A stretch of DNA of 63,452 nt, the filler included, from Chrysochromulina tobinii (Eukaryota): the NCBI GenBank assembly GCA_001275005.1. It is 4 parts of 4 records of this genome, joined end to end, with 100 filler letters (N's around TTAATTAATTAA, not from the genome) between each part and the next. Parts side by side here need not be neighbours in the genome. Positions count along the whole stretch, not along the records: positions 1 to 23,560 come from JWZX01001356.1; 3 more parts are not named here. The stretch is one strand, 5' to 3'. Positions 1 to 63,452 of the stretch are shown here, piece after piece. Both the position numbers and the translations under genes were made by a program. Each line of letters opens with the position of its first letter. Positions within the stretch are counted from its first letter, which is position 1. The notes below the pieces were generated by a model that worked only from the letters and a program-made list of their open reading frames with translations, made no database searches and had not been told where the DNA came from.

Positions 1-371
1 GCCTCGCCATCGAGCTCGCGCATGGAGTGGGGGTCTCGTGGGACGGCCGTGTCCATCGCCATTGCACGGCGGTCCCGCGGCACGTGGCGCCGAGGGATCA
101 CCTGTACGCCCTATTCCTGGGCCAGTACACGCGTGTGATGAATGCGTCAGAGCGGGTGGCGGAGCTGCGGATGGCGCTGCGCGCCCAGGTCGAGGCGCGC
201 CGCCGGCAGCGTGGGCCTGAGCTGGGCGTTGGCAGCGTGGTGTGGGCCAAGCTGTATGCCCGTGGCAGCGGGTACCTGAGGGCTCAGGGCGTGGTGGCCA
301 AGATTGACGCTGAGGGGGTCGTGTGGGTGATGTGGACTGGGGAGCGAGGGCCGGCGCGCGGGTGGTGGTAG
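1..371 (+). CDS. 3' end of a gene truncated by the window edge; tentative 2OG-Fe(II) oxygenase-like C-terminal strands followed by a PWWP/Tudor-like domain
   Basis: Frame 3 is open from the window start: LAIELAHGVGVSWDGRVHRHCT...LYALF, then LGVGSVVWAKL...GVVAKIDAEGVVWVMW; stop at 369-371. Confidence 0.35.
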   Translation, partial: LAIELAHGVGVSWDGRVHRHCTAVPRHVAPRDHLYALFLGQYTRVMNASERVAELRMALRAQVEARRRQRGPELGVGSVVWAKLYARGSGYLRAQGVVAKIDAEGVVWVMWTGERGPARGWW

Positions 372-764
372 CCGTTATGTAAGCGACCCGCATGTTCCGC
401 CCTTTCCATGACTTGTGAAGTGGGAACGGGAGCCCTTGGCTCCAGGGACCCTTGCATGCCGCTCAGGAGGTCCGGCGAGTAGACCTGACCTCTCGAGAGC
501 GGGTTGAAGTCTGTCAGAGGTTCTTAGATGTCACACCGGACAAACACTCTTCGACTCGCGCGCGGAGAACCCGCGCGCCCTTTCACCGGGACGGCGCTTG
601 ACGTAACTCTACGTGCATGCGACCGGAACGTCCCGGACCCGGTTTACCGACTCGCATGAAGAGTCACTGTGAGCGAGTGCTAGGAGGTTTTTTCACACGA
701 GAACACAAGCGCCACTGATCGTCATCGTCCGTAGATCGTCATAGCACGTCTAACAGAACAAGGT

Positions 765-2210
765 TCATGTGTCTGCTGGCGATTGCGCTTTCTGCAACCG
801 AAGCCGCGAACCCTTGGCGCGATTCGAGAGCTGATACACGCCCGACACGCTTGGCGAGGGCGTGCCTGCGGCCGCGCCTGCAGCCTCTCCGATGGCGCGC
901 GATGACGAGCTCGGCGCCTCGTCAGCCTCTCGATGGACGATGCTGCGGTAGCCAACGCCAGACTCGATGGCCGCCTTGGCGACGGCGCGCGGCTCGCGCC
1001 GCTCCCTGGCCGCCGCCGCCGACACAGCTGCGCGCACCTTCCGCTCGGGAGGTGGCGCGAGATGAGGGCACCGCTCGTAAATGGACAGCGGCTCGGCGGC
1101 GGTGGCGGCGGCTGTAGCGAGCAACTTGACGAACTGAGGCGCGACTTGCTCTTCGTAGTCGCCATCGTTGTTGTGCAGATCGCACGTGCCGTCCTCGTGC
1201 ACCGCTCTCACCACGCCGTCGAACCAGTTCAGTCCCGACGCTGCCGACACCATCGCCGCCACGGGCGACGCCAACATCACCGCCGCCACGGGTGACGCCA
1301 ACATCGCCGCGGGCGACGCCCGTGAGGTTGCCGCTGGTGCTGGCGCTGTCCCTGGAGCTGTCCTCTCCGCGGCTGGCGGTGCCGCTGGGGCTGGCGGTGC
1401 CGGCTGCGAGGCCGTCTCTGAGGGCATCGTGAGGTTGAGTCCTACAGCCTCATCCGCGTCCGCCGCGCCGATGGCGGTCTCCGCAACGACCGCACCGGCG
1501 GCTGGCGACGCCGCCTCCGTGCGAGCACGCTTCCTCGGGGGCGATACCTCTGCGGCCTTCGCCGCCTCGGCTGCCTCCACCTTCGCCGCCTCGGCTGCCT
1601 CCGCCTTCGTCGCCTCGGCTGCCTCCGCCTTCGTCGCCTCGGCTTGATCGCGTGCTCGCGCCTCGGCCTGCACGATCGCAAAAAGCAGGTCGACCTGCTG
1701 CCAGACCGAACGCTCATCAACGCTCTCCCGCTCACTGCGCTTGCGCGCGCGCGCCTCCTTGCGGACAGCCTTGTCGGCAGCGCGCTCCTCATCGTTGCGG
1801 CGCTCTCGTGCCTCTTCGGGGTCGGCTTGAGCCGCCGCCTCGTGCTTCTCCCGCTGCTTGCGCTCAAAGATAGCCGCGTCGTTGCTGATGAGCGGGCCTC
1901 CGGGCACGTCATCAGGGTGCCCGAGCATCAGCAGGGGCCACGTGCTCCGGCCATGGAGAGGCGCAAATTCGTGGCAGAAGGGCTTGCACAGGCCCTTGGG
2001 GTCCTGCACGACCAGGAGCGGGTGCTTGGATCGCTCCAAGAAGCGGCGCGCTAGCCGACCGGCCTCACCATGTGCAAAGGTGAAGTCGGGCAGGTGCGCG
2101 GACGAGGTGGCCGCAGAGCTGGAAGGCACGGCCGACGGCCGATGGATGGCAGGTGGCGCCTTGCCGGCCGCTTTCGCCTGCAGCGCCAGCTTGTGACCGC
2201 GAGAGGCCAT
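765..2210 (-). CDS. Hypothetical nuclear protein with a Dbf4 motif-M-like segment, charged/Ala repeats and a C-terminal Tudor-like domain
   Basis: 481 aa ORF; LLVVQDPKGLCKPFCHEF; repeats AEATKAEA and MLASPVAA x3; NWFDGVVRAVHEDGTCDLHNNDGDYEEQV. Confidence 0.55.
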   Translation of the reverse strand: MASRGHKLALQAKAAGKAPPAIHRPSAVPSSSAATSSAHLPDFTFAHGEAGRLARRFLERSKHPLLVVQDPKGLCKPFCHEFAPLHGRSTWPLLMLGHPDDVPGGPLISNDAAIFERKQREKHEAAAQADPEEARERRNDEERAADKAVRKEARARKRSERESVDERSVWQQVDLLFAIVQAEARARDQAEATKAEAAEATKAEAAEAAKVEAAEAAKAAEVSPPRKRARTEAASPAAGAVVAETAIGAADADEAVGLNLTMPSETASQPAPPAPAAPPAAERTAPGTAPAPAATSRASPAAMLASPVAAVMLASPVAAMVSAASGLNWFDGVVRAVHEDGTCDLHNNDGDYEEQVAPQFVKLLATAAATAAEPLSIYERCPHLAPPPERKVRAAVSAAAARERREPRAVAKAAIESGVGYRSIVHREADEAPSSSSRAIGEAAGAAAGTPSPSVSGVYQLSNRAKGSRLRLQKAQSPADT

Positions 2211-2344
2211 ACTTGTTTCTGTTCACTATGAATACAGAATGACGCCACGTTGAGCGAGGCGTGGTCCAAGATCGGGCTCCGTCTGGGCCGCCGTGGAATG
2301 AAGACCACCCAATCACACTCCCTTAGTGGAGACGCACGCCGCCC

Positions 2345-3217
2345 ATGGCCGAATACGACGATCGCCTGCAGCGTCGGGCGGCCGGCGGTGAAATCTTGGT
2401 CGCTCGGCTGCTGCCAAAGCCAGGCCCCAAGCTATACACTGGCATGCTTTGGTGGGTCTTTGGGCTTTATGTCCTGTTTTATGCCCGCGCGCCGTACATG
2501 CCGAGTGCAGCCGAGGAGCAGACTTACGGTGAGCTGATGCAGCAGGCCATCTTCTCCGAGGAAGCGAAGGAAGCCCAGAACGAATTGCTCGCGGCCGAGC
2601 GGCGCCTCGCGGAGGTGCACGTCTTCGGCTGGCGCTGGAGATCGCCGTACTCGCAGCAGGTACCACCACGCATGCGGAGCGTCGATGAGGCCCGTGGCCG
2701 ACTCGAGTTTCATTTGCAACAGCGCAACGCGTTGATCAGCGAGGCCAAGGCGCAGGTGGGCATCTGGTCGGAGTATGGCGTCGAGGAGGTCCGCGACCGG
2801 TTCTGGAAGGCCTACCAGTCGGGCAAGGACTTTGCGAAGCGGATGACATGGTGGGACCTCATCCTCGGAGCGGGCGGTCGGCGCGATGAGGAGGCGTGGG
2901 TCACGATGTTCCGCTATCTCGCGCAGATCATGATGAACTTCACGATCGGCCTCATCTCAGCCCTCTTCTCCTTTTGCTTCTCGCTCGTGTCCATGCTGTG
3001 GGAGTACAAGACGAGCTACTTGTCCGGCCTGCTCTTTTTTCTCGTCGCCATGTCAGGCGCCTCCGCGATGGTCGCCACGTTCATAGGCGGCATGTACACT
3101 GTCGCCATCGGCGGCGTGTACGTCGTGCTGAAGTCGAATGCCAACAATCCGCGCCTCCAGGGACGTCGGCAGTACCAGCCGCAGAATCTGCGTGCGAGGT
3201 ATGAGCACTACGACTGA
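2345..3217 (+). CDS. Hypothetical membrane protein (N-terminal TM, coiled coil, C-terminal TMs)
   Basis: 290 aa ATG-initiated ORF with coding-like codon use and hydrophobic segments GMLWWVFGLYVLFY, FTIGLISALFSFCFSLV, LLFFLVAMSG. Confidence 0.75.
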   Translation: MAEYDDRLQRRAAGGEILVARLLPKPGPKLYTGMLWWVFGLYVLFYARAPYMPSAAEEQTYGELMQQAIFSEEAKEAQNELLAAERRLAEVHVFGWRWRSPYSQQVPPRMRSVDEARGRLEFHLQQRNALISEAKAQVGIWSEYGVEEVRDRFWKAYQSGKDFAKRMTWWDLILGAGGRRDEEAWVTMFRYLAQIMMNFTIGLISALFSFCFSLVSMLWEYKTSYLSGLLFFLVAMSGASAMVATFIGGMYTVAIGGVYVVLKSNANNPRLQGRRQYQPQNLRARYEHYD

Positions 3218-3325
3218 ACTCTGAAGGGACTTTTCGAGCGCCGCGCGGTCGGTCCGAGCGGAAGAGCCTGTGCGCTGCGAGGAGGGTGTCGCGGCGCATG
3301 TGTCCCACATATTCCTGTACGTGAT

Positions 3326-4585
3326 TTGATCAATACCGCCAGGTCCAGAAACTCTGACGAAGCACAGCGAAGCAACTTGCAGAAGCAACTGACGAAGCCC
3401 GCGCACATTGATGCGGGGCTCGCTGCTTCGGTTGTCGGGATGGAGACAACACGCTCGTTTCCAGGCTCATCAGCCCTTGACCGAGCGGCGCACGCCTCGC
3501 CCGATGGCCGGACAGTGACGTTGGTCTTTGGCACGATCGATTTTTTGGAGTTGCTGCTCAACTGGAGCTGCCACGCTCTCGCACTTGGAGTACACTGGTT
3601 TGTGCTAGTCGCCATGGACGCGCAATGCCACCAGGCGCTCCTACAGAATCCGATGGCACGTGCTCACGCGTTACTGCTCCCGCAGTCACGCAACGTCTCC
3701 AAGATGACTGTCATTGGAGATCGCCAGCGTTTTGGACTGAGCGTCTTGGAACGCGGGTTTAACATTGTGCACTCTGATGCAGACGCCTAGTAGTAGGTGC
3801 TAAGTCATGGTCTGGATCAAAAAACCTACTACTTTGATCCAGGACTTACACGCCTACAAGATCCGTGGCCGGTGCTAAGTCATGGTGACGACATCGTAGC
3901 AGAACGTATCTGGGGTAAGCCACTCTCCGTCGTGCGCGCCTGGGGTGCGGCCATCTGCACCGGTTGGTACTTTGTGCGCTCGACGCCCGCAGCTATCGCG
4001 GTGGCTCGGGCGACTCGCGACGAGATCGCCAAGAAGCGTGCTCGGCAACCCAATTGGCAAGCGTCGGATCAATACTGCTTGAATGTGGCCCTCCACAAAA
4101 GGTTTGCATTGCGCTGGGACGGCAACCAGACCATGCCGCCGGCGTCCTCGATGGCGACCAAGTATGTCGATCAGCAACCAAGCCGCGGCACGGCGACCAC
4201 TGAGAAGGGGACAGTCCGCGTGGCGATGCTCGCACATGCGATCATTCCACGTGCGTGCCCGGTGCTCTCCGCGACGGAGCTCACCAGCGTTGAGCGCGCA
4301 AGACCGGGCGAGCGCCTGCACGGCAAAGCTCACTGGTGGCGAGTGCTGCTACAGAACGCAGTGGTGCTCCACTGTTTCCCGCCGGGCGACACGCCGCAGC
4401 CCACGGAAAAGCGCTTCATCTTTATGGGGCACCCAAAGCACACGCAGGCCGAGGTGGCGTTTGCCAAACGGCAGAACTTGTGGAGGCTGCGTGAAAACTG
4501 GTTTCAGTTGATTACGAATAGGAGTAGAGACACGACACCTGGCATTTTGGGCTCGGGCTTCCTCGCCATGTGTAGGTCGTCGTGA
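3326..4585 (+). pseudogene. Nucleotide-diphospho-sugar transferase (GT77-like) interrupted by TAG TAG TAG and a short insertion
   Basis: LLLNW, VLVAMD, GFNIVHSDADA (DxD), QDPW, AICTGWYFVRST, SDQYCLN; both halves are in the same frame, separated by stops at 3788-3796. Confidence 0.7.
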
Positions 4586-4701
4586 AAATGACTTGGAGAC
4601 GCGATGAGATTTTTCATCTCAGTTCCGCAAACTCCGCACCGGACAAAAATCAGGCGGCTGAAAATGAACTATTAGTCAAGTGCTCGCCTTTTGCCGACAC
4701 C

Positions 4702-5618
4702 ATGGCTTCCGCGTCACTGTGGGCTCAGCTTGAACAGGACGCGTTCGAAACTGGTTTCAGCAGCTTCATGAACGGTCTCCCTGACTTTGCAGGTAGCTTC
4801 ACGGCCGAATCGTCCTTCTCACCGAGGGCCTCACCGCCACCCCCTTCGGTGCCAGAAACGGCACTCACATCCACGCGTGACACACCGCACGGGGCGGATC
4901 CAATACCGACCCTTGCTATGGCTTGGCCAATGGCCACTATTGCGGACGATATTCCATGGGCCTCCGTCGTCGTTGCGCCCGAGATCCTGCAGCACATGCT
5001 CCAGCCCAGACCCCCACTGCTCCAAGCTGCAGTGCAGACGGCCAACTCGGACGGTCAGACCCAGGGAGCAGAGGAACCGTGGCTGCGCTATCAGTGCCGC
5101 TATCCGGGCTGCAACCACCATTATGCCAGCACGGACGGCGTGCGCAAGCACTGTCGCAAGAAGGTGCGCATGCATTCTCGACCAACCGCCCCGCATGCAT
5201 GACCGCCTTGCTGACACCCGGCCTCCGCGCGCGTGCGCAGCACTCGGAATGGTTGCGCGGCCTTGGGCCAGGCGTCGCGCTCTTCTCGCAGGTCGCGCTC
5301 CCATTCAACCACGCGCTCACGCCCGTTATGGAGAGGAAGGCTGAAGGAGAGCGCGGCGTTGACGAAACCGGCGAACCTGACGACGAGTCGGACGACACCC
5401 GACATGAAGTGCAACATGAGGGGCTGGGGCCGCCGGTACCGGACACGAGGCCGGACGCGAAGCGCAGCAGGGCTGTGATGACGGCGTCGCGCGTGCGGTC
5501 CGGCAGCAGCAGCAGCAGCAGCGCGTCGACGATGCAGAGGGACTCCTCCGCGGGAACTGGCAAGCGTAAGGGCAGCACGCGAGCTCACGGGACGGGGAGC
5601 TCACGGGAGGACAACTGA
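4702..5618 (+). CDS. C2H2 zinc-finger protein, two exons (intron 5164-5240)
   Basis: CRYPGCNHHYASTDGVRKHCRKK|HSEW; the second His is restored by splicing AAG|GTGCGC...GCGCAG|CAC. Confidence 0.8.
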
Positions 5619-6317
5619 GGACAGCACGGCCACCCTCCTGTGCTACGTGGGAGGGGGCATCCGGAACGCTGACGTATATTCCGCGTGTCAGGCCGCAGGA
5701 TCGTGTGGTGCAAGGCCCCCTCCCGCCCCCCTCATGGTCTGACTGCAGACTTCAATTTATGCTTGCCCAAGTCTGGTACACCTAAAGCTCAAGCAGAGAT
5801 GATAGAGCATCTCTCAGATCGGCTGTTGCAGTACTTACGCATTTTTGCCGTGGAAAACTTTAGTCGAATTCCTTTACATGCGATAATTTGACCCAAATAA
5901 CGGGGGAGCCGGGGGAGGTATTCTATTTTTCTTCCGATTGTCCGCGTCTCAGACAGACCACACTCGCCACCCGCAGGACGCTCCGCGTTCCCGCCGCCGA
6001 CCCGCCCTGCTCGGCTCGGCCCTGATTTCCTGTTTCGGGAACTCAGTGATTAACAGAAACTCGTAAGATGCCACACTCATATTGTTGTATTCGGCTACGC
6101 AACGGTGCTTCACCCATCAGTCTCCCCGAACCGCACTATTTCGGGCCGGGCCCTGACTTGGGCAGACGCCGAGTTGGCGTGTCTGTGGACCTCTCTCTCT
6201 CTCTCTAGACTCTACTCGGAGGTTAGGCTAGCCCATGCTAATTCATGCGATCGCGGACATCGAGTTAGCTGGTGCGACTCGTCGCGCCAGTGATCCTTGT
6301 TGTATCGCCACCTTCCA

Positions 6318-9300
6318 TCACGTCTTCTGGCTCTTCCTCAAATCCTTCTCCTGCTCCGAAGGGGCGCTCATCACGACCTGCGGCACAACCTCAATGATCT
6401 TGACGGTGACCTTCTGCATGTTCGGCCCATAGACAGTCTCCTCCTTTTCGGAGCGCGGCTCGAGATACGTGCACGGCGGGTAGACGCATTCGAACTCATC
6501 TGGGTATACTGAGAAGGGTTGCACGACGGCCCCCATGTGAGCAGCGGAGTCGACGCGCACCTTGAGCAGCAGTGGCATCAAGGGGGCCTCCGGATTGAGC
6601 TTCATCCGCGCCGCCACGTCAGCAAGTACGCCCTTCTCTGAGATGGCGCGGTTCATCGACATGGACATCGGGCTCAGCTCAGTGCCACCGCGCTGCTTGA
6701 ACTCGGAGGCAACATCCAGGTTGCACATGCCACGCCAAAGTACCCTCTGGGGAGTGCTCTTAGCGCCGGCGGTCGTCTCATCGTCGGGTGCGCCAGCGAC
6801 TGCCGCGGCCGCCGCGGCTGCGGCCGCCGCCGCCTCGGCTGGCCGCGCATTAGCCTTGGCCATCTCGGCCGCGCGGAGCTTTTTGATGGCCTCGGTGAGC
6901 AGTGCGACGAGGGCGGGGTACGGGTGCGGCCGCTCCGGCGAGCAGCCATCGTGCAGCGGCCGGTTGATCGACCGAAAGACGGAAGATGAGTACAAGCGAA
7001 GTGCGAGCACGTGCGCGCGCTTGAGCCCGGCCGAGGCCGCGGCAGGCAACGCCACGAAGTCGTCGAGGCTGAGGCCCCTGTTCCCCTGGTCGATGTGCGA
7101 CGCGGGCTTGAGCTTCCCAGAGTCCTCAGGCAGCGATGGCAGGCGCGAGAAGTCACCGGAGCGGTGGGAGCGCACGTAGGTGAGCCAGTCCCTCTGCGTC
7201 CAGCCGTACTCGTCCGTATCGGGCTCCGCGGCGCTCGCACACGCCGTCTCGATCTCGTCGATGATGGCGCCTTCGCCGCCCAACATCTTGGCCCTGAGTT
7301 CGTCTTCCGTCTGCAGCCCGAGGAGCTTGTGCAGCGCGGACAAGCCCTCAATCGGGCGGCCAAAGCGAATCTTCTCAGCGAGGTACTTGTTTTCAACACT
7401 CGTATGGTCGTTGATGGACGAGGCGTCGAACATCAGCTCGTTGAGCGACTTAGGTGCCGCCGCCACGGTGGCCTCGCGGTCGACCTGCATGAGGACCATT
7501 TGCTCCTGGCAGAGCGGGCATACCATCGGACGCCCTTGCAGCTCTGTACACGCCCAGCGCGTCGGGAGCCCCTTGTGCTCCGTGTGCTTGGCGCAGCCGG
7601 GGCAGCCGAGCTCGGCCACAGCCGTAAGGCCGGGAAAGTCGTGGATAATGGCGTCCGCGATCGCCTTGATCTGCAGTAGGATGGCCCATAGCTCATGACG
7701 GTTGGACTTCTTCCCGCGCATCTCCATGCACAGCTCATACTCGCCTTTCTTGAGAGCCTTTTCGTGTGTCGAAGTCTTCTCGCCCGACACGGCGCCCGTG
7801 CGCAGCTCGAGGAGCAGCAGCGCGGAATCTTTGGTGCGCGTCTCGATGAGCGCGCCGCTCTTCCAGAATCGATGATACTTGCCGAAGCCGTAGCACGAGG
7901 CCGTGAGCCGCTCCGGAATCCCAGGGGGGGCGATGCTCCCGATGCGATAGGACATGGCGAGCGTCTCGCGCGCGTCGCCGTCGGCGTGGCCCATCGCCTC
8001 ATTCCACTTCCACATAGCATCGGTCGGTTGGTTGGGCGGCAGGCGCATCGGCATCACCCAGCGGCGCCCCTGCTGCGTGTGCTCTGCAAGGAAGAGGACG
8101 CCACTCACGCTCATCATCAGCAACACCTCGGCGTAATCGTCGCGCTCCAGCCCGAGAGAATCCCACATGAGGGGGAGCAACTCCTCACGAAGCTCGCCGC
8201 TCTTGACCAGGCAATCTATGGCCGGCAGCAGCGTCGCCGCGCGCTGCTGGTCGTCGCCGATCAAGAGCGCGCCTGTGTGGCCCTTCGTGAAGAATTGGCG
8301 GTTGAGCCGGTGGTCGACGAGCGGCTTGAGCAACCGCACGACGTAATTGGGCTGCAGGTAGATGATGCCGCAGCTCGCGAAGATCTCGCCCTGGTTGACG
8401 AGCAGCTGCAGCGCGTCATCTAGCACTGCGGCGTCGCCGGCCAGCCCCATCTTGGCCGCCACCTCGTTGACCCACAACTGCTTCGCAGAGCGCACCGTCA
8501 TGTACGCGCGGGATCCAATCTCGCGGTTCTCGGCGTCCCACTCGCCGCCGCCGCCGCCGCCGCCACCGCCGCCGCCGCCGACGCCGCCGCTGCCGCCGCC
8601 GACGCCGCCGTGGGCGCTCTCGCCCGCTGCCGGCGTCGCCTCCGTGCTGTCCTTTTTCGCTTGGCGCTGATCGATTCCAACGACCTTGGCCGCTTCGATG
8701 GGATCGCGCCCGTCGCGCAACGCGCGCAGGTACGTCATGGCGAGCACCCACGTGCGAGGGATAGTCTGGCCGACCGAGGGGAGCAATGGGGGCTTGGCGA
8801 GCAGGAGGGACTCGATTTGGAGGCGCAGAGAGCTCAGCGACTGGTCGCCACCCGCGATGGATGAGACGCACATGACCTTATCCTGCACACGCAGCGAGCG
8901 TTTCTTGACATCAAGGGCGCTCTGGTGGCGCTCGACTCCCTTTTTGATCCAGTCGATCTGCTTGAGCGCCGCGTGTGCAAAGGCCTCGTGCGAACGATCC
9001 TTGGCGTCGTCCGGCACGAGCTGGTCGCAGTGTGTGAGCACGAACTGCACGACCGCGTCGGGTGCGCCGGTCGTCAGGTAGTCCATCCAACGGCCGAGCA
9101 CATTTGAGTACTCCGAATCGAGCCATTCCACGGGATTCGCGGGCACGGTCATCAAGTAGAGCGACCCCGGTACAATGTACGGCTGCAAGCCCGCCGCGTA
9201 CTGCGGCTGCCCCGCGAGGTCCCACATCGAGACGAGCACATGCCCGTTCTCCTTGGTCGAGTCTCCCACGGCCATCGAATAAATGTCGAGCTGGATGGTT

Positions 9301-12300
9301 CGCTCGTCTTTCCCTGCCGGGCGGGGCGCACCCGCACGCAGCCCGCGCTGCAGCGACGTCTTGCCGCTCTCGCCGTGACCGAGCAGGACGAGGCGCGCCG
9401 TGTTGGCCGTGGTCTCGCCGCTCTTGACGAGCTCTTGGAAATAGCGCCGGATGGCGGCGATGCCCTGCTTTGCAAGCGAGAGCGGCGGCCGCTGTAGCGG
9501 ATTGTCCCTCACATCGATGCGCTCGAGGTTCTTGAGGTTGCACACGGAGAGCACGAGGGCGCCTAGCCGGTTCTCGGCGACGTCGAGGTGCTTGAGCGAG
9601 TTGAGCTGCCCGATGGAGACGGGCAGGTAGGTGAGCAGATTGGAGCGCAGGTCGAGGGTCTCGAGGTTCACCAGCAGCCCGAGAGACGCGTGGAGCTCGT
9701 AGATGCGGTTGTTGTGCACCGAGAGCTTCTTGAGAAAGCGTAATTGGCACAGGTCTTCGGGAAGGGTGGCGAGCTTATTGCCCGAGATCGAGAGCGTCTT
9801 GAGTGAGAGCATCTTGCCGACCGAGTTGATCTCCTCGATCTGGTTCTTGTCCATCGAGAGCTTCTCGAGGCCGGCTAGCGCGCCCATGGACTCGCACAAG
9901 AGGTTGAGCTGCTCCTTTTGCTGCGCCAGGTACCGCTTGAGCGAGTCCATGCTCATCGTCTTGAGCTCCTTGTCGCCGAGGACGCGCACGTTGCTCGATA
10001 TGTCCAGGGTCTTGATCGGCGTCGTCTTCAGCTGGTCGACGATCGCCGTCAGACCTTCCGGCCCCATGTCGTTCGTGTTCACGTTGAGATCGGAGAGGGA
10101 TGTGTTGTTTGTGACGAGTGCACCGACGATGACGGAAGAGACAAAGGTGAGGCTCTGTTTCGAAAGGTCAATCGAGCGGCCGGTCTTCGCATTGAGCCCC
10201 TTGAGAAGGTGCACAGGCAGCAGCCCGCCCTCGAGCACGATCATCTGCAGCGATGGGTTCAAGCGCACCGCTTCCGCGAGCGCAAAGACGCCCTTGTAGT
10301 TCTGCTTGACGGAGAGATCCGCGTTCGGGTCGATGGTGCACAGGGGGTTGTTGGACAGGTCGACGGTCGTGATGGTAGTGTTTTTGAGGAAGGCGGTGGC
10401 CAGCGCAGTCGCGGCCAATGTCTCGAGGCCCGTGTTGGACAGATCGACGGCCGTGATCGAGTTGTTGAACTTGAGCACGCCGGCGAGCATGCGGTACGCT
10501 CCCGGCGCGAGCTGCTGACCGCGCAGCTTCAGCTCCGTCGCGTCCGATTCGATCTCGAAGGCGTAGCATTTGAGGGACGAGAGCTGGCATTGGCAGTCGT
10601 CGCTCAGCAGCAGACCACCCATCATCCACAACCCGTCGTCCTCGATCGGGTTGTCGCGCACGTCGAGCGCCGTGAGCGAGTGGTTGAGCTTGATGGCGCG
10701 TGCAATCACGTTGGCCGAGATGGCGTTGTTCGAGATGTCGAGCGACGTGATCGCACACTGCTCAGTGCGCAGCACCTCGACAAAGAGGATCCCGATCGCC
10801 GAGTCAGTCAACTTATTGGACGAGAGCTTCAGCTCCTTGAGGAACAGGCACATGCCCTGCTGCAGCGACTCGAAGAAACGAGTGCCGCCGCGGTCGCCCA
10901 GGCTAATCTTGGACAGGTTGAGCGTGCTGAGCGTCGACGCCTTCGCGCGCTGCAGCTGCTCGAGCACGCCCCCGCCCTCCGACGAGGATCCGGGGTTGAG
11001 CCGAAGCGACTTGACCGTCTGGTTGACGGCGAGCAGCGCGCCCACGACGGCGCATGCCCACCGGTGCAACGCTGCCGGCACTCGGTTGTCCTTCTTGTCG
11101 GTCTCCTCGACGGTGAACCCCACATCCCACAGGTCGATCTGCTCGACGCTCCGATTGCCGTTGAGCTCCTGAACGGGCAGGACGGCCAACGCGACCTCAG
11201 AGCCACGCCCTGGGTGCTCGAGGTGGAGCGACTGGAGCGTCGAGTTGGTTTGGAGCGCTTCGGCGAGCGCCTCCACGTGCTCGGCCACCACGGAGCGGAG
11301 CGTGAGCTTCGTGAGGGACGAGTTTGAGCGGAGAAGTCCGCAGAGCAGTACAAAGGAGCGGAGCGACCGGACGTGCTCGCGATCTCGCAAGTCGTACACG
11401 TGGCTGGTCATGCCCGGGTGAAGCTCATAGATGTCACAGTAGCCCACCTTGCCCTCCTTGTTCGCGAGGAGAGCGCGGCCGAGCTCCTCGCGCTCGGCCT
11501 CGCCGAGGTCGCCGCCGGGCGCCATGGTGATCTCGGTCAGGGTCTTGTTGGCCTTGAGCACGCCGGCGAGCATGACCGCGTCGCACGCCTGCGCGGACTT
11601 CCACGCGAGCGTGCTCGTCTTCTCATAGAGGGCAAAGATGTCGCACTGCAGGAAACAGAGCTGATTGCCGCTCTCGAGCAGCGCGCGCCCTATCATCTCC
11701 TTGGCTCGAGAGTCCAGATGAAACGTGCGCTCCATACGCGACATGGGCTCCGCCTCGACGATGCCAATCGATTCCAAGCGGAGCCCTTTGACGCGTAGGA
11801 GCTCGGAGAGCGCCGGCTCGCGCCCCGGATTGTTGTACGACACGTCGATGCGTCGCATCGCATCACACGTACGGAGCGCCTGGCAGATGATTCGAATCCC
11901 ATCGGGGCCAAGCCCATTGTTGGATACATCCAGCGTCGTGAGCGTCTTGTTCATAGCCAGGCCGCGCCCGAGCGTGCGCAGCAAGTGCTTGAGCCCGCCG
12001 AGCACATTAGATCCCAAATCGAGCGAGGTGAGATTGGGTGCCGTCATCAGCATGCGCGCGATGCCCGCCGCGTCCGTCTCGCGCTTGCCCACGCCGTTGC
12101 CGGCCAGGTTGAGCGTGACGAGCTTCTCATTCTTCTCCATGATGAGCCAGAGCGCCTGCAGCCCCGTCTCTCTCAGCAGCGCATCTTGCTTCGAAAAGTC
12201 CCATGAGGGTCTCCGCTTGGCGAGCAGACTGCCCAGGAAGCCGCCGGCGATGCGGCACGTGTTGTTCATGAACGGGTTGTTCAGGAACTTGGCGGCGGTC

Positions 12301-14045
12301 GCGTCGGTCGCCCAGCCTTCCCAACCATCTTGGGCCTGAATCAGCAGGTGCTGCGCGAAAAGGCCCTCCTGGAAGGAGAGGTGCTTGAACTGGTACTGCG
12401 CGGCGGCCACCTCGGTCTGCACCTCGAGCGTCTTGGTGAGCGGCATCCCGTTGTCCTCCTTGTTCAGGTGGAGCCAGAGGGTGAGACCCTCTGGGTTGGG
12501 TAGGTCAAGCAGCAGCGCCTGCGCCACGTGTGCCGACGAGAACTCGCGCCGCCCATTGATCTGGTTCATCACGGCCACGTTGCGCAGCATTGAGAGGCCG
12601 AACGACTGAGCGCGCTCACCAAGGAGCATCTTGAGGTTCGCATTGACGAGCATCATCACGGTGTCGACGAGCTTCTTGGGCATGAGCAGCTCGATGCGGT
12701 TGAGCTCGGTGCGCTGCACCTCGGGCTTGACCGCCTCGCGCAGATAGTGCGAGCCATGCTTGAAGACCTCGTACACCTCATTGGCCGTCAGCTTGAAGAC
12801 CTGCTTCTCCTTCGACTCGCCTTTCGCTACGCTATTGTTCTCCTCCTTTTTGACCTTCGCGTCCATCCCATCATTGAAGCGCAGCTCCTCAAACTTCGTC
12901 TGTGCCTTGCGCGACGGCTTCTTTTCGCGCTCCTTGACTGGAGCGCTCGTCTCAACACCAACCTTGGTGTCCTTCGCGTCCTTGCCCTTGGCGTCCCCAG
13001 TATCCTTTGCCGCCATCGCGGCGCCACGGTCAAGGTTGAAGAGGCGCATCCACTCGTGCACGAGGTGATCGGTCGAGGTGAGGTCTCCGGACACCTGGCT
13101 GCGCAGCAGCCGCTTTGAGATGGCACTCTCGATGCCGAGCTCGTAGAGCTCGATGCGGTTCGAGGGCAGCTTCGTCAGGTCCTCGCCGCCCGAGGTGAAG
13201 ATGAGCACGAGCAGCGAGAGCAGCACGGGGATGCCGGTCGCGTCCACGAGGAAGACGAGCTTCTCCTCGAGCAGCTTATCGAGCTCAGCCTCGGGATAAT
13301 GGCCGGCGAGCCGCTGCCGGAAGAAGTGGTAGTGGCCGTACGCCTCGTTCTTCGGATCGAGTGCGATCTTCATCACGTCCTCGTAGTGCAACTCGGCCTC
13401 GCCGTACATGAAGAAGTCGCGGAATGAGATTTTGAGCACCGCCACCGCGAGCCGAAAGTGCGTCGGGTCCAGATCCTCGAACTTGTTGCGCAGTTGCACC
13501 ATCGTGATTTCGACGCACTCGCCCTCAACCTCTTCACCCTCTTTGTTCACGTAGAACTTCTTCTTCGCAGGCTTTGCGATAATGTTGCCGTCCGCGTCGA
13601 GCTTCGGAGGACCGCCGTCAAGCAGCCCGTGCTTGATGATCTCTGGCCATTTGGCGCTGTCGTTGTCGTCCACCGGTAGTGGGGCCGAGGTCTGCAAGAG
13701 CTGAACCAGCTGGATGATCTGCGTGCCCGTCTTGCACGGTATGCGCGCACGCACCACGTCTGTCACGCATGCCTCGACAAGCCCGCCGCCCTCCGAAACG
13801 CGTCCACCAAGAGGCTCGTCCATTGCCTTCTCGTGGCAACGCACCGGCTCCTTGAGCTCGCCAAATATGGTATCGTTCACGAGCGCACTCGCTTCTGCTG
13901 GGTCTCGCGCCACCTCCTTGAGCAGGAACTTGAGCACGAAGGCAAAGACGGGCAAGAACTCCTCAGCTAACATGTACAACTCGTCGGTCCGCGCGACGAT
14001 GCGCTGCCAGCATGCGGCCGCTGAGATCCCCTGCTTCGCCTTCTG

Positions 14046-14104
<59 letters not shown>

Positions 14105-17100
14105 TTGCCTCGTCCGAGGTCTTGTCTTGAGCCTTCCAGTGCAGCAAACCGAGGGGACTCGCTTGCACATCCGCCGTGCCCAGCTTTCGGATCAGCCTGG
14201 CCAGGTTGAGCGCCACGCGGTGGCGCAGCTCCATGCCATCGGAGCCGCACATATCCTCCAGGATCTTCGCCTCGAGTTCACTGGCAGGCGCCGAGGCGGG
14301 CGAAATAGAGAGCACTCGGTCGACTCGATCGAGCAGCGAGATGCCGCAGCGCTGCGGTGTGTGGCTCTTCATCTGCCTGTCAAGCTTCTCGAGGTACTTG
14401 GACGTTGGCGTCTCCCCTGTGCCGAGCTCACGCAGCACCGTGCTGTGCGTCGATGGCGAGCGCAGCTGAGCAGCTGGGTCAAAGTAGGTCACAATGTCCT
14501 TGGGGCGTGCGCCCTCCAAAGTAGGGTCGGCCGCGGACGCGCCTTGGCTAGCCCCAGGCTCGGTTGGTGCGGACGCCGGCTTCGACTGCACCGCGCCTGC
14601 CTTACTGTCGAGTATCTCCTTGTCCCGGAGCTCCATCGTACCTTTTCGTTCCCTGGCGGGCTCCCTGGCGCCACTCTCGCCCTTGCGCGGCGAGCGCCGC
14701 GTTGCCTCGGCCGAAGCGGCGATCGCCGCGTCCTTGTTCTCGTCGGCATCCTCGCCAACAGAGTCGACCTTGTGCAGGCTGTCGACGCAGAGTAGGCCCT
14801 CGAGCTCCGTGCGAACAGACTCCTTGATCTTATTGTACGCTTCGTCGAGCCACTTGCGCACCTCCCCGAGCGAGAGCAGGTGGTCGAAGAACTCGGAGCC
14901 TTGCATCTGGATGTTGATCACGCGTCGCTGCTGCTCGTTAGTGAGCTCGTTCAGGTTCATGATGACGAAGCGCGACCGGTACAAGCTGAGTGTGACGCCC
15001 TCGGGACGGCTCGTTACCAACACGCGGTTGCCGCTCGGTACGAGCTCCGAGTGCACGAACTTTTCGACCTGGTCGCGCAAGCCGGCGGCCTCGTCGACGC
15101 CGTCGAGGAGCACCACGAGCGCGCGCATCTGGTACGCCTGCATGAGCATCGCGCACCATGACTCCATCTTCTTGCCGCTGTACACGGACTCGATGTACCG
15201 AGGCAGCAGTTGGAAATCCCCTTCCTTGTCGCGCTGGCCCTCGCGCACTAGGTACACGATGCGCTGCACGAAGACTACGACCGGTACGAGCCGGATGCCA
15301 TCCTTGTGCCCAGTGCCACCGCCAGATCGAAGCCGGTCGGCGAGAGTGTACACCGCCTGCTTCGCCATCCACGTCTTGCCAGTGCCCGGCCCGGCGCGCA
15401 CGAGCACCGGCTGCGCTGAATGCGAACCCATTGATCGGTTTGGCGAGGGGATGAGCAGCAGCGTCACCAAGTCGCGCACGTCGTTGACGCGCCAATTTTC
15501 GGGCACCGCGCCGGCCGCATTGTCCTGCACGTCGGTCGCGGTGGACACGTGCAGCGTCTGGTCCTTGATGCGCAACAGATTACCCGTGATCGCGTCCTCC
15601 ACCATCGCCTCGCGCTCGACAATATCCTCAAGGTAGTTGAGGCGCGCCATCTCGAACGCAGACACGTCTTTGAAGCGCTGCACCGAGTGGTTGAACTCAT
15701 TAAGGGCCGTCGTGATGAGCACCGCCTCTCCCGCTAGAGACGAGACCATCGAACGCACTGTGCCGTCCTCCATCAGCCGATTCTCGAGCACGTTGACTAC
15801 TGTCCGGTTGGAGAGAGTACCCACTTTGTCCGTCGTCTGCGAGAAGCCCGAGCGCACTATGAGCGGCTTTTGTGAGCTCACCACGAGCTGCGTGTTCGCC
15901 GGCATGTTCACCGCGAGGTCACCACGAACCGCCGACGATGAGCCGTCGGAACTGGCTAGCTTGAAGTACTCCAAGACTTTCCCTGGATTGGCCTCGTCCG
16001 GCTTGCACACCGTCACCCAGCCCGTCGTCGTCGAGCCCTGCACCAGCAGCCGGTGGCGCGAACCCTCCTTGATGTCTGTGGGATTCTGCATCCCCTCAAA
16101 CTCCTTTCCCTGGCCGAGGGCCCACTCCTTCACCTCAGCGTCGCAAGCGGCTCCCTCATGCTGATAGAGAAGCCGCGTGCCCGGCGGGTGTCGCGGGTTG
16201 GTCGTGCGCACGACCGTCTGTGGCGTCGGGTCGATGATCGACTCGGAATTGATCCCATCGACCTTGACGACGACAGAGTCGTCCCTCAGCACTCGCTGCA
16301 CCGTCGCGCATCGACCTTCGGTGCCCGCCCGGCTTGCGCATCGACAACCGCGCGCCTTCCGCGCACCCGTACGCGAGCCAGGGGTTCACCTTGAGCAACG
16401 CCAGATGCAACTCGAGCGCGCCCGTTTGCGGATTCTCCACCCTCCAGTCGACGCGCAGCTCGAGCTCGCCGTCGCCCTGCAGCCCGTCGTGCTCGAGCCC
16501 GTGCTCAGCGCCCACCCGCCACTCATTGGCAAACTCGATCCGGTCGAGGAACTCGATGCCCTTCGAGGGTGCGATCTTCAGGCGGCCGATGACCGCAAGC
16601 GATTTGGTCGATCGCAGGTCGAACGCCTCGGCGTCGGGTAGCGTCGAGATGTCGCCCTGGTACAGCTCGTACCCCGAGCGGTAGCAGTTGAACATGAGGA
16701 TCATCGCCGCAGGCTCTGTGACGCATTCGTGCCGGCTCGGCTGACCTTCGGGTCGACCAGCTGGTCGTTTCGTCTCGTCGCGTGCTAGCCTGTTGAGAGA
16801 GCCCTGCCCACCCGCCTGCGCACGCATCCGCTTCATGAGCTCCTCGGCCCTCTTCTTGTCCTCATCAGACTCTTCGGCTGCGCCGGCCGCCTCCTTCTTC
16901 TTCTCCTTCTCCGCCGCCGCCGCCGCCGCCTTCTCCGCATCCTCCCGCTGACGCTTCTCAAACTCGCGGCGCGCCTTGGCCTCAGCGGCCAGCTTGCGCT
17001 CCTTCTCCTCCTCGAGCTTGGCCGCGGCCGCCTTTTCGGCCGCCGCGCGCTGCTCGTACTCCTTCTTGGCCTTCATCTTGGCCTCCGCCTCCTTTCGCTC

Positions 17101-18777
17101 AAGCTCAATTCGCTTGACCTCGAGCTCCATCTTCGCCTTCTTCTGCGCCTCCTCTCGCGCCTTCTTCTCGTCGAGCTCCTTCTTCGCCTTCTCGTCGGCG
17201 AGCTTCCGAGCCTTCTCTTCAAAGGCGCGCTTCTGCTCCATCGCGCGCTCCATCGCCGCCTTCTCCTCCGCCTGCTGCTTGGCCAAGAGCGCCACTGGGT
17301 CCGAGACGCCAGTCCTACTCATCTCGGGCGAGGCGCCGCGGGCGGTCGCACCGCCGCGGGCGGTCGCACCGCCGCGGGCGGTCGCACCACGCGGGCTCAA
17401 CGACATCGCCTGCATCGGCGAGGTGGCGCGCGCGGTCGAAGCGCGATGCGACGGCATCGGGAAACTCTTCGAACGATTCATCTCCGCTGGCGCCGACGCG
17501 CTCGACGGGATCTCTCGCTGTCGAAGGTTTTCGATCATGTCCTTGGTGAGGACGGTGACCCAGCCGACGGCAGGACCCTGCCAGTTTCCCTCGAGCGCAT
17601 ACGCCGCGCGCCACGACCCGTCGGCCGTTCGGCGCACCTCGAGTAGATGGATCGAAGCGCCAGGGGCTAACTCGCGAGCTCGAGCTGAGCTCAAGTCGAA
17701 CTCTGTTCGTGCCTGCAGCGCCTTCTTCGCACTCACCTCCATCGTCGGTCGGCCCGTCGTTTTGAGGTTGATCGCGCCCGTCGCCGTGATCGACGTGATC
17801 CAGCCATACGGGGCCAGCTGATTGTCGAGGGCGACGCACACGCGGCGCGAACCGTCCGAGTTCTCGCGCTCCTCGACGACGGCACAAGTCGCGTTCGGCC
17901 CGAGCTCACCCGCCTTGTCGCTTGTGAGCTCGAAGGCTTTGCGCACGAGAGCAGGCTTCGTCGCGACGATCAGACCGAGGGGGCGCGAGGCGAGTATCAG
18001 GCGCGCGGCCGCCGGTGGCACGTCGTTGTAGTTCATGGTCGACGGCCCTCCGGTGGTCGACTGCGCCGAGGCCGACGCACCCGCACCGTTGCTGCTGCCG
18101 GCCCGACGCCCCACCAGAAGGGCCAGGTTCTCCGTGCCATCCTTGGTGACGGCTGTGACCCATGCCTTGATGGTGCTGGCGCCCTCAGGCGCGTACCCGA
18201 TGCGCCAAGCGCCGTCGGCCGTCGCGCGCGCCTCGAAAGCATGGATGAACGCATTGACCGCCAGCTCGCCTGCCTTGCCAGACGTGAGATCGAAAGCGTC
18301 GCGCGCGGCCAGTGGCTTGGCGGCGATGACCTGGAGGACAGGGTGGCCGAGCTCATGAAGTTGCTTCTTGCCGTCCTTGGTCACGCCGGTGAGCCATCCG
18401 AGGATGATCGCGGAGCCTTCGGGCGTGACAGCCATTCGCACCGCGCCGTCAGCCGTCTGCCGCGACTCGATTGCGTGCACCGCCTTGCCGCTGGGCAGCT
18501 CGCCCGCCTTGGCTGAATTGAGATCAAAATCGACACGCAGCTGCAGCGGCTTCGAGCCGGACACCTCAAAGAGAGGGCTGATTGCACACTGAATAATCGG
18601 GTAAATCGGCCTGCTTTCTGGGACCGAGCTCAGCCGATCGTTGCTGGACTTCCCACCTTCGTCCTTTGGAGAAGGGCGTTTACTGGCCCTGCGCGAGCTC
18701 GATTTGGCTCTCGCTGAGTCGGAAGACTGGGTATCCGCAGCAGCCATCTTGGTCTTGCTGAGCTTTAAAGGTTTCAT
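6318..18777 (-). CDS. Giant NLR/ROCO-like protein: SH3-like repeats, coiled coil, NACHT with RelA/SpoT-like insert, LRRs, ROC-COR, ADP-ribosyltransferase (frameshift near 16320)
   Basis: Walker A AGPGTGKT (~15373-15396), Walker B VLLDGVDE (~15090-15113), VTSRP, DATGIP, FKHLSFQE (~12370-12390), many LxxLxLxxN repeats (~9490-12150), ROC GHGESGKTS (~9355-9381), WDLAGQ and LTHCD, ART motifs LRLYS..INRPL, LWRG, MSMS, EFE (~6480-7010); ORFs 16156-18849 and 6318-16301 overlap. Confidence 0.85.
14047..14103 (+). repeat. (CCG)n trinucleotide tract encoding poly-Gly on the minus strand
   Basis: Uninterrupted CCG run; a similar Gly-rich tract lies at ~8544-8610. Confidence 0.9.
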
Positions 18778-19453
18778 TTTTTCCAAAGCCGTCCACGCCT
18801 GAATCAAGTTTTTTCCAAACAAAGACGTCAGGTTCAGTTCGTTACACACAAGTGTATGTATGTGTGTGAATGTGAATGTGTGTCTGTGTGACTTCTAACA
18901 CAAGTCAGGTACATGCCGGGCATGGTGCGCGCGATGCGGAGGGAATAACGTGCGGACCCAGGTACTGTGGTGTCGTGTCGTGAAATCTTGTGTACTTGAA
19001 TATTTCGCAACGACGCCGCCCGGGGCGACTTACGGGGCGACCGCCGTATCGACACTGTGAAGGTCTGTCTTCTGTCGGTATCCATGAAAGGACCGAGGTA
19101 GGACCGATGCCAGAGGCCAGTAACCTATGAGGCTGACAGAGGTGAGAGACCGGAAAACCGGAATCGGGGGTCGTGGAGAATCTGGCCCGATGGCTTCACA
19201 TGTCCGGGCGCGATTTGCTTATAATTTGTGGCATCCTAAATTGCGAATTGCATATAGTTTGAGATAGGGTCAGTTGAATCATAAAGCTTCGTACGATTCC
19301 GTAGCAATTTACCGGTAGGTTGCAACGGGCCGTAACTCCCCATGCTCATAGCTTGCGACCTGGTGCCTCTGCCGCTCTGCAAAAAGTGAGGCGGCTGCGC
19401 GGCCTAACTGTTCGCGTTGTCTGAACAACTACAAACGCAAGCCCGGGTACGCG

Positions 19454-20695
19454 ATGGTCATGGTCTGCGTTAGATCCCAGCGCGGCTCTCACCTGCCACC
19501 TTCCTTTGGCATATCCGCGCTGACGCTCCTAATTGCGTTTTGTCCACTCATTTTCGCTGGTTTGTCGCCGTGTGCGCCGAGTGTCGAGTGCCGTGCGAAC
19601 ATCCTCGATTGGTCGGTGCGGCATGGGCCTGGCTTCATCTCGCGCAATCTCGGGTTGAAGCGGCTGACGGTCGAGCTCGACGCCATCCTGCCCTGCACCC
19701 AGCCTGCAAACGGAGATGCGGTCCCTGTTGTCCTTGTAGACGTGGGAGCTGGAATCCACGGGCTGCAACCGCAATTCATCAACTCTGCGAAAAGGCTGCA
19801 CGAGGACGATAGCGATTCGTTGTGGCTCCTCGGAAGCTTTGGTAGCCGCGGGCATGTGCACGCCTTCGAGGCCAACGCGATTAAGGCGAATGAGCTCCGA
19901 TTAGCAGCCGCGACGCGCAGCCGCACCGCGAACTTCACTGCGCATTATACGGTGCATACCGTCGGCGTGGGGAGAACTAACGGTCAGACCCATGTCAATG
20001 AGTGTGGCCCTTGGAATATATGGTCCATCGAGGCGAACCGAAGGAGTTCGGTACGTGGGTGCAAACAGGGCGCTGCCATCGCACTGACTACCATGGATGC
20101 GTTTCTTGCGTCGCTTCCCCTCCGCACGGTGCCTCTCTACATCAAGGTGGACGTCGAAGGAGGCGAGTGGGACGTGCTTGCGGGGATGCATTCCACTCTG
20201 CTGAGCAAGCGAGTCGCGCTTATGTCGTTTGAGTACGCCGTATTCTGGCACAAGTCGTTTCATTCCAATAGGGAATTGTCCGCCGCGCAGAGGCAGAATG
20301 CGAGCAACGTGAGCCTGTATCGCTTCCAGAAGACGTTGACTGGATATGGCTATGACACATACCTCATCAATGCCGGAGACGCCACGAGCGGTGTCGTGCT
20401 TGTGCCGGTGCACGGCGACTTCTGGCACAATGACCTTGAGATCTGCTTTAACCGTTCGCACTTCTACCAAAGAAGCCACTGCTGGAATGACGTGCTCGCT
20501 GTGCGGCAAGGCGACACGTGTGTGCGAGAGGCGCTGTTTGGCAACGCACTGCGCCGGACGCACGAGTCGCTAGGGAGGGAAGTGGACGCTATGCGTTTGG
20601 GTGGCGCGACTGGCCACTCAGTGGTAGCATGGATGCCGCCGTTCGCGGCACATTGCAACTGTTTGTGGGGACCCACAGAGCACACGTCCGTGTAG
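19454..20695 (+). CDS. FkbM-family SAM methyltransferase with N-terminal signal/TM segment
   Basis: VLVDVGAG, VHAFEAN, TTMDAFL, YIKVDVEGGEWDVLAGM, SFEY, GYDTY. Confidence 0.85.
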   Translation: MVMVCVRSQRGSHLPPSFGISALTLLIAFCPLIFAGLSPCAPSVECRANILDWSVRHGPGFISRNLGLKRLTVELDAILPCTQPANGDAVPVVLVDVGAGIHGLQPQFINSAKRLHEDDSDSLWLLGSFGSRGHVHAFEANAIKANELRLAAATRSRTANFTAHYTVHTVGVGRTNGQTHVNECGPWNIWSIEANRRSSVRGCKQGAAIALTTMDAFLASLPLRTVPLYIKVDVEGGEWDVLAGMHSTLLSKRVALMSFEYAVFWHKSFHSNRELSAAQRQNASNVSLYRFQKTLTGYGYDTYLINAGDATSGVVLVPVHGDFWHNDLEICFNRSHFYQRSHCWNDVLAVRQGDTCVREALFGNALRRTHESLGREVDAMRLGGATGHSVVAWMPPFAAHCNCLWGPTEHTSV

Positions 20696-21219
20696 GTCGG
20701 TGAGGGAGGAAACACAAGCGCGATGACGCGCGATGGTGGCGTGTTTGTTAAGTGTTTGTTGGGGTGAACCGACCTAACTCGTTAACTCCTAAGTGAATGC
20801 GGCGATCAACACACGATCGGTCGGTGCCCGCGAGCGCGGACCGGACGTTACGAAAAACTTGGAGGCACGCGGGCGCTGGGGGGTGGGGGAGGCGGATCGA
20901 CTCTGATCCGGCCTGATCCGCTACGGTTGGTATCGACAATTCGGCCGTCAATTCGACGTCGGGCAGTGAAAGGCTGAAAGCACTCGGCTGTAGAAGAATC
21001 CTGAGTCCCTGTTCGCACGGGTATAGGGTGGGTTATAGGGTGGGTGTCTGCAGGCACCGGGTGTCCGATAGGTGTCCGGAAAAACCTCAATCAAAACCAC
21101 ACACCGCCCGTCACTGCTGGGCACGTCAGTTCCCAATTACGGGCCATCTTTCAGGCGATCCGAGAAACGCCACGCCGCGGCGCGTTGGCCCTGCCAGTGC
21201 CAAATAAGGGACAGCGCCC

Positions 21220-22593
21220 ATGAGCGATTCCCCGGAGATGGAGTCCCGTGCCGAGAAGATGACCAAAGAGCTGGATCCGCCGGGGGCGGGTTCTTTATGT
21301 TCCCCAGCATCCACAGCGGCCAGGCTCGCGCTCAAGATTTGGGTCCTTGACCAGCCGATCTTGGCATGCCTGCACATCTTTCTGCCGTTTGCAATCGTCT
21401 GCAAAACCACGATGCAAGAGGAGGATGCTAAGAGTGAGGCGATCACGTTCTTGACCTGCCTGCTGGCGGTCGTGCCGCTCGCAGAGCGCCTCGGGTACGC
21501 GACCGAGCAGGTGGGTGCTTACACGGGAGACGTTGCGTCGGGTCTGCTAAATGCCTCGTTTGGAAACGTGCCAGAGCTTGTCGTGACCATCATTGCGATC
21601 AAGCAGGGCCTGGAGCTTGTCGCCATCCAGATGCTCATCGGCGGCGTACTTTCATGTCTGCTGCTCGTGACCGGCCTCTCCGCTTCCATCGGCGGCCTCA
21701 AGCACAAGGTGCAGCACTACAACACCGCCAACTCATCCACGCTGATCAGCATGGTTCTGATCATCGCCACCTTCGCGGGCCTGATCACGATGGCGGAGAG
21801 GTACGGTGCGGGGTTCGACACGCCTCAGCAGCACGGGATGCCAGGCGCGCTCGCCGCATCGCGCGCGCTCGCAGTCGTGGGCATGATCGTCTACATCATG
21901 TACCTCGTGTATTCGCTGGGGACGCACAAGGAAATGTTTGACGAAAAGGACGGCGAGCACGATGGCGGCGATGAGGAGCCCGAGCTATCGGCGTTGGCGG
22001 CGATTTGCATGATGGGTGCGCTCGTCGCTCTCATCTCATACTTGTCTGACGGCCTTGTCGACGCAATTGACGGCGCGGCTGAGCACAGTGGCATCCCGTC
22101 GCTGATCCTATGCGCATTGATCATTCCGAACGTAAGTAACGCGCTCGAGCACGCCGTCTCCATCCAGATGGCGTGGAAGGGCCGGCTGGATGCGTCGATC
22201 GCGACCTCCGTTGGCTCTGCCGCGCAGCTCGCCATCTTCTTCATCCCGTTTGCCATCCTCGCCGACTGGGTCGCGGGCGGCTACATCGGCTTTGGCATGG
22301 AGCCAATCCTGGTCGGCGCGCTCGCGATCAGCGCCCTGTTCGCGGAGATCGTGCTCTCGTCGGGGCGCTGCACGTGGATGCACGGCGTGCTGCTCCTCAC
22401 GACGTACGGCGCTATCATGGGCGCCTTCTGGCTTTCAGCGAGCATCGCGCCCAGACAGGTGTTCGACGGCGACGATGTCACAATCGTGCGTGCTGCATGG
22501 GTCAAGAGTGCGACTGTCACAACCCATAATGCTGGCGATGTCCCTAAGGCAACCCTCGCCCAGCAGCAGCCTTTTGCCCTGATACCAACGTAG
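21220..22593 (+). CDS. CAX: Ca2+/H+ exchanger (CAX family)
   Basis: PLAERLGYATEQV, GLLNASFGNVPE, acidic central loop, SNALEH, SVGSAAQLAIF; many TM segments. Confidence 0.9.
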   Translation: MSDSPEMESRAEKMTKELDPPGAGSLCSPASTAARLALKIWVLDQPILACLHIFLPFAIVCKTTMQEEDAKSEAITFLTCLLAVVPLAERLGYATEQVGAYTGDVASGLLNASFGNVPELVVTIIAIKQGLELVAIQMLIGGVLSCLLLVTGLSASIGGLKHKVQHYNTANSSTLISMVLIIATFAGLITMAERYGAGFDTPQQHGMPGALAASRALAVVGMIVYIMYLVYSLGTHKEMFDEKDGEHDGGDEEPELSALAAICMMGALVALISYLSDGLVDAIDGAAEHSGIPSLILCALIIPNVSNALEHAVSIQMAWKGRLDASIATSVGSAAQLAIFFIPFAILADWVAGGYIGFGMEPILVGALAISALFAEIVLSSGRCTWMHGVLLLTTYGAIMGAFWLSASIAPRQVFDGDDVTIVRAAWVKSATVTTHNAGDVPKATLAQQQPFALIPT

Positions 22594-23560
22594 CGATTCT
22601 TGAACTCAACGACTGATGCGAATGCCTGAAGTCACTCGGTCTCGCGCTCTCGCCTCTCGCCGTCTCGCGTTGTCTGCATACGGTCATTGTCCAACGCATA
22701 GTCCGATTAAGGCCGCTGTAACCGTACGTGATAACGTTCATCTAACGTTCATCTCTTTAACAACACAAGACTTTCATCATTAAACAACGTTAACGTCGTG
22801 GTACGTGGAACTCAAAGTGCCACCCTCGACCGTCCGCATCAGCCAGATCACATGTACACATCGCAGATCGCACCGCGAGGCCATACGGCGCCATGCGGCC
22901 ATGGCATAACATAACGTTGTAGAGCGGCCCACGTGACGCGCCATACCAACGCGTGTAGGCCCATCGCATAGGCATAGACTTCCGCACACCGTCACCGACA
23001 TCGTAGTGGATATTGGCTTAGCGTCCACATGCGCCTCGAACATGCGCCCCTCTCTAGGGCCCTCTCTCTCTCTCGTGTTTGCTATTGCTTTTTCGCTTGT
23101 CTTAGAGAGGAGACTCGACTATTGTCGTGCGCGCGTGCGCGTCCGCGCGGTGGCCCACTGGAGGGACGGGCGGACGGCCGATGAGCACGACGGTGCGTGT
23201 CGTGTGGTCCGGCGTCGGGTGTTGCCCAGCGGGGCGGGGCTACAACCCAGGGCTACAACCTACATCCCGTAGCGCGTTGCGCGTAAGCGGAAAGTGGTGC
23301 GCTTCTATTATTGTCTGAATGACTATACGACGCGGTCCGGGGCGGACACGCGGGACGCCAGGGCGTGGGTCGACCACAGGCCTACTGCCGGTCGCGCATG
23401 TCGGCCGCAATGGGTCGGCACCACTAGTCGCGGACCGACGGGGGGGCGCGTCCCCTCGTGGGGCAACTTTTACAACTTGATTACGAACTAGGCAGCAGCA
23501 AGGCAGTCAAATAATGCACATAATGCAAGGGTACCAATCGACAGATCTCGGCACGTAGGC

Positions 23561-23660
23561 NNNNNNNNNNNNNNNNNNNNNNNNNNNNNNNNNNNNNNNN
23601 NNNNTTAATTAATTAANNNNNNNNNNNNNNNNNNNNNNNNNNNNNNNNNNNNNNNNNNNN
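23561..23660. other. Assembly gap with artificial TTAATTAATTAA linker
   Basis: 44 N + TTAATTAATTAA (23605-23616) + 44 N. Confidence 0.98.
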
Positions 23661-26600
23661 CCAGCCCACCTCCATCGCCTCCACCGCCATCGCCACCACC
23701 GTCGCCACCTCCTCCATCTCCACCGCCATCGCCACCTCCACCCTCGCCGCCCCCACCCTCGCCGCCTCCGCCGTCACCTCCTCCGTCGCCACCTCCGCCG
23801 TCGCCGCCACCTCCTTCGCCTCCACCGTCGCCACCTCCGCCGTCACCACCTCCGCCTCTTCCTCCGCCCCCGTCACCACCTCCACCGTCGCCGCCACTGG
23901 CTGTGGAGATTGTCACCGAGCTTGCCCTCGACCCCACGACCACCGCGACTTTGAGTCTCAGCCAGCTTGTCTCAGGCGTGGGCGGTGTATCCAGCGGAAC
24001 CCCGGGAGCAACAACGTCCGTGGGAGTCGTGCAGACCTCGTCGATCGCAATCGCCGGTGCACCGCCAACCTGCGCCCTCAGAGCGGCACTGATTGCTCAG
24101 TTGTGTGCGGGCAGAGCTACGTGCACTATTACCCTCGAGGGTCTGAATTGCGATGCGCCGCCCAGTGGGCGGCGCCGCTCGGAGCAGACTGCACCTGTGG
24201 AGCGCCGGATATTGAGCAGCGACGCAGACTTTGGAGTCCGCACCTCATTGGTTGCGTCCGACTCGTTGCAGGGCGTCGCGGTGAACACAAATGCGCTTGC
24301 TGAGGCCGCTGGACTTGCTCCAGGCTCTCCGAGCTCGACGGTAGCAGTTCAATCGACTGCGATTACGCTCACTGTGACGCTGCCGGGCAGCCTGTCAGCA
24401 GCCACGTCGCTCATGGACGGTGCCCTAGACGAGACGTCGCTCACCAACAACATTGCGGGCAATCTGGGCATTTCTCCGTCGGCGGTGGCGATCACACAGT
24501 TGCCAAGAGCCATAACGCCACCGCTCGCCCCCCCCCGCCGCCGCCAGCTCCTCCCCAGGCACCAACTCCGCAAAGGCCACCACCGATCTCGCCGGCACCG
24601 TTGCCGCCGTGCCCCCGAGTCCCCCCGAGTCCTCCACCGCCATCGCCCCCACTCCCACCAGCACCTCTTGGTGGCTGGTCACCACCACCACCTCGTCCGC
24701 CGCCTCCGCCATGCCGCCCGCCGCCACCAAGAAGGCCGCCTCCGTCACCCAAAGCCCCGCCGAGCCCCCCTCCTCCGAGAATCCCGCCGCCAGGGAAGCC
24801 GCCGTCCTCGCCATCACCGATGCCGCCGGTCCCACCATCAATGCCACCACGCATGTGCCACCCAGTGTATGGCAACGGCGACTGCTCTGAGTTCGACTTT
24901 TGCAGTAATCACGGCGTTTGCCACAAGGGCAAGTGTCTTTGCCGTGCGGGCTATGGTGGCCGCTCGTGCGAGCGACAAGCTGTTTGTCACTTTTGGGATG
25001 TCACCACCAGCCAATGGCGCCAGGAGGGCGTTCGAACGCTGGACTCACCAATCGAGGTGGGCACGTCGGGCGCCGTGCGTTGCGCTATCAGCCAGTTTCC
25101 AGTCGCAGCAACGGAGTACGCGGCGTTGTGGTCCTTGCCACCACCCGGGCCGACATCGCTGATCCAAAGCATCTTTTTGGCCTCGGGCGACGTAGACGAC
25201 TTTGACTTTCCACGGCGCGCCGGCATCCGCGCGGCTATTGCAAATGCAGCTGGATCAGGCATTACCTTGAATGACGTGGCCCTAAACGTGCAGCCGGCCT
25301 CAGTGAGAGTGACTGTTCTGATCACCGTCCCGGTTGTCAGCGCCAACACCATCACCCGGACGCTCGCACTGGGGATTTTTTCGAGCCCGTTTGCGCTCCA
25401 GGAAGCTCTCAGCGCCGCTGGCGTGACTGGAATGACTGTCACGTCGATAGAGACTGCCCCACAGGTGGGGGTACCCGAACAAAACCTCAGTGTCGAGGAG
25501 AGCATCCAGCTCGCCCAAGAATTGGCCGATAACCCGGTCGCAATCACGGTCCTCATCTTGCTCATCCTTGACTTGGCTCACCTTCGCCTCGCGTGGTACC
25601 TTGGCAAGCGCGGTCTGTCGCGGGTCGGGCTGATCGGGCTGCTCAAGGAGGACCGGACCAGGTGGAAGGAGGAGCGGATCAAGAGAAAAGCTGAGCTCGA
25701 GAGGAAGAAAGCTGAGCTCGTCATCCACCCGACTGCTGCCAGCAAGAAGGGCAAGAAGGCACAGCTGGCCCTCAAGGGCCCTGAGGAAGTGAAACATAAG
25801 AACCCAACGCTTTCGGCGCACTTTGAAATTATGGGGGACGTCGCCACCTTCGATGATGGAGCCCTGCTCCGGCGTCTTGCCACACTCCTCGGCGTCGAAG
25901 ACTCGGCCATCGGAGCAACCCTCACTTCTGGCGCTGATGCGACCACGGTGGTCATCGATGCAGAGATCGAGTGCCCCGACGCAACCACGCTTGTCATGGC
26001 AGCTAAGACCCTCAAAAAGAGTGTTCAGCCTCTCGGCGTGGCACTGGGAGTCAAGTTTGTCGCCAAGCCGCAGGTTGATGTCGCTGCAGTCGACGAGGCA
26101 GACTTGGCAGCGGCGAGCCTAGGCCCGAAGCAGGCTGCTGATCCCGAGAAGAGGTATGAGAAGATGGCCGAAAAGATGGTGCCGACGATCCAGGAGCGTA
26201 TTCCTTCCATGGTTGGTCGTGGTATCGGCGCAGGCCTCGGAGGCCTCGGCGCAGGCATCGGGGGGCTCGGCGCAAGTATCGGCGCAGGCATGACCCAGCT
26301 TCCTGCAGGGATGGCCAGCGCACGAATGCTTCCGCCTTCCACGTCCCTCTGCGGTGGGCGCATGCCCCTCCCGTCATCCGCGTCGAACATGCTTGGCGGT
26401 CCTGCCCGATTACCCGTTCCAGGAACACAGCTGCCGGGTGGGATTCAGGAGCGCATTCCATTTTCGGGCATCGCCGGTGCGGCAACCAGGAGTAAGACAA
26501 ATCTTCGCCAGCGCAGTGCGCAGGCAATGGCGTCCTCCGGCCAGCGTCCACCCAGTGCGGGCGCGCCCAGTGCGGGGTACATGAGCAGTGCCCTCGTAGC

Positions 26601-27666
26601 ACCGGCAAATCTGCTTGGCGGCCTCGGCCTGACCATGAGCGCCGAGGGCGTCTTGCCGAACACGATTCGCATGCCCGCAACAGATGGCATCCAGGAACGC
26701 CTTCCTGCGATGCCTGGGCTTCGGCGGCCTCGGGACGGCTTGCCCCGAAGCACGCGCGCCCCCACAGGGATTCAGGGTCCGGTGCAAGGCATCCAGGAGC
26801 GCATTCCCGCAATGCCTCGTCCGAAACCAAGCGTCCCGCCAGTGTCGCCGCCTCCTTCTCCACCCGAGGGAACTCTAAAGTCCGTGCTCGAGTCCAAGTC
26901 CGGACTAAAGTTGGACACGCGCCTACAAACTGTCAGCAAGGTGCTGCCCAACAATCCCATGGCGAAGCCCGAGCCCCCCCTGGCGTCCGAACCACCAGTA
27001 TGGGAGATGCGCAGCCATCAAGAGATTATCTTCGGGGCTCTGCGCGAGCATACCCTGGTGTCCGCAGTGACGTCGACGCTTTATGGTGACAGGCCCAATC
27101 TCTCGAGCGTGGCGCAGGCCGCGCAGTTGCTGTGGTGCACGCTCCTTGGCTCGCTGTACCTCTCGACCGTCCAGTTGCGGTACGCATGGCTTGGCGCCAC
27201 ATGGAATCCAGCCACTGACAGTTTGCCTGACGGATCGAAGCCAGAGCTCAGCGATCGCCTGAGGAATGTCTCCTCAGTAGCGATGGCTGCAGCTATTGTG
27301 TGCTGTACCTGCATCCTGGGCGCGCGCTGGCTCTTTCTGCTCGCCAATCGCGTCAGCACGGTGCTACCCGAGCAGCAAGGCAAACTCATCTATAACTACA
27401 TGTGGAGCATCGTCGGCCTCGTTTGCGCATCCCTGGCCATCGGAGCTGTGTCCATGTCGGCCAACATGGACGTCACGAGTGCGCGCGAGGACATTATCGT
27501 CGGCTGGATTCTGGCTATCATCGTGCAGTGGCTACTCATAGAGCCACTGATGGTCGCGGTGCTCGCCAGCTGCGGGCTGCTGCTCAAGTGGCTCACCACG
27601 TTTGATGACGTGGTCATTTTGCCTGAGGCCCCGGCCACCAAGAATGTCAAGGCCAAGCCCCAATGA
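23661..27666 (+). CDS. Large Pro/Ser-rich cell-surface protein with EGF-like domain, GPS-like motif and C-terminal multi-TM region (PKD1/REJ-like); 5' truncated, frameshift at C9 run 24528-24536
   Basis: PPPSPPP repeats; CSNHGVCHKGKCLCRAGYGGRSC; CHFWDVTTSQWRQEGV...VRC; TM ITVLILLILDL; LREHTLVS followed by about four TMs. Confidence 0.7.
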
Positions 27667-28344
27667 ACAGCGTCTCACGGACTGCTTACACGTTTGTTCT
27701 ACATGCCTATCCGATCCGAGAGATGAATTTTTATACTTAGAATCCCCTCCCGACAGTGTGACGTGTACGCGCGGAGATGCAACCGCTGCCCGTGAGCCGT
27801 GTCTGTGAGACTCTTCGCATGTGAAATCGACTAAAATCGAGTGTATATCCTTCAGTTTATCGAATGACGAATCCCCAATCGCACGGGGGCGGAGTCCAGT
27901 GCGCACCGCACGCGGAGAGATCTCTCATCTCGCACTCCGCTTGGCCTTGGGCCTCTGGTGCGGCGGTGTGGGTTCGTTATGCCAACTCGATATGCCAACT
28001 TCCTCACAGCCACGCACTCGGCACTCTCGGAACGTACGGGCAAGGGAGGGAGGAGATCGCCTCGCTCTCACCCCCAGATCATCTGTCACCCTCGCCTCGT
28101 GAGGGCGCACTTGCATTCCACAAACTCGCCACGCCGCCCCAGCCATCGCCTTCCCACGTAGTGTTTGCCACTGACCATTGTGAAGGCCATTGTGTTGGAT
28201 TGTGATTGAAATCCCATCTTGAGCTCGAGGGCCATTGTGATTGATTTCCCATCTTGAGCACGAGGACGAGGCGATTGGAATTGATTGACATCGTGATCGC
28301 CACTGTGATTGGCATCTCGAAGCTCGCACCGCGAGACGGATCGC

Positions 28345-31029
28345 TTACCCGGCGCAGCTGGCGCAGCCGCCCTCGTCGCCGCCGCCGCCGCCGCCGCCGC
28401 AGCCGCCGCCGCAGCCGCCGCAGCCGCCGCAGCCACCGCAACCGCTACCCTTGTTGCGATCGTCCTCACTGAGGTCTTGCGCACCACACGCCATCCAAAA
28501 GCTGAGAGAGAGTGTGGGTACTCCGGCTGCGGCGATGAGCAGATTTGAGTTTAGCGGTGTAGAATCATAGTTGGAATCATAGTTGGTCGCGAGCGGTGTC
28601 ATGCATTTCGCTACCTTCTGGCAGATCTGCAGCGTGATGCACGTGCCGAGCACGAGCGCAATCAGCGCCGCGTGCTCCGCCACTCGGGCAATGGCTGCAT
28701 CGGCGCTGCCGAGCATCGTCTCAGCGTCGCCGCTCAGGTCGGTGATGGTGATGGCGCCGGTGAGCAGATTAGCCGTCACGAGGGTGTGCCCCGGGCGAAG
28801 GATCCTGATCTCGCCGTACGCGTTCTCCCCGCTGCCAACCGTCGTTACCGTCGCCAACATTTCCGGCTGGCCCTGGCGTGACGGATCAAGCTCGTGAAGC
28901 TGCACGACAAATTCTCCATTGGCCCTCCTGGTTCCCCGGGTGCCCTTGAGCCCCGGCGTGTTCCCGACGGGCCTTCTGCCAGGAATACCCGGCGCGCCGG
29001 GGTGAAAGTTCTGCCACGAACAGAGGGCGAGCATCGCATCGGAACCGCTGCTCGTCACGAGCAACCCGACGTCGCTCGTCCGGCCGTCCTGCGTGTAAAC
29101 TTTGCGGGTCTCAGGATCGATCCTCGCGAGCGGCCGGACCCACCGATTCTGGCCAAACACCAAGGGAATCGCGAGCCTACCGCGGGGATCGCGCTTGGGA
29201 ACGGTGGCAGAGTCGACGAGCCGCGCGGCGGCGAGCTCGTTGCCCGCGGCGTCCATCACCTGCACACACGACGCGTCGAGGCTGGCTCCCTCCGCGTGGA
29301 CCACCTTCAGTGTGAACGGAGCGACGTCGCGCTTGAGATTGCCTTTGACCACGCGCTCGCAGACGAGTGCATGCGTCGCCGCCTTGAGGCTGGTTGCCGC
29401 CTTGGCCTTGGCCGAGCCGTCGACTGGCGTCAGAGTCACCATCTCGCCGCCTGGCATGAGCAACACCTCCGGGACGGGCGCGAAGCTGCCCGGCTGCAGC
29501 AGGTAGTTCCACGCGCAGCTCGCCGGCTCGGCAGCGCAGCACAGGCACCTGCTGGCGGCTTCCTCTATCTCCACAAGGCCCTCGAGCGCCCGCGCGATTT
29601 CGGGAGCTGTCTGCGGCATCGGCGGCGGCGGCTGGCCGCGGTACATGCCGCCGTCGATTGCCCAGCCGTGCTCGAAGGCCTCATGCCACATCTGGCGCGT
29701 TGCATCGGCGGACGTGGCCAGCTTCGCGCCGGGCGTGCGGTCGTTGACCGAGTCATCGTGGTCGAGCAGCCGGCCGAAGAGCGCGGTCGTGTCGGCGACG
29801 TAGGATGGCTGCAGCTGGTGCGCATGCCACACGACGTCGATGTCGTACGTTGGCACGAGGAACTTGCCCGGGTTGCGCCGGCGCAGCTCGAGGAAGCAGA
29901 GGTAGCGGGCGACCGCACGCTGTAGGAAGGGCGTCTCGAGGTAATGCGGCAGGCTCACCTGGTAATTGAAGACGTTCTGGCGCTCCACCGCCGCGGCGAT
30001 GTCGTAGCCGATCTTGGAGACGAAGGCGGTCGTGTCTGCGCTGGGCGGCGCCTCCTTGCGCGCGGCGGGGCCCCGCGGCGCCCACGGGACCCAAAAGGGC
30101 TCGTGGCCAAGGCCATGGCTCTCGCAGAAGGCTGCCCATCGTTGCGCGGATGCGGCGAACTCGGCGTCCGTGTACGCCAGGCCGGCCCTTGCGCGATCGA
30201 GGCCGATCCCGGCTGGCCAGGTGCGGCGCTGCCAAGTCGACGGCAGGCGGGTGGGCACGGAGCGAAAGAGGGCCGTGCAGTCCTCCACGTAGTGCTCAGG
30301 CGCCAGTTGATGGCAGAGCCACACCCACGATACGTCCGGGGGCGGCACAAGCATTGAGAGGTCTTTCTCAGCGACCGCCATTGCTGCGAGGGGCATCCAT
30401 ATTGTCTCATAGCGCCGCAGCGCATGCGTGAGCTCGGCCCCCTTGCGGAGGAGGCACGCCGGCACGGAGCGCAGCAGGTATTGCAGATCCTCCGTCGCAA
30501 CCAGCAGCTCGGCCGCTGACAGAGAGAGCGTGACGTCGGGCGGTGGTGCGAGCGTGGGCCGAACGCTCCCGTTCGGGCGCTGGACGGTGATGGTCACGGT
30601 GCCGCCGCTCGCCGTGAGGATCGCGATGGCTTGCTCGACCGAGGCAATCGTCTCGCCATCGATGCTATCTATCAGGTCGCCCCGTCTCAGCCCGGCAGGC
30701 TCCAGGTCATCTTGGAGAAAGACTCGGTATTTCTGCGTCAAGTCGCCTCTCTGTACGTTGATGCCATCCAGACGTTCTCCTGCCTCCTTGCGTGTGGTGG
30801 CGGTGACGATCGTCTCACCCGAAGCGTTGACATGCTTCGTATGCCGCCATTTGGCCGCTGGCACCAGCTGCCCCGCCGGGACTGCAACTGACGACGGGGT
30901 TTGGGCGAAGATGCCTGCCACACCCATTATTTTTGGCGAGAAGAGGCCGGCGACTTCCATTATTTTAGGAACCGTAGTAAACTCGACGCGCCGCGATGCG
31001 CGAAACTTGGACTTTTGAAACGTCTTCAT
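28345..31029 (-). CDS. Glycine-rich domain-containing protein (GRDP/DUF1399 family) with N-terminal PDZ-like domain
   Basis: AGLRRGDLIDSIDG; VPPPDVSWVWLCHQLAP; LVPTYDIDVVWHAHQLQP; LDHDDSVNDR; C-terminal GCGGCGG tail; start codon uncertain. Confidence 0.85.
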   Translation of the reverse strand: MKTFQKSKFRASRRVEFTTVPKIMEVAGLFSPKIMGVAGIFAQTPSSVAVPAGQLVPAAKWRHTKHVNASGETIVTATTRKEAGERLDGINVQRGDLTQKYRVFLQDDLEPAGLRRGDLIDSIDGETIASVEQAIAILTASGGTVTITVQRPNGSVRPTLAPPPDVTLSLSAAELLVATEDLQYLLRSVPACLLRKGAELTHALRRYETIWMPLAAMAVAEKDLSMLVPPPDVSWVWLCHQLAPEHYVEDCTALFRSVPTRLPSTWQRRTWPAGIGLDRARAGLAYTDAEFAASAQRWAAFCESHGLGHEPFWVPWAPRGPAARKEAPPSADTTAFVSKIGYDIAAAVERQNVFNYQVSLPHYLETPFLQRAVARYLCFLELRRRNPGKFLVPTYDIDVVWHAHQLQPSYVADTTALFGRLLDHDDSVNDRTPGAKLATSADATRQMWHEAFEHGWAIDGGMYRGQPPPPMPQTAPEIARALEGLVEIEEAASRCLCCAAEPASCAWNYLLQPGSFAPVPEVLLMPGGEMVTLTPVDGSAKAKAATSLKAATHALVCERVVKGNLKRDVAPFTLKVVHAEGASLDASCVQVMDAAGNELAAARLVDSATVPKRDPRGRLAIPLVFGQNRWVRPLARIDPETRKVYTQDGRTSDVGLLVTSSGSDAMLALCSWQNFHPGAPGIPGRRPVGNTPGLKGTRGTRRANGEFVVQLHELDPSRQGQPEMLATVTTVGSGENAYGEIRILRPGHTLVTANLLTGAITITDLSGDAETMLGSADAAIARVAEHAALIALVLGTCITLQICQKVAKCMTPLATNYDSNYDSTPLNSNLLIAAAGVPTLSLSFWMACGAQDLSEDDRNKGSGCGGCGGCGGCGGGCGGGGGGGDEGGCASCAG

Positions 31030-31574
31030 CGCAACATAAATAACCGCGACAGCGGAAGGCGGGCGCGCTCATTTCTAGTTTGCACGACCACACCAAGCGG
31101 CAAGGACGAACTGGACCAATAGCGCCCGCCGGCCGCGCGCCCAGACTAGCGACGAGGCGACCGGTAGCGGTACCGGGAGACCGGGAACCGGCGCGAGCAC
31201 TGCGCGCGCACGGGTCCGACGACTCTGGCGAGGCGGTGGAGGGCGCGGCGCGAGCGCCGCGCGCATGGTCTCAAGCAGCAGTGTGATATTTTTGGGCTGA
31301 TTCCTCTATAGTCTAAGGGTCGAGCGCTGAGGACTATAGGGTTCTCGACGGACGAGGGTCGGGTCGCTAGCTCGTTCGACCGCGGAGCGCCGGAGGTCCC
31401 GCTCTCCCGCGTCGGGCGAGAAGACAAATCTGGAGCAGAAGATAAACCATACATTGAGCCCTGGCCTCGACAACTCGACAGGAAAGAGGGAACTCGACAG
31501 GAACTCGACATCTCCCAAACAAAGCATTGACATGTCCAAACAAAGCGTTGACATGTACTGGCCTGCAGAGACCT

Positions 31575-32703
31575 TCACAAATCGTCTTGGGCGTCTAAGT
31601 GTTTAGCGGGCATCTTCGGTTGCGGCGGTGCCCCAGAAATCCAACTCGACGTGCCCACGCCCGTGCCGTCAAAGTTGCGCGAGAACCCGTCGCTCGGGTC
31701 GACGGGCGGCTCATCTGCGGCTTGGTACATGGTGGTGGGCGCTCCGAAACCGTCTTCATCGGGCGGCGCCACGGGCACGGGCGCGAGGGCACGAGTCGCC
31801 TCGTTCGAACGTAAAAAGTACACAGCCAGGCACACCGAAGCCCACCTGCGACAGTCCGCGGCAGGAGGCGCACATCGGCAGGTGAGCCCGGCGACACACG
31901 AAGAGCACGGCGACACACGAGGAGGTACAAGAAGGGCGCTGTAATGGGCGTAGGGGCGCTCACGTGGCGGCAAAGCCATTCATTGTGCTAATGAAGCTTG
32001 TAGGTACGAAGGAGAAGGCAATGGCCTGCGCCCACCACAGCGCGAGGGAGAGCGCAAAGGCGAGGCGGTGGGTGGTGGCCTCCTCAAAGAGGAGGTATAC
32101 GCTGCACATGATGAATGAGACGAGACCCACGATGAGCGCCCACGCCTTGACCGCAGGGTGCTCCCACGAAGCCTGGCCAAGCGCGACCGCGGCCGTGATC
32201 CATACGGCCGTCGACGTGAGCGCGAGGTAGCTCAGAATGGTTCTCTCCTTGGGAGCGCCGCGCGCGAGCGCCTGCAGCTGCGTGACCGCATGGTCGAAGG
32301 GCGGCACGTGCGCGCGGCACAGCTGGAAGGCGCCCATCACGCCTGCCACGCTGCTAAACCAGCCGTTGCACAGCCCTTGGAATGGGCCGACGAAGGTCAT
32401 CACGAAGGTGGCGGGCATCCACCACACGAGCAACATCAGCGAGAGGTGCGGGAGCCCCTCGTGGAGGCGCGGCGAAATCGCTTGTGCGAGCGGCTCCGCG
32501 AAGAGCACAAGCGCGACGGGCGCGACGAGCATGAGAGAAACTGCGCCGACGACGACGGCGTAATTCACGAGGCCGTCGCCGCCTGTTGTCCGCAAGCTCG
32601 CGGCGAGCAGCTCGAAAGCGGACGCCAGCATGAGCGCCACCGTCGCACTGATCGGTTCCACCGAGGGCACGTCTTCCGACGGGGGAGGCTCCATCGTCGG
32701 CAT
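31575..32703 (-). CDS. Multi-pass membrane protein of unknown function, two exons (intron 31846-31963)
   Basis: Two similar hydrophobic halves (LLVWW..NGWFS / LALWW..NGFAAT|W); GTGAGC...CGCAG intron preserves the frame. Confidence 0.7.
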
Positions 32704-32915
32704 GCGCCCTTGGGCGGCGACTCACACTTTCACGAAGCGGACCTTTTGTTTGACGATTCGGATGACTCCGGTTGTTTACGATGATGGACGATCTGAAACT
32801 TGCGTGCTTACGGATACAGTACAGGTGGTTTCGAAACTTAGGCAGCCGACGGAACTTTGAACTCTGCGTTCTCCGCGATACGAGCTACGTTTGTCGCAAA
32901 CACGACGCGTGGACG

Positions 32916-34283
32916 ATGGCGAAGGGCGAGTCGGTGCTGCTGCGCTCTCTCGTGACCGCGGCATACATCGCGGTCACGGCCGTGAGCGTGTGGTTTCTCA
33001 AGGGCGGAAGCCTGTACGGTGGCCGGTCAGCAGCGCATGTTTGGTGGTACGGGTGGGTGACGGCGCTGTCGACTGGGCTGGGCGCGCTTCCCACGGCCTT
33101 CCTGCGGACAACAGGCGGCGACGAGGACAAGTACTGGCTCGGCCTCGCCAATGCAATGGCCGGCGGCATGATGACGTCTGCGAGTGCCGCGCTGATTATC
33201 GAGGGCGTGGAGCTCGGAGTGGGCGAGCGCGCCCCGTTCACGCCGCTGCAGTGCGTGGCCATAGGCGGCGTGATCGGCATCATGTTCATCGTTGCCAGTC
33301 AGCGCATCCTCGACGGCTCGGACGACGTCAAATTTAGCATCATCGAGGGCATCGATGCGCGCCGCGCGCTGCTGATCGTCGTCGTGATGACTCTGCACTC
33401 GTTCTCCGAGGGCATCGGCATCGGCGTTTCCTTCGGCGAGAAGACGAAAGAGAGCCTGGGCATGCTCGTGACCACCACGCTGGCGGTGCACAACGTCCCA
33501 GAGGGCTTCGCGGTCAGCGTCGTGCTCGTCTCCAAGGGGATGAGTGTGTGGGGCGCCGCCCTATGGAGCGTCATGACGAGCGTTCCTCAGGTACGCGCCG
33601 TGCGGGGCGAACGGCCTCTGAGCGTCTCTGATTGCCTTCCTGGAGCGCGATGGCTAGCATTTTAGATGTATGCGCCATCCCGGGCACGCTCCACAGCGCC
33701 ACCCTGGGCGGACCCGTGGCGCAGCGGCAGAGAGAGCCCCTGCCGCACAGCCTCGACCACAGCATGCTGCAGCCTGCATCCTTTTGTGCTGCCAGCGCTC
33801 ACCCTACGCGAATCACCTCGCGCCCGCGGCGCCACCCCTTTTCTCATCCCTCTCTCACTGAGTGACCTCCTTCGGGCAGCCGCTGATGGCGATCGCTGCG
33901 TTCTTGTTCGTGGACGCGTTCGTGCTCGTGCAGCCGATGGGCCTGGGGTTTGCAGCTGGGGCGATGCTATGGGTCGCATGGATGGAGCTGTTCATTGAGG
34001 TGCGTGCGCGCATGCGCGTGCATGCACATCGCGCCGCCTTGCACGCCCGAGGCCATCTCGAGGCTAAGCCGCGCGGTCCGTGGAGGCGTGCACTCGGTGC
34101 CTCCTTGGCCTGCCGGTACTGGTACCCTCTGCGCCGCTCGACACGACGCCCGATCCACTCACCTCGACTGTTGGCTGCTCTCGGTGCTCACAGGCTCACG
34201 AGGCGTGCGGCCTCATGAGCACTGCGACGACCGGCCTCGCCTCTGCAGTGGCCATGGGTCTGTGCCACAGCTATCTCATGTAG
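32916..34283 (+). CDS. ZIP-family (GufA/ZIP11-like) metal transporter; introns 33591-33879 and 34000-34193
   Basis: [49 protein letters not shown]. Confidence 0.9.
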
Positions 34284-34754
34284 GGGTGGACTCATGACGG
34301 TGTTCTGCCAGCGAGGAGTTGCGCGTTGTGAAGGGCGTCCACCACTCATGGACCCTGCTCGCCCTAAGTTCATTGATAAGTTCACCTTAGCGATGCATGT
34401 GCGGGCGGTTCGAGGCAGCAGCGGATGCATGCATCGAGGTGGGCGTATGCGTATGGATGCAAGCATCGAGCGGTGGGTTTATGGTGTCGTCGGTCTCGTC
34501 ATTATTTAACATTATTTATAAATGAAAATGAGAACGGTTGAGTTCGTGGAGACAACGGCTTCACGTCAGTACAGGAGCGGAAATAGAAACTGCGCTCTGT
34601 ATTCTATGGAATCTGCTCCGCCTACGTAGGTAAGCCCTAGTATTTCACTCGGAAACACGAAAATGTGGGTCCCTCTCGGCTTGAACCCAAGAGCATGCCC
34701 AAGAGGCTCCTCGGAAACTCGGAAACTCGGAATCTGGAATTAGGGCGGCCATCT

Positions 34755-34854
34755 NNNNNNNNNNNNNNNNNNNNNNNNNNNNNNNNNNNNNNNNNNNNTT
34801 AATTAATTAANNNNNNNNNNNNNNNNNNNNNNNNNNNNNNNNNNNNNNNNNNNN
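34755..34854. other. Assembly gap with artificial TTAATTAATTAA linker
   Basis: N run with linker at 34799-34810. Confidence 0.98.
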
Positions 34855-36131
34855 AGGCGATCAGACGGCATGAGGTACCTCGACGCCCTCGGGCTGCCCT
34901 CCACACGCACAGGCACTTGGCCCATGAAGACGATGGGCACGTGCAGGTGCTCCTCGCCCGGTGGAGGCTGATGGCCGAGGATCTGCGGGTTGGTTGGCAC
35001 TACGACCCACTCGACATCCGCCGAGTCTACGAACCCCATCGCGCGTTTCGAGACCTTGATCTGCGTGCCGTCGGCGTCGCGAGTGAGCGCCACCACGTCA
35101 CCGGGCATGAGGACCTCGTCGGGGTCATGGCGCGGCATCCACTCGGCATGGTCCGCCTGGTGACCTTGCAGCCTCCCGTGGATCAGACCTTCGCCGTACT
35201 GCCCAACGGTCAGCTCCTCACCGATGTGCACCGAGCCATCGACGCGTAAGTCGCCTGGGATGACCTTAACCTTATCATCAACTGAGCTCGAGCCAGCATC
35301 TGAGCTCGAGTCCGCATTGACCTTGCGTTTCTTGTTCATGTCGGGGACCGAGTGAACGAGTTTCGGACCAAACAGTCTGAGCTTGATTCCATCACGGCCA
35401 TATCCGCCTTCCCGTTCCTTATTGAGAGGCATGCCTCGGAATTTGTCGCTCCCGAAATCAGGGTGGCCTTCCAGAAGCGCTAGCTGCCACTCGCCCACCT
35501 TTTTGGGGTTTGGGGTATCCTTCCCAGGCGAGCAGCTGGCCCGCTTCACTGCGATCAAGTCGGCGAATTTGTTGACAGTGTGCGAGTCCGCGCCACTGGT
35601 TTTGACTCTTTCATAGTCGCTCTCTCCGATGTCGCCCATATCTTGCCCGTCGCCCTCTACGAAGAAGACGTGTGGCTCAGACTTGTGGACCAAGTTGGCA
35701 TGTTTCAGGCTCGGCACCTCCAAAGCGCCCCCCTTTGCCAATCTGCTCACGAGGAGCAGTTTCGCGTCCTCTGGCTTGATCTCCCACGGTTCTTTTCTTC
35801 GGATGAAGCCAAGGATCTCGCTCAAGCGCTGATCCCAGCTTGGAATCGGAATGTTGCCAAGGACATCGCTCCAGTCGTGTGAGAGGGGTTGCGCTACCGA
35901 GCCGAGCTGCGGGTTGTTGTTGATCGCGGGCAGCCGCGAGGAGGTGGAGCGGACCAGGGCGTGCAGGCCGAGCTCAGCGGAGGCCGCCATGTCACCACCA
36001 CCAGCACCACCAGCATCACCAGCGCCACCAGCACCGCCACCACCCAAGGTCTGGAATGTTGTTACCATGGCAGCGCCAAAACCGAGTTCATCGATCATTT
36101 GAGGGTCAAAATCGTTGGGTTCGTCGCTCAT
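34855..36131 (-). CDS. Protein with NLS and peptidase-G2-like intramolecular chaperone autocleavage domain; 3' end lost in gap
   Basis: KKRKV at 35319-35333; GDLRVDGSVHIG; ADHAEW..PGDVV..PTNPQILG..VFMGQVPVRVEG..LMPS. Confidence 0.7.
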
Positions 36132-36404
36132 TCCTTGACCGTGATGGACGTCCGCAAACAGCCGCAGACAGAAGCGTCGGAGAGCGCGGAATCGTACGGC
36201 CGTACGTACTGAGCCGTGTACGTTTTGGAAAGTATTGATTTCTGAGTTGTTTTCGGATTCTTAGGCGGCTGAAAAGGAATTCATGGGAATTGGAAAAAAA
36301 CTAAACTACTTCGAACTAGCCAATCGGGTGGCTTTGGGCCCGCAACTTATCGATCGGCTGCCGCAACCGTGCTTACAGAAGAGGGGCACGAGAAGACGAG
36401 ATAC

Positions 36405-36452
36405 AAGCAAGCAAGCAAGCGTGTTTCGACTAATTAGCTTGCTTGCTTGCTT
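36405..36452. mobile_element. 48-bp micro-MITE-like element with 16-bp TIRs and 9-bp TSD
   Basis: AAGCAAGCAAGCAAGC (36405-36420) and GCTTGCTTGCTTGCTT (36437-36452), flanked by ACGAGATAC at 36396-36404 and 36453-36461. Confidence 0.7.
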
Positions 36453-36756
36453 ACGAGATACGTATATACTCGAGTACGAATAACTGTCGCGCGACCATGA
36501 ACAGATGGTGCATGCACTCGTGGTCGGACAATTCCCCTACCGCAACCGTCCAACCCGAAAAACCAGCTTTCGGACGCTGTGCGGCAACGCGCACGCATGT
36601 GCTGCCTCGTGCGCGCTACATCACAGACGCGCGGCGGAGCACGGAAGCGGGCTCGTGATTCTCGTGCGCGAGCCAGACGGCCATGACTCAATGCAAAGTT
36701 GCGATGACGCCATTCCTATCGATTCGCCCGCGACGACGCCTTGTCCGCAAGCAACA

Positions 36757-39700
36757 ATGCTCCTCGGAGCATTGGCGTGCATCGTGCTAGCCCTGCACCA
36801 CGTCTTGCGGCTGCCTTCACAACGTCTTGCGGCTGTGCGCGCTGCGGTTCCGCCCACGCTCGTGCTGCGCCCTGACACGCACAAGAAGCATGCGCTGCGC
36901 AAAAAGGAGGAGGAGAGGGAGGAGGCTGCTCGGGCAGAACGTGCGGCGGAGCAGTCGCGGCTGCTGCTGCAGTCCGAACAACGAGTTGCATTGCGTGAGC
37001 TCATTCGGGCTGGTCAGAAGCGCGAGGCGGCACTCCTTCTCCAGAACATGGCGCGCGCGAAACTCCTTCCCGATCAAGCCTCATACGCTGCCTGCCTCGA
37101 AGCTTTCCTGGCACCACGGATGGAGCACAAGCTGATCGTGCAGCTGGCTGCGCTGATGCGTTCCTTCCCCGTGCCGCTCTGGCCGGGCGCCGCCGAGGCG
37201 TTCGTCACGTCCACGGCCGCGCAGGGCAGCTGGCACGACTGCCTGGACTGGTGGCGGGAGCTCGAGGCGTCGGACGAGGGTGCTCGAGCCCCTGTCGTGT
37301 GCGCAACGGTCCAAGGCGCAGCGGTCGTGTGCGCAACGGTCCAAGGCGCGGCGGTCCAAGGCGCAGCGGTCCAAGGCGCGGCGAGTGCGGCGCGGGAGGC
37401 CGCACTCCTTGCCATGGTCAAGCTTGAGCGCTGGGCCGATGCGGAACGAAACTTGCTCACCTCGGCGCTCGACACAGGAGCGTCCACGGCAGCCGTGACG
37501 GCAGCTGGCTATCGGACTCTGCTCCGCGCGTGCGCCGAGGCGTGCGCTGAGGCGAACGTCAAGGCGAGCGCGAGCGCCGAGATGAGCGCCAACGTCCGAG
37601 CGGCGGCGGCGCTCGCCCGGTGCGTCGTCTTGGGCGCGTGTAGCTCGGGGGTGGCCGATGATGGCATGCTGCGCGAGGCGCTCGCGGCGAGTGCGGCGAG
37701 TGGCGAGTGGGCACAGGGCCTCGACCTCCTGAGGAAGACGTGGCCGGACGGAGCAGCCTCCGGAGAGTGGCCACCACGGGCACAGGCACAGGCACAGGCG
37801 CAGGCACAGGCGCAAGCGCAGGCGCCAACACAGGCGCAAGCGCAGGCGCAAACGCAGGCACAGGCGCAGGCGCAGGCACAGGCGCGGGCGCAGGTGCTGT
37901 GCGTGAGTGCGCGGCTACACGCGGGCGTTGGCGACCTCGACGGCGCGAGACACGCGCTGCGCCGGGCGCGTCACCTCGCGCGGCGGGTCGATGGCGGCGA
38001 GGGCGGTGGCCTGGGCCTGGCCGCGTCGGATCTGGAGGCTTTGATGCTTGCATGCGCGCACCAAGGGCGGTGGCGTGATGTGCGATGGCTCCTGCGTGCC
38101 GCGCCCGCGAGCGAGCAGTACACGATCGCCTCCACAGTCGTCGCTCTGGCCGCATGCTCTACCGGCACGACCGAATGCTCTACCGGCACGCCATTCCGCA
38201 GCGTGCGCCGCCAGAGGCTCGCGCAGCTCGCGGCTGCATGCGCGGAGGCCGTCGAAGGGCGCCGTCCTGGGCGCGATGGGCCTCTGCTGGCCGCGCCCAG
38301 GACGGCGCCCGCTTCGGACGAGATCGCGCCCAGGACGGCGCCCGGTTTCGTCATGCCGCTGGCGGTGCGCCCGTGGGCATCGGCGGCGTTCTGGGTGCGC
38401 CTGCAGGTGGTGCTCGGCGCGGCGCCCAGAGCGCCGCCGCGAGCGCCGCCGCAATCCAACTCGGGCAGAGGGGCGGACCCGGCGGCGGCGACGGAAGCGG
38501 CGGAGGCGGCGGCCGTGGAGGCTGTGCGCATGCTCAGCGTGCATCATCGTGCCGGGCTCGAGGTGAGCGCAACGGCTCTCGAGTGCGTGCTTCGTGCGGC
38601 CGCGCCGTTCAGTGCGCTGCAGGAGCACATCTGTGAGCTGTACGGGCTCCTCGAGCGCCAGCTGGGCGCCCAGGACGGCGCGGCGCGACCCGACGCCGAC
38701 GTGTGCGAGCTCGTGCTCCCCCATTACGAGCGCGCGAAGCGCTGGCGAGAGGCGCTCGCGCTGCCGCACGTGCAGCCGTCAGCTGAGTGCTTCTCGCGGG
38801 CCATCGAACGAGAATGCAATCTCGAGGCATGGCTTCGGATTGCCGAAACTCGCTCCGACGCGCGAGGCGCCCGCGACGGCGCGAACGGCGCCCGCGACGG
38901 CGCGAATGATGCCCGCGACGGCGCGAACGGCGCCCACGAAAACGCGCGGCGTGCCGAGCGGCGCACGGCCGCCATCGCGCGCTGGCGCGAGCACGTGCTC
39001 GTGGGCGCGCCAGGCACAAGCGCGGTCGTGGGCGCGTGCGGTCGTGAGGCGCTCAGGGCAGCGCTGCGATCCGTGCTGCAGCTCGAGGCCTTGTCCCCCT
39101 CGAGCGAGGGGACGCAGCAAGAACGGCTCGAAGACCAGCTGCTCAAGACGCTGCTCAAAGGGACGCCCACGACAGCGCCGATCGGGACACGTGCCACACC
39201 AGCAGCGTCCTCTGACGTGGCCTCCCGCGCGCCCGCGACAGCGCCTGCGACGACTATGCCGACAGCGGAGGCCCGAGCAATGGTGGCGGCGTTGCCGCGC
39301 GGCGTCGCCTCGAAGATTGCGTACCACCAACTCGGGCGGGAGGCACTTGAGCGCGCCGCGGCGCTCGTCCGGCGAGCTCAGGGCGAGATCGAGATCGGGC
39401 GAGCTCAGGGCGAGGCGTCAGGAAGCGGTGGAGGCGGCGGGATCGGCGGCGTTGAAAAGGCTCGCGCGCTCGGTACGGCGCGTCGGCTCGACGGCGGCGC
39501 CTACAGTGCTCTCGTCCGTGGGTGAGCGATGATTGCCTCCCTCATCAGCGCTCTCGTCCTTGGGTATGCAGCGATGCGTGACGAGGCGCATGCCAGTGCT
39601 CACCACGGCGCTCGGTCTCCCCACAGGTACGCAGCGATGCGTGACGAGGCGGTGGCCGCTCGGTTGGCCCTGGAGGCGTGCCGGCTGGGGATCCCCCTCG

Positions 39701-41149
39701 ACGCGCAAGCCTACCTTGCCGCGCTCGCGTGCGTGCGCACGCCCGCCGACTTGAGCACGCTTGTCGCGGGCATGTCGGCCACTCCGCGGCTGCGCTGGCT
39801 ACGCTCGTACGCCGATGCGCCCGTCTCCTCCGTGCTCGCCCTCGCGGGCACTCTGGGTGGCACGGGGCGCTCGTTGCCTGCGCTCCAGAACGCGACGCCC
39901 GCAGAGGTACAGGCAGCCCTCCAAGCGTTCGCCCCCAGCATGCAAGTGCTCACCACGGCGCGCGCTCTCCCCACAGGTACAGGCAGCCCTCCAAGCGCTC
40001 GCCATGATCGAAGCGAGCGTTGGCGGCGTGAGCGCCTTGCTGCAGGACCTGCGAGCAAGCGGCGTACAGGTAGGCCCCGCGTCTCGATGCATGCTCCTCT
40101 CGACGGCGATGCTCGAGGGCTGGGTGCAGCAGCAGCTCGCGCTCCACGTGTGGCTCCCGCTACTCGCGCCGCGGGGCGACGCGCTGCTTGAACTACTCGG
40201 CCCGTCGCTACGACTGGTCGAGACGCCAACCGGATCGGGCTTCAAGGGCGCTTGGTGCTTCGATTGGCGCGCGCCCGAGACGACGCACCCAGTCCTCATT
40301 GCGTGGATGAAGCTTCGTGGGCAGACTGATCCGAGATTCGCGCCCACGGCGGCGGATGCGGGCCTGTGCCCGGTCGACGTGGGCGTCCATGTCCTTGAAG
40401 GCATCCTCCTCTCGCTGCAGCACGTCTCGCCGCCCCGCGCCCTATCGGCCGCCGCCCGCACGGCCTCAGCCGCCTCCCGCACGGCCACGCAACCCCCATC
40501 GGGCTCCATCTCCGGCTCGATCTCCGGCGCGGAGCTGCCGCGCTCGCCCACGACGGCGCTCACGTGGCGCCGAGACCTCTCCGAGCTGCAGCTGGCGCTT
40601 CAGGCGATCGTGGTGCGTTACGAGGCGGCCGCGAACCCCACAGGTGGGCGCGGGCTCGGCTTCGCGGCTCCGTGGGGTGCGGCCTCCGCCCCGGTGCCCA
40701 CCCCGGCGCTCGCGTCGCTCCGTGGCGCCCTGCGCGATGTGCTGGTGGCGCTCGACTTGCACAAGGGCATCCGATTTGGCGCCCAGTGCCAGACCGCGAT
40801 GGTGTACATCAACGCCCTCGAGGGCATCTTTGCCCTTCTCGGCACGGAGCCGAGCATGGCGCAGGCGGCGGCGGCGGCGGCGGCGGCGGCTGGGTCGGAG
40901 CCCGCCGGCGCTGTGGGGTTTGGCCGTCGAGGCGCCGTAACGGGCGCGCGGCGTGCGGCGCCGAGCAAACAAGGCAAGAATCGGGCGGCGGGCACCGCGA
41001 TGACCAAACGGGAGCGTAAGGCGGTCGACGATCTGACGCGCGAAGGGTGGGTCCATCGCGGAGCAGTCGACCCGTCTCCGCAGCGCACGACCGTTGCCGT
41101 GGCAGCGAGTCTGTCGCTGCTGCTGCTCGATGTTGAGATGGCTAGATAG
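36757..41149 (+). CDS. Large degenerate PPR-like helical-repeat protein; introns 39522-39626 and 39907-39976; start uncertain
   Basis: AALLLQNMARAKLLPDQASYAACL; YRTLLRACA; spliced YSALVRG|YAAMRDEAVAARLALEACRLGIPLD; the two introns join three ORFs in frame; (AQ)n tract ~37780-37893. Confidence 0.65.
39522..39626 (+). mobile_element. Introner-like intron 1 carrying an internal copy of its spliced junction
   Basis: GTGAGC donor, CCCCACAG acceptor; 39546-39588 matches the spliced exon junction at 40/43; 3' arm shared with intron 2. Confidence 0.6.
39907..39976 (+). mobile_element. Introner-like intron 2 with a 29-bp duplication of the downstream exon
   Basis: 39905-39933 matches 39975-40003 at 28/29; arm GCATGCAAGTGCTCACCACGGCGCGCGCTCTCCCCACAG. 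Confidence 0.6.
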
Positions 41150-41440
41150 TGCGGCTTCTTCTTGGGGCGCAAGGCCACAGTCTCCCGCTCTCCCCGATGT
41201 TCACCTCGTGACATCCGTCAGATCCTGATTGTAGGACGTAGGTCTCTGTCGTCTAAAGTCTTGTCGTGACGCGAGCTTTTGCAGAAGCACGGATAGGTCT
41301 TGAAAAAACTTGAGGTGGTTTCAAAGCGTGTTCGAAAGCGTTGTGTTGGACCGTCGGACGAACAGCCACCAGGACTCCCGTGTGCCAGGACCACGTCCAA
41401 GCGCAAGCGGAACGACTTGAGCGTGGCTCTTTTGGCCACA

Positions 41441-43738
41441 ATGCCTCCGAAGAAGCGCTTTTCATTCATCAATCGCGTGCTGGATGTGCGCAAGGGAGGC
41501 CTCAGCAGTGACGAGGCGATGGAATTCGTTGCGAAGCTCAACGAGAAAATTAACCAACAGTTGCCGGAGGGTGAGGGAGATCGGTGGTTTGAGCTCTTCA
41601 AAGAGTTCGATGGCGACGCGTCGGGGCTCCTCACTTTTGATGAGCTCAAGTTTGGCATTCGCACCCAGCTCCTCATGGACGAGAGCGAGCTTTCCAACCA
41701 GAAGCTCAAGGCGCTATGGATCACGCTCGATGAGGACGACTCTGGCTTTGTCGAGTCGGGCGAGTTCGGCCGCTTCATGAAGCGCGAGGCGCCGAAGAAT
41801 AAGGACGAAGAGCGCCGTGAGCTCCTTCGTCAGAGCTCCAGGCAGAAGCGCGCGTCTCTAGAGAAGGACAAGCAGCTCCAAATCGCAGATGCGATGCTGA
41901 CGTCGTCTGTGCCGACAGCGGAGATGCGCGCCGAGCTTGCACAGGCTGGCGTGGCACTCCCGAACGATGAGGAATTGGCGAAAATGGCCACGCAATTTTC
42001 CAAGTGGACGAAACTCTATCTGCCCGACACTCACCAGGGGAGTGCATGGATAAAGGTCATACAGATGGTCGGCGACGACATTTCGGGCCTGCTAACCTAT
42101 GACCAGGTGCGGCGCGTGGTGCGTGAGGTCTTCAAAGTGAAGAAAGTGGTGTGGTCTGAGAACATGATTAAGGCGCTATGGTGCACGCTCGATGTGAAGA
42201 ACGCCGACAGCATCCCGACGATGGAATTCGGTCGCTTTGTCAAGCGCGCCGACACGACGACCACACGCGCACCGGGATGGACGCAGAAGCAGTGGACCGG
42301 AAACTCCGATCGGCTCCTTGAGGTGCGCCCAGGCGGTTTGAGCGCAGAGGAGTGCAAGAGCGTTGCAGCCACGATCAACAGCAGGGTCGACGAGATGATG
42401 CCCGGCGAAGACTGGCTCTCTCTCTTCAAGGCCATCGACGAGGATGCCTCGGGCCTGCTGAGCTTCGACGAGTTCAAGCAGGGCATCCGCGAAAGCCTCA
42501 AAATGGGGACGACGGAGCTTTCCGACGCACAGCTCGGAGCGCTTTGGATCTCGATCGACGAGGACGACAGTGGCTACGTCGAGACGGGCGAGCTCTACCG
42601 CTTCTTGAATCGCATTGAACCGAAGGGGAAAGACGAGCAGCGGCGCGAGCTCATCCGACAGAGCTCCAAGCGCAAGCGGGCACTCCTGGAGAGGGCGCAA
42701 ACGCAGGACATTTTGGACGAGAAGTTAAAGTCGAGCATGAAGACAACGGACATGAAGGCGGAGCTCAAGGCCAAGGGAGTCCCACTGGCCACCGAGGACA
42801 CGATGAGGGAGGCTTCCTTCCGCTTCGTTAAGTGGACGAAAACGTACCTTCCGGACGCGCACCAGGGCGTTGCTTGGATGAAAGTGTTCAAGGAGGTGGA
42901 CAACGATGCCTCAGGCCTGCTCACCTACGACGAGCTACGGATCGTCATCCGCCAAAAGTTCAAGGTTCCGTCCTCGGAGTTTTCAGAGGATGAGATCAAA
43001 GTCCTGTGGTGCGCGCTCGATCAGGACCATTCGGACTCGATCAAGCTCGTGGAGTTTGGGCGCTTCATCAAATTGATGAACGGAAAGATGACCAATTTCT
43101 TCCAGAAGACCGAGGACTCAGCAGCCGATCGGCTCTTTCGCGGGCTGTCTTCACTTGAGAAGGGCGCCTTTTTCCAGAAGCACTTGGGGAAGCTGGAGGA
43201 GTACACCGGGCCGAGCACGCTCAAGCTGAGCCCGCGCGTAGTCACTCAACGTCGGCGGCTCCCAGACCACCTAATCCGACCTGCATTTCGACCGAAGACG
43301 TCGATGCCAAACATAACGGAGTTGTGGACGCCCAAATCGGCACGGGCGGCGACGACTCCGGCGCCCGATGCCGAAGGCAGCGTCAGTGCTCGCGGGCCCC
43401 CACGGCAGGTGGAGCCGCCGCCACACCCAGCGTTGGTGCGCTCGCCGGGGCAGAGGTACGTGGAGGAGGGCGGCCCGTGGCTGCCACATCTCGCGTTGCC
43501 CACAATGCAGAGGAGCGTCAGGAACCTCGCTTCAGACGAGCCGCTGTGCAGCTCCTATCTACCACGCCACGGCCTCGTCCCTCGCGCTTTCGGCGATAAC
43601 TCGTACTACGTCCAACCTCCTGTGCCTTCGAGTATAGTAGCGGGGCCAAGGCTGGTGGAGTGCCGGCCGGGCCGGTCCCCTCATCCTGCGGGCGCAGGGC
43701 AGCCGACTCACATTTACTGTATCCTGGGGAAGACGTGA
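41441..43738 (+). CDS. Multi-EF-hand calcium-binding protein with an internal tandem duplication
   Basis: FDGDASGLLTFDE, LDEDDSGFVESGE, IDEDASGLLSFDE, IDEDDSGYVETGE, VDNDASGLLTYDE, LDQDHSDSIKLVE. Confidence 0.9.
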   Translation: MPPKKRFSFINRVLDVRKGGLSSDEAMEFVAKLNEKINQQLPEGEGDRWFELFKEFDGDASGLLTFDELKFGIRTQLLMDESELSNQKLKALWITLDEDDSGFVESGEFGRFMKREAPKNKDEERRELLRQSSRQKRASLEKDKQLQIADAMLTSSVPTAEMRAELAQAGVALPNDEELAKMATQFSKWTKLYLPDTHQGSAWIKVIQMVGDDISGLLTYDQVRRVVREVFKVKKVVWSENMIKALWCTLDVKNADSIPTMEFGRFVKRADTTTTRAPGWTQKQWTGNSDRLLEVRPGGLSAEECKSVAATINSRVDEMMPGEDWLSLFKAIDEDASGLLSFDEFKQGIRESLKMGTTELSDAQLGALWISIDEDDSGYVETGELYRFLNRIEPKGKDEQRRELIRQSSKRKRALLERAQTQDILDEKLKSSMKTTDMKAELKAKGVPLATEDTMREASFRFVKWTKTYLPDAHQGVAWMKVFKEVDNDASGLLTYDELRIVIRQKFKVPSSEFSEDEIKVLWCALDQDHSDSIKLVEFGRFIKLMNGKMTNFFQKTEDSAADRLFRGLSSLEKGAFFQKHLGKLEEYTGPSTLKLSPRVVTQRRRLPDHLIRPAFRPKTSMPNITELWTPKSARAATTPAPDAEGSVSARGPPRQVEPPPHPALVRSPGQRYVEEGGPWLPHLALPTMQRSVRNLASDEPLCSSYLPRHGLVPRAFGDNSYYVQPPVPSSIVAGPRLVECRPGRSPHPAGAGQPTHIYCILGKT

Positions 43739-44255
43739 GAAAGGAGAGCGCCAGGAGAGCGCGCGTCATTCTGTGCTATGTAGAAATCACCTTCGCCCGG
43801 CGTACGGTATCGCTCGCTCACGTCGTTCCTGTAGTCTGAGATCTTTCGGGCAAAGTGAAAGTCTATAGTCTTTCCAATGTTAGTTTTTGATTTACGAAAA
43901 CGAATAGGTCGACCTGAAATGTTATCGTTGGAGATGCGTGAAATCCGGAAATGCCTAAACGCTAATTGCGTGTAATGTGTAAATAAACGGCTCCACCCTC
44001 TAGAAACTAACACGGCCACTACACACAGAGGTTCTCCGTGACTGTCGATTCACGATTGACGGCTCATTTCTCTCGAAACTCAGAGCTCCTGAGCTCTGAG
44101 CCCCGACTAGTGCATGTCTGCATGATACCTGCCAGAAAAGCCGCGTGAGCCTGCATGAGCCAGGAGTGTCGCGTACTCTTGCGCACTCTCTGCGCATGTC
44201 ATGTGCCCACCGCATCATGCCATGCTCGCTCCAGTCATGCACACGCCAGATCCGC

Positions 44256-44834
44256 TTAAGGCGGAGGCAGCGCCACCTGAATGAGTGTCAATTCATACTG
44301 CAACTTCTCGTTCGGTGGCACCAGGTACTCGACTGAGCCGTCCTTGGTCTCGACCTTGACGCCCTTTTCGCCGTACGCGAGATTAGCCGGCACCTGGATG
44401 ATGCGCGTGGACCCTTGCTCCATCGTCTCGAGTGCCTCCTCCCAGCCGGGCAGCAGCTGCGGAGGGGTCGCCTTATACTTGGCAGCAAGTGGCTTGCGCC
44501 CAGGGCCCTCGGAAGAGTCAAACATCTGCCCGTTGGACAGGTAGGCCTTGTACTTGATTTTCACCAGATCGCCCGCTTGCGGCACGCACGGGTTAAACGG
44601 GCTGCACGAGCCGGGCACCTTGTCAAAGTACTTCACACCGCCAGGAGTGACGCCGACCTTGTTCTTGGGCACAACCTTGTCCTCCGCGAGCACTGGGGCA
44701 GCGGAGACGGCAGCGAAGGCAGCGAAAGCATTCCCGACCACAGCGCGGCGCGATTGGCACGATTGCGAAGGCGTCTGCGGCTGCAGCGCCGCGATGGCCC
44801 ATAGAGGAAAGAACAAGACCGGAAGAGGCACCAT
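44256..44834 (-). CDS. FKBP-type peptidyl-prolyl isomerase, probably plastid (thylakoid lumen) targeted
   Basis: Signal peptide plus SRRAVV...AVSAAPVLA; GVKYFD, GQMFDSS, LLPGWEEAL, VPANLAYGEKG, VPPNEKLQYEL. Confidence 0.9.
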   Translation of the reverse strand: MVPLPVLFFPLWAIAALQPQTPSQSCQSRRAVVGNAFAAFAAVSAAPVLAEDKVVPKNKVGVTPGGVKYFDKVPGSCSPFNPCVPQAGDLVKIKYKAYLSNGQMFDSSEGPGRKPLAAKYKATPPQLLPGWEEALETMEQGSTRIIQVPANLAYGEKGVKVETKDGSVEYLVPPNEKLQYELTLIQVALPPP

Positions 44835-45001
44835 TTGTTGTAGAATCTCGCCTCTCGGCGCTTCGGCAATTCGAGCCGCCCGACAGGACGCGAGCGCTGA
44901 AGCACAACCCTGCTTTACAGCACATGTACAATCACGGGACTACGACTCACAGACGACCCAACGCTTCCATCGAGCCCCCATCTCTCGTTCATCCTGAGTC
45001 C

Positions 45002-45840
45002 TCATCCGGGCTGAGCCTTGGTGTCGGGCTCCTTCCATGCCACGTCCAATCCAGATCGCACCTCGCGCAGCGCCGTGAGTGCCTCGCGCCATTCGCTACC
45101 GTTCTCCTCGGCGGCGCCGTTCCCAAACACCTCGAGGCACTTGAGGCCCGGTGCGCCGCCATCGCGCAGCGCCTCAGTCAGTGCCGCCAGGTGGGCAGGC
45201 TCGTCCAAGCCGCACGCGCCGATGTCGAGGGTGTGCAGGGACGGTGCGGCCACACGTAGCGCGTCGGCCAGTCGTCGGCCGCCGTCGCGCGCCTCTCCGC
45301 CCACTGCCGGATTATCAAAGAGGGAGAGGGTGAGGAGGGGTGCACCGAGGCGCACTAGCGCCGCGGCGCCGGCCACACCGAGCCGATTCGAGCGCGCATC
45401 GAGCTCGGTCAAGGAGCTCCAAGACGCCGTGATGGGCACCTTGGGCGCCGGGATGGGCACGATGGGCGCCGTGGTGGGCGCCATACCGGGCAGCGCGCCT
45501 ACAGCGCCCTCGGAAAGTGGGACGCTTTGGGGCACGCCCCCCAACGCCACGGCGCCCACCACGGCGCCCATGGCGCCCCCCAACGCCACGGCGCCCACCA
45601 CGGCGCCCATGGCGCCCCCCAACGCCACTGCCACCTCATCACGCAGCGCATTCCCCCCGAGGCAGAGCTTGCGCAGCGCTGGCGCAGTCCTGAGCGCCGC
45701 CACGAGCGCCGCCGTGGGCGACTGCTTCGGCGGCAGCGGCGGCGACGGCGGCGGCGGCGGCGTGCTATCGGCCAGTGCCATGCTGGGGAGGGCCGACTCG
45801 ATGGAGGTTGTGGTGAGCGGCGACGTCGTCAGTGACTGCA

Positions 45841-45903
<63 letters not shown>

Positions 45904-46780
45904 GAGCACAAACGGGAGGCGGCGCGAGCGGCGGCGTGACCCAGAGCCCCGGGTTGTTTGCGAGCTGCAGCTCAAGCAAGCAGCCATGCGAGGCGATCGC
46001 CAGCGCGAGCGCCGCGGCGGCGCCCTCGCCCAGCTCGCATGCATGCGCATCTAAGACCGTGAGGGCCGGCAGTGCACCGAGTAGCCGCCCGAGAGCCGCG
46101 CCCAACCCGCCGCTGGGGTCCATTTTGCTTTGACCGATCGACGGATTGGACGCCACGTGGAGCGTGCGGAGCGCGCGCAGGAAGCCGCCGGCGGCGGCGG
46201 CCGTCGCGGTCGTCGCAGCGGTAGTGAGAGCGTCGAGGGCCGTGCCATCCAGAGCGCAATCGCACAGCCCAAGAAATTCGAGCTCAAGGCTGAGGACGCC
46301 TGGGGTAGCGAGCACGCGTGCGCCGGGCACGCCGAGCGGGTTACGGCCGAGCTCGAGGTGGCGCAGCTGCGGGCAATGTCGAAGCAGCCGGCCCAATGCG
46401 TCCGCATCTGGCGCTCCTAGGCCCTTGAGCCCGAGGTCGAGTGTGTGCAGCGCGATGTGGCTGTCGCCCAGCGCGTCGCAGAGCAGGCTCACCCCAGCAC
46501 CTCCGAGGCTCGCGTTCCCAATGGCCAGGTGCCGAATCGCGCACTCGTCACCGCTGGCGAGCAGCGCGCCCAGGGCCTGCAGGCTCACGACGCCGAGAGC
46601 GTGGCCCGAGGCACGAAGCTCTGTGAGCGTTCGGTTGCCGCGCAGCGCCGCGAAAAGCGCCACGCACTCGGCATCGCCGAATGCACGAAACGGCAAGATG
46701 TGCAGGCTTGGTGTCGTGCGTGCCTTGGATATGAGTTCCGCCGCGGGGTTGCCGTCCGCAGAGGGCTTGCCCCAAGCCAT
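45002..46780 (-). CDS. RNI-like leucine-rich repeat protein with Pro/Thr low-complexity inserts
   Basis: LRHLELGRNPLG, LLELQLANNP, LTELDARSNRLG; (GTC)n tract ~45842-45887 and a 42-bp tandem repeat ~45533-45628; start uncertain. Confidence 0.8.
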
Positions 46781-46989
46781 GTGCGCTGCGCTTCCTCTCG
46801 GCCCACTCTCGGCCCCGTCGGCACGCGACGCGACTCGCGACACGCGAAGTCGATGTCAATCAAGAACATAACATGTTCGTGATGAAAGAAGGAAGCTGAA
46901 TGCTGGGTATGTTCGATGTTTACGAGCTTAGCGTGCGTAATTTTCGCGCCTGTCGGCAATGGGCGCCAAGAAACACACTGGCGTCCCTC

Positions 46990-48473
46990 ATGCCGCTCGC
47001 CCAAGTGAGCCTCGCAACCTTCTTAACGTCGAAGCCCGCTAAGGAGAACGCTCGCCCACAGGCGGAGGACAGCGATGAGGACGCTTTTACCACCAAACCG
47101 CCGCCGTCCAGCACGCTTCAGAAGCCATCCGCTGAGCCTCCGGCTGCCTCGCCTGGCGGTGCGGGCCCAAGCGGTGCGACAAAGTCCACAGAGCCAGCTG
47201 CCGCGGACATGGCGGTGCGTACCAAGCCACCACCTGGCTGGACTAAGGTGATGGATTTCGGCAAACTGAAGGGCTATCGCTCACCCGATGGGCGCAAGGC
47301 CATTTCTCTTCCAGCTGCTTGGCGCCTGTACGACGAGCAGCAGCATGCAGGCCCAAGCGGGGCGGGCATAGGTGGTGCAGGTCTAAGCGAGGCGAGCCCA
47401 AGCGGTGCGGGCACTCATCCTCACACAGGCTCCAGCCGCAGCCCCGGCCCAAGCACAGGATGCGACAAAAGCATCTCGAGCCAGGCGGCCGCCAGTAAAC
47501 CTTCGTCCAGCCAAGCAGCCGCATCAGCCACAGCCGCCGCGCCGGCCGGTAAGGCGGCCGCAGCAAGGGAGAAGCGCGGAGCTGGCACTAAGCCACCGGC
47601 TGAGAAAATCAAGCGTGCCAAGGCTGCGCCTCTCTCCGCGCAGCTGCCAGCGGCGCCCACGAAGGGCGCTGACGAGGACCCGCCGCCGGAGCCTCTGCCT
47701 CCCGCCGAGCTCGACGAGGGCTGGCGCGACGAGGGCCACGAGTACCTCGGGCGTCGCGTCGCGCGCACCTTCGAGGGTGGCCTGACGGTGGTCGGCCGGA
47801 TCACGCGTTGGCTGCCCGCCGGCGACGGCGAGGACGAGCCGCCGCTGTTCCATATGAATCACGACGACGGCGACGAGGAAGACCTCGCGGAGTACGAGGT
47901 CATCGACGCCTTCGAGCTCTACAAGACGACGCCCGAGGCGACGAAGCTCGCACAGGCCAAGGCTCGCGCGGAGGCACGGGCGGCAAAGGAAGAGGAGAAA
48001 GCCGTAAAGGCGGAGGCGCGCGCCGCCAAGGCGAGCGAGCGCGCCGCGGCCGCCACGACCGCCGAGGCCAAGGCGGCCGCCGAGGTGGAGGCCAGGGCGG
48101 CACGGCTCGAGGTCAAGGCGTGCCGCGCCGCAGCGCTCGCAGCCAGGGCCGACACGAGCGGTGCCGAAGCGGCGGTCGCGGAAGCACGGGAGGAAGCAAT
48201 GGCGGCCAAGGCTGCGTTTAGCAAGGTGGCGGCGAAGGCGAAGGCCATGGCCGCCTCCGCACGCGAGGCCAAGGCCAAGGCGGCCGAGGAGGCCAAGAAG
48301 AAGCGCGAGGCAGAACGCGGGCCGCGCGGCGCGAAGACCGCTGCCCAGTTCTACACCGAGGCGGAGCGTCTCAAGCTGACAGCGACGCACCCAGGGCTCG
48401 ATGCGCCCGCCATTGCCGAGATGATCAAGGCGCAGTGGAAGGTGCTCGAAGAGGCCGATAAGGCGCCCTACAA
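46990..48473 (+). CDS. Chromatin protein with MBD-like, Tudor-like and HMG-box domains; truncated at gap
   Basis: PPPGWTKV..GYRSPDGRKAISL; YLGRRVARTF..GRITRW..HDDGDEEDL; PRGAKTAAQFY...IKAQWKVLEEADKAPY. Confidence 0.7.
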
Positions 48474-48573
48474 NNNNNNNNNNNNNNNNNNNNNNNNNNN
48501 NNNNNNNNNNNNNNNNNTTAATTAATTAANNNNNNNNNNNNNNNNNNNNNNNNNNNNNNNNNNNNNNNNNNNN
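48474..48573. other. Assembly gap with artificial TTAATTAATTAA linker
   Basis: N run with linker at 48518-48529, followed by a poly-C contig end. Confidence 0.98.
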
Positions 48574-48599
48574 CCCCCCCCCCCCCCCCCCCCCCCCCC

Positions 48600-49226
48600 A
48601 TTCGCACAGATATTGATGTGCACATATCGCGCTTCCGCTTGCGCCAAGGACGCGCCCTGCGCATCCAAACTGCGCTGCGCCGTTTCACTGCCGTCCGCTT
48701 CCTTGCGCGCTGCCGCCTCGCTGCCATCAAGGTGCAGAGCGCCGCCCGCCGGAAGTTCGCGTGGCAAAAGATGCGCAAACGGCGCAAAGCGGCTGCAATC
48801 ATTGGCCGAATGGCCAAGGGCGTGAAGCCGCGCCGGCAGGCACAGCTGCGGCGAAAGGCAGCAACGGTCATCGGGCGCGTGGCGCGTGGGCGCGTGACGC
48901 GCTTGATGATCCTCCGCATGCGTTCGATGGTGGTTGCGGCGCCGTCCCTGCCACGCATGGGCTCTATGGCCAGCTTTGGCTCTTTGAAGGCCATCGGCTC
49001 TGTGAAGGCCCTCGGCTCGTTGAAGAGCTTCCGCGAGCGACGCTCGAGCACGGTTGGCAGCTTCTTCGGCACACAGCACACCATCACAGCACCGGCCACG
49101 GGATCATTCACAGCAACGACCAAGAGCGCGTCCCAGTTCCATCAACGCCCGATGTCTCGCGCCAACACCGTGCCCGTCCGCGGCGAGCGCAGGCAAGACC
49201 GGTCACGGGCGTGCATCATCTCCTAA
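48600..49226 (+). CDS. C-terminal fragment of an IQ-motif protein
   Basis: ALRIQTALRR, AAIKVQSAARR, AAIIGRMAKG, ATVIGRVARG. Confidence 0.55.
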   Translation: MRTDIDVHISRFRLRQGRALRIQTALRRFTAVRFLARCRLAAIKVQSAARRKFAWQKMRKRRKAAAIIGRMAKGVKPRRQAQLRRKAATVIGRVARGRVTRLMILRMRSMVVAAPSLPRMGSMASFGSLKAIGSVKALGSLKSFRERRSSTVGSFFGTQHTITAPATGSFTATTKSASQFHQRPMSRANTVPVRGERRQDRSRACIIS

Positions 49227-49688
49227 CGGGCGGTCGAGAGCATGCGCGCGCGCCAACAGCAACCGCGTCGCCGAGGGTGCATCATGTCGTGTGAGAAGCG
49301 ATCGATGCCGAATCAATTGTGCCTGAATGAGGTTGAGGAGCATGATGATGAAATGGTCGTGTCACGTGTCAGTGGGCGCGCGGGTGTGTTGCCGCCGCAG
49401 CCCGCACCCCGCGAGCTCCCCCGCGCGCCGCGCCCCTTTCCGCTTTCGGATCTTTCGGATCAGCGATATACTGCCAGGAGAACATGTATGCATTATCATG
49501 TCCATAACACGTGTGTGTCGCGAATACCGGGTTTTGGAGGTTTTTCCCTTGCCCAAACTACGCGCGGCTTTTGGCTGTGAATGAACATAGTGTGAAGCTA
49601 CCCAAGTTCCTGCCCTCGAACTTCTCGTCGAAGTGAGGAAGGTCTGAGAGCTTCACCGAGAAAGCCGCTTGCAGAATCCAATAGGCAT

Positions 49689-52169
49689 ATGGACGACGAT
49701 ACAACCGACGTCGTCTCCTTCACGTCATCACAGCTCAACGATAGCCCGACTGTGCGTGCTGAGCTACGCGGCCAGCTCCAGCGCCTGAAGCTCGTCGAGG
49801 CCAACGTCCAGGCCTTCTCAGCATCTATCGAGAAGTTGCATGCGGCGCTCGGCTCGACAGTGATGGACGCATCCAACGTTGGCGCGCTGCTGAGCAGCAG
49901 CGAGCAGTCGCAGTTCGACTTCCAGAATGTGTTCGTCCAAATGAGCGACTTTGCCGAGAACTTGCAGCAGCAACTTACGCAATCACTCGAGCCGCTTACC
50001 GAGTACAAAGCATCCATCGCGGCGGCTGCTCGCGCGGCGCGCAGCTTCGACGAGGAGTCGGAGGCGCTCGACAGCGTTCATCACAGGTACCTCTCGCTTT
50101 CGCGCGACTCGCCAATGGAGACGCGCGCGACGGCGCACTCGGACCTCTGCGACAAGGCCGCAGGCGTGGCGCTTTCCCTCTTCGACGCGAAGGCGGCGCT
50201 GCGCGACGGTTGCGCGGCGCAGCGCGTGGTACCGCAGCGCGCGCTTTGCGAGGTCCTCGTCGCGCAGCTCGCCTACCATCAGTCGTGCACGCGTCTGCTC
50301 TCCTCGATCATGCCGCAGGTGAGCGCCGTGATGACGTCGACGGACGCCACCACGGCAGCTCTCGCGGAGGCCCGTCAGGCCGACGTGGCGCAGCGCGCGG
50401 CCATGCCGCGGCCACAGGTGCGCGAGGGCACCACGCTTGCCGAGGGATGGCTCTACAAGGGATCCTTCAACCTGACGAGCGATGGCGCGGGCGCTGGGTT
50501 GAAGGAGCAGCTCAAGCCGTGGAACAAGCGTTGGTTCATCTTGTGCGACAATGGCAAGCTCTACTATTACAAGTCGCCCGAGGACGGGCGTCAGGCAAAG
50601 GTGCCGATTGATATGAACCTATTCTCGACGGTCACCGCGGACCACGGTCCTCTTGAATTCGAACTGCGCGCGGGAAAGCGCACGCTGCGCCTCAAGGCGG
50701 TCGAACAGACGGACAAGCAACGATGGATGGCGGCGCTCCAGAGCTACCTGGACGCGCACCAGGCGGAGCGGCAGGCAGCGACGCTTGCCAACCAGAAGCG
50801 CTTCCAGCCGGTGGGCACCGGCATCCGCGACCTCGACCAGAGGGCGCAGATGCACCAGCGGACGGAGCACGAAGGCTTTCTCTATCGACAGGACGCGGAC
50901 CTGATGCGGCGATGGCGCAAGTGGTGGTGCGTCGTGAGCGACGGAGAGATGGTGTGCACTCTCTTCGAGTCACTGCGCGTGAGCGACCTGTCGATGGTGA
51001 GCAAAGGGCGCCCCGACAGAGGGAGCCGAGAGCACGCGAGCAGCAGTCCTTTCGAGACACTCGCCGAGACGATCGATCCGGTGCCCTCCAAGGCATCCTC
51101 GTCGGTCACCCTGTCTCTCGCCACCGTGAGTGTGCGGGAGGCGCGCCAGCTCAACGTGCCATACGTCTTTGAGGTCATCTCACCGCAGCACACGGTGGCG
51201 CTGCAGGCGCAGTCGTCCGAAGAGTTAGCGCTCTGGATGGAGGTGATCCAGAACGCGACCGCTTCGAGTCTCGGCTGCGTGATGCGTACGTCGTCCTCGG
51301 CCTCCTCAGGCGACAACCCGATCTTTGCCAAGGTCCGCCTCGCCGGGGGCAACGGCCAGTGCGCCGACTGCGGTGCGCCGAACCCGTCTTGGGCCTCGAT
51401 CAACTTGGGAGCGATCGTGTGCCTCGCGTGCGCCGGCGTGCACCGCCAGATGGGCGTGCATATCTCCAAGTGTCGCTCGCTCGAGCTCGATGTGAAGGAA
51501 TGGTCCGAGCCGCTCATCATGATGATGACGGCTCTGGGCAATACGACCGTCAATGCGGTCTGGCAGCCGGCGCTCGTCGAAGTGCCGCTCGCGGGCGCCG
51601 ATGCGACCGCCGCGCAGCGCGAGGCCCACCTCCGCAAAAAGTACGAGAGCCGGGCATACCTCGCTCGCCTCCCTAGCGGCGAGGAGCTTCGGCCGCCCGC
51701 CTACGCGCTCCATTTAGCGGCACTGCGCGACGACGTGCGGATGGTCGCCACGTGCTTAGCGCATCGTCTCGACGTGGACGCAGTCGCGCCCACGACGGCG
51801 CTGGGCGAGTGGACGGAGGCGATGGCGGATGAGCATGTGGGGCGGATGGCGGTGCACGTGGCCGCGGCCGCTGGCTCGACGCTCGCCCTCGAGCTGCTGC
51901 TGCAGAACCTATCCACCTCCGCGGCTGGTATCGACGCGCGGGACGTGCTCGGCAAGTCGGCGATGATGGTCGCGGTCGAGAAGGGTCAAGCCAACTGCGT
52001 GCAGCAGCTGCTCACGCGCGGCGCCAACATCTCGCATGCCGACCATCAGCGGCAGACGCCCATGACTGCGGCCGCCGAGCGCGGCTTGCATGCGATCTCG
52101 GAGGCGATGCTCCAGTACAAGTTAGCGCAGGACGAGAAGCTGCTCCGGCAGAGCCTCGACTTGGGATGA
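49689..52169 (+). CDS. ACAP/AGD-like ArfGAP: BAR, two PH domains, ArfGAP, ankyrin repeats
   Basis: EGWLYK..WNKRWFIL; EGFLYRQ..WRKWW; CADCGAPNPSWASINLGAIVCLACAGVHR; GKSAMMVAVEKGQ..LLTRGAN. Confidence 0.92.
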   Translation: MDDDTTDVVSFTSSQLNDSPTVRAELRGQLQRLKLVEANVQAFSASIEKLHAALGSTVMDASNVGALLSSSEQSQFDFQNVFVQMSDFAENLQQQLTQSLEPLTEYKASIAAAARAARSFDEESEALDSVHHRYLSLSRDSPMETRATAHSDLCDKAAGVALSLFDAKAALRDGCAAQRVVPQRALCEVLVAQLAYHQSCTRLLSSIMPQVSAVMTSTDATTAALAEARQADVAQRAAMPRPQVREGTTLAEGWLYKGSFNLTSDGAGAGLKEQLKPWNKRWFILCDNGKLYYYKSPEDGRQAKVPIDMNLFSTVTADHGPLEFELRAGKRTLRLKAVEQTDKQRWMAALQSYLDAHQAERQAATLANQKRFQPVGTGIRDLDQRAQMHQRTEHEGFLYRQDADLMRRWRKWWCVVSDGEMVCTLFESLRVSDLSMVSKGRPDRGSREHASSSPFETLAETIDPVPSKASSSVTLSLATVSVREARQLNVPYVFEVISPQHTVALQAQSSEELALWMEVIQNATASSLGCVMRTSSSASSGDNPIFAKVRLAGGNGQCADCGAPNPSWASINLGAIVCLACAGVHRQMGVHISKCRSLELDVKEWSEPLIMMMTALGNTTVNAVWQPALVEVPLAGADATAAQREAHLRKKYESRAYLARLPSGEELRPPAYALHLAALRDDVRMVATCLAHRLDVDAVAPTTALGEWTEAMADEHVGRMAVHVAAAAGSTLALELLLQNLSTSAAGIDARDVLGKSAMMVAVEKGQANCVQQLLTRGANISHADHQRQTPMTAAAERGLHAISEAMLQYKLAQDEKLLRQSLDLG

Positions 52170-52921
52170 GAGACGGCGCCTCGAAGCAGGATGAGAGCCG
52201 GCGCCTCGAAGCAGGCAGCGGCCGGCGGCGAAGAGGGGCCGGAGAATACCTGGTCTTGTCAACGCGTGGCCCACCGAAGCCCCCGTGGCCTAAGCTCACA
52301 CGTCCCCCCTGAACCTTGTGTGCGTGTGTGCCCGTCCTCTGCGGTCATGCGCATGTAATGCGCATGCGCGTCTTACGCGCATACCCCCCATGGTTGGCGC
52401 GGGCTCCGCGTCGTTGTTGCGCAAAATGAGCCGGGTGTCTCGCGGCACGTACCGCGTTGCGCGTACCGGGAACCGCCCCCCGCCGCCCCGCCGCCAGTGA
52501 TCGCACACGGATCACGGTGTGCGCGTACGAGTTATGGCTTATGCCTATAATATTAATGCACACACGAGTTAACACGCGAGATATGCCGCGGCGCGTCGGC
52601 GCCCGCCGCGCGCGCGGTCGGTGCGTGTGGACGACTCGGGGTCGGCGGCGCGGCGCGCGCGCGTCCGCGTGTGCCGTGTGCGCGCGCGCCGCCGGCGGCG
52701 GCGGCGCCTCGACGTCCACAGTCACGGACACGGTGTCACGCCGCCGACGAAGCACCCGACGCAGGAACGAGCCGGGGAGACGGCGGAGGACCTAGAGTGC
52801 GACTTGCGACCCGGTCAGCAGTCGTTTCAAACCCGAAAGTTCAATCTTGACATCGAGATCCGGACACAAAACATGTGTGACGATCTGTGTGACCGTGAAC
52901 CAACGCCAGAAAAACGGCACA

Positions 52922-53824
52922 ATGCCAGAACCCTTGGGCAAGTATTCGCACCACGCGTACGCCCACGCGCAGCCCTGGACGAGCTTCAAGGGCAAGCAGG
53001 TCGGACGCAAGGAAATCTCAGCAAGAGAGGTCTTCCGGCCGGGCCACAAGGCCAACCCGGTGCTCGACGGTCCAGAGAATACATCCACAGCGGCCGTCTA
53101 TGGCGGTGGCATCGGCTTTCAGCCCCCGCCGCTAAACGCCGTGGAGCGAGCGCGGCGACAGTTTGGCTCGCACAGCTTGCCAGCGGACGACGCCCTCGGC
53201 CCGGTCGATCTCAACATGGAGCGCCAGATTCTCGCCATGGAGCGTCAGATTGCATCGGCCGCGCCGGTGGTGGTCAAGAAGAAGAAAAAGGACGAGCCGC
53301 CGCCAGACACGCTTCGCTGGGACCCGACGAACAGCGCGCAGAATGGCGCCAGCAAAGGCGGCCTCGCTGCGGCCGCGCGGCGCCGAGCGGCCGCGGCCGA
53401 AGCAGCAGAGGAGGAGGCGCGCGCGCCGTCGGCGGTGGCGGCGGCCGCCTCGCAGCCCATCGCTGTGCGGCCGAGGCTCGAGAAGAAGGACCTCACAGAC
53501 CCGCCGAATCAGCGCACCCACAAGAGCGAGGCAGGGCTGCGACACGAGGAGCAGATGCGTGTGCGTGCCAAACTCGAGGCCGAGGCGCGCGCAGAAGCGG
53601 AGCGCGCCGCCGCGATGCAAGAAAGGTGGGCGGCGGGCGACCACCCGACGCCCGAGTTCCGCCACCCGGTGCTCGAAAGGTTCGGTGCTGACAAAGTGCA
53701 GGCGCTTAGCGACCCACGCGTGATCGCAGCACTACAGGCCAAGCTCAACGAGCCGAACGCTGCCTCTCGCGAGCTCTACAAGATGCGCAACACGCAACGC
53801 GTGAGCGCCGAGCGAAAGTATTGA
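52922..53824 (+). CDS. Hypothetical protein
   Basis: 300 aa from ATG 52922 with coding-like codon use; no motif recognised. Confidence 0.55.
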   Translation: MPEPLGKYSHHAYAHAQPWTSFKGKQVGRKEISAREVFRPGHKANPVLDGPENTSTAAVYGGGIGFQPPPLNAVERARRQFGSHSLPADDALGPVDLNMERQILAMERQIASAAPVVVKKKKKDEPPPDTLRWDPTNSAQNGASKGGLAAAARRRAAAAEAAEEEARAPSAVAAAASQPIAVRPRLEKKDLTDPPNQRTHKSEAGLRHEEQMRVRAKLEAEARAEAERAAAMQERWAAGDHPTPEFRHPVLERFGADKVQALSDPRVIAALQAKLNEPNAASRELYKMRNTQRVSAERKY

Positions 53825-54503
53825 GCATGTTCGAATGGATAGTGACGACGCACAACGTCGTGCGTGGCTATTGGTGTGTGGACCGCCCGGGGCTAGACGC
53901 GGGGGCGCTCGCGAGACGAGGTTCTCATCTCTCGCCGTAAGACGCGCACCGGCGGGTACGCGTACGCGGCAACGGTATCTAGGTGCGTCTCTCGGTACCT
54001 ATGCGTCGCTCCTCGGGGTGCGTAATCCGTAAAACTCTCGAGTATCACCTGTTCACCTGCGCGATCAGGGCGCACCTAAGACCTATCGTTCCGACCACAT
54101 ACGAACGGAGATACATGTAAACATGAGTATAACGCGACCACACATGACGATCTCTCACCGACACACAAAGCGAAGCCACTTGCAGACCTCCGGGGTTGTA
54201 CGCGGCGTTGCGGGGGGGTCTTCTAGCTCTCTACGAATAACGAGGGGTCGGTGCGTCTCCATGCACGCGCCAGACCACGATAATGCACCGATGCGCATGC
54301 ACAGTCAGCCACGAAGGCCATCGTCGCCACGAACCATGCATCCATTTGGGTACACGAGCTCCGGCTGCATGAGCTCCGGCTGCTCTCCATGGTGCCTTGA
54401 CGCACGAGAGCCGGAGCTTGGTCCTGCCCCCCCCCGTCGCGAGAGGCGCCCCCCCCCGTGCGAGAGGCACACAACACAGCACACGAGGTAGTCGAGGCCC
54501 TCG

Positions 54504-56309
54504 TCACACGAGCAAGGCGTTGCTCCGCGGCATCGAAAAGCAGCGAGCCTGCGGCGTCACGGAGCGGCTGCAGGAGGCGCGTGGGCTCGTTTCATTGTAG
54601 GTCGCCCCATCGTCGACAGTCGCATACCGGATGAGGTTATGCTCCTTGACCTCGGACATGAGGCCGTCGGGCACCTGCATGGCCGCGCGCGGGTCCTGAT
54701 GGATCACGTTGGCCGAGATAAGGCCGCGTGAGTGTGCGGAGAGGCAGAGGCTCCCGCCATTGCCGTCGCGGATGATATTGCCTGTGATGCGCGACGCGCC
54801 GCCTCGCCCGATGGCGACGCCAGCCATCTGGTTGGCGAAGATGTCGTTGTCGACGACCGATCCCTTGCCGTTCTCACACACGAGCACCCCAGAATCGCGC
54901 CCGTCGTGGATCTTATTGCGCTTGACGAGCGGCGCGCCCTCCTTGAGGATGGCGACGCCTGCCCGCCGGTTGCCGAAAATGTCGTTCTCCTCGATGCGCC
55001 CGCGCCCGCGCTCCGAGACGAGCACCCCCGAGTCCATGCCATCATGGATTTTATTCGCCATCACGAGCGGGTCGCCGCCCGAGAGGATGGCAATGCCCGC
55101 GCGCCCGTTGCATGCAATCACGTTGTCCTCGATGACGCCCTTGGCATTGTCGCACACGAGCACGCCCACTCCCTTGCCATGGTGTACATGGTTATGCAAA
55201 ATGTACCTGCGGCCAGGGCGACGATGGCAGCGAGGACGAGGTGAGCAGGCGAGCGTGCACAAGCGCGGCGGGCTCGCCGCTCACTCAAGTAGTGACCAGG
55301 GCGGCGAAGCGCGCGGCGTCTTTGCAGGGATGGAGGCGGGCACGCCACGCACCCGCACGACTCTGCGCCTTGCACAACGATGCAGTGGCCAGTATCAGAG
55401 GAGACGGAGCACTCCTCCACAATCATCAACGCGCCGCCCTTGACCAGCACAGCGCCCGACATGGCGCTGCCGTCGTTCTGTGCTTTCTGCTCGATGCACA
55501 CGCGCGCAATGCGGCACGCAATCCGGCTGGACGCCTGCGGTGACAAAAGGAGAGGCGACCAGTGCGGGCGTCAGCGTCATGGCGTACGTGCGAGGGCGAG
55601 ACACACGGAAAAGCGAGAGCGCAATCAACATCTCCGTGCGAATGATACGCACCTCGATCGTCGGACCGTCGGTGCCAATGATGGTGCAGCTGCCGTGTGG
55701 TCCTCTGCCGACGACCTCGACAGGCCGTTCGATCCGGAGTCGCTCATGGTACGTGCCAGGCTCGAGCATCACCACGTCGTACGGCTTGGCCCGCGAAAGC
55801 GCGTCATTGATTGTCAGATGGCTCCCGGGCTGCAGACCGCGCGGGTCGACGATGTGCGTCATGTACTTGGGCGATGGCGAGATGGGCACGGATGACATGA
55901 TCTTGAGCGCAAAGCGACGTAGCTTCTGCGTGTGTCCGCCCAGCCGTGTGTTGGGAATTGGCATGTTCGCAGAGGCAATCAGCTGGCGCCAACCGCTTGA
56001 CCACGAGTCGCGCCGCGCGAACTCTTGCTTCCAGTTTTCAGGCTCCCGCAGCGCGTTTGGACGGCGCTGATGGAGGAAGACTGTGCGCCAGATGGACTCG
56101 TCGATCGCATTCTTCAGTGCAGAGGCGCAGGCCTCCAGGCAGCAGAGCTCACGTGCGCCGATCGACGCCTGCTGAAGCACCGTGGTCAGGAGGTCGGTGG
56201 GCAACGCGAGCAAGGAGAAGCCAGAGCTGGGGCACACGTCCATGGGCGTTGCCTCAGCGCGCGACGTCCTACAGCCGGCTGGCAGCGCCCTCAGGCCGCT
56301 CGATAGCAT
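54504..56309 (-). CDS. F-box protein with right-handed beta-helix (CASH/PbH1) repeats, FBXO11-like; introns 55535-55652 and 55207-55352
   Basis: LLALPTDLLTTVL; TINDAL..LEPGTYHE; repeated N.I..N..AGVAI / NKIHDG.DSGVLV; GT-AG introns preserve the frame. Confidence 0.88.
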
Positions 56310-56482
56310 TGCTGATGGCGTTGATGAGAGGATGTTTGATGAATGCGAAGTGCGCCTTCCGAAAAAGACGAAAAAGTAAAAATTGATGACGTCATTCAGT
56401 TTCGTCGCACCGGGTCGGTTCCTCACCCCTCGGTCAACACAAGTACTGATGACTAGCGGGCCCGGGCGACATCTGCGAACGG

Positions 56483-57529
56483 CTACGCTCCTGCGATGCC
56501 GCCAACACCATCCTCACCATTAGCACCGCCATTCTCTGCATTCCAGCGCAGCACCACGAGGTAGAACTGCTCGTCAAGGAAGCGCCCAATCTCGTCCGCG
56601 CCCTGGCCCATAAAGGAGGGAGTCACCACGAGCATGCCGAGCTCGGCGGCCACCTCGCCCAGCACGGCGAGCGACGGCATCTCCGAGAGCACGGTCATAG
56701 GGTTCTCCTTCTTCTCGCGCCGCACAAACTCCGCGCCCGAGATGTGCGCGATCACGATGCGAGAATCGGCGGTCTTCGCGAGTAGCCTCGAGGCTCGTGC
56801 CAGGACAGCGCGTAGGTTGGCGAAGAACTGGAGCGAGCCGTTGAGGATCGCGTCATAGGATCCCGCCGCGTCCGCCTCGTCGGCCACCGCTCCAAAGCTC
56901 TTGTCCTCAAAGGAGGCACCGCTCCATTTGGGGTCGGCGTGCGCACTCCTCGCCATATCGATCATGCGCGAAGAGAGGTCGATGCCGCGGTAGGCGGCGG
57001 GCGGGCAGCCCACCGCGATCGCAAACGGAAGCAGCAGGCCATTGCCGCATCCGACGTCAAGGAATCGCTTCGGTGACGGCCCGACGCCATCATAGGCGGC
57101 GCGTGCGATTGCAGTGAGGCGCTTCTGCGCTTCGATGGTCGGCGTTGTCTCGTGCGTCACTGGCAGGAACGCTGCAATCGCGTCCCACGTGAGCTCGACG
57201 AGCGCCGCGTGTGCATCTGGCCGCAACGGGTCCGTCTTGAGCGCATCATACAGCTCGGGCATGGCCTCCTCGAGGTAGGCGAGCGAGTAGCCGATGTAGC
57301 TCGTCCGTGCCTTCTCTACATCGCCATTGCACTCCGCGAGCAATGCCGCCGCGTCCTCGTCAAGGTCCGAGGCGCCTTGGACGTAACGTGCGCAGGGATC
57401 CGCAGTCCTCCTGTGGCGCAATATGGCGCTCGGAGAGGATAGCAGAATTGCGGCAGCCCTCGGAGAGGATAGCAGAGCAGCGGTAGCCCACGGATGCACG
57501 GGCAGCAGAACGAGCAGCGCCCGAAACAT
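56483..57529 (-). CDS. Class I SAM-dependent methyltransferase with N-terminal signal/transit peptide
   Basis: FLDVGCGNG, YRGIDLSSRMI, SYDAILNGSLQFF. Confidence 0.85.
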   Translation of the reverse strand: MFRALLVLLPVHPWATAALLSSPRAAAILLSSPSAILRHRRTADPCARYVQGASDLDEDAAALLAECNGDVEKARTSYIGYSLAYLEEAMPELYDALKTDPLRPDAHAALVELTWDAIAAFLPVTHETTPTIEAQKRLTAIARAAYDGVGPSPKRFLDVGCGNGLLLPFAIAVGCPPAAYRGIDLSSRMIDMARSAHADPKWSGASFEDKSFGAVADEADAAGSYDAILNGSLQFFANLRAVLARASRLLAKTADSRIVIAHISGAEFVRREKKENPMTVLSEMPSLAVLGEVAAELGMLVVTPSFMGQGADEIGRFLDEQFYLVVLRWNAENGGANGEDGVGGIAGA

Positions 57530-57787
57530 GCCGTGCTGGGGGGTTGATCGGGCGTACGGACGGCGGCGTGCGCCGGCGGCCGATTCGGGAGAGGCCCGGA
57601 GGTGACGGGGCCCGGCGAGCTCGAAAGAAGTCCGAACTCGGGACCGTAATGCCGAGTGACAAAACCTCAATCACCACTTTCGCGACCAAGATGTGCTATA
57701 GTGCGACTTCCAGTCGATACATGTATTCATACTGTCCGAGGTGTCGATGGCTTTCTTCTCAGGTGAGAATGACTGTCATCTTCGACG

Positions 57788-60700
57788 ATGCGCTTAAGAC
57801 CCTTCGCCCTGCTTAGTCTCCTCATGCTGGCCAGCTGCGCGCTGGGCGGAGCGAAGTTAAGCGGCGCCCACGCTATGAAATTCCACGTCGCGCCGTTACA
57901 GTGCTACACCAACAGGCACCTGCGTGCCTTTTTGCGGTTCCTGTCACACGATGCGGTGCTATGGACGGAGATGGAGAAGGCCGAGGATCTCGCGAGCCTC
58001 AGCCAGCAAGCGCTTGCGCGTCGGCTGAGGCATATTGACGACGTGGGCGGTGGCACCTCGGTGCTTCAGCTCGGAGGCAGCCATATGGGCACGCTCTTGG
58101 TAGCGTCACGCCATGCGCGTACCTTTCGCTACTCGGAGCTGAACCTGAATGTAGGCTGTCCGTCCATAGAGACAGGAGGTGCGAGCTACGGAGCGGCACT
58201 GATGCGAGACGCGGCGCACACGCACACGCTTGCGGCAACGATGGCCGAGGCATTCGGCGCCCCGGTCTCTATCAAGTGCCGCCTCGCCGCCCATGATGCG
58301 GTGCTCGCCGATGGCAAGGTACCTATCACGCACTACGAGACGTTGGCCGCCTTTGCGGAGACCGTAACCGCGGACGGTGCGGTTGATCACCTGATCGTGC
58401 ATGCGCGGGCGGCCGTTCTCGGCGGCCTCTCACCTTCAAAGAACCGTTGCGTGCCGCCCCTCCTCCCGGAGTATGTGCATCGGCTGGCCGCCGAGTTTCC
58501 GGACGTGCGCATCACGCTCAACGGCGGCTTGGGCTGGGGCGAGAGCGAGCGAATCCTGCAAAGAGCGCGACAGGCAGGCAGCCGGCAGCCGGGCGCCATT
58601 GACGGCATCATGTGTGGGCGTGCCGTGCTTCGCTCGCCGCTCCGTCTCGTGGGTATCGATGCCGCGAACGGGTTGACTCCATTTGACATAGAGGCGCTAG
58701 GCGCGCGGTGCATTGATGCAGTTCGTCGATACCAGGCATATGCAGTACGGACGCTGGCGGCCACGGACGAGGACGTGCCTTCGATCACGGTACCATTGCT
58801 CCTGCTTCTCGAGGAGCTCCGCGAGGCTGCCGCTGAGGGGGCTGAGGCTGCCGCTGAGGGGGCTGAGGGGATGGTGGCGGACGAGTCGGACGCATTGGGC
58901 GAGACCCACTTCGAGACCCACTTAGAGAAGCGAGCTCACTGGTCGTTGCCCGAGACGACGCTCGTGTGCGTGTTCATCGCGGTGTGGGAGGCGACCGTCG
59001 CGATCCTCGAGGCTACCGGCCGCGGCGGCAAGGGCGCGCGCTCCTCTCGCGCAACCGCTCCAAATGAAAGCGCAGCCCTCGACGAGCTTTCGTTCCGTCA
59101 GCTTGCCAATCTCATCGCCCAAGCCACCGGCAAGCAGGTGGCCAATAAGGTCGTGCGCAACCGCAAGGAGGACATCGGATCGGCGGCAGCGGCAGCGGTG
59201 CCCAAAGGCACGGCTGGCCTTGGGCGCCGTGATGGGCGCCGAGTGTCGACCTTCGTAGCCATGCAAGTGCGTAGCCGCGGTCGCCGAGTGACCATGCAGG
59301 TGGGCATGAGCGGCGGTGACCTCGAGGACGGTCGCGACGCCGCGCGGAACGCCCAGGTGCAAGCGCTCAAGAAGCTCCTGTACCAGCCGAGTGCGCCCAA
59401 GTCCGCGGAGGCAGCCGTCGCGGATGTCGGGCGGCGCGCAGGCGACGACGAGGGCGCAGCGGCAGCGGGTCTGCTGCGCAATGTGCCCCTTGCGCGCTTT
59501 CAGATGGTTCTGCTGCCGCACCAGCAGGCGGCCTTCAACATCTTCCAGCCTCAGCTGCTCCACTGCTTCGAGACGCTGCTCGCGACGGCGCCTCCCTGGC
59601 GCTACGTGCATGTGCTGCTGCCAGGCGGCGCTGACAACCTCGCCAATCCCGCGTACGCTCTCCCCGGGCTGGCTGATGGGAGCGGTGTGGAGGAGGGCGC
59701 GGAGGAGGGCGGTGAGGGCAAGGGCGATGAGGGCGGCGGCGGTGCGCCGGGCCCCCTGGCCACACTGTCAGGCACCCTGATGGAGATCGTCTGGTGGTCG
59801 CGGCTACCCGACGCCACTCTCTCCCTCGTGTGTCAGGGCCTTAGTCGCGCTGTGGTACTGCGCGGCACGCAGGACATACCGTACGCACGCGCCGATGTGC
59901 TCTTGCTTCCCGACGCCGAGCAGATCGCAGCCTCGGCGCGCTCGCTCCCAGGGAAGCAGGCGCGCCCTTGGACGGGAGCGAGCAGCGTGCGCGGCATACG
60001 AGGCATCCGTTGGATTGGGGCACCGATCGGACCGGTAGGGGCACCGATCGGACCGGTTGCCAACGAGATTGTGCAGCAGAGCCGCAACGAGACCGGCGCC
60101 ACGTCGGGCTCCGCTGACCGCGCAGGCGCTTCGGCGGCCCTCGTGGCAGCACACGGCGCCGTGTTGGCGCGAGCCATAGCCGAAGATGTATGCTGGCGCC
60201 CATTTGAATTCGCGCCCGTCACGGCGCCCGTCCGCCTCGACCGCCTTGTGCCGGGCCTTGCCGCGTTTGCCTCCTTCGCGCCGGCCGCTGCGGCCGCTGC
60301 GGCCGCGTGTGCAAGTGCTGCCGCGTTGACGAAGACCGAGGCAGGCACAGCAACAGGCGCCGCCACCACTGCGCTGGCGGCCGATGCAGCACGGGGCGGC
60401 GTGCAGTGGCGGCTAGTGAGGGCGGTGCTGGCGCAGGGGGACGAGCTGGCGGCGGCCGAGCCGACCGAGGCGGACGATGCCGAGGCGCTCGCGCTCGTCG
60501 AAGACGAGCTGTGGATCGAACTTGATGCGTTCCTGCGTGCGCTCGCCATGCAGCGCGGCGGCAGCCTGCCTGCGCCCGCACAGATCCTCGCGCTCCTGCC
60601 ACCGTCGCCCCGTGCCTGGCCCGCGGACTTCGTGCTTTCCCGGGTCGCCGAGGCGTTGAGAGAGAAGACCGAGGCGTTCGGTGTGGACCTCACGGAACCT

Positions 60701-60904
60701 TTTGTACCGTGCGATTCCAAGCTCTACACGGCACGGCGCCGGCAGCAGAGGCTCTCGTTCTGCGTCTGGGCCGTCATTTCGCAAGACTCGGGCCAGCTGT
60801 TGCGTGCGCTCGAGGCGTTCAGCACGCGAGAACGGCTCCAGCTGGCGAGCCAACGGCTGCGAGTGCTGCGGCAAGAGCTCGAGGGTAGCTCGGCGGCTGA
60901 CTGA
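57788..60904 (+). CDS. DusA-like tRNA-dihydrouridine synthase in frame with a LON N-terminal substrate-binding-like domain
   Basis: VAPL, LQLGGS, NLNVGCPS, YGAALM, SIKCR, IVHAR, NGG, GIMCGR; then VLLPHQQAAFNIFQP...VCQGLSR...LEAFSTRERL. Confidence 0.8.
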   Translation: MRLRPFALLSLLMLASCALGGAKLSGAHAMKFHVAPLQCYTNRHLRAFLRFLSHDAVLWTEMEKAEDLASLSQQALARRLRHIDDVGGGTSVLQLGGSHMGTLLVASRHARTFRYSELNLNVGCPSIETGGASYGAALMRDAAHTHTLAATMAEAFGAPVSIKCRLAAHDAVLADGKVPITHYETLAAFAETVTADGAVDHLIVHARAAVLGGLSPSKNRCVPPLLPEYVHRLAAEFPDVRITLNGGLGWGESERILQRARQAGSRQPGAIDGIMCGRAVLRSPLRLVGIDAANGLTPFDIEALGARCIDAVRRYQAYAVRTLAATDEDVPSITVPLLLLLEELREAAAEGAEAAAEGAEGMVADESDALGETHFETHLEKRAHWSLPETTLVCVFIAVWEATVAILEATGRGGKGARSSRATAPNESAALDELSFRQLANLIAQATGKQVANKVVRNRKEDIGSAAAAAVPKGTAGLGRRDGRRVSTFVAMQVRSRGRRVTMQVGMSGGDLEDGRDAARNAQVQALKKLLYQPSAPKSAEAAVADVGRRAGDDEGAAAAGLLRNVPLARFQMVLLPHQQAAFNIFQPQLLHCFETLLATAPPWRYVHVLLPGGADNLANPAYALPGLADGSGVEEGAEEGGEGKGDEGGGGAPGPLATLSGTLMEIVWWSRLPDATLSLVCQGLSRAVVLRGTQDIPYARADVLLLPDAEQIAASARSLPGKQARPWTGASSVRGIRGIRWIGAPIGPVGAPIGPVANEIVQQSRNETGATSGSADRAGASAALVAAHGAVLARAIAEDVCWRPFEFAPVTAPVRLDRLVPGLAAFASFAPAAAAAAAACASAAALTKTEAGTATGAATTALAADAARGGVQWRLVRAVLAQGDELAAAEPTEADDAEALALVEDELWIELDAFLRALAMQRGGSLPAPAQILALLPPSPRAWPADFVLSRVAEALREKTEAFGVDLTEPFVPCDSKLYTARRRQQRLSFCVWAVISQDSGQLLRALEAFSTRERLQLASQRLRVLRQELEGSSAAD

Positions 60905-61977
60905 CCCTACACCCTTGCCGTGCGGGATATGTTTTCCAAATTCGGCTCTCTCCGACTCGGGAGCATAAGGCAGAAGCGAATAATTGCGCTCTCCAAATCG
61001 GTCTGAGGCAAAACCAAAAGTCAGCCGTATACTCGCGGCCGGTAAACATATTGAATTATTGATAACCCATCGGGGGGACCCGCGATGACGATCCGAAGAA
61101 AATCGGCGTCGGTGACTCGAGTCGGAACAAATAAACTAAAAAGCACACGGATATCCGAGATTCAGATTGCACGGATGTTCGATATATATTACATCTCGTA
61201 TAGCCACGCAAACCCTCGGCCAACTGCCAACGTACAACGACCACGGCACGGCGGCCCACAATAGGGAGGCCCCCAGCCCCGCCACAGTGAGAGCCGCAAA
61301 CGGCCCCCGTCTCCGCCTTCCATTACGTCCTCGGTATACGTAAAGCAAAATGGATATGAATTTAAGAATTACACATGTGAGTGTATTTAACCATTGCGCA
61401 TTGGCTGTGAAATGGATGAAGCGACTGTTGCCGCTTGACCCCAACAGTTAAGCGGCCGTGAACTCAACGTGTGATGAGACTGTTGGCAGAGCTACCACAG
61501 GGGCCCAACCAGGGGGAAGGGGTATTGGGCATATGGGGGCCGTGCGGACGCATACCGGGAGGTTTGCTGCTCACGTTTCGGACTCAAGGGAGTCTCGAAA
61601 CGGTTTGATGCGCATCCCGATTTAATTCCAACGGCTGGCACGGACTGGGTGCATACACCTCGTGCGGCGAGATTCGCAACGATGGTGAGTCTCTGGTTTA
61701 GCTCTCAGTCGAGAGCGGAGTGGTCCCGCCCACCCACCGCGATGTAAGCCTGGTCTAGCTTTAGCAGGGACCGGGTTGTCGCGCTCACCAGGCTGCTTGT
61801 GTAGCTCTGATGAACAGCAATTCAAGTCAAACACGCGACCAAGTTTACACAGCAGGTCTTTTTTCGCTCTCTCTTATTTCCATGCACACGGACGTCCATC
61901 CGATGATGACCCGCCGCGGATTGCGCGCGCTGCGTAACATTACTCATGAGAGCGAGAGCAACTTTTCGCTCGCCACG

Positions 61978-63452
61978 ATGAGGCTCGAGGGCGAGTTCTC
62001 CCGGCGCATCGGGCTGACGCCGCTCCGTGCGCTGTGGCGGCGGGTGCGCTTTGGCACGCACAACGGACCGCGCGCACACCCGCTGCTGGAGCAGCTCGAC
62101 GCGAGTCTGCTCGAGCACCTGCTTGCGATGCTTCCAGCCGTTCGTGACATCCTCGCCCTTGGCGCGTGCTGCCACCACTTTAAGCGGTGCGTGCGCGACG
62201 CGGCTCTTGCCTGGGAGGCCGTCGCCGACATCGAGGGCGTGGTGGGCCTTCGCACGCCGCGGCGCTGGCCGCTCAGCCTACCGTCCGCACGGGCGCGGCG
62301 CGCCCGCGCGGCGCTGCAGCTCAGCCGGCGATGGCGCGCGGGTCCGATTGCGCCCCGTGGCACGCTACGCGGGCACAAGCAATGGGTGGTGTCCCTCGCG
62401 GCGGCCGAGGCCTCGGGTTGGGTGGTGTCCGGCTCGGACGATGGCTCGATCCGGCTGTGGGACAGCGTGTCGGGGCGGTGTCGGGCGGTGGTGCCTGAGG
62501 CGCACTGCATGCCGGTCGTGGCCCTTGCAGCCCACTCGCCGCTCCCCACTGGCGGGGGCGGCGGCGATGTGGTCACGTGGGTGGCGAGCTCGTCGGGCGA
62601 ACCGATGATCTCGTTGTGGGCGCTGCACAGCGGCGGCACGGCGGGCGGCGCGGCTGCGGCCGCATCCACCTCCGCCTCGCTCGCCGCCGCCTTCGTCAGC
62701 GGCGACCGTGCGCCGACGGCCTTACCGGCGGCGTTGAGCCTATCCGGCTCGCTGATCGCGCACACGGACACGGTCTGGTCGGTGACGTGGCTGCCGGGCG
62801 GCCTGATCGCGAGCGCGAGCGGCGACCGCACCATCCGCATCTGGGATGCGGCGCGCGTGATGCACGAGGCCGACGAAAAGGCACCTGCCGCCGGCCGCTC
62901 GCGAGCGACGCAGGGTCACCAGGCACTCGTTCGTGCCATGGCGGCCGAGCCCGAAGGCAAGAGCTGGCCCTCGATCGTGCCTCGATCGGATGAGGCTCCT
63001 GGAGGGCGCGGCGCCGTCGTGGGCGCGACCGGCGGCGGTGGCGGCGTTCGAGCGGCGTTTGAGCGGGCGGCGGCCGCTTCAAGGGTCAGCGTGGAAGACG
63101 AGGCTGTCAGCGGCAGAGGCGCCGTCGTTGGCGAGACCGGCGGCGGCGTGGGCGTTAGAACGGCGTTCGAGGCGCCGTCGTGGGCATTCGAGCGTGTGGC
63201 GGCCGCAGCCGCAGTCCACACGGCCGGCGAGGGCTTGGCACGCCTCGAGGTTCATCCGAGTAGCTCCGGCGGAGCCACGTTGCGCGATGCGTCCACGCAA
63301 ACGGATCTCGCCAGCGAGATCGAGGGGGCCGAGGTCGGCACGGCCCGCGTGGCACCGTCGGTGTGCTTCGAGCCCCTGTGCGTGCTCCGTGGCCATGCGC
63401 AAGGAGTCGTGGCCCTCGCTCTCCTCGATGAAGTCGGCGTAGGAGGAGTCGG
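61978..63452 (+). CDS. F-box/WD40 protein running off the window end (absent from the ORF track because it has no stop)
   Basis: My frame-1 translation gives LEQLDASLLEHLLAML..DILALGACCHHF; LRGHKQWVVSL..VSGSDDGSIRLWD; AHTDTVWSV..ASASGDRTIRIWD; LRGHAQGVVAL. Confidence 0.85.
   Translation, partial: MRLEGEFSRRIGLTPLRALWRRVRFGTHNGPRAHPLLEQLDASLLEHLLAMLPAVRDILALGACCHHFKRCVRDAALAWEAVADIEGVVGLRTPRRWPLSLPSARARRARAALQLSRRWRAGPIAPRGTLRGHKQWVVSLAAAEASGWVVSGSDDGSIRLWDSVSGRCRAVVPEAHCMPVVALAAHSPLPTGGGGGDVVTWVASSSGEPMISLWALHSGGTAGGAAAAASTSASLAAAFVSGDRAPTALPAALSLSGSLIAHTDTVWSVTWLPGGLIASASGDRTIRIWDAARVMHEADEKAPAAGRSRATQGHQALVRAMAAEPEGKSWPSIVPRSDEAPGGRGAVVGATGGGGGVRAAFERAAAASRVSVEDEAVSGRGAVVGETGGGVGVRTAFEAPSWAFERVAAAAAVHTAGEGLARLEVHPSSSGGATLRDASTQTDLASEIEGAEVGTARVAPSVCFEPLCVLRGHAQGVVALALLDEVGVGGV

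What the first reader, a model, noticed from the sequence alone, without database searches (positions are those of the whole stretch)
6318..18777. Giant NLR-ROCO-ADP-ribosyltransferase: a candidate one-protein algal immune system
Seen: one intronless ~4,150 aa reading path with SH3-like repeats, coiled coil, NACHT ATPase (GPGTGKT, LLDGVDE, VTSRP, GIP, FKHLSFQE), ~900 aa of LRRs, a ROC GTPase (GHGESGKTS, WDLAGQ, THCD) with COR region, CPGC/CPLC and a C-terminal ART. Known: NACHT-LRR proteins are innate immune sensors, normally with an N-terminal effector; ROCO proteins usually drive a C-terminal kinase; R-S-ExE ARTs are typically arginine-specific enzymes or toxins. Inference: an ATP switch and a GTP switch share one LRR array and gate an NAD-consuming effector, for example antiviral programmed death. 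I do not know this architecture from any described protein.
Basis: partly seen in the sequence, partly recalled or inferred. Interest (0 to 1): 0.92.

Follow-up and report, generated by a model that had tools for sequence, protein, structure and literature searches.

The report
Giant algal NLR–alarmone-fold–Roco–ART protein
A real, transcribed algal gene encodes one 4,152-residue protein that joins an NLR-type immune-receptor ATPase, a bacterial alarmone-synthetase-like domain predicted to sit inside that ATPase, an LRRK2-like GTPase and a predicted ADP-ribosylating enzyme, and it likely works as a self-contained stress or infection sensor with its own enzymatic output.

Summary
The gene is real. 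In the window it is two frames, not one. Seven of seven runs covering the break lack one base at 16324, and four other assemblies read through it, so the break is an assembly error. RNA contigs cover the gene without spliced joints. NACHT, LRR, Roc-COR and an R-S-ExE ART are supported by profiles, relatives and predicted folds. It keeps the catalytic Asp and Glu but lacks two other canonical residues, so it may sense nucleotides rather than make them. The full domain order recurs in 11 distinct locus groups and in named Chrysochromulina proteins; the insert marks a wider family (186 clusters). No relatives were found in prokaryote genomes or viral contigs. The LRRs are under purifying selection, the ART triad is kept in 9 of 13 full-length copies, and no infection data exist, so immunity is plausible but unshown. 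Ten literature searches found no description.

The parts
6318..18777 (-). Whole coding sequence, 4,152 aa once the assembly error at 16324 is allowed for; start codon at 18777 is inferred (frame is open to 18894)
16324..16324 (.). One surplus base in the window assembly that splits the frame; absent from 7 of 7 covering runs
   Evidence: L001, L002, L004, L023 open across it
17488..18582 (-). Four SH3b-like repeats (aa ~66-430); variable in number among relatives
   Evidence: self-BLAST and family HMM; Pfam SH3_3 only E 0.81 on the fifth copy; PF08239 precomputed on relative P0048
16798..17280 (-). Charged E/K/A-rich stretch, likely coiled coil (aa ~500-660)
   Evidence: sequence only; not tested with a tool
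15987..16680 (-). Conserved unnamed domain (aa ~700-930), spans the frame error; occurs twice in the P0020-P0022 subfamily
   Evidence: alignment, family HMM; no Pfam hit, no usable Atlas hit
15687..15854 (-). Fifth SH3b-like repeat (aa ~975-1030)
14877..15479 (-). NACHT nucleotide-binding domain: Walker A Lys (codon at 15377), Walker B DGxDE, sensor-1 TSRP
14010..14876 (-). Variable first part of the insertion in helical domain 1: low-complexity linker, poly-Gly run and a helical bundle; EF-hand pairs lie here in P0112 and P0147
13287..14009 (-). RelA/SpoT (small alarmone synthetase)-fold domain inserted inside NACHT helical domain 1 (aa ~1590-1830); Asp1673 at 13760, Glu1793 at 13400
12177..13274 (-). 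Rest of the NACHT module: HD1 GxP motif, winged helix with FxHxxFQE, HD2
9447..12149 (-). About 900 aa of leucine-rich repeats: RNI-like block, then a typical Roco/SHOC2-like block before Roc
8772..9419 (-). Roc GTPase; G1 GK[T/S], G2 Thr and G3 DxxG kept in 20 of 20 aligned proteins
7617..8759 (-). COR domain
   Evidence: fold match to LRRK1/LRRK2/prokaryotic Roco; COR-B E 6e-5 on P0235
7509..7604 (-). CxxC...CxxC predicted zinc site at the end of COR; all four Cys in 18 of 20 aligned proteins, the other two end at or before it
6372..7109 (-). ADP-ribosyltransferase domain, R-S-ExE type: Arg4015 (6734), Ser4038 (6665), Glu4094 (6497), Glu4096 (6491)
6036..6317 (-). Likely 3' untranslated region: RNA contigs of six runs end at 6036-6131 while DNA contigs run on
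   Evidence: table 8; weak hint only, as contigs cannot show an RNA end

Best explanation
This is one 4,152-residue algal protein in which an NLR-type NACHT-LRR switch carries a predicted RelA/SpoT-fold domain inside its ATPase module and is fused to a Roc-COR GTPase and a predicted arginine-type ADP-ribosyltransferase, and it likely acts as a self-contained sensor-effector for infection or cell damage. Shown: one gene, RNA cover, domain order, kept ATPase, GTPase and ART motifs, a paralogous family under purifying selection. Predicted from models: the four folds and the site of the insert in helical domain 1. Inferred: at rest the NACHT is ADP-bound and closed; a conserved trigger (bound by the LRRs or N-terminal repeats, or a nucleotide bound by the RelA/SpoT-fold insert, which sits next to the ADP-clamping GxP helix) would open it; ATP binding would oligomerise it; this would bring the Roc-COR units together, and their GTP cycle would license the C-terminal ART to modify a host or invader protein using NAD+. 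The insert either makes a pyrophosphorylated nucleotide or RNA end (about 45%) or only binds nucleotide and gates the switch (about 55%).
For: One ORF. NACHT: 8 of 30 long relatives pass the Pfam cut-off; model matches NOD2 (Z 10.0, rmsd 6.0, 364 aligned) and NLRP3 (Z 9.4, rmsd 5.3, 334). Insert: best matches of the whole search are B. subtilis SAS2 (Z 10.4, rmsd 4.2, 162 aligned, model 528-772) and CapRel (Z 10.3, rmsd 3.4, 149), with RelP, Tas1, SpoT and Rel also listed; Foldseek 6fgk E 0.024; Atlas RelA_SpoT cluster 0.92, family on 24% of members; PF04607 E 7e-5 in 1 of 82 relatives. Sensor-1 to GxP distance 592 aa against 106-116 in four sister NACHT-LRRs without the insert. Roc-COR: LRRK2 Z 23.4, rmsd 4.3, 471 aligned, LRRK1 E 4.5e-18. 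ART: ART2.2 Z 15.6, rmsd 3.6, 204 aligned; XopAI Z 14.9, rmsd 3.5, 201; HopU1 Z 14.3, rmsd 3.3, 191; full-length relative P0017 passes PF03496. Family: 11 locus groups with the full order among 65 loci; swappable partners in the wider family (EF-hand, Kelch, F5/8, PDZ, other LRR types), as is typical of conflict systems (own knowledge). Each module has conflict precedents: RelA_SpoT effectors on fungal NLRs (PMC4986451), alarmone synthetases on bacterial NACHT proteins (10.1101/2022.07.19.500537), candidate immune ROCOs in brown algae (PMC11378527); NACHT and LRR genes are up-regulated in virus-recovered cells of another haptophyte (PMC12489294).
Against: No functional, localisation or infection data. 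LRRs are conserved between strains: 0 non-synonymous to 12 synonymous differences (window vs L003), 2 to 25 (L007 vs L009), 4 to 27 (L021 vs L019); whole-gene pN/pS 0.07-0.25 in the usable pairs, unlike the positively selected brown algal ROCO LRRs. RNA cover in five culture runs and one freshwater run with no known challenge fits a constitutive role equally well. Neighbours are ordinary genes and PADLOC gives nothing real. ART triad lost in 4 of 13 full-length copies; P0020-P0022 lack Roc-COR-ART. The insert lacks the beta-1 Arg and has Phe for the G-loop Tyr in 106 of 126 rows, and Tyr-to-Phe impairs FaRel2 (PMC11782079). Profile comparison with E. coli RelA/SpoT was not significant, and the residue mapping is by hand from motif spacing and secondary structure. 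NACHT model is of middling quality (mean pLDDT 63.6).
Confidence: 0.52

Rival explanations
1. A constitutive cell-biology signalling hub, like Dictyostelium Roco proteins, LRRK2 or non-immune NACHT proteins: it would couple ATP, GTP and calcium state to the cytoskeleton, flagella/haptonema or membrane traffic, with the ART as a regulatory, non-lethal modifier.
For: Strong purifying selection including the LRRs; RNA cover without known challenge; some 10 stable paralog types at 37-66% identity rather than a fast-turnover cluster; EF-hand pairs in several relatives; Dictyostelium and vertebrate Rocos have diverse non-immune roles (PMC6337361, passages).
Against: Three of the modules (NACHT, R-S-E ART, stand-alone RelA/SpoT fold) are best known from conflict systems; partner domains are shuffled widely in the wider family; the ART decays in 4 of 13 copies, which is unusual for a housekeeping enzyme (own knowledge).
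Confidence: 0.3
2. A guard or decoy receptor: the RelA/SpoT-fold and ART domains are integrated baits or nucleotide sensors, not outputs. They would bind an invader's effector or an abnormal nucleotide, and signalling would leave through the conserved N-terminal unnamed domain and SH3b-like repeats.
For: Insert lacks the beta-1 Arg and G-loop Tyr yet keeps a conserved basic pocket; it sits in helical domain 1, well placed to gate the switch; it is degenerate in P0017 and P0020-P0022; ART triad is optional; the unnamed N-terminal domain is kept even in the subfamily without Roc-COR-ART.
Against: Asp1673 (117 of 126) and Glu1793 (113 of 126) are kept across very divergent relatives, as expected of catalysis; this copy has a complete R-S-ExE set; many insert-bearing relatives show no unnamed N-terminal domain.
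Confidence: 0.15
3. An artefact: two or more neighbouring genes read together, or a pseudogene with a frameshift.
For: The window itself has two frames; no single RNA contig spans the gene.
Against: 7 of 7 covering runs lack the extra base; single ORF in L001, L002, L004; the same order in one ORF in many divergent relatives and in named gene models P0235, P0216, P0225; pN/pS 0.07.
Confidence: 0.02

Closest known systems
Animal NLRs (NOD2, NLRP3, NLRP9; NACHT-LRR)
   Same: NACHT motifs, HD1 GxP, winged helix, C-terminal RNI-like LRRs; model aligns to NOD2, NLRP3 and NLRP9 over residues 1-1130.
   Different: No CARD/PYD-type N-terminal effector; about 480 extra residues with an enzyme fold inside HD1; a Roc-COR and an ART follow the LRRs.
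Fungal NLRs with a RelA_SpoT effector (PMC4986451) and bacterial NACHT proteins with alarmone synthetase effectors (10.1101/2022.07.19.500537)
   Same: Pairing of a NACHT with a RelA/SpoT-type domain (passages read).
   Different: In the fungal proteins the domain is N-terminal to the NACHT and the sensors are WD40/ANK/TPR; here it is inside the NACHT module, the sensor is LRR, and two canonical active-site residues differ. The position in the bacterial proteins was not given in the passage seen.
Roco proteins (LRRK1/2, MFHAS1, C. tepidum Roco; brown algal candidate immune ROCOs, PMC11378527)
   Same: LRR-Roc-COR tandem with G1-G3 motifs kept; fold match Z 19-23.
   Different: ART in the place where group-2 Rocos have a kinase; a whole NLR module in front; LRRs under purifying selection, and this copy is intronless, so no exon shuffling.
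Small alarmone synthetases and toxSAS (RelQ/SAS2, RelP, CapRel, Tas1, FaRel2)
   Same: Fold and strand order; Lys, Lys, Asp, Arg, Glu at the positions of FaRel2 K66, K74, D90, R95, E145.
   Different: No Arg at the R64 position, Arg for S70 and for G93, Phe for Y128; embedded in a eukaryotic STAND ATPase; not detected by Pfam in 81 of 82 relatives at E 0.005.
R-S-E ADP-ribosyltransferases (ART2.2, HopU1, XopAI)
   Same: Fold (Z 14-16) and R-S-ExE triad in this copy.
   Different: Cytosolic C-terminal domain of a 4,152-aa multi-switch protein; the same algal ART module also occurs on kinase, HSP70, ankyrin and C2 proteins.

Membership tests
NLR (NACHT-LRR, STAND) | NACHT P-loop domain with Walker A Lys, Walker B DGxDE and sensor 1 | tested here: met
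   Motifs present; Walker A Lys in 16 of 17 and Walker B in 18 of 18 rows that cover them; own Pfam score 20.8 is under the 26.7 cut-off but 8 of 30 relatives pass; fold match to NOD2/NLRP3.
NLR (NACHT-LRR, STAND) | HD1 GxP motif and winged helix after the NBD | tested here: met
   GxP and FxHxxFQE present and conserved.
NLR (NACHT-LRR, STAND) | C-terminal LRR sensor | tested here: met
   LRR_6, LRR_1, LRR_4, LRR_8 above cut-off.
NLR (NACHT-LRR, STAND) | Uninterrupted NBD-HD1-WHD module | tested here: not met
   Sensor-1 to GxP is 592 aa against 106-116 in four sister proteins; the extra part holds a RelA/SpoT fold.
NLR (NACHT-LRR, STAND) | Recognised N-terminal effector or adaptor domain | tested here: inconclusive
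   No Pfam family in the N-terminal 873 aa; no usable Atlas hit for the conserved unnamed domain; it was not folded.
NLR (NACHT-LRR, STAND) | Ligand-triggered ADP/ATP exchange and oligomerisation | not testable with these tools
   Needs biochemistry.
Roco GTPases | Roc domain followed by COR | tested here: met
   Pfam Roc 40.6 bits; LRRK1 E 4.5e-18; LRRK2 Z 23.4, rmsd 4.3, 471 aligned, COR-only chain 3dpt Z 14.3.
Roco GTPases | G1, G2, G3 motifs intact | tested here: met
   GK[T/S], Thr and DxxG in 20 of 20 aligned proteins.
Roco GTPases, group 2 (LRRK type) | Kinase domain after COR | tested here: not met
   An ART fold follows COR; groups as in PMC6337361.
R-S-E ADP-ribosyltransferases | ART fold | tested here: met
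   ART2.2 Z 15.6, rmsd 3.6, 204 aligned; HopU1 Z 14.3, rmsd 3.3, 191 aligned.
R-S-E ADP-ribosyltransferases | Arg, Ser and ExE catalytic triad | tested here: met
   R4015, S4038, E4094/E4096 in this copy; R+S+second E in 9 of 13 full-length and 26 of 34 aligned domains. Arginine specificity of ExE enzymes is recalled.
R-S-E ADP-ribosyltransferases | NAD+-dependent transfer activity | not testable with these tools
   Needs an assay.
RelA/SpoT synthetases (SAS, toxSAS) | SYNTH nucleotidyltransferase fold | tested here: met
   SAS2 Z 10.4, rmsd 4.2, 162 of 184 aligned; CapRel Z 10.3; RelP Z 9.1; Tas1 Z 8.3; Foldseek E 0.024.
RelA/SpoT synthetases (SAS, toxSAS) | Mg-binding Asp and beta-5 Glu, basic helix Lys residues | tested here: met
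   D 117, E 113, K 106 and K 108 of 126 rows, mapped by hand to FaRel2 D90, E145, K66, K74 and to E. coli RelA motifs.
RelA/SpoT synthetases (SAS, toxSAS) | beta-1 Arg (FaRel2 R64) and G-loop Tyr (FaRel2 Y128) | tested here: not met
   R64 position variable; Y128 position Phe in 106, Tyr in 4 of 126. So not filed as a canonical (p)ppGpp synthetase. Mapping is by hand.
RelA/SpoT synthetases (SAS, toxSAS) | Sequence-level membership of PF04607 | tested here: inconclusive
   1 of 82 relatives at E 7e-5, 23.5 bits against a cut-off of 27; no hit for the window protein; profile against E. coli RelA/SpoT not significant.
RelA/SpoT synthetases (SAS, toxSAS) | Pyrophosphate transfer from ATP to a nucleotide or tRNA | not testable with these tools
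   Needs an assay.

The most novel reading that the evidence does not exclude
Haptophyte algae have their own undescribed class of NLR immune receptors in which an alarmone-synthetase-fold enzyme is built into the ATPase switch and makes a nucleotide signal or blocks tRNA when the receptor opens, and in one branch a Roco GTPase and an ADP-ribosyltransferase add a second, separately gated output: a whole sensing, signalling and killing pathway in one polypeptide.
Probability: 0.25. Interest if true: 0.93.

Novelty: new variant of a known kind. Interest (0 to 1): 0.8.

Why it matters
Antiviral mechanisms of bloom-forming microalgae are largely unknown (PMC12489294, abstract and passages), and this family gives concrete, assayable candidates: each enzyme domain is small enough to express alone. 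Structurally, an enzyme fold inserted inside the helical domain of a NACHT switch, and an NLR fused to a Roco protein, were not found in ten literature searches; they would show a new way to couple a STAND switch to an output or input. It would also extend RelA/SpoT-fold chemistry to a large cytosolic eukaryotic family that current Pfam models miss and that databases label only 'LRR protein', 'NLRC3' or 'hypothetical'. Even under the housekeeping rival it is a Roco protein with an ART where LRRK2 has its kinase.

Tried and rejected
No whole genome is held for the window, so copy number in this genome was not counted directly. Prokaryote or viral origin: 108 pattern matches in GTDB genomes and 40 in viral contigs, none confirmed; these scans rest on two short patterns, so distant relatives are not excluded. 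One cluster member labelled as an archaeal MAG (P0313) sits on a 2.3-kb contig and was set aside as probable mis-binning, untested. Sequence searches of the PDB with the ART, the insert and relative P0337 found nothing real; only folds did. Profile comparison of the insert with E. coli RelA/SpoT was not significant (the template had two sequences). PADLOC gave one chance hit. The Atlas gave no usable hit for the unnamed domain; the Atlas query for the ART did not complete. Joints listed at 90% likeness occur in DNA runs too and vanish at 97%: paralog cross-mapping, not introns. Selection pairs dropped: L007 vs L008 (pN/pS 0.45, caused by a frame break in the L008 ART tail) and window vs L005 (synonymous sites saturated). 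The NBD tree (quick method, 56 rows) groups most full-length proteins (SH-aLRT 95) but cannot say whether the four insert-free proteins are ancestral or have lost it. An early note that Roc was degenerate in several paralogs was wrong: core motifs are kept in 20 of 20. PF27087, precomputed on most relatives, is not in the Pfam copy at hand and was not identified. A recalled 2015 review on ART natural history was not held and may mention such fusions. No complex prediction was run.

Full report
1. Observation. The minus strand at 6318-18777 holds two long frames, 16156-18894 (912 aa) and 6318-16385 (3,355 aa), out of phase; GC3 switches frame near 16350. Public runs hold the stretch: 18 of 22 listed rows, 6 of them RNA. 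Of 8 runs laid, 7 cover position 16324 and all 7 lack one base there. Allowing for it gives one ORF of 4,152 aa. L001, L002 and L004 carry it as one ORF and are codon-identical; they may come from the same organism as the window, so they check the assembly only. L023 (99% identical) and run X14 (own variants) are different strains and agree. The junction peptide aligns without a gap to relatives. RNA contigs cover 6036 to about 18900 and give next to no cover over 18964-21000, which serves as the silent control; no spliced joints at 97%. They are short pieces, so a single transcript is likely, not shown.

2. Roc and LRR pass Pfam cut-offs; NACHT (E 3.6e-4) and ART (E 5.4e-4) fall just short. 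NACHT is settled by relatives (8 of 30 long ones pass) and by the model of aa 1068-2197 (pLDDT 63.6), which aligns to NOD2 (Z 10.0, rmsd 6.0, 364 aligned), NLRP3 and NLRP9; Foldseek ranks NLRP7 first but only at E 3e-3. The model of the last 1,035 aa (pLDDT 76.7) matches LRRK1 (E 4.5e-18), LRRK2 (Z 23.4, rmsd 4.3, 471 aligned) and, over its C-terminal part, ART2.2 (Z 15.6, rmsd 3.6, 204), XopAI and HopU1. The ART has R4015, S4038 and E4094/E4096. Five SH3b-like repeats are detectable by self-comparison; Pfam support is weak. The CxxC pair closes the COR domain. The LRR stretch has an RNI-like block and then a typical block that matches SHOC2, C. tepidum Roco and, running into Roc, LRRK1.

3. 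What was missed. Between sensor 1 and the GxP motif lie 592 residues, against 106-116 in four sister NACHT-LRR proteins (L054, L057, L059, L060), so the extra sequence is an insertion in helical domain 1. Its last 240 residues are conserved. In a search of 48,161 chains the two best matches of the whole NACHT model were small alarmone synthetase 2 (Z 10.4, rmsd 4.2, 162 of 184, model residues 528-772) and CapRel (Z 10.3, rmsd 3.4, 149), tied with NOD2; RelP, SpoT, Rel, Tas1 and SAS1 follow. Foldseek (E 0.024), the Atlas (0.92, PF04607 on 24% of the cluster) and Pfam (2 of 54 members at E up to 1; 1 of 82 at E 7e-5) point the same way, each weakly. Against the FaRel2 residues listed in PMC11782079 (passages), mapped by hand on 126 rows: K66 Lys 106, K74 Lys 108, catalytic D90 Asp 117, R95 Arg 103, E145 Glu 113, Q147 Gln 79 or Glu 39; but R64 is not kept, S70 and G93 are Arg, and Y128 is Phe in 106. 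That paper uses Y128F as an impaired variant. The domain is thus a RelA/SpoT fold with an altered site: another acceptor, or a nucleotide sensor. A second conserved domain (aa 700-930) has no family.

4. Family. A whole-length search gave 24 proteins of 2,585 scored, 22 of them true relatives at 32-72% identity. Eleven of these show the full order NBD-insert-HD/WHD-LRR-Roc-COR-Zn-ART (P0001-3, P0005-10, P0016 with a cut NBD, P0017), others are fragments or stop at an intron before the ART, and P0020-P0022 end in a second unnamed domain plus LRRs instead. Among 65 metagenome loci, 24 in 11 groups show the full order; some are intronless, some have introns. Six of ten clusters looked up, and P0014, hold proteins named from Chrysochromulina tobinii or C. 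parva, labelled 'leucine rich repeat', 'NACHT domain', 'hypothetical' or after a neighbouring gene; P0235, P0216 and P0225 have the whole order. The insert alone finds 186 clusters at 50% identity, 150 listed; of the 145 new ones 78 also show NACHT parts, 36 of the 37 that are 800 aa or longer, and none shows Roc or ART. They include a Prymnesium parvum protein and a C. tobinii 'nlrc3' (2 named eukaryote hits among 10 looked up, the rest unnamed) and carry LRR, EF-hand, Kelch, F5/8 or PDZ domains. So NACHT plus insert plus LRR is the core, and Roc-COR-ART is one branch. The ART module also occurs on unrelated kinase, HSP70, ankyrin and C2 proteins. Nothing was confirmed in prokaryote genomes or viral contigs. 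A haptophyte host for the window is inferred from these relatives and the eukaryotic neighbours; range beyond haptophytes is open.

5. Selection and context. Strain pairs give pN/pS 0.07 (window vs L003), 0.13 (vs L023), 0.09-0.18 (L007 group), 0.10-0.11 (L021 group) and 0.25 (L013 vs L015); LRR differences are nearly all synonymous (two pairs dropped, see Tried and rejected). Walker A/B, Roc G1-G3 and the four cysteines are almost invariant; the ART triad is kept in 9 of 13 full-length copies, the full R-S-ExE in 6. Neighbours are an FkbM methyltransferase, a cation exchanger, an ArfGAP, a Dus and similar genes: no defence cluster.

6. Mechanism. Established knowledge of STAND proteins: ADP-bound closed state, trigger-induced ATP exchange, oligomerisation, effector activation by proximity. 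Applied here (inference): the insert lies beside the GxP helix that clamps the nucleotide, so either opening of the switch frees its active site or ligand bound to it opens the switch; oligomerisation would cluster Roc-COR, whose GTP cycle would gate the ART as it gates the kinase of LRRK2. I put a sensor-effector role in infection or damage at 0.52, a constitutive signalling hub at 0.30, a guard with decoy domains at 0.15. Conserved LRRs argue against a fast-evolving ligand repertoire but fit sensing of a conserved trigger.

7. Literature. Ten full-text searches listed no paper on this architecture or on a RelA/SpoT domain inside a NACHT; most hits were seen only as listings. Passages were read in PMC12489294, 10.1101/2022.07.19.500537, PMC4986451, PMC11378527, PMC9503650, PMC3153485, PMC11782079, 10.64898/2026.09.21.753143 and PMC6337361; no supplements were opened, and domain-architecture tables in them, or subscription papers, could list these proteins. 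NACHT paired with an N-terminal RelA_SpoT domain is known in fungi, and alarmone synthetases are listed among bacterial NACHT effectors, so the pairing has precedent; the insertion inside HD1, the NLR-Roco fusion and the ART after COR do not, as far as searched.

8. Verdict. Real gene, assembly error in the window, architecture confirmed and extended, function untested. New variant of the NLR and Roco kinds; interest 0.8.

Noticed in passing
window 16324: Single-base assembly error; the window also has three gaps written as 44 N + 12 bases + 44 N (23561-23660, 34755-34854, 48474-48573), so other frame breaks in it may be artefacts too.
   Followed up: yes
window 18852-18902: CA-rich stretch just upstream of the start codon draws very deep contig cover in DNA runs (bin depth 2,340-5,077 against about 40-90) and loose ends in RNA runs: a repeat shared by many loci, perhaps a common 5' element.
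   Followed up: no
P0273 / P0284 (relatives): A Tpt1/KptA RNA 2'-phosphotransferase (NAD-using) fused to a NACHT domain clusters with the P0021 subfamily; P0284 (6,360 aa) has an extra NACHT in front of the insert-bearing one, suggesting tandem or fused NLR pairs (also L025, L029).
   Followed up: partly
P0112, P0147, P0110, P0160 (relatives): EF-hand pairs, and in P0160 a PDZ domain, lie just before the RelA/SpoT-fold domain, so the insertion site collects further regulatory domains and may bring calcium control.
   Followed up: partly
L054, L057, L059, L060: Compact NACHT-LRR proteins of the same clade without the insert: natural controls for the role of the insert.
   Followed up: partly
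P0020-P0022, L027-L030: Subfamily with N-terminal LRRs, a degenerate insert, and a second unnamed domain plus LRRs in place of Roc-COR-ART.
   Followed up: partly
L031, L032, L042, L050-L052: Intron-rich paralogs of a family whose other members are intronless over 10-12 kb: possible retro-copying or massive intron gain or loss.
   Followed up: no
window 34803-36260 (-): ORF in a lower-GC stretch (0.53-0.60) whose C-terminal part resembles, by eye, the self-cleaving chaperone tails of phage fibre proteins; no Pfam hit at E 0.001.
   Followed up: partly
window 41297-43738 (+), 45002-46855 (-), 28345-31068 (-), 49596-52169 (+), 57773-60904 (+): Multi-EF-hand protein; RNI-like LRR protein; PDZ plus GRDP-like protein; BAR-PH-ArfGAP-ankyrin protein; Dus followed in frame by a LON substrate-binding domain (fusion or two genes).
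   Followed up: partly
window 8534-8617 and 14039-14111: Two poly-glycine runs in the gene where contigs break; length differs by a codon between assemblies.
   Followed up: no

What the first reader, a model, noticed from the sequence alone, without database searches (positions are those of the whole stretch)
13330..14900. RelA/SpoT-like nucleotidyltransferase domain inserted inside the NACHT module
Seen: between the NACHT core (ending ...LNELTNEQQRRVI) and its helical domain (DATGIPVLLSLL) lie ~550 extra residues containing LKEPVRCHEKA, DVVRARI, LRNKF, HFR and GEAELH. Known: small RelA/SpoT-type synthetase-like domains follow K-x3-R-x2-EK / D-x-x-R / NxF / (Y/F)R / E-x-Q. Inference: a degenerate copy (ExQ changed to EAE) acting as an integrated nucleotide sensor, decoy or second-messenger maker inside the switch.
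Basis: partly seen in the sequence, partly recalled or inferred. Interest (0 to 1): 0.78.

Follow-up and report, generated by a model that had tools for sequence, protein, structure and literature searches.

The report
Alarmone-enzyme domain inside algal NLR switch
A giant immune-receptor-like (NLR-type) protein, likely from a haptophyte alga, carries a domain predicted to fold like the bacterial alarmone-making enzymes (RelA/SpoT), inserted in the middle of its ATP-driven switch; the same insertion recurs across a large family of relatives, and it likely lets the switch control an ATP-using enzyme whose product is untested and likely not ppGpp.

Summary
Confirmed and wider than reported. The insert is real, unspliced in RNA contigs, and its core (14021-13305, minus strand) folds as a RelA/SpoT synthetase: pLDDT 88.7, and the top 29 structural matches are all RSH enzymes (Z 8.8-13.0; next family 7.5). 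It sits inside helical domain 1, not between NBD and HD1; the flanks re-form a NOD2/NLRP3-like module. It marks an expanded family (192 clusters at 50% identity); every named member with the insert is a haptophyte. Of 29 relatives picked by the NBD alone, 11 carry the full domain, 13 a decayed one and 5 none. 'Degenerate' is only half right. The catalytic Asp and Glu and the ATP-side residues are kept, and 50 of 53 wider-family rows keep ExQ. The window's own 15-member clade has swapped six likely acceptor-side residues together (ExQ to invariant ExE), which looks like a changed substrate rather than decay. The host gene is about 4,170 aa: SH3-like repeats, NACHT(RSH), LRR, Roc-COR-like, ART. 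RelA domains fused to NACHT ends are known in fungi; ten literature searches found no insertion inside the module. Activity is untested.

The parts
13305..14021 (-). RelA/SpoT synthetase-fold domain (aa 789-1027 of the stop-to-stop ORF)
   Evidence: AF2 pLDDT 88.7; Foldseek rows all RSH, best E 1.4e-4; VIA Z 13.0, rmsd 3.5, 153 aligned to RelQ 5ded
13827..13853 (-). Syn1-like basic helix K845-x3-R849-x2-E852-K853 (ATP side, inferred)
   Evidence: (84-87% conserved)
13743..13760 (-). Syn2-like strand D876-V-V-R879-A-R881
   Evidence: D 96%, R879 93%, R881 83%; each 15 of 15 in own clade
13521..13667 (-). Clade-specific loop of about 50 aa inside the domain
   Evidence: occupied in few rows of the family alignment; 25% identity among orthologs
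13437..13496 (-). RxKN-F strand and Syn3-like P-T-H-F-R loop; Q964, R966, L979, V983 in place of the family's R, K, N, N
13383..13400 (-). Syn4-like E996-A-E998-L-H1000 (family consensus E-x-Q-V-H-H)
   Evidence: E996 92%; position 998 Q 74% / E 20%; E in 15 of 15 of own clade
14022..14831 (-). N-terminal part of the insert: disordered linker (14714-14502), helical subdomain shared with orthologs (14498-14106), 19-Gly run (14102-14046)
   Evidence: pLDDT profile; matches in orthologs; run length
14943..15422 (-). NACHT nucleotide-binding domain: Walker A GPGTGKT, Walker B LLDGVDE, VTSRPEG
   Evidence: Pfam NACHT E 0.0097, under cut-off; relatives above cut-off
14832..14942 (-). First helices of HD1, before the insert
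   Evidence: kept in insert-free relatives; helices in model
13101..13292 (-). Rest of HD1, after the insert (LEEKLVFLVDAT-GIP-VLLSLL)
   Evidence: AAA+ and NLR structures align across the insert
12213..12620 (-). Winged-helix / HD2 region with FKHLSFQE
9456..12128 (-). Leucine-rich repeats
   Evidence: Pfam LRR_4, LRR_6, LRR_8 above cut-off
9024..9395 (-). Roc GTPase domain
   Evidence: Pfam Roc E 2.9e-9, above cut-off
7476..8528 (-). COR-like region ending in a CxxC pair; assigned by position after Roc and by conservation in orthologs
   Evidence: no Pfam COR hit
6456..7034 (-). ADP-ribosyltransferase-like C-terminal domain
   Evidence: Pfam ART E 4.3e-4, under cut-off; matched in 6 of 8 long orthologs
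16156..18849 (-). 5' part of the same gene (repeats of a possibly SH3-like domain, K/E-rich coil, conserved beta domain); split off in the window by one extra base at 16324
   Evidence: 4 of 4 runs lack that base; 4 of 4 orthologs tested align across the frame change

Best explanation
The insert is a predicted RelA/SpoT synthetase-fold domain, looped out of helical domain 1 of the NACHT switch in a family of likely haptophyte NLR-type proteins, and it likely works as an ATP-using pyrophosphate-transfer enzyme that the switch would turn on, with a product that is likely not ppGpp. Shown: sequence, family-wide position, insert-free sister proteins, conserved Asp/Glu and basic residues. Predicted: the fold, and that the flanks re-form a normal NACHT module. 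Inferred: HD1 moves with the NBD when a STAND protein exchanges ADP for ATP and oligomerises (general NLR knowledge), so a domain held by two HD1 helices would be uncovered or clustered on activation, making it an effector built into the switch. In the window's clade the Mg-ATP donor side is kept while six likely acceptor-side positions changed together, so this copy most likely still binds Mg-ATP and acts on a different acceptor from its ExQ paralogs, beside a second possible output, the C-terminal ART domain.
For: Fold. Position in HD1: pTM 0.75 over 1105 aa; NOD2 5irm Z 10.7, rmsd 5.6, 341 aligned over model 1..1096; RelP 6fgk on 502..752, Z 10.0. Family. Catalytic pair D876+E996 in 14 of 15 clade rows and 49 of 53 other rows; K845/R849/K853 in 13/12/14 of 15 and 46/45/46 of 53, so the donor side is no less conserved in the clade. 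Fixed new residues in the clade: E998 15 of 15, H976/R978/H1000 15 of 15. Not ppGpp: no His at the SxH site described as recognising guanosine, and Arg at D+3 and His at E+4 match two of three Apk signatures (PMC12226406, passages). NACHT Walker A pattern in 51 of 56 and Walker B in 53 of 56 NBD rows. Strain differences in the ORF are 29 silent of 32. A NACHT gene is up-regulated in virus-resistant Gephyrocapsa huxleyi (PMC12489294, passages; not shown to be this family).
Against: No activity data. The window domain has no Pfam RelA_SpoT hit at E up to 1; only 4 of 106 relatives hit it (best 7e-5). Profile versus E. coli RelA gave probability 1%, so residue equivalences rest on motif order and spacing, not on a superposition I could inspect. 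The clade lost R964, K966, N979, N983, Q998 (0 of 15 each; the window has Arg at 966) and H1001 (1 of 15), which also fits loss of catalysis. Two long orthologs (P0159, P0163) lost most of the basic helix, and P0163 lost the Glu. The window copy also lacks the family's Y859 and F863. 18 of 29 NBD-selected relatives have a decayed or absent domain, so the NACHT persists without it. The G-loop Tyr needed by CapRel (PMC9712102, passages) is Phe. An immune role is inferred from architecture only.
Confidence: 0.5

Rival explanations
1. In the window's clade the domain is a pseudo-enzyme: it binds ATP or a pyrophosphorylated nucleotide and passes that signal to HD1 as a built-in sensor, while ART or Roc supplies the output; only the ExQ paralogs may be catalytic.
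For: Joint loss of six conserved positions in the clade that has Roc and ART; Syn1 decay in P0159 and P0163; extra departures in the window copy; position on the hinge of the switch.
Against: The metal-binding Asp/Glu pair and the basic helix are as conserved as in ExQ paralogs. RelA is active with EXDD in place of RXKD, a change that shifts acceptor preference (PMC3153485, passage). An invariant new Glu suggests selection on chemistry, though it could also serve binding.
Confidence: 0.3
2. The domain is a relic or structural spacer in this clade, kept for folding or protein contacts and on its way to the half and empty states seen in sister clades.
For: 13 decayed and 5 empty of 29 NBD-selected relatives, several close to the window's clade in the NBD tree; identity among orthologs 42-50% against 74-83% for NBD, HD1 and WH.
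Against: Charged, active-site-type residues D876, R879, R881, N967, R978, H1000 are 15 of 15 across orthologs whose domains are only 42-50% identical to the window's.
Confidence: 0.1
3. The domain is an integrated decoy that mimics a host or microbial RSH protein targeted by a virus or bacterium.
For: Analogy with integrated decoys in plant NLRs and candidates in fungal NLRs (PMC12258605, passages); the family is expanded and variable.
Against: 25 of 27 homologs with long N-flanks and 42 of 43 with long C-flanks are NACHT proteins, so no free-standing model protein was seen; one fixed insertion site across the family; decoys usually resemble their model closely (general knowledge). No whole genome was available to search.
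Confidence: 0.06
4. It is a conventional (p)ppGpp synthetase fused into an NLR.
For: Best structural matches are RelQ and RelP; RxKN in paralogs resembles RXKD.
Against: No SxH in Syn3, Phe for Tyr, His for Arg after ExQ, Arg for Ser in Syn1 (against RelA). RelQ, RelP, CapRel and Tas1 lie within about 2 Z units, so the fold does not set the product.
Confidence: 0.04

Closest known systems
Small alarmone synthetases RelQ/RelP and the SYNTH domain of Rel/RelA (Pfam PF04607)
   Same: Predicted fold (Z up to 13.0); order and spacing of basic helix, Asp strand, aromatic loop and Glu strand
   Different: 9-14% identity; no SxH; Phe for Tyr; E-x-E-x-H for E-x-Q-x-R; embedded in a NACHT module of a eukaryote
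Apk (p)ppApp synthetases (Tas1/Apk1, Apk2) and tRNA-modifying toxSAS (CapRel, FaRel2)
   Same: Same fold (Tas1 Z 10.7, CapRel Z 12.1); conflict-type context; Arg at D+3 and His at E+4 as in Apk; CapRel is an immune enzyme gated inside one polypeptide (PMC9712102)
   Different: No GxN; no immunity or antitoxin partner seen; gate would be a NACHT switch
Fungal RelA_SpoT-NACHT NLRs (PMC4986451, PMC12258605) and bacterial NACHT proteins with alarmone synthetase effectors (bioRxiv 10.1101/2022.07.19.500537)
   Same: RelA-type domain and NACHT in one protein, read as an effector
   Different: In fungi the domain is N-terminal to an intact NACHT (the bacterial passage lists it as an effector without position); here it interrupts HD1, in haptophytes, with LRR and in this clade Roc-COR-like and ART domains
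NOD2 / NLRP3 / NLRC4 NACHT-LRR receptors
   Same: NBD, HD1, WH and HD2 superpose as one unit (Z 9.8-10.7, 314-341 residues); LRR follows
   Different: About 490 extra residues in HD1; no CARD or PYD hit; 14-17% identity
Roco proteins (LRR-Roc-COR)
   Same: LRR, Roc and a following conserved region
   Different: Preceded by a NACHT module and followed by an ART-like domain

Membership tests
RelA/SpoT synthetase (RSH SYNTH) | SYNTH fold | tested here: met
   Predicted model; ranks 1-29 of VIA are RSH, Z 8.8-13.0, next family 7.5; Foldseek 18 matches at E up to 0.001
RelA/SpoT synthetase (RSH SYNTH) | Catalytic Asp (Syn2) and Glu (Syn4) | tested here: met
   D876 and E996 present; equivalence to RelA D275/E335 by motif order and spacing; their catalytic role is recalled
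RelA/SpoT synthetase (RSH SYNTH) | Syn1 basic motif R-x-K-x3-S-x3-K | tested here: inconclusive
   Both Lys kept with the same spacing; first Arg absent and Ser replaced by Arg
RelA/SpoT synthetase (RSH SYNTH) | Gln of E-x-Q | tested here: not met
   Glu in the window and 15 of 15 clade rows; Gln in 50 of 53 other rows
RelA/SpoT synthetase (RSH SYNTH) | Pfam PF04607 score | tested here: not met
   No hit at E up to 1; 4 of 106 relatives hit, best 7e-5
(p)ppGpp synthetases proper | Syn3 Y-x-S-x-H (guanosine recognition) | tested here: not met
   F-R-L-A-V in the window, F-R-N-x-L in paralogs; motif role from PMC12226406
(p)ppGpp synthetases proper | Makes (p)ppGpp | not testable with these tools
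   Needs an assay
Apk (p)ppApp synthetases | Syn2 RYT and Syn4 YH signatures | tested here: inconclusive
   RAR and LH/VH: Arg and His match, the rest does not
Apk (p)ppApp synthetases | Syn3 GxN | tested here: not met
   LxV in the window, NxL in paralogs
NACHT-LRR (NLR-type) proteins | Walker A, Walker B, HD1 GxP, winged helix, LRR | tested here: met
   the window's own Pfam NACHT score is under the cut-off
NACHT-LRR (NLR-type) proteins | Ligand-triggered oligomerisation and immune output | not testable with these tools
   Inferred from architecture
Fungal RelA_SpoT-NACHT NLRs | RelA_SpoT domain N-terminal to the NACHT | tested here: not met
   Domain lies inside HD1
Roco proteins | Roc domain | tested here: met
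   Pfam Roc 37.6 bits, cut-off 27
Roco proteins | COR domain after Roc | tested here: inconclusive
   Conserved region in orthologs, no Pfam COR hit, not folded

The most novel reading that the evidence does not exclude
Haptophyte algae have an expanded NLR family whose NACHT switch carries its own alarmone-type enzyme inside HD1. On sensing a virus or bacterium it makes a non-ppGpp pyrophosphorylated product (a (p)ppApp-like nucleotide, or modified tRNA or protein), and the ExE clade has evolved a second specificity: a eukaryotic nucleotide-signal or suicide system wired directly into the NLR hinge.
Probability: 0.4. Interest if true: 0.9.

Novelty: new variant of a known kind. Interest (0 to 1): 0.74.

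Why it matters
NLR effectors and integrated domains are described at the ends of the NACHT module; an enzyme domain held between two helices of HD1 is a different wiring, and natural full, decayed and empty versions give ready controls. Antiviral defence in bloom-forming haptophytes is poorly understood, and this family, annotated only as 'nlrc3', RanGAP or NACHT protein, gives a concrete and assayable output candidate. It also extends toxin-like RelA/SpoT enzymes into a eukaryotic signalling scaffold, where Pfam misses them.

Tried and rejected
Splicing of the insert: rejected. Chance motifs: rejected. Sequence searches of the PDB with the domain or its profiles found nothing meaningful, nor did hhalign with E. 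coli RelA or PADLOC. The Pfam Phage_TAC_15 hit (E 0.045) is taken as noise. ESM Atlas gave a RelA_SpoT (24% of members) cluster at rank 12, score 0.92, with recognition below the tool's mark: a lead only. No relative in one GTDB scan or in phages by tblastn, both with the single paralog P0017 and of low sensitivity. One cluster member is labelled as an archaeal MAG protein (P0337, 2.3-kb contig, NBD only); I treat it as probably misbinned. Sequence search of an insert-free member against the PDB matched almost only LRRs. Foldseek on the whole module gave no match at E up to 0.001. The complex prediction of the domain with the two NACHT halves gave no answer: score 0.00, alignments not used, partner fold uncertain. 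No whole genome is held, so paralogs could not be counted; depth spikes over NBD, HD1 and WH only hint at several. The careful RSH tree did not finish; both trees are quick trees with weak deep branches. Three look-ups of earlier findings returned nothing. PMC6883173 and PMC7489905 were not held.
Full report
Setting. The window is eukaryotic by content (ArfGAP, HMG-box, EF-hand, WD40 genes) and no whole genome is held. The finding lies in a minus-strand ORF 16385..6318 of 3355 aa with LRR and Roc hits above cut-off and weak NACHT and ART hits. All 4 runs laid, 3 RNA and 1 DNA, lack one base at 16324, and 4 of 4 orthologs tested align across the frame change there, so the upstream ORF 18849..16156 belongs to the same gene of about 4,170 aa. 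Of 32 coding differences listed for a second strain, 29 are silent (14 further differences were not shown). Named relatives with the insert are from Chrysochromulina tobinii, C. parva and Prymnesium parvum; most relatives carry no taxon, so 'haptophyte' is inferred.

The observation. Every quoted peptide is present at the stated place. The motif set is not found in 20,000 shuffles of the insert. RNA contigs cover the insert colinearly, and one bridges the Gly repeat. The only joint that skips it is a paralog contig also present in DNA. Contigs of RNA libraries may include DNA; the near absence of RNA cover at 19053-19500 is a weak hint that these are transcripts, and the transcript-derived P0229 has the same layout.

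The fold. Sequence tools barely see it: no Pfam RelA_SpoT hit for the window, 4 of 106 relatives at E up to 0.1, nothing in the PDB by sequence, 1% by hhalign with RelA. The AlphaFold model from 106 sequences is confident (pLDDT 88.7, pTM 0.83). All 24 Foldseek PDB rows shown are RSH synthetases. VIA ranks RSH entries 1-29 (Z 8.8-13.0; RelQ 5ded Z 13.0, rmsd 3.5, 153 aligned; CapRel 12.1; Tas1 10.7), ahead of TdT/pol mu at 7.5 (a second look at Foldseek's matches, not an independent search). Among viral models the top rows include phage proteins named RelA/SpoT and Tas1.

The family. A search of 1.84 billion representatives gave 192 proteins at E up to 0.001, 150 listed; with one more, 151 were analysed. 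Fifty-one have an NBD upstream, 67 have HD1 or WH downstream, 31 have both; 25 of 27 with long N-flanks and 42 of 43 with long C-flanks are NACHT proteins (local E-values on a small set, hence lenient). As a control I searched with the NBD alone (74 hits). Of the 29 that reach HD1 or WH, 11 hold both halves of the domain, 13 only a recognisable C-half, and 5 none. In the quick NBD tree (56 rows) the decayed and empty rows fall among full rows in several places (3 changes each), which fits an old insertion with repeated decay, but the tree is unrooted and its deep branches are weak.

The insertion point. Empty relatives keep the helix after the NBD (SEFFDHLLSL in the window) and the helix before the GxP motif (LEEKLVFLVDAT), with a gap of 39-136 aa against 547 in the window. 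The insert is therefore inside HD1. The 1105-aa model (pLDDT 79.4, pTM 0.75) agrees: NOD2, NLRP3, NLRP7 and NLRC4 align over model residues 1 to about 1096 in single superpositions (Z 9.8-10.7), AAA+ ATPases over 5..780, and RelP over 502..752. Z values for so long a model are modest and close to the AAA+ rows.

The active site. By motif order and spacing against E. coli RelA: K845=K254, R849=S258, K853=K262, D876=D275, R881=R280, F977=Y319, E996=E335, position 998=Q337. This mapping is inferred, since coordinates could not be inspected; the roles of Syn1/2/4 on the ATP-Mg side and Syn3 on the acceptor side are partly recalled and partly from passages of PMC12226406, PMC9712102 and PMC3153485. 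Among 68 full-length domains (of 161 hits) the window falls in a 15-row clade with SH-aLRT 100 that holds all 8 long Roc-bearing orthologs. Clade versus the other 53 rows: D876 15/50, R879 15/47, R881 15/42, E996 14/52, K845 13/46, R849 12/45, K853 14/46, R978 15/53, H1000 15/43; but R964 0/46, K966 0/42, N979 0/30, N983 0/38, Q998 0/50, H1001 1/42. The donor side is kept, the likely acceptor side is rebuilt, and position 998 is Glu in all 15. Clade members are related, so each such change may be one event. Neither group has the guanosine-reading SxH; both have Arg at D+3 and His at E+4 as in Apk enzymes, but not GxN. Against activity: P0159 and P0163 lost the basic helix, the window copy lacks Y859 and F863, and many sister proteins lost the domain.

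Mechanism. I commit, at 0.5, to an ATP-using pyrophosphate-transfer enzyme gated by the NACHT switch, with a non-ppGpp product and a changed acceptor in the window's clade. A nucleotide-binding sensor is the main rival (0.3). Gating is inferred from position; nothing here shows contact or regulation.

Literature. [quoted passage not shown] Ten searches showed no report of an RSH domain inside a NACHT module or of this haptophyte family. The library lacks most subscription papers and no supplements were read.

Verdict. A real, family-defining architecture: new variant of a known kind, interest 0.74.

Noticed in passing
window 16324: One extra base in the assembly, absent from 4 of 4 runs, splits one gene of about 4,170 aa into two ORFs.
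   Followed up: yes
window 6456-9395 (-): Roc, COR-like region with a CxxC pair, and an ART-like domain with R-S-E-type motifs (labels recalled) follow the LRRs; ART is matched in 6 of 8 long orthologs, and the Roc P-loop and G3 motifs vary among them.
   Followed up: partly
window 17550-18600 and 15600-15940 (-): Several copies of a possibly SH3-like repeat (Pfam SH3_3 E 0.19 for one copy) precede the NACHT; copy number varies among relatives.
   Followed up: partly
window 14039-14111: GCC repeat coding a 19-Gly run just before the domain; a contig of run X16 has 37 letters where the window has 73.
   Followed up: partly
P0064 1265-1329 and P0088 514-580: In two relatives EF-hands lie directly before the RSH domain, in P0064 inside the same insert, suggesting calcium input.
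   Followed up: no
P0191, P0196, P0200, P0204, P0205, P0208, P0212: A 7-member clade keeps a full-length insert (432-488 aa) with the catalytic motifs gone: a likely true pseudo-enzyme version.
   Followed up: partly
P0120: An RSH-like domain of this family with PDZ and a dynein-stalk-like coil and no detected NBD.
   Followed up: no
window 45002-46843 (-): A second LRR_6-type LRR gene in the window.
   Followed up: no
window 57788-60904 (+): One ORF with a dihydrouridine synthase domain and a weak LON substrate-binding domain.
   Followed up: no

Follow-up and report, generated by a model that had tools for sequence, protein, structure and literature searches.

An intron carrying a copy of its own spliced junction, and a cassette family flanked by long target duplications, in Chrysochromulina tobinii

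Introduction

Several routes by which genomes gain introns have been described, and we give them here as they are characterised in the excerpts at hand of the cited papers. Known introners are bounded by target-site duplications (TSDs) of 3-9 bp (PMC9860276; bioRxiv 2020.10.14.339549). Among haptophytes, family 5 of a Chrysochromulina sp. TARA MAG is described with a 4-bp TSD, no terminal inverted repeats (TIRs) and a 5' splice site of its own (Gozashti et al., PMC9860276), and fam24 of Emiliania huxleyi with five copies, '10bp terminal direct repeats' and a co-opted 5' site (PMC12130899); the excerpted results of the latter 2025 screen assign no introner family to Chrysochromulina tobinii. 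In another direction, the neointrons of Daphnia pulex have been attributed to staggered double-strand breaks, including a 'staggered-then-staggered' mode (PMC4202315), and tandem genomic duplication of AGGT has been found to yield introns (PMC3443670). Fungal introns are described, in the excerpt concerned, as spreading without duplications (PMC8469720). Further, breaks with 3' overhangs can be filled in to leave small tandem duplications (Pol alpha/CST, TMEJ; PMC8355091). The C. tobin genome itself is reported to have a GC content of 63.4% and roughly one intron for each gene (PMC4580454).

Here, we analyse a C. tobinii gene in which a 105-nt intron contains a copy of the very exon junction that its removal creates. 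This intron was likely left by two stacked insertions, each duplicating about 10-50 bases of the gene, and it shares its 3' part with a family of introns that pair a common cassette with a long copy of the adjacent exon.

Results

The window and the host gene

The window, by which we mean the whole stretch of DNA analysed (63,452 nucleotides, filler included), is gene-dense eukaryotic DNA with 57-72% GC per 2 kb, and its sequence is also present in mixed-culture and freshwater metagenome runs. It has N runs at 23561-23660, 34755-34854 and 48474-48573, each with a central TTAATTAATTAA linker; since four contigs were thus joined artificially, adjacency across these joins carries no meaning. Pfam detects no enzyme or autonomous element among 14 frames of the window. 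On its minus strand, 6318-16385 is an uninterrupted frame of 3,355 codons with Pfam matches to LRR, Roc and, weakly, NACHT. The gene of interest and its first intron have the following parts:

36484..39521, plus strand: exon 1 of the host gene, long and coding (ORF 36484-39525; stop-to-stop frame, putative start)
39504..39521, plus strand: end of the upstream exon (U), template of the inner copy (sequence comparison)
39522..39626, plus strand: intron 1, 105 nt, GT..AG (skipped by an X13 RNA contig, contained in an X1 DNA contig)
39522..39548, plus strand: 5' arm, comprising the 5' splice site and a type-A cassette (TGATTGCC unit, closing in CCTCATCAG), from a putative second insertion
39546..39563, plus strand: copy of the upstream exon end, 16/18 (sequence comparison)
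39564..39588, plus strand: copy of the downstream exon start, 24/25, the putative target duplication and original 5' splice site of a first insertion
39588..39611, plus strand: type-B core, 24 nt, with a branch-point-like TGCTCAC (one change from the common form)
39612..39626, plus strand: pyrimidine tract and 3' splice site ending CCCCACAG (same ending in 60 of the 86 duplication-bearing copies listed)
39627..39906, plus strand: exon 2 (spliced frame and RNA contigs), of which 39627-39651 is the stretch copied inside intron 1
39977..41149, plus strand: exon 3, ending at the stop codon (spliced frame, ORF search)

Once 39522-39626 and 39907-39976 are taken out, a single frame stays open from a point before 38200 until the stop at 41149. 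The sequence-only reading had recognised a PPR-like motif restored by the splice; Pfam reports no family for the host protein, whether in its three exon pieces, scanned separately, or in P0001 of a relative, whereas Atlas places the protein with PPR clusters at 0.91-0.92 with a low recognition score, so that the motif survives as a weak lead and the protein, on its sequence, may be called uncharacterised and weakly PPR-like. Short in-frame tandem duplications of 21-33 nt are common in the exons (e.g., 38866-38936 and 39371-39414), and those of the host gene differ in copy number across the proteins of relatives.

Intron 1 is spliced and contains a copy of its own junction

The initial claim that intron 1 carries a copy of its own junction is borne out: the joined exon ends are identical to 39546-39588 at 40 of 43 positions, and the second-best match to the junction within the 63-kb window, at 30/43, overlaps the true junction itself. 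In a polyA RNA run (X13) from a related strain that is about 1% different from the window, an 885-nt contig omits the 105 nt of intron 1 along with the 70 nt of intron 2, both bounded by GT..AG. The 105-nt skip is seen in one of six RNA runs; among the matches listed, no piece of X11, X12, X14, X15 or X16 bridges the site, a lack that says nothing for or against splicing. All 14 protein records of exon 1 from relatives stop at the first codon of intron 1, which makes it very likely that the X13 skip reflects splicing and not an allele devoid of the intron. The inner GT at 39564 was considered as the donor and rejected, since an in-frame stop then remains.

As the window consists of four pieces joined by N linkers, an assembly artefact, or else a chance repeat in GC-rich DNA, might be invoked for the internal copy. 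However, one contig of the DNA run X1, which may be the source sample, covers 37856-39961 with no differences and no gaps, and this excludes the mis-assembly that had been named as a possible refutation. The RNA skip, the three positions at which the two copies differ and the identical stop codon in all 14 relatives' records likewise speak against it, and we assign this explanation a negligible probability.

The copy had also been described as lying between two arms, with the 3' arm shared with the next intron. This holds for the 3' arm, which matches intron 2 at 40/43 and whose core recurs at no fewer than the 136 loci described below. The 5' arm, in contrast, is not a shared 5' end: its first 14 nt occur in none of the 136 loci listed, its start only loosely resembles exon 2, a point that tells against two stacked insertions, and its last ~18 bases constitute a second 3'-end cassette that also closes many other introns.

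Intron 2 and the distribution of the introns among relatives

Intron 2 represents the simple form of the same architecture, and a third site lies upstream in exon 1:

39907..39976, plus strand: intron 2, 70 nt, simple form (skipped in X11 and X13 RNA contigs)
39907-39933, plus strand: copy of the start of exon 3, 27 nt, one mismatch (sequence comparison)
39938-39961, plus strand: core of intron 2, preceded by a 4-nt linker and followed by the tail (sequence comparison)
38562..38563, plus strand: empty AG/GT site, at which an extra TGATTGCC-type intron seems present in two relatives' contigs (from predicted proteins)

A comparison with orthologues lacking intron 1 had been proposed; none of the 14 relatives' records represents an empty allele of intron 1. 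Intron 2 is read through in P0002, P0011 and P0017, i.e., in 3 of the 15 members listed of a 45-member cluster, on contigs of 8,597, 9,544 and 1,936 nt, respectively. These three begin in exon 2 and never reach exon 1, which fits DNA that retains intron 1; eight listed members of the cluster begin at the first Met of exon 3. At site 38563, P0001 and P0003 switch to EVSDDCLPDD and then stop, P0019 and P0029 begin with ..DGLPHQVSATALE (..DGLPHQ) and then rejoin the exon, and the site is empty, being read through, in P0021, P0027, P0031 and the window. The 5' arm of intron 1 translates to VSDDCLPHQ, like the apparent start and end of the 38563 intron. Either may have served as template for the other, making them a possible donor-recipient pair within one gene. 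Since intron 2 seems absent in three relatives and site 38563 seems filled in two, gain looks recent, and wild relatives appear polymorphic for these sites, judging from predicted proteins in which gain and loss are not polarised.

A cassette family with long copies of the downstream exon

We scanned metagenome contigs with a 21-base core pattern and recovered at least 136 loci of about 600 nt each, a sample biased toward exact 21-nt cores. With 10 loci that repeat another place removed, the matches listed contain 146 non-redundant core copies in diverse genes, whose likeness is limited to a 3' part of ~45 nt; a pyrimidine/YAG tail is present in 113 of these 146, and in 110 the flank is long enough for testing. 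In 85 of the 110 testable copies listed, a copy of the first bases of the downstream exon precedes the core, whereas shuffled pairs reach an equal score in 2.5%, which upholds the long target duplications postulated from the single locus. The same duplication is present in 15 of 20 non-anchor copies, which were not used in the search. Among the matches listed, the 85 duplications have a median length of 26 nt (IQR 18-32), 78 of them begin with GT or GC to give introns of 57-95 nt, 30 of 83 align with gaps, and AG precedes GT at 32 of 86 sites; prior to de-duplication, a copy of 8-52 nt with 94% identity was present in 86 of 112. Removing the predicted intron leaves an open frame at 59 of 79 loci, as against 15 without removal, among the matches listed. 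In eight hand-picked loci scanned with Pfam, the two halves fall on adjoining profile positions in one (L052), one half runs to the cut in six, and one is uninformative.

The core begins with the palindrome GCATGC and its edges are sharp: 42 of 54 non-exact copies found via the 3' half also have the 5' half, conservation declines just upstream of the core, and many X1 contigs diverge from the window precisely at the core boundaries 39938 and 39961. Most copies have a site-specific 5' portion of 25-50 nt, and the tail is highly variable; thus, this is a family without end-to-end similarity. Inspection of the copies revealed no TIRs, the 5' end being an exon copy or a variable linker and the 3' end CCCCACAG. 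An origin of the core from an snRNA or tRNA was considered and finds no support in Rfam, where the matches of six loci were two weak, unrelated ones that fell short of the gathering score.

The type-A cassette consists of TGATTGCC-type repeats ending in CCTCATCAG and terminates other introns. Of 19 such ends examined, four show clear downstream-exon copies of 12-29 nt, without a control, and many of the remainder are cut by the locus edge or show copies of only 5-7 nt. The TGATTGCC-type repeats lie on the strand of the core in 240 cases and on the opposite strand in 6, and the full-length members L004, L008, L122 and L126 combine the repeats with the core and a 5' start that they have in common. 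The last two also exhibit a mirror form, in which the upstream exon is copied at the 3' end and this copy supplies the acceptor, and elsewhere a tail-less core lies between long duplications (e.g., L009, L010, L013, L044, L084 and L087). From the mirror and tail-less forms, any part of an intron-like master seems insertable with a long duplication, the target giving the missing splice site.

Head-to-tail arrays of duplication plus core, with two or three units at one site, are seen in L081, L044, L084, L087, L024, L012 and L083, and such arrays could reflect repeated re-duplication or rolling copying. In L112 and L102, intronic tandem repeats of 10-15 nt recur up to ~18 times with a strand bias, each unit combining letters of the local exon with a TGATTG-like motif.

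Exact cores occur once per 36 kb in 68 culture-type contigs, or once per 121 kb in the 17 longest, from which a rough estimate would put the copy number at several hundred to a few thousand in a genome of ~60 Mb. Against this density, copies cluster locally, with 11 exact and 34 degenerate cores in 59 kb of flank, and the window has two, 350 nt apart. Prokaryote genomes gave no core matches, and viral contigs none with one core pattern and a single match with another (L137). The latter core, at 3001-3021, is terminal in a 4.5-kb contig classed as viral, whose DNA has 68% GC and resembles that of the host.

The nested layout and the order of events

Seven of 85 loci listed (L021, L034, L039, L048, L073, L083 and L102) share the order of parts in intron 1, in which the exon end and GT precede the type-A arm, the copies of the exon end and then of the downstream exon follow it, and core and tail come last, against 15 of 4,201 (0.36%) in the control; L014, L057, L090 and L112 resemble it and fail the strict test. 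All seven have TGAT/TAAT (type-A) arms on the 5' side and the core on the 3' side.

The near-identity of the 43-nt stretch to the spliced junction could be taken to mean that a pre-existing intron captured cDNA of its own spliced mRNA. However, the downstream half of the copy is already explained by the 85 simple introns among the matches listed, which have no upstream half. Moreover, in three loci (L041, L113 and L126) the bases after the internal exon-end copy are those that open the intron, not those of the downstream exon, i.e., the internal copy tracks the intron start where the two differ, and in L048 both internal starts share one base that is missing from the exon. These four loci indicate that the second duplication copied a genomic exon-intron boundary, and where a downstream-exon copy already opens the intron, boundary copying of this kind yields a junction copy. 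The three former loci largely refute capture of mRNA, which we consider very improbable; most likely, as the sequences of these loci would have it, the junction copy is a by-product of boundary duplication.

The sequence-only reading had left the choice between two successive insertions and templated repair. The recurrence of the nested layout bears out this general picture, and the finer choice, between two steps and one event with several template switches, is not fully settled. A single event of repair or fork restart, switching repeatedly between an intron donor and the intact local gene, would account for the fixed order of type-A arm and core in all seven nested cases, which is that of the full-length members, for the frequency of jumbled copies, as in the gapped duplications counted above, and for the repeat units made of local exon letters in L112 and L102. 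On the other hand, the boundary duplications of L041, L113 and L126 reproduce the intron start in introns that lack an exon-copy start, the unit is present twice in L083, and the simple form by itself is about ten times commoner. While we give the single-event explanation some weight, we deem it unlikely; the nested evidence favours two steps, with the order of events read from three or four informative loci (L034 and L068 being ambiguous). The consistent presence of the type-A arm in all seven nested cases nonetheless suggests one coupled event rather than two independent ones.

Donors of the filler and drift of the copies

Traces of a shared template are visible between sites. L070 and L046 switch at the same 5-nt microhomology into one linker and have a common tail start, and linker remnants are common to unrelated sites in the pairs L076/L107, L025/L106 and L077/L081. 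At 474-621, L069 holds a diverged copy, ~40 nt long, of the place where an exon of an L122-like gene meets its 5' splice site (L122 190-260); the presence of donor exon sequence suggests, in this one case, that the template was DNA or unspliced RNA. The tails of neighbouring introns resemble each other no more than those of random pairs do (p=0.19), which argues against a simple rule of neighbours as donors, and linker ends are common to neighbours in 15 of 49 pairs, which are not independent, vs 3.8%. Microhomology at direct junctions was found in eight cases, about three of them tandem repeats. Exon ends and intron ends share no more additional homology than shuffled pairs do, the control being weak given that nearly all introns end alike. 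In 15 copies, the core diverges from its common form by 7.8%, a figure biased upward, and the duplication from the exon by 6.3%; with core drift close to duplication drift, one or a few masters fit better than long chains of donors.

These features also bear on whether a non-autonomous retro-element or intron RNA was inserted by target-primed reverse transcription, or by partial reverse splicing and end joining. The main form has a 3' end exactly at AG, 5' linkers that vary and a sharp GCATGC edge; these features, along with the star-like divergence of the core, are as such a process would have it, and in the excerpted account of linear group II intron retrohoming the 3' joins are exact and the 5' joins sloppy (PMC3280974). 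However, the same account has the overhang lost rather than duplicated (PMC3280974). Further, the mirror and tail-less forms are truncated on the 3' side, the copies end in CCCCACAG without a poly(A) or simple-repeat tail and show no head derived from tRNA, 7SL or 5S in the six loci compared with Rfam, the donor exon in L069 (one case) would be lacking from excised introns, and no meaningful Rfam match emerged from the six loci. We therefore regard insertion by reverse transcription as quite unlikely.

Discussion

A proposed origin of intron 1

The preferred reading is of stacked cassette insertions with target duplications, arising through fill-in of staggered breaks, microhomology-guided copying of introns and selection for splicing, and we hold it to be probable by a modest measure. 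In the first step, a cassette of ~40 nt, comprising the core with its branch point, the pyrimidine tract and CAG, would have entered at a GT, the order of the steps being read from the layout. This would have duplicated 25 nt of the downstream exon, with the duplicate providing the 5' splice site of a 63-nt intron like intron 2. In the second, a type-A cassette would have inserted across that 5' splice site, duplicating the exon end and the first bases of the intron. Thereafter, the outer GT would act as the donor, and the inner copy of the exon end would adjoin the old downstream copy and so mimic a spliced junction. The engine would be staggered DNA breaks that are filled in while another intron, or its unspliced transcript, is copied via microhomology. 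Only cleanly spliced products would survive in exons, and the survivors would then serve as new donors. The filler is likely to have been copied, during break repair, from introns elsewhere in this genome, and the short tandem duplications in the exons of the host gene possibly reflect the same duplication process minus the cassette.

More broadly, these may be self-propagating introns that need no transposon of their own, in which host break repair copies pieces bearing splice signals and repeated rounds yield nested forms, an extension to which we lend somewhat less than even credence. On such a reading, each new intron again precedes an exon starting with GT and is itself a ready donor. The route that makes these introns is likely still active and, if the self-propagating reading is true, it amounts to ongoing, genome-wide birth of introns.

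To our knowledge, the source of most new introns is not traceable. Here, both halves of the intron can be traced, one to the local exon and the other to a shared cassette, and the drift between duplicate and exon provides each intron with a built-in clock. The break-repair model of intron gain thereby becomes countable genome-wide and testable in an alga that is probably culturable. All-versus-all or end-to-end introner screens can miss such introns, and the 2025 survey, in its excerpted text, has none for C. tobinii.

Comparison with described systems

The literature searched, with subscription papers and some introner-survey supplements outside its scope, contains no description of this cassette family. 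In its working, the family resembles an introner, and not one of the MITE type, and it constitutes a variant of duplication-assisted intron gain.

As in known introners, a repeated intron sequence is found at unrelated sites, the element contributes the branch point and AG while the duplicated target contributes GT, and the mRNA is unchanged. Named introner classes, as excerpted, have 4-nt TSDs and often TIRs with end-to-end similarity; in contrast, the duplications here are variable at 8-52 nt and make up at least a third of the intron, no TIRs were seen, and a copy of the local exon can replace either end of the element. The haptophyte introners belong to the same phylum and have no TIR, and fam24 has identical splice-site logic. 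However, as described, they have few copies and short, fixed repeats.

Going by its excerpt, the Daphnia study offers parallels in the copying of an adjacent exon end to the opposite end of the new intron, in presence/absence polymorphism, which here is apparent from predicted proteins, and in repeated secondary events that lengthen young introns (PMC4202315). A direct exon repeat of this type is what the 85 of 110 listed copies display, against 2.5% of shuffled pairs. Nevertheless, the Daphnia repeats are of 4-12 bp and no common filler is named in that excerpt (PMC4202315), whereas those of C. tobinii are longer and accompany one cassette family. Introns from AGGT duplication likewise take their splice sites from the duplicated exon (PMC3443670); the excerpt has the whole intron consist of duplicated exon, whereas here a foreign cassette gives the branch point and acceptor.

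Finally, the fill-in of breaks resembles this system, in the account excerpted, in that staggered breaks acquire duplications some tens of bases long, with microhomology where polymerase theta does the end joining. That account concerns mammalian cells, without intron formation or a common inserted cassette in the text at hand (PMC8355091), whereas in the C. tobinii introns the long duplications come together with a shared cassette bearing splice signals.

Follow-up and report, generated by a model that had tools for sequence, protein, structure and literature searches.

Two introns of Chrysochromulina tobinii and a family with a shared acceptor arm between long exon copies: possible spread by templated copying

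The host gene and its two introns

The window, which is the whole stretch of DNA analysed here, comprises 63,452 nucleotides of the Chrysochromulina tobinii assembly GCA_001275005.1, with a GC content of 57-72% along its length and 264 N in total, the N runs lying at about 23560-23660, 34750-34860 and 48470-48570. The C. tobinii genome is described, in the part of the genome paper available to us, as having 59 Mb, 63.4% GC and about one intron per gene (PMC4580454). Inside the window lies a gene interrupted by two introns, the features of which are collected in Table 1. Taking out intron 1 and intron 2 yields, on translation, a stop-free frame of 1496 residues. Two clusters of relatives of the encoded protein were found; their representatives, P0062 and P0063 (37-38% identity), are single proteins, collinear with the host protein over both junctions and without extra residues there. 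The longest contig of P0062 measures 9.6 kb, and a cluster-mate of P0063 sits on a 14.2-kb contig. Proteins and contigs together suggest that the genomic frames of these relatives are uninterrupted at both intron positions. The Pfam search of the three host exons returned no family at E<=1. In a feature search, P0063 was placed nearest to PPR clusters at 0.96, with a low recognition value, and the PPR-like nature of the host protein is a lead only.

The host gene is adjoined by an 813-codon frame without a stop (41297-43738, plus strand), rich in EF-hand motifs, which is 99% identical to P0001, a protein whose 90%-identity cluster includes C. tobinii KOO33997.1. On the other side, a frame of 485 codons on the minus strand (34803-36260) has an end with a GDLRVDGS...HAEW...GDVV-like stretch, which presumably recalls phage tail-fibre chaperone domains. 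Elsewhere in the window, an imperfect 30-nt direct repeat occurs inside open frames at 26686-26715 and again at +102, with the word CCCCCACAG between the copies; this is probably a protein repeat.

Table 1. Features of the host gene and its introns (positions of the window)
Feature	Position	Strand	Basis
Host gene, 1496-aa Ala-rich protein once both introns are removed	36484-41149	+	
Exon 1, frame open from the upstream stop	36484-39521	+	ORF list; putative 5' limit
First copy of the 20-nt duplication astride the intron 1 donor (18 exon nt + GT)	39504-39523	+	18/20 identical to 39546-39565
Intron 1, 105 nt, composite (donor, GAT-type spacer, exon-junction copy, arm)	39522-39626	+	RNA joint in X15; relatives collinear
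GAT-type spacer, a second, likely younger donor insertion	39524-39545	+	Sequence; same layout at other loci; L046/L099 insert
Intronic copy of the exon 2 start	39563-39588	+	25/26 identical to 39626-39651
Arm copy 1 (putative branch site, pyrimidine tract, acceptor)	39588-39626	+	Pattern matches
Exon 2, 280 nt	39627-39906	+	X15 contig spans between both joints; aligns to P0062/P0063
Duplication copy 1, 29 nt, gives the donor GT at 39907	39905-39933	+	Repeat comparison
Intron 2, 70 nt, GT..AG, phase 0	39907-39976	+	RNA joint in X11, X15, X16; in DNA of X1, X9; frame restored
Linker, 4 nt, non-exon, fuzzy 5' flank of the arm	39934-39937	+	Sequence comparison
Arm copy 2: GCATGC boundary, putative branch site, pyrimidine tract, acceptor AG 39975-39976	39938-39976	+	Pattern matches
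Duplication copy 2, acceptor AG and start of exon 3	39975-40003	+	Repeat comparison
Exon 3, ends at the stop codon	39977-41149	+	ORF list; 50% identity to P0062 and P0063

A reading of the DNA made earlier from the sequence alone, here called the sequence-only reading, had proposed that intron 2 is bounded by a 29-nt repeat. The repeat is indeed present, with 28 of its 29 positions identical and a single T/C difference at 39929/39999; when the 3-kb region was simulated 200 times with an order-3 Markov model, no local repeat of that length had more than 25 matches. The resemblance that had been seen between the sequence separating the two copies and the upstream intron holds for the arm, but the 41 nt in question consist of a 4-nt linker plus the arm. 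The final AG of the arm belongs also to the second 29-nt copy. The two arms of the gene, 39938-39976 and 39588-39626, lie 350 nt apart and differ at 3 of 39 positions; they are the only two matches in the window at <=3 mismatches, while 0 are expected by chance. The last three bases of the linker are the second commonest pre-arm triplet among the matches listed. The CTCAC motif at 39949-39953, judged by motif and position, is the putative branch site, with the branch A predicted at 39952.

Splicing was followed in six RNA runs and two DNA runs, all in the form of assembled contigs; runs X17-X20, which contain next to none of the sequence words, were left out. In three of the six RNA runs (X11, X15 and X16, three studies by run coding) contigs join across exactly 70 nt with GT..AG ends, and the removal of 39907-39976 restores the reading frame, both as had been proposed. 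The contigs of X12, X13 and X14 did not provide spliced bridging of intron 2; in X13, unspliced contigs with a depth of 2-3 cover intron 1 and also the final 13 nt of intron 2. Both DNA runs, X1 and X9, carry intron 2, and the spliced joint is absent among the joints listed for them. The spliced RNA retains the second-copy base at the lone mismatch, and the joint is ambiguous over 23 nt. Intron 2 (39907-39976) is a genuine intron of the GT-AG type.

For intron 1, one contig of X15 skips 105 nt, again with GT..AG ends. The clean gain proposed for the family does not hold for this upstream intron, which by its RNA joint is a composite. Two simpler models, a 63-nt 'duplication plus arm' intron and a pair of introns of 27 and 63 nt, were discarded, as the RNA skips 105 nt and the relatives have no extra residues. 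Direct repeats are reportedly a setting for false splice joints, and the intron 2 joint does fall inside a 23-nt repeat, as would be expected if the introns were artefacts of a reverse transcriptase or alignment jump between direct repeats. The skip, however, restores a frame collinear with the relatives, and the intron 1 joint is a 105-nt GT-AG skip with a 3-nt overlap and not a 63-nt jump between 25-nt repeats. An artefact is therefore unlikely.

A family of introns sharing the acceptor end

Loci of the family were defined by an exact two-part arm pattern in metagenome contigs. This pattern is present at no fewer than 130 loci (at least 130 in metagenome contigs, against 0 matches in viral contigs), so the acceptor arm of about 40 nt is a multi-copy family, as had been supposed, and is not confined to the two copies of the window. 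The matches, at least 145 from several assemblies, were collapsed by downstream sequence to 126 and, after near-duplicates and short flanks had been dropped, to 120 sites. A 741-nt stretch matched 527 and 515 contigs in two DNA runs, and in both the summed depth of the arm was about 900x that of the flanks, a value which is no copy number and is taken to give only a range, from several hundred up to about a thousand. The number of copies per genome is thus roughly several hundred to 1000.

Among the matches listed, the 120 distinct sites have unrelated flanks, and 97 of them carry, immediately before the arm, a copy of the start of the downstream exon, as opposed to 9/120 in the same-locus control. 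The copy begins <=3 nt from the AG at 85/120 sites among the matches listed, and the first copy supplies the GT, which bears out the expectation that other members of the family would also be flanked by duplications. At these 85 sites among the matches listed, the copies are 13-50 nt long (median 30, IQR 24-34), a broader range than the 25-30 bp initially suggested, with a median identity of 96%; 21 copies are perfect and 14/85 are gapped. The proposed (A)G/GTA target (the slash marks the junction) had likewise to be revised to G/GTR, since GTG outnumbers GTA (58 and 34 of 120) and only 33/85 sites have AG before the copy. Among the matches listed, the AG is followed by GT at 104/120 and by GC at 7/120 sites, and the copy is preceded by G at -1 in 71/85, by RG in 43/85 and by AG in the 33/85 cases already given. 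The inferred intron lengths of 57-119 nt, among the matches listed, are free of a modulo 3 preference. Clean flanks of 120 nt together with a clear frame signal were available at 55 of the 85 sites, and with copy and arm removed 52 of these 55 were frame-concordant; together with the RNA joints, this agrees with the spliced, frame-neutral outcome put forward in the sequence-only reading. The first six bases of the two copies differ at 20 sites, where the donor consensus is closer to the intronic copy in 12 and to the exonic copy in 3. One host exon of the family (locus L103) resembles what we take to be an RNA polymerase alpha-like subunit (RPB3/AC40 motif), a conserved gene.

In the published accounts available to us, known introners of the same splice logic likewise import the acceptor, take the donor from duplicated host sequence, let the exon continue with the donor letters and occur in many copies. 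They differ in having fixed duplications of 3-9 nt, usually terminal inverted repeats, and similarity over the whole intron, whereas in the present family about 40% of the intron is a host copy of 13-50 nt and only the 3' half is shared. Gozashti 2022 defined introners by at least four similar introns in non-paralogous genes, which are exceeded by the 120 sites found here; the similarity reaching both intron ends, which belongs to the same definition, is absent, because the 5' part of about 37 nt (the median donor-arm distance) is site-specific. The definition further asks for a position that lacks an intron in relatives; the relatives' proteins suggest this for the two introns of the window, and at one family site an older intron is present. 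A classical introner, moved as a cut-and-paste MITE with a fixed short target site duplication, would share the carried acceptor and the donor derived from the duplication, the known introner pattern in the accounts available; yet the duplications are long and variable (13-50 nt), none of the inverted repeats listed (the best 25 of 27) links the ends of the intron or of the arm, and the RNA structure is nothing unusual (z from -1.3 to +0.25, the value of -1.3 telling against a MITE). The Rfam search matched no family (best E=5). Taken together with the splicing artefact discussed above, we regard a classical introner as highly improbable.

The nearest listed case, by the description available, may be Emiliania huxleyi fam24, also from a haptophyte, which co-opts the 5' and carries the 3' splice site, has longer-than-usual direct repeats and measures about 70 nt (PMC12130899). 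Compared by description only, it differs in having 5 copies, 10-bp terminal direct repeats, an unknown class and two-end similarity (PMC12130899). Gains attributed to staggered double-strand-break repair in Daphnia pulex similarly show an adjacent exon-end direct repeat and later internal duplications in young introns, but their repeats are 4-12 bp and a shared acceptor family is not described in the parts of the paper available (PMC4202315). Repair-mediated duplication in vertebrates also captures nearby sequence, but the available text reports no intron families (PMC2671141).

The family shares with the Rogers model the presence of an exon copy in the intron and the use of that copy's GT. 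This model reportedly explains intron gain by tandem duplication of an AG/GT exon segment, with a potato case as an example. The difference is that branch site and AG here come from a foreign shared arm and that AG precedes the copy only in the minority of sites given above. Tandem duplication would derive both splice sites from the duplicated exon segment; instead, the copies are separated by a foreign arm.

C. tobinii is in the genome list of the 2022 study, whose search required similarity at both intron ends, and is in none of the other supplement sheets searched; in the part of the supplement of the 2025 survey available to us it scored 0 introner families (PMC12130899). Marine Chrysochromulina MAGs do have introner families in the rows available, which list the target site duplication as N or '?', a comparison by description only. 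No published description of the arm family was found, including with the arm core as text, in a search that lay mostly outside subscription journals. The literature drawn on, in the parts available, also includes PMC9860276, PMC11282704, PMC12403724 and 10.1101/2020.10.14.339549.

Boundaries, clustering and remodelling of the arm

The proposal that the arm is a discrete mobile cassette could not be maintained, given a hypervariable tract, a fuzzy 5' flank common to other copies and microhomology at the joint. Among the matches listed, the pyrimidine tract exists in 107 versions in 120 arms. The GCATGC element, which lay outside the search pattern, is kept at 110-114/120 per position, as against 63/120 one base upstream, and conservation falls sharply 5' of it in the 120 arms among the matches listed. 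The palindrome at this 5' boundary extends over 6-12 nt and is only 6 nt long in 51/120 sites. The linker ranges from 0 to more than 20 nt across sites. At least 7 upstream nt are common to 34/5938 between-locus pairs, compared with 0 in the control, and several arms have a longer upstream flank in common. Ten sites are free of a linker, and in 5/10 of them the three exon bases at the joint equal the usual flank of the arm, against a background of 8% (p=6e-4). A hairpin-opening (P-nucleotide) origin of the linker was dismissed, since covariation across the palindrome is absent.

A palindrome next to a fuzzy flank could be the recognised end of a tiny non-autonomous element moved by an HUH transposase, Replitron- or Helitron-like. 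By the published description, the insertion signature that appears most similar to that of the arm family is the one of Replitron-1 and Replitron-N1 of Chlamydomonas reinhardtii, with a short orientation-specific target (RG in Replitron-1), variable duplications, a fuzzy parental end and a nearby palindrome, and a Replitron protein is noted at one C. tobinii locus (PMC10288648). The geometry of the arm is the same: one end is precise and lies at the motif, and the opposite one has the palindrome and a fuzzy flank from the parent. Replitrons, however, have terminal direct repeats, measure 0.9-3.6 kb, avoid genes and, in the text available, are not reported to make introns (PMC10288648), whereas inspection of the arm ends gave no terminal direct repeats and the arm has 40 nt against about 910 nt of Replitron-N1. 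Moreover, the hypervariable tract adjoins the precise end, the palindrome is reduced to its minimum in the 51 sites mentioned, and the 3' end at L094 differs from the family end. Movement of this kind seems to us decidedly unlikely.

Retroposition of intron 3' ends, in which a LINE or Penelope reverse transcriptase would copy intron-containing RNA by target-primed reverse transcription and leave a precise AG/GT 3' end, a long variable target site duplication and a short 5'-truncated insert, fits the precise 3' end, the variable duplications of 13-50 nt, the 5' microhomology and the longer upstream flank common to several arms. Long variable duplications are on record for non-LTR elements (126 bp for R9, a median of 900 bp for Dualen) in the part of the source available (PMC9977147), and a nascent transcript as template would explain same-strand local copies. 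Against it, arms end at the acceptor directly against the exon with no poly(A) or simple-repeat tail, although the search pattern fixed that end and could miss tailed forms, and the 5' boundary at GCATGC is far sharper than random truncation (110-114/120 against 63/120 one base upstream). We consider retroposition rather unlikely; it overlaps with templated copying if the template is RNA.

The arms are clustered. A second full arm at another site within about 770 nt was found at 18/108 loci, while about 1-2% would be expected, by our own arithmetic, if about 1000 copies were evenly spread over 59 Mb. Arms separated by <=2 edits make up 5/43 same-contig pairs (from 3 contigs) compared with 0.3% of between-contig pairs, and a fourth near-identical case is given by L070 and L008, neighbouring sites about 520 nt apart (by overlap) with an identical arm and 8-nt flank. 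A general excess likeness of neighbouring arms was unsupported in the rank test (p=0.11, and p=0.97 with a looser finder), and the window's own arm pair is at about the 9th percentile of similarity; the excess is confined to a near-identical subset of neighbours. One comparison returned 0 opposite-strand arms, and mixed strands occur in 2/30 multi-arm loci. Of 20 partial arms, 16 are found upstream of a full arm at a distance of no more than 200 nt.

Contrary to the sequence-only reading, the gain is not always clean, for about 6/85 units stand behind an older-looking acceptor and 14/83 have a further duplication just upstream of the copy. At L094 (around 373-600), a partial arm with the flank and tract start of the neighbouring intron lies behind an older acceptor, and a duplication straddles that acceptor. 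The matching L048 (around 473-560) has the added unit alone, the old intron having gone by deletion or assembly collapse; an overwritten interior was rejected for this pair because L094 has the old intron plus the added unit. A simple-looking unit can thus sit at an old intron position, as the comparison of L048 with L094 shows. Empty-versus-filled polymorphism of the simple unit was not seen among the overlapping locus pairs (five viewed).

At most of the 14 sites the second duplication lies astride the donor, its two copies being separated by a low-complexity spacer of GAT type. In 12 of these 14 composites the donor-side duplication has 13/389 mismatches, a rough figure because the aligner caught repeat sequence at two loci, against 34/396 on the arm side, the value for simple sites being 103/2094. 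On inspection, the donor-side duplication matches the intronic and not the exonic copy in four informative loci. A 40-nt GAT-repeat donor insert with a short donor-region duplication is present in L046 and absent from L099, and is therefore polymorphic. The lower divergence of the donor-side duplication and the difference between L046 and L099 indicate that a second, later kind of event hits new donors.

These sites are also the ground on which a rewriting of old introns may be weighed, by which spliced-cDNA conversion or local repair would swap the 5' part of an intron for the start of the downstream exon while the common acceptor end is kept or homogenised. The unit at the pre-existing intron position of L094/L048, the copies behind an older-looking acceptor and the exon-junction copy contained in composite introns all speak for it, and rewriting happens at some sites. 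As an explanation of the family it is improbable, because the relatives appear uninterrupted at both intron positions of the window, judging by their proteins, and because the younger donor-side duplication of the composites, with its match to the intronic copy at four loci, fits two successive DNA-level insertions. Most simple units probably mark new intron positions.

Other arrangements were also noted. The tandem-repeat spacers in the composite introns of L083, L095, L118 and L033 often resemble words of the adjacent exon and look as if synthesis had stuttered on local sequence. At L090, L061, L056, L047 and L130, two to four stacked partial arms alternate with short exon-like fragments, while whole units of exon copy and arm stand head to tail at L013, L037, L041, L050, L057 and L092, which are either real tandem duplications or assembly effects.

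Templated copying and what it would mean for intron gain

The reading we prefer, with a probability of about one half, is that the family spreads by templated copying from existing introns through two microhomology switches. Starting from a break within an exon, DNA synthesis would proceed for about 30 nt beyond a G/GTR site and then switch by microhomology to an existing intron of the family, just upstream of its GCATGC; this template may sometimes be the neighbour in the same gene. The branch-site and acceptor end of about 40 nt would be copied through the AG, and synthesis would rejoin the G/GTR site, which is similar to the parent's own junction. Events of the same kind would also remodel introns already in place, either through a unit placed after an old acceptor or through a GAT-repeat insert at the donor. 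The order of the synthesis steps and the use of existing introns as templates are what the arrangement of the copies points to, and the bias towards donor-like targets may arise from microhomology with the parent's AG/GTR junction plus selection.

Several features would follow from templated copying: duplications of variable length, a fuzzy flank inherited from the parent, a target that resembles a donor, clustered arms and the occurrence of partial arms. It is held over a fixed cassette because of the 107 tract versions, the fuzzy shared flank, the microhomology at the joint, the clustering with near-identical neighbours and the additions to older introns. The sharp 5' boundary at a palindrome of 6-12 nt, however, stands against it, as it suggests an enzyme-defined end, unlike plain repair. 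A further step, which we hold to be doubtful and put forward tentatively, is that the introns self-propagate without a transposon: the 3' end of an existing intron, read from the nascent RNA of the gene itself, would serve as template for repair at donor-like sites, and every intron so formed would in turn act as a template, giving on the order of a thousand introns in one alga.

The origin of new spliceosomal introns is a long-standing question. In the literature available to us, genome-scale intron gains are ascribed to transposons whose duplications are short and of fixed length, and no mechanism is assigned to about 72% of introner families (PMC12130899). The present family represents introner-like intron gain with an unusual signature that is likely free of a transposase. 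Its hundreds of copies each record their own birth in the length of the duplication, the microhomology at the joint and sometimes the parent next door, and since the genus has a sequenced and cultured species, the mechanism is directly testable. In haptophytes, the long repeats at the splice junctions also bear on spliced alignment and on the prediction of genes. As the similarity within the family does not extend to both ends of the intron and the survey gave C. tobinii 0 families, similar half-host introns may be overlooked elsewhere.

Summarizing, templated copying, if true, would be a route to new introns without a classical transposon, and transcript-templated self-propagation, if true, would be a process of intron gain invisible to current introner searches.
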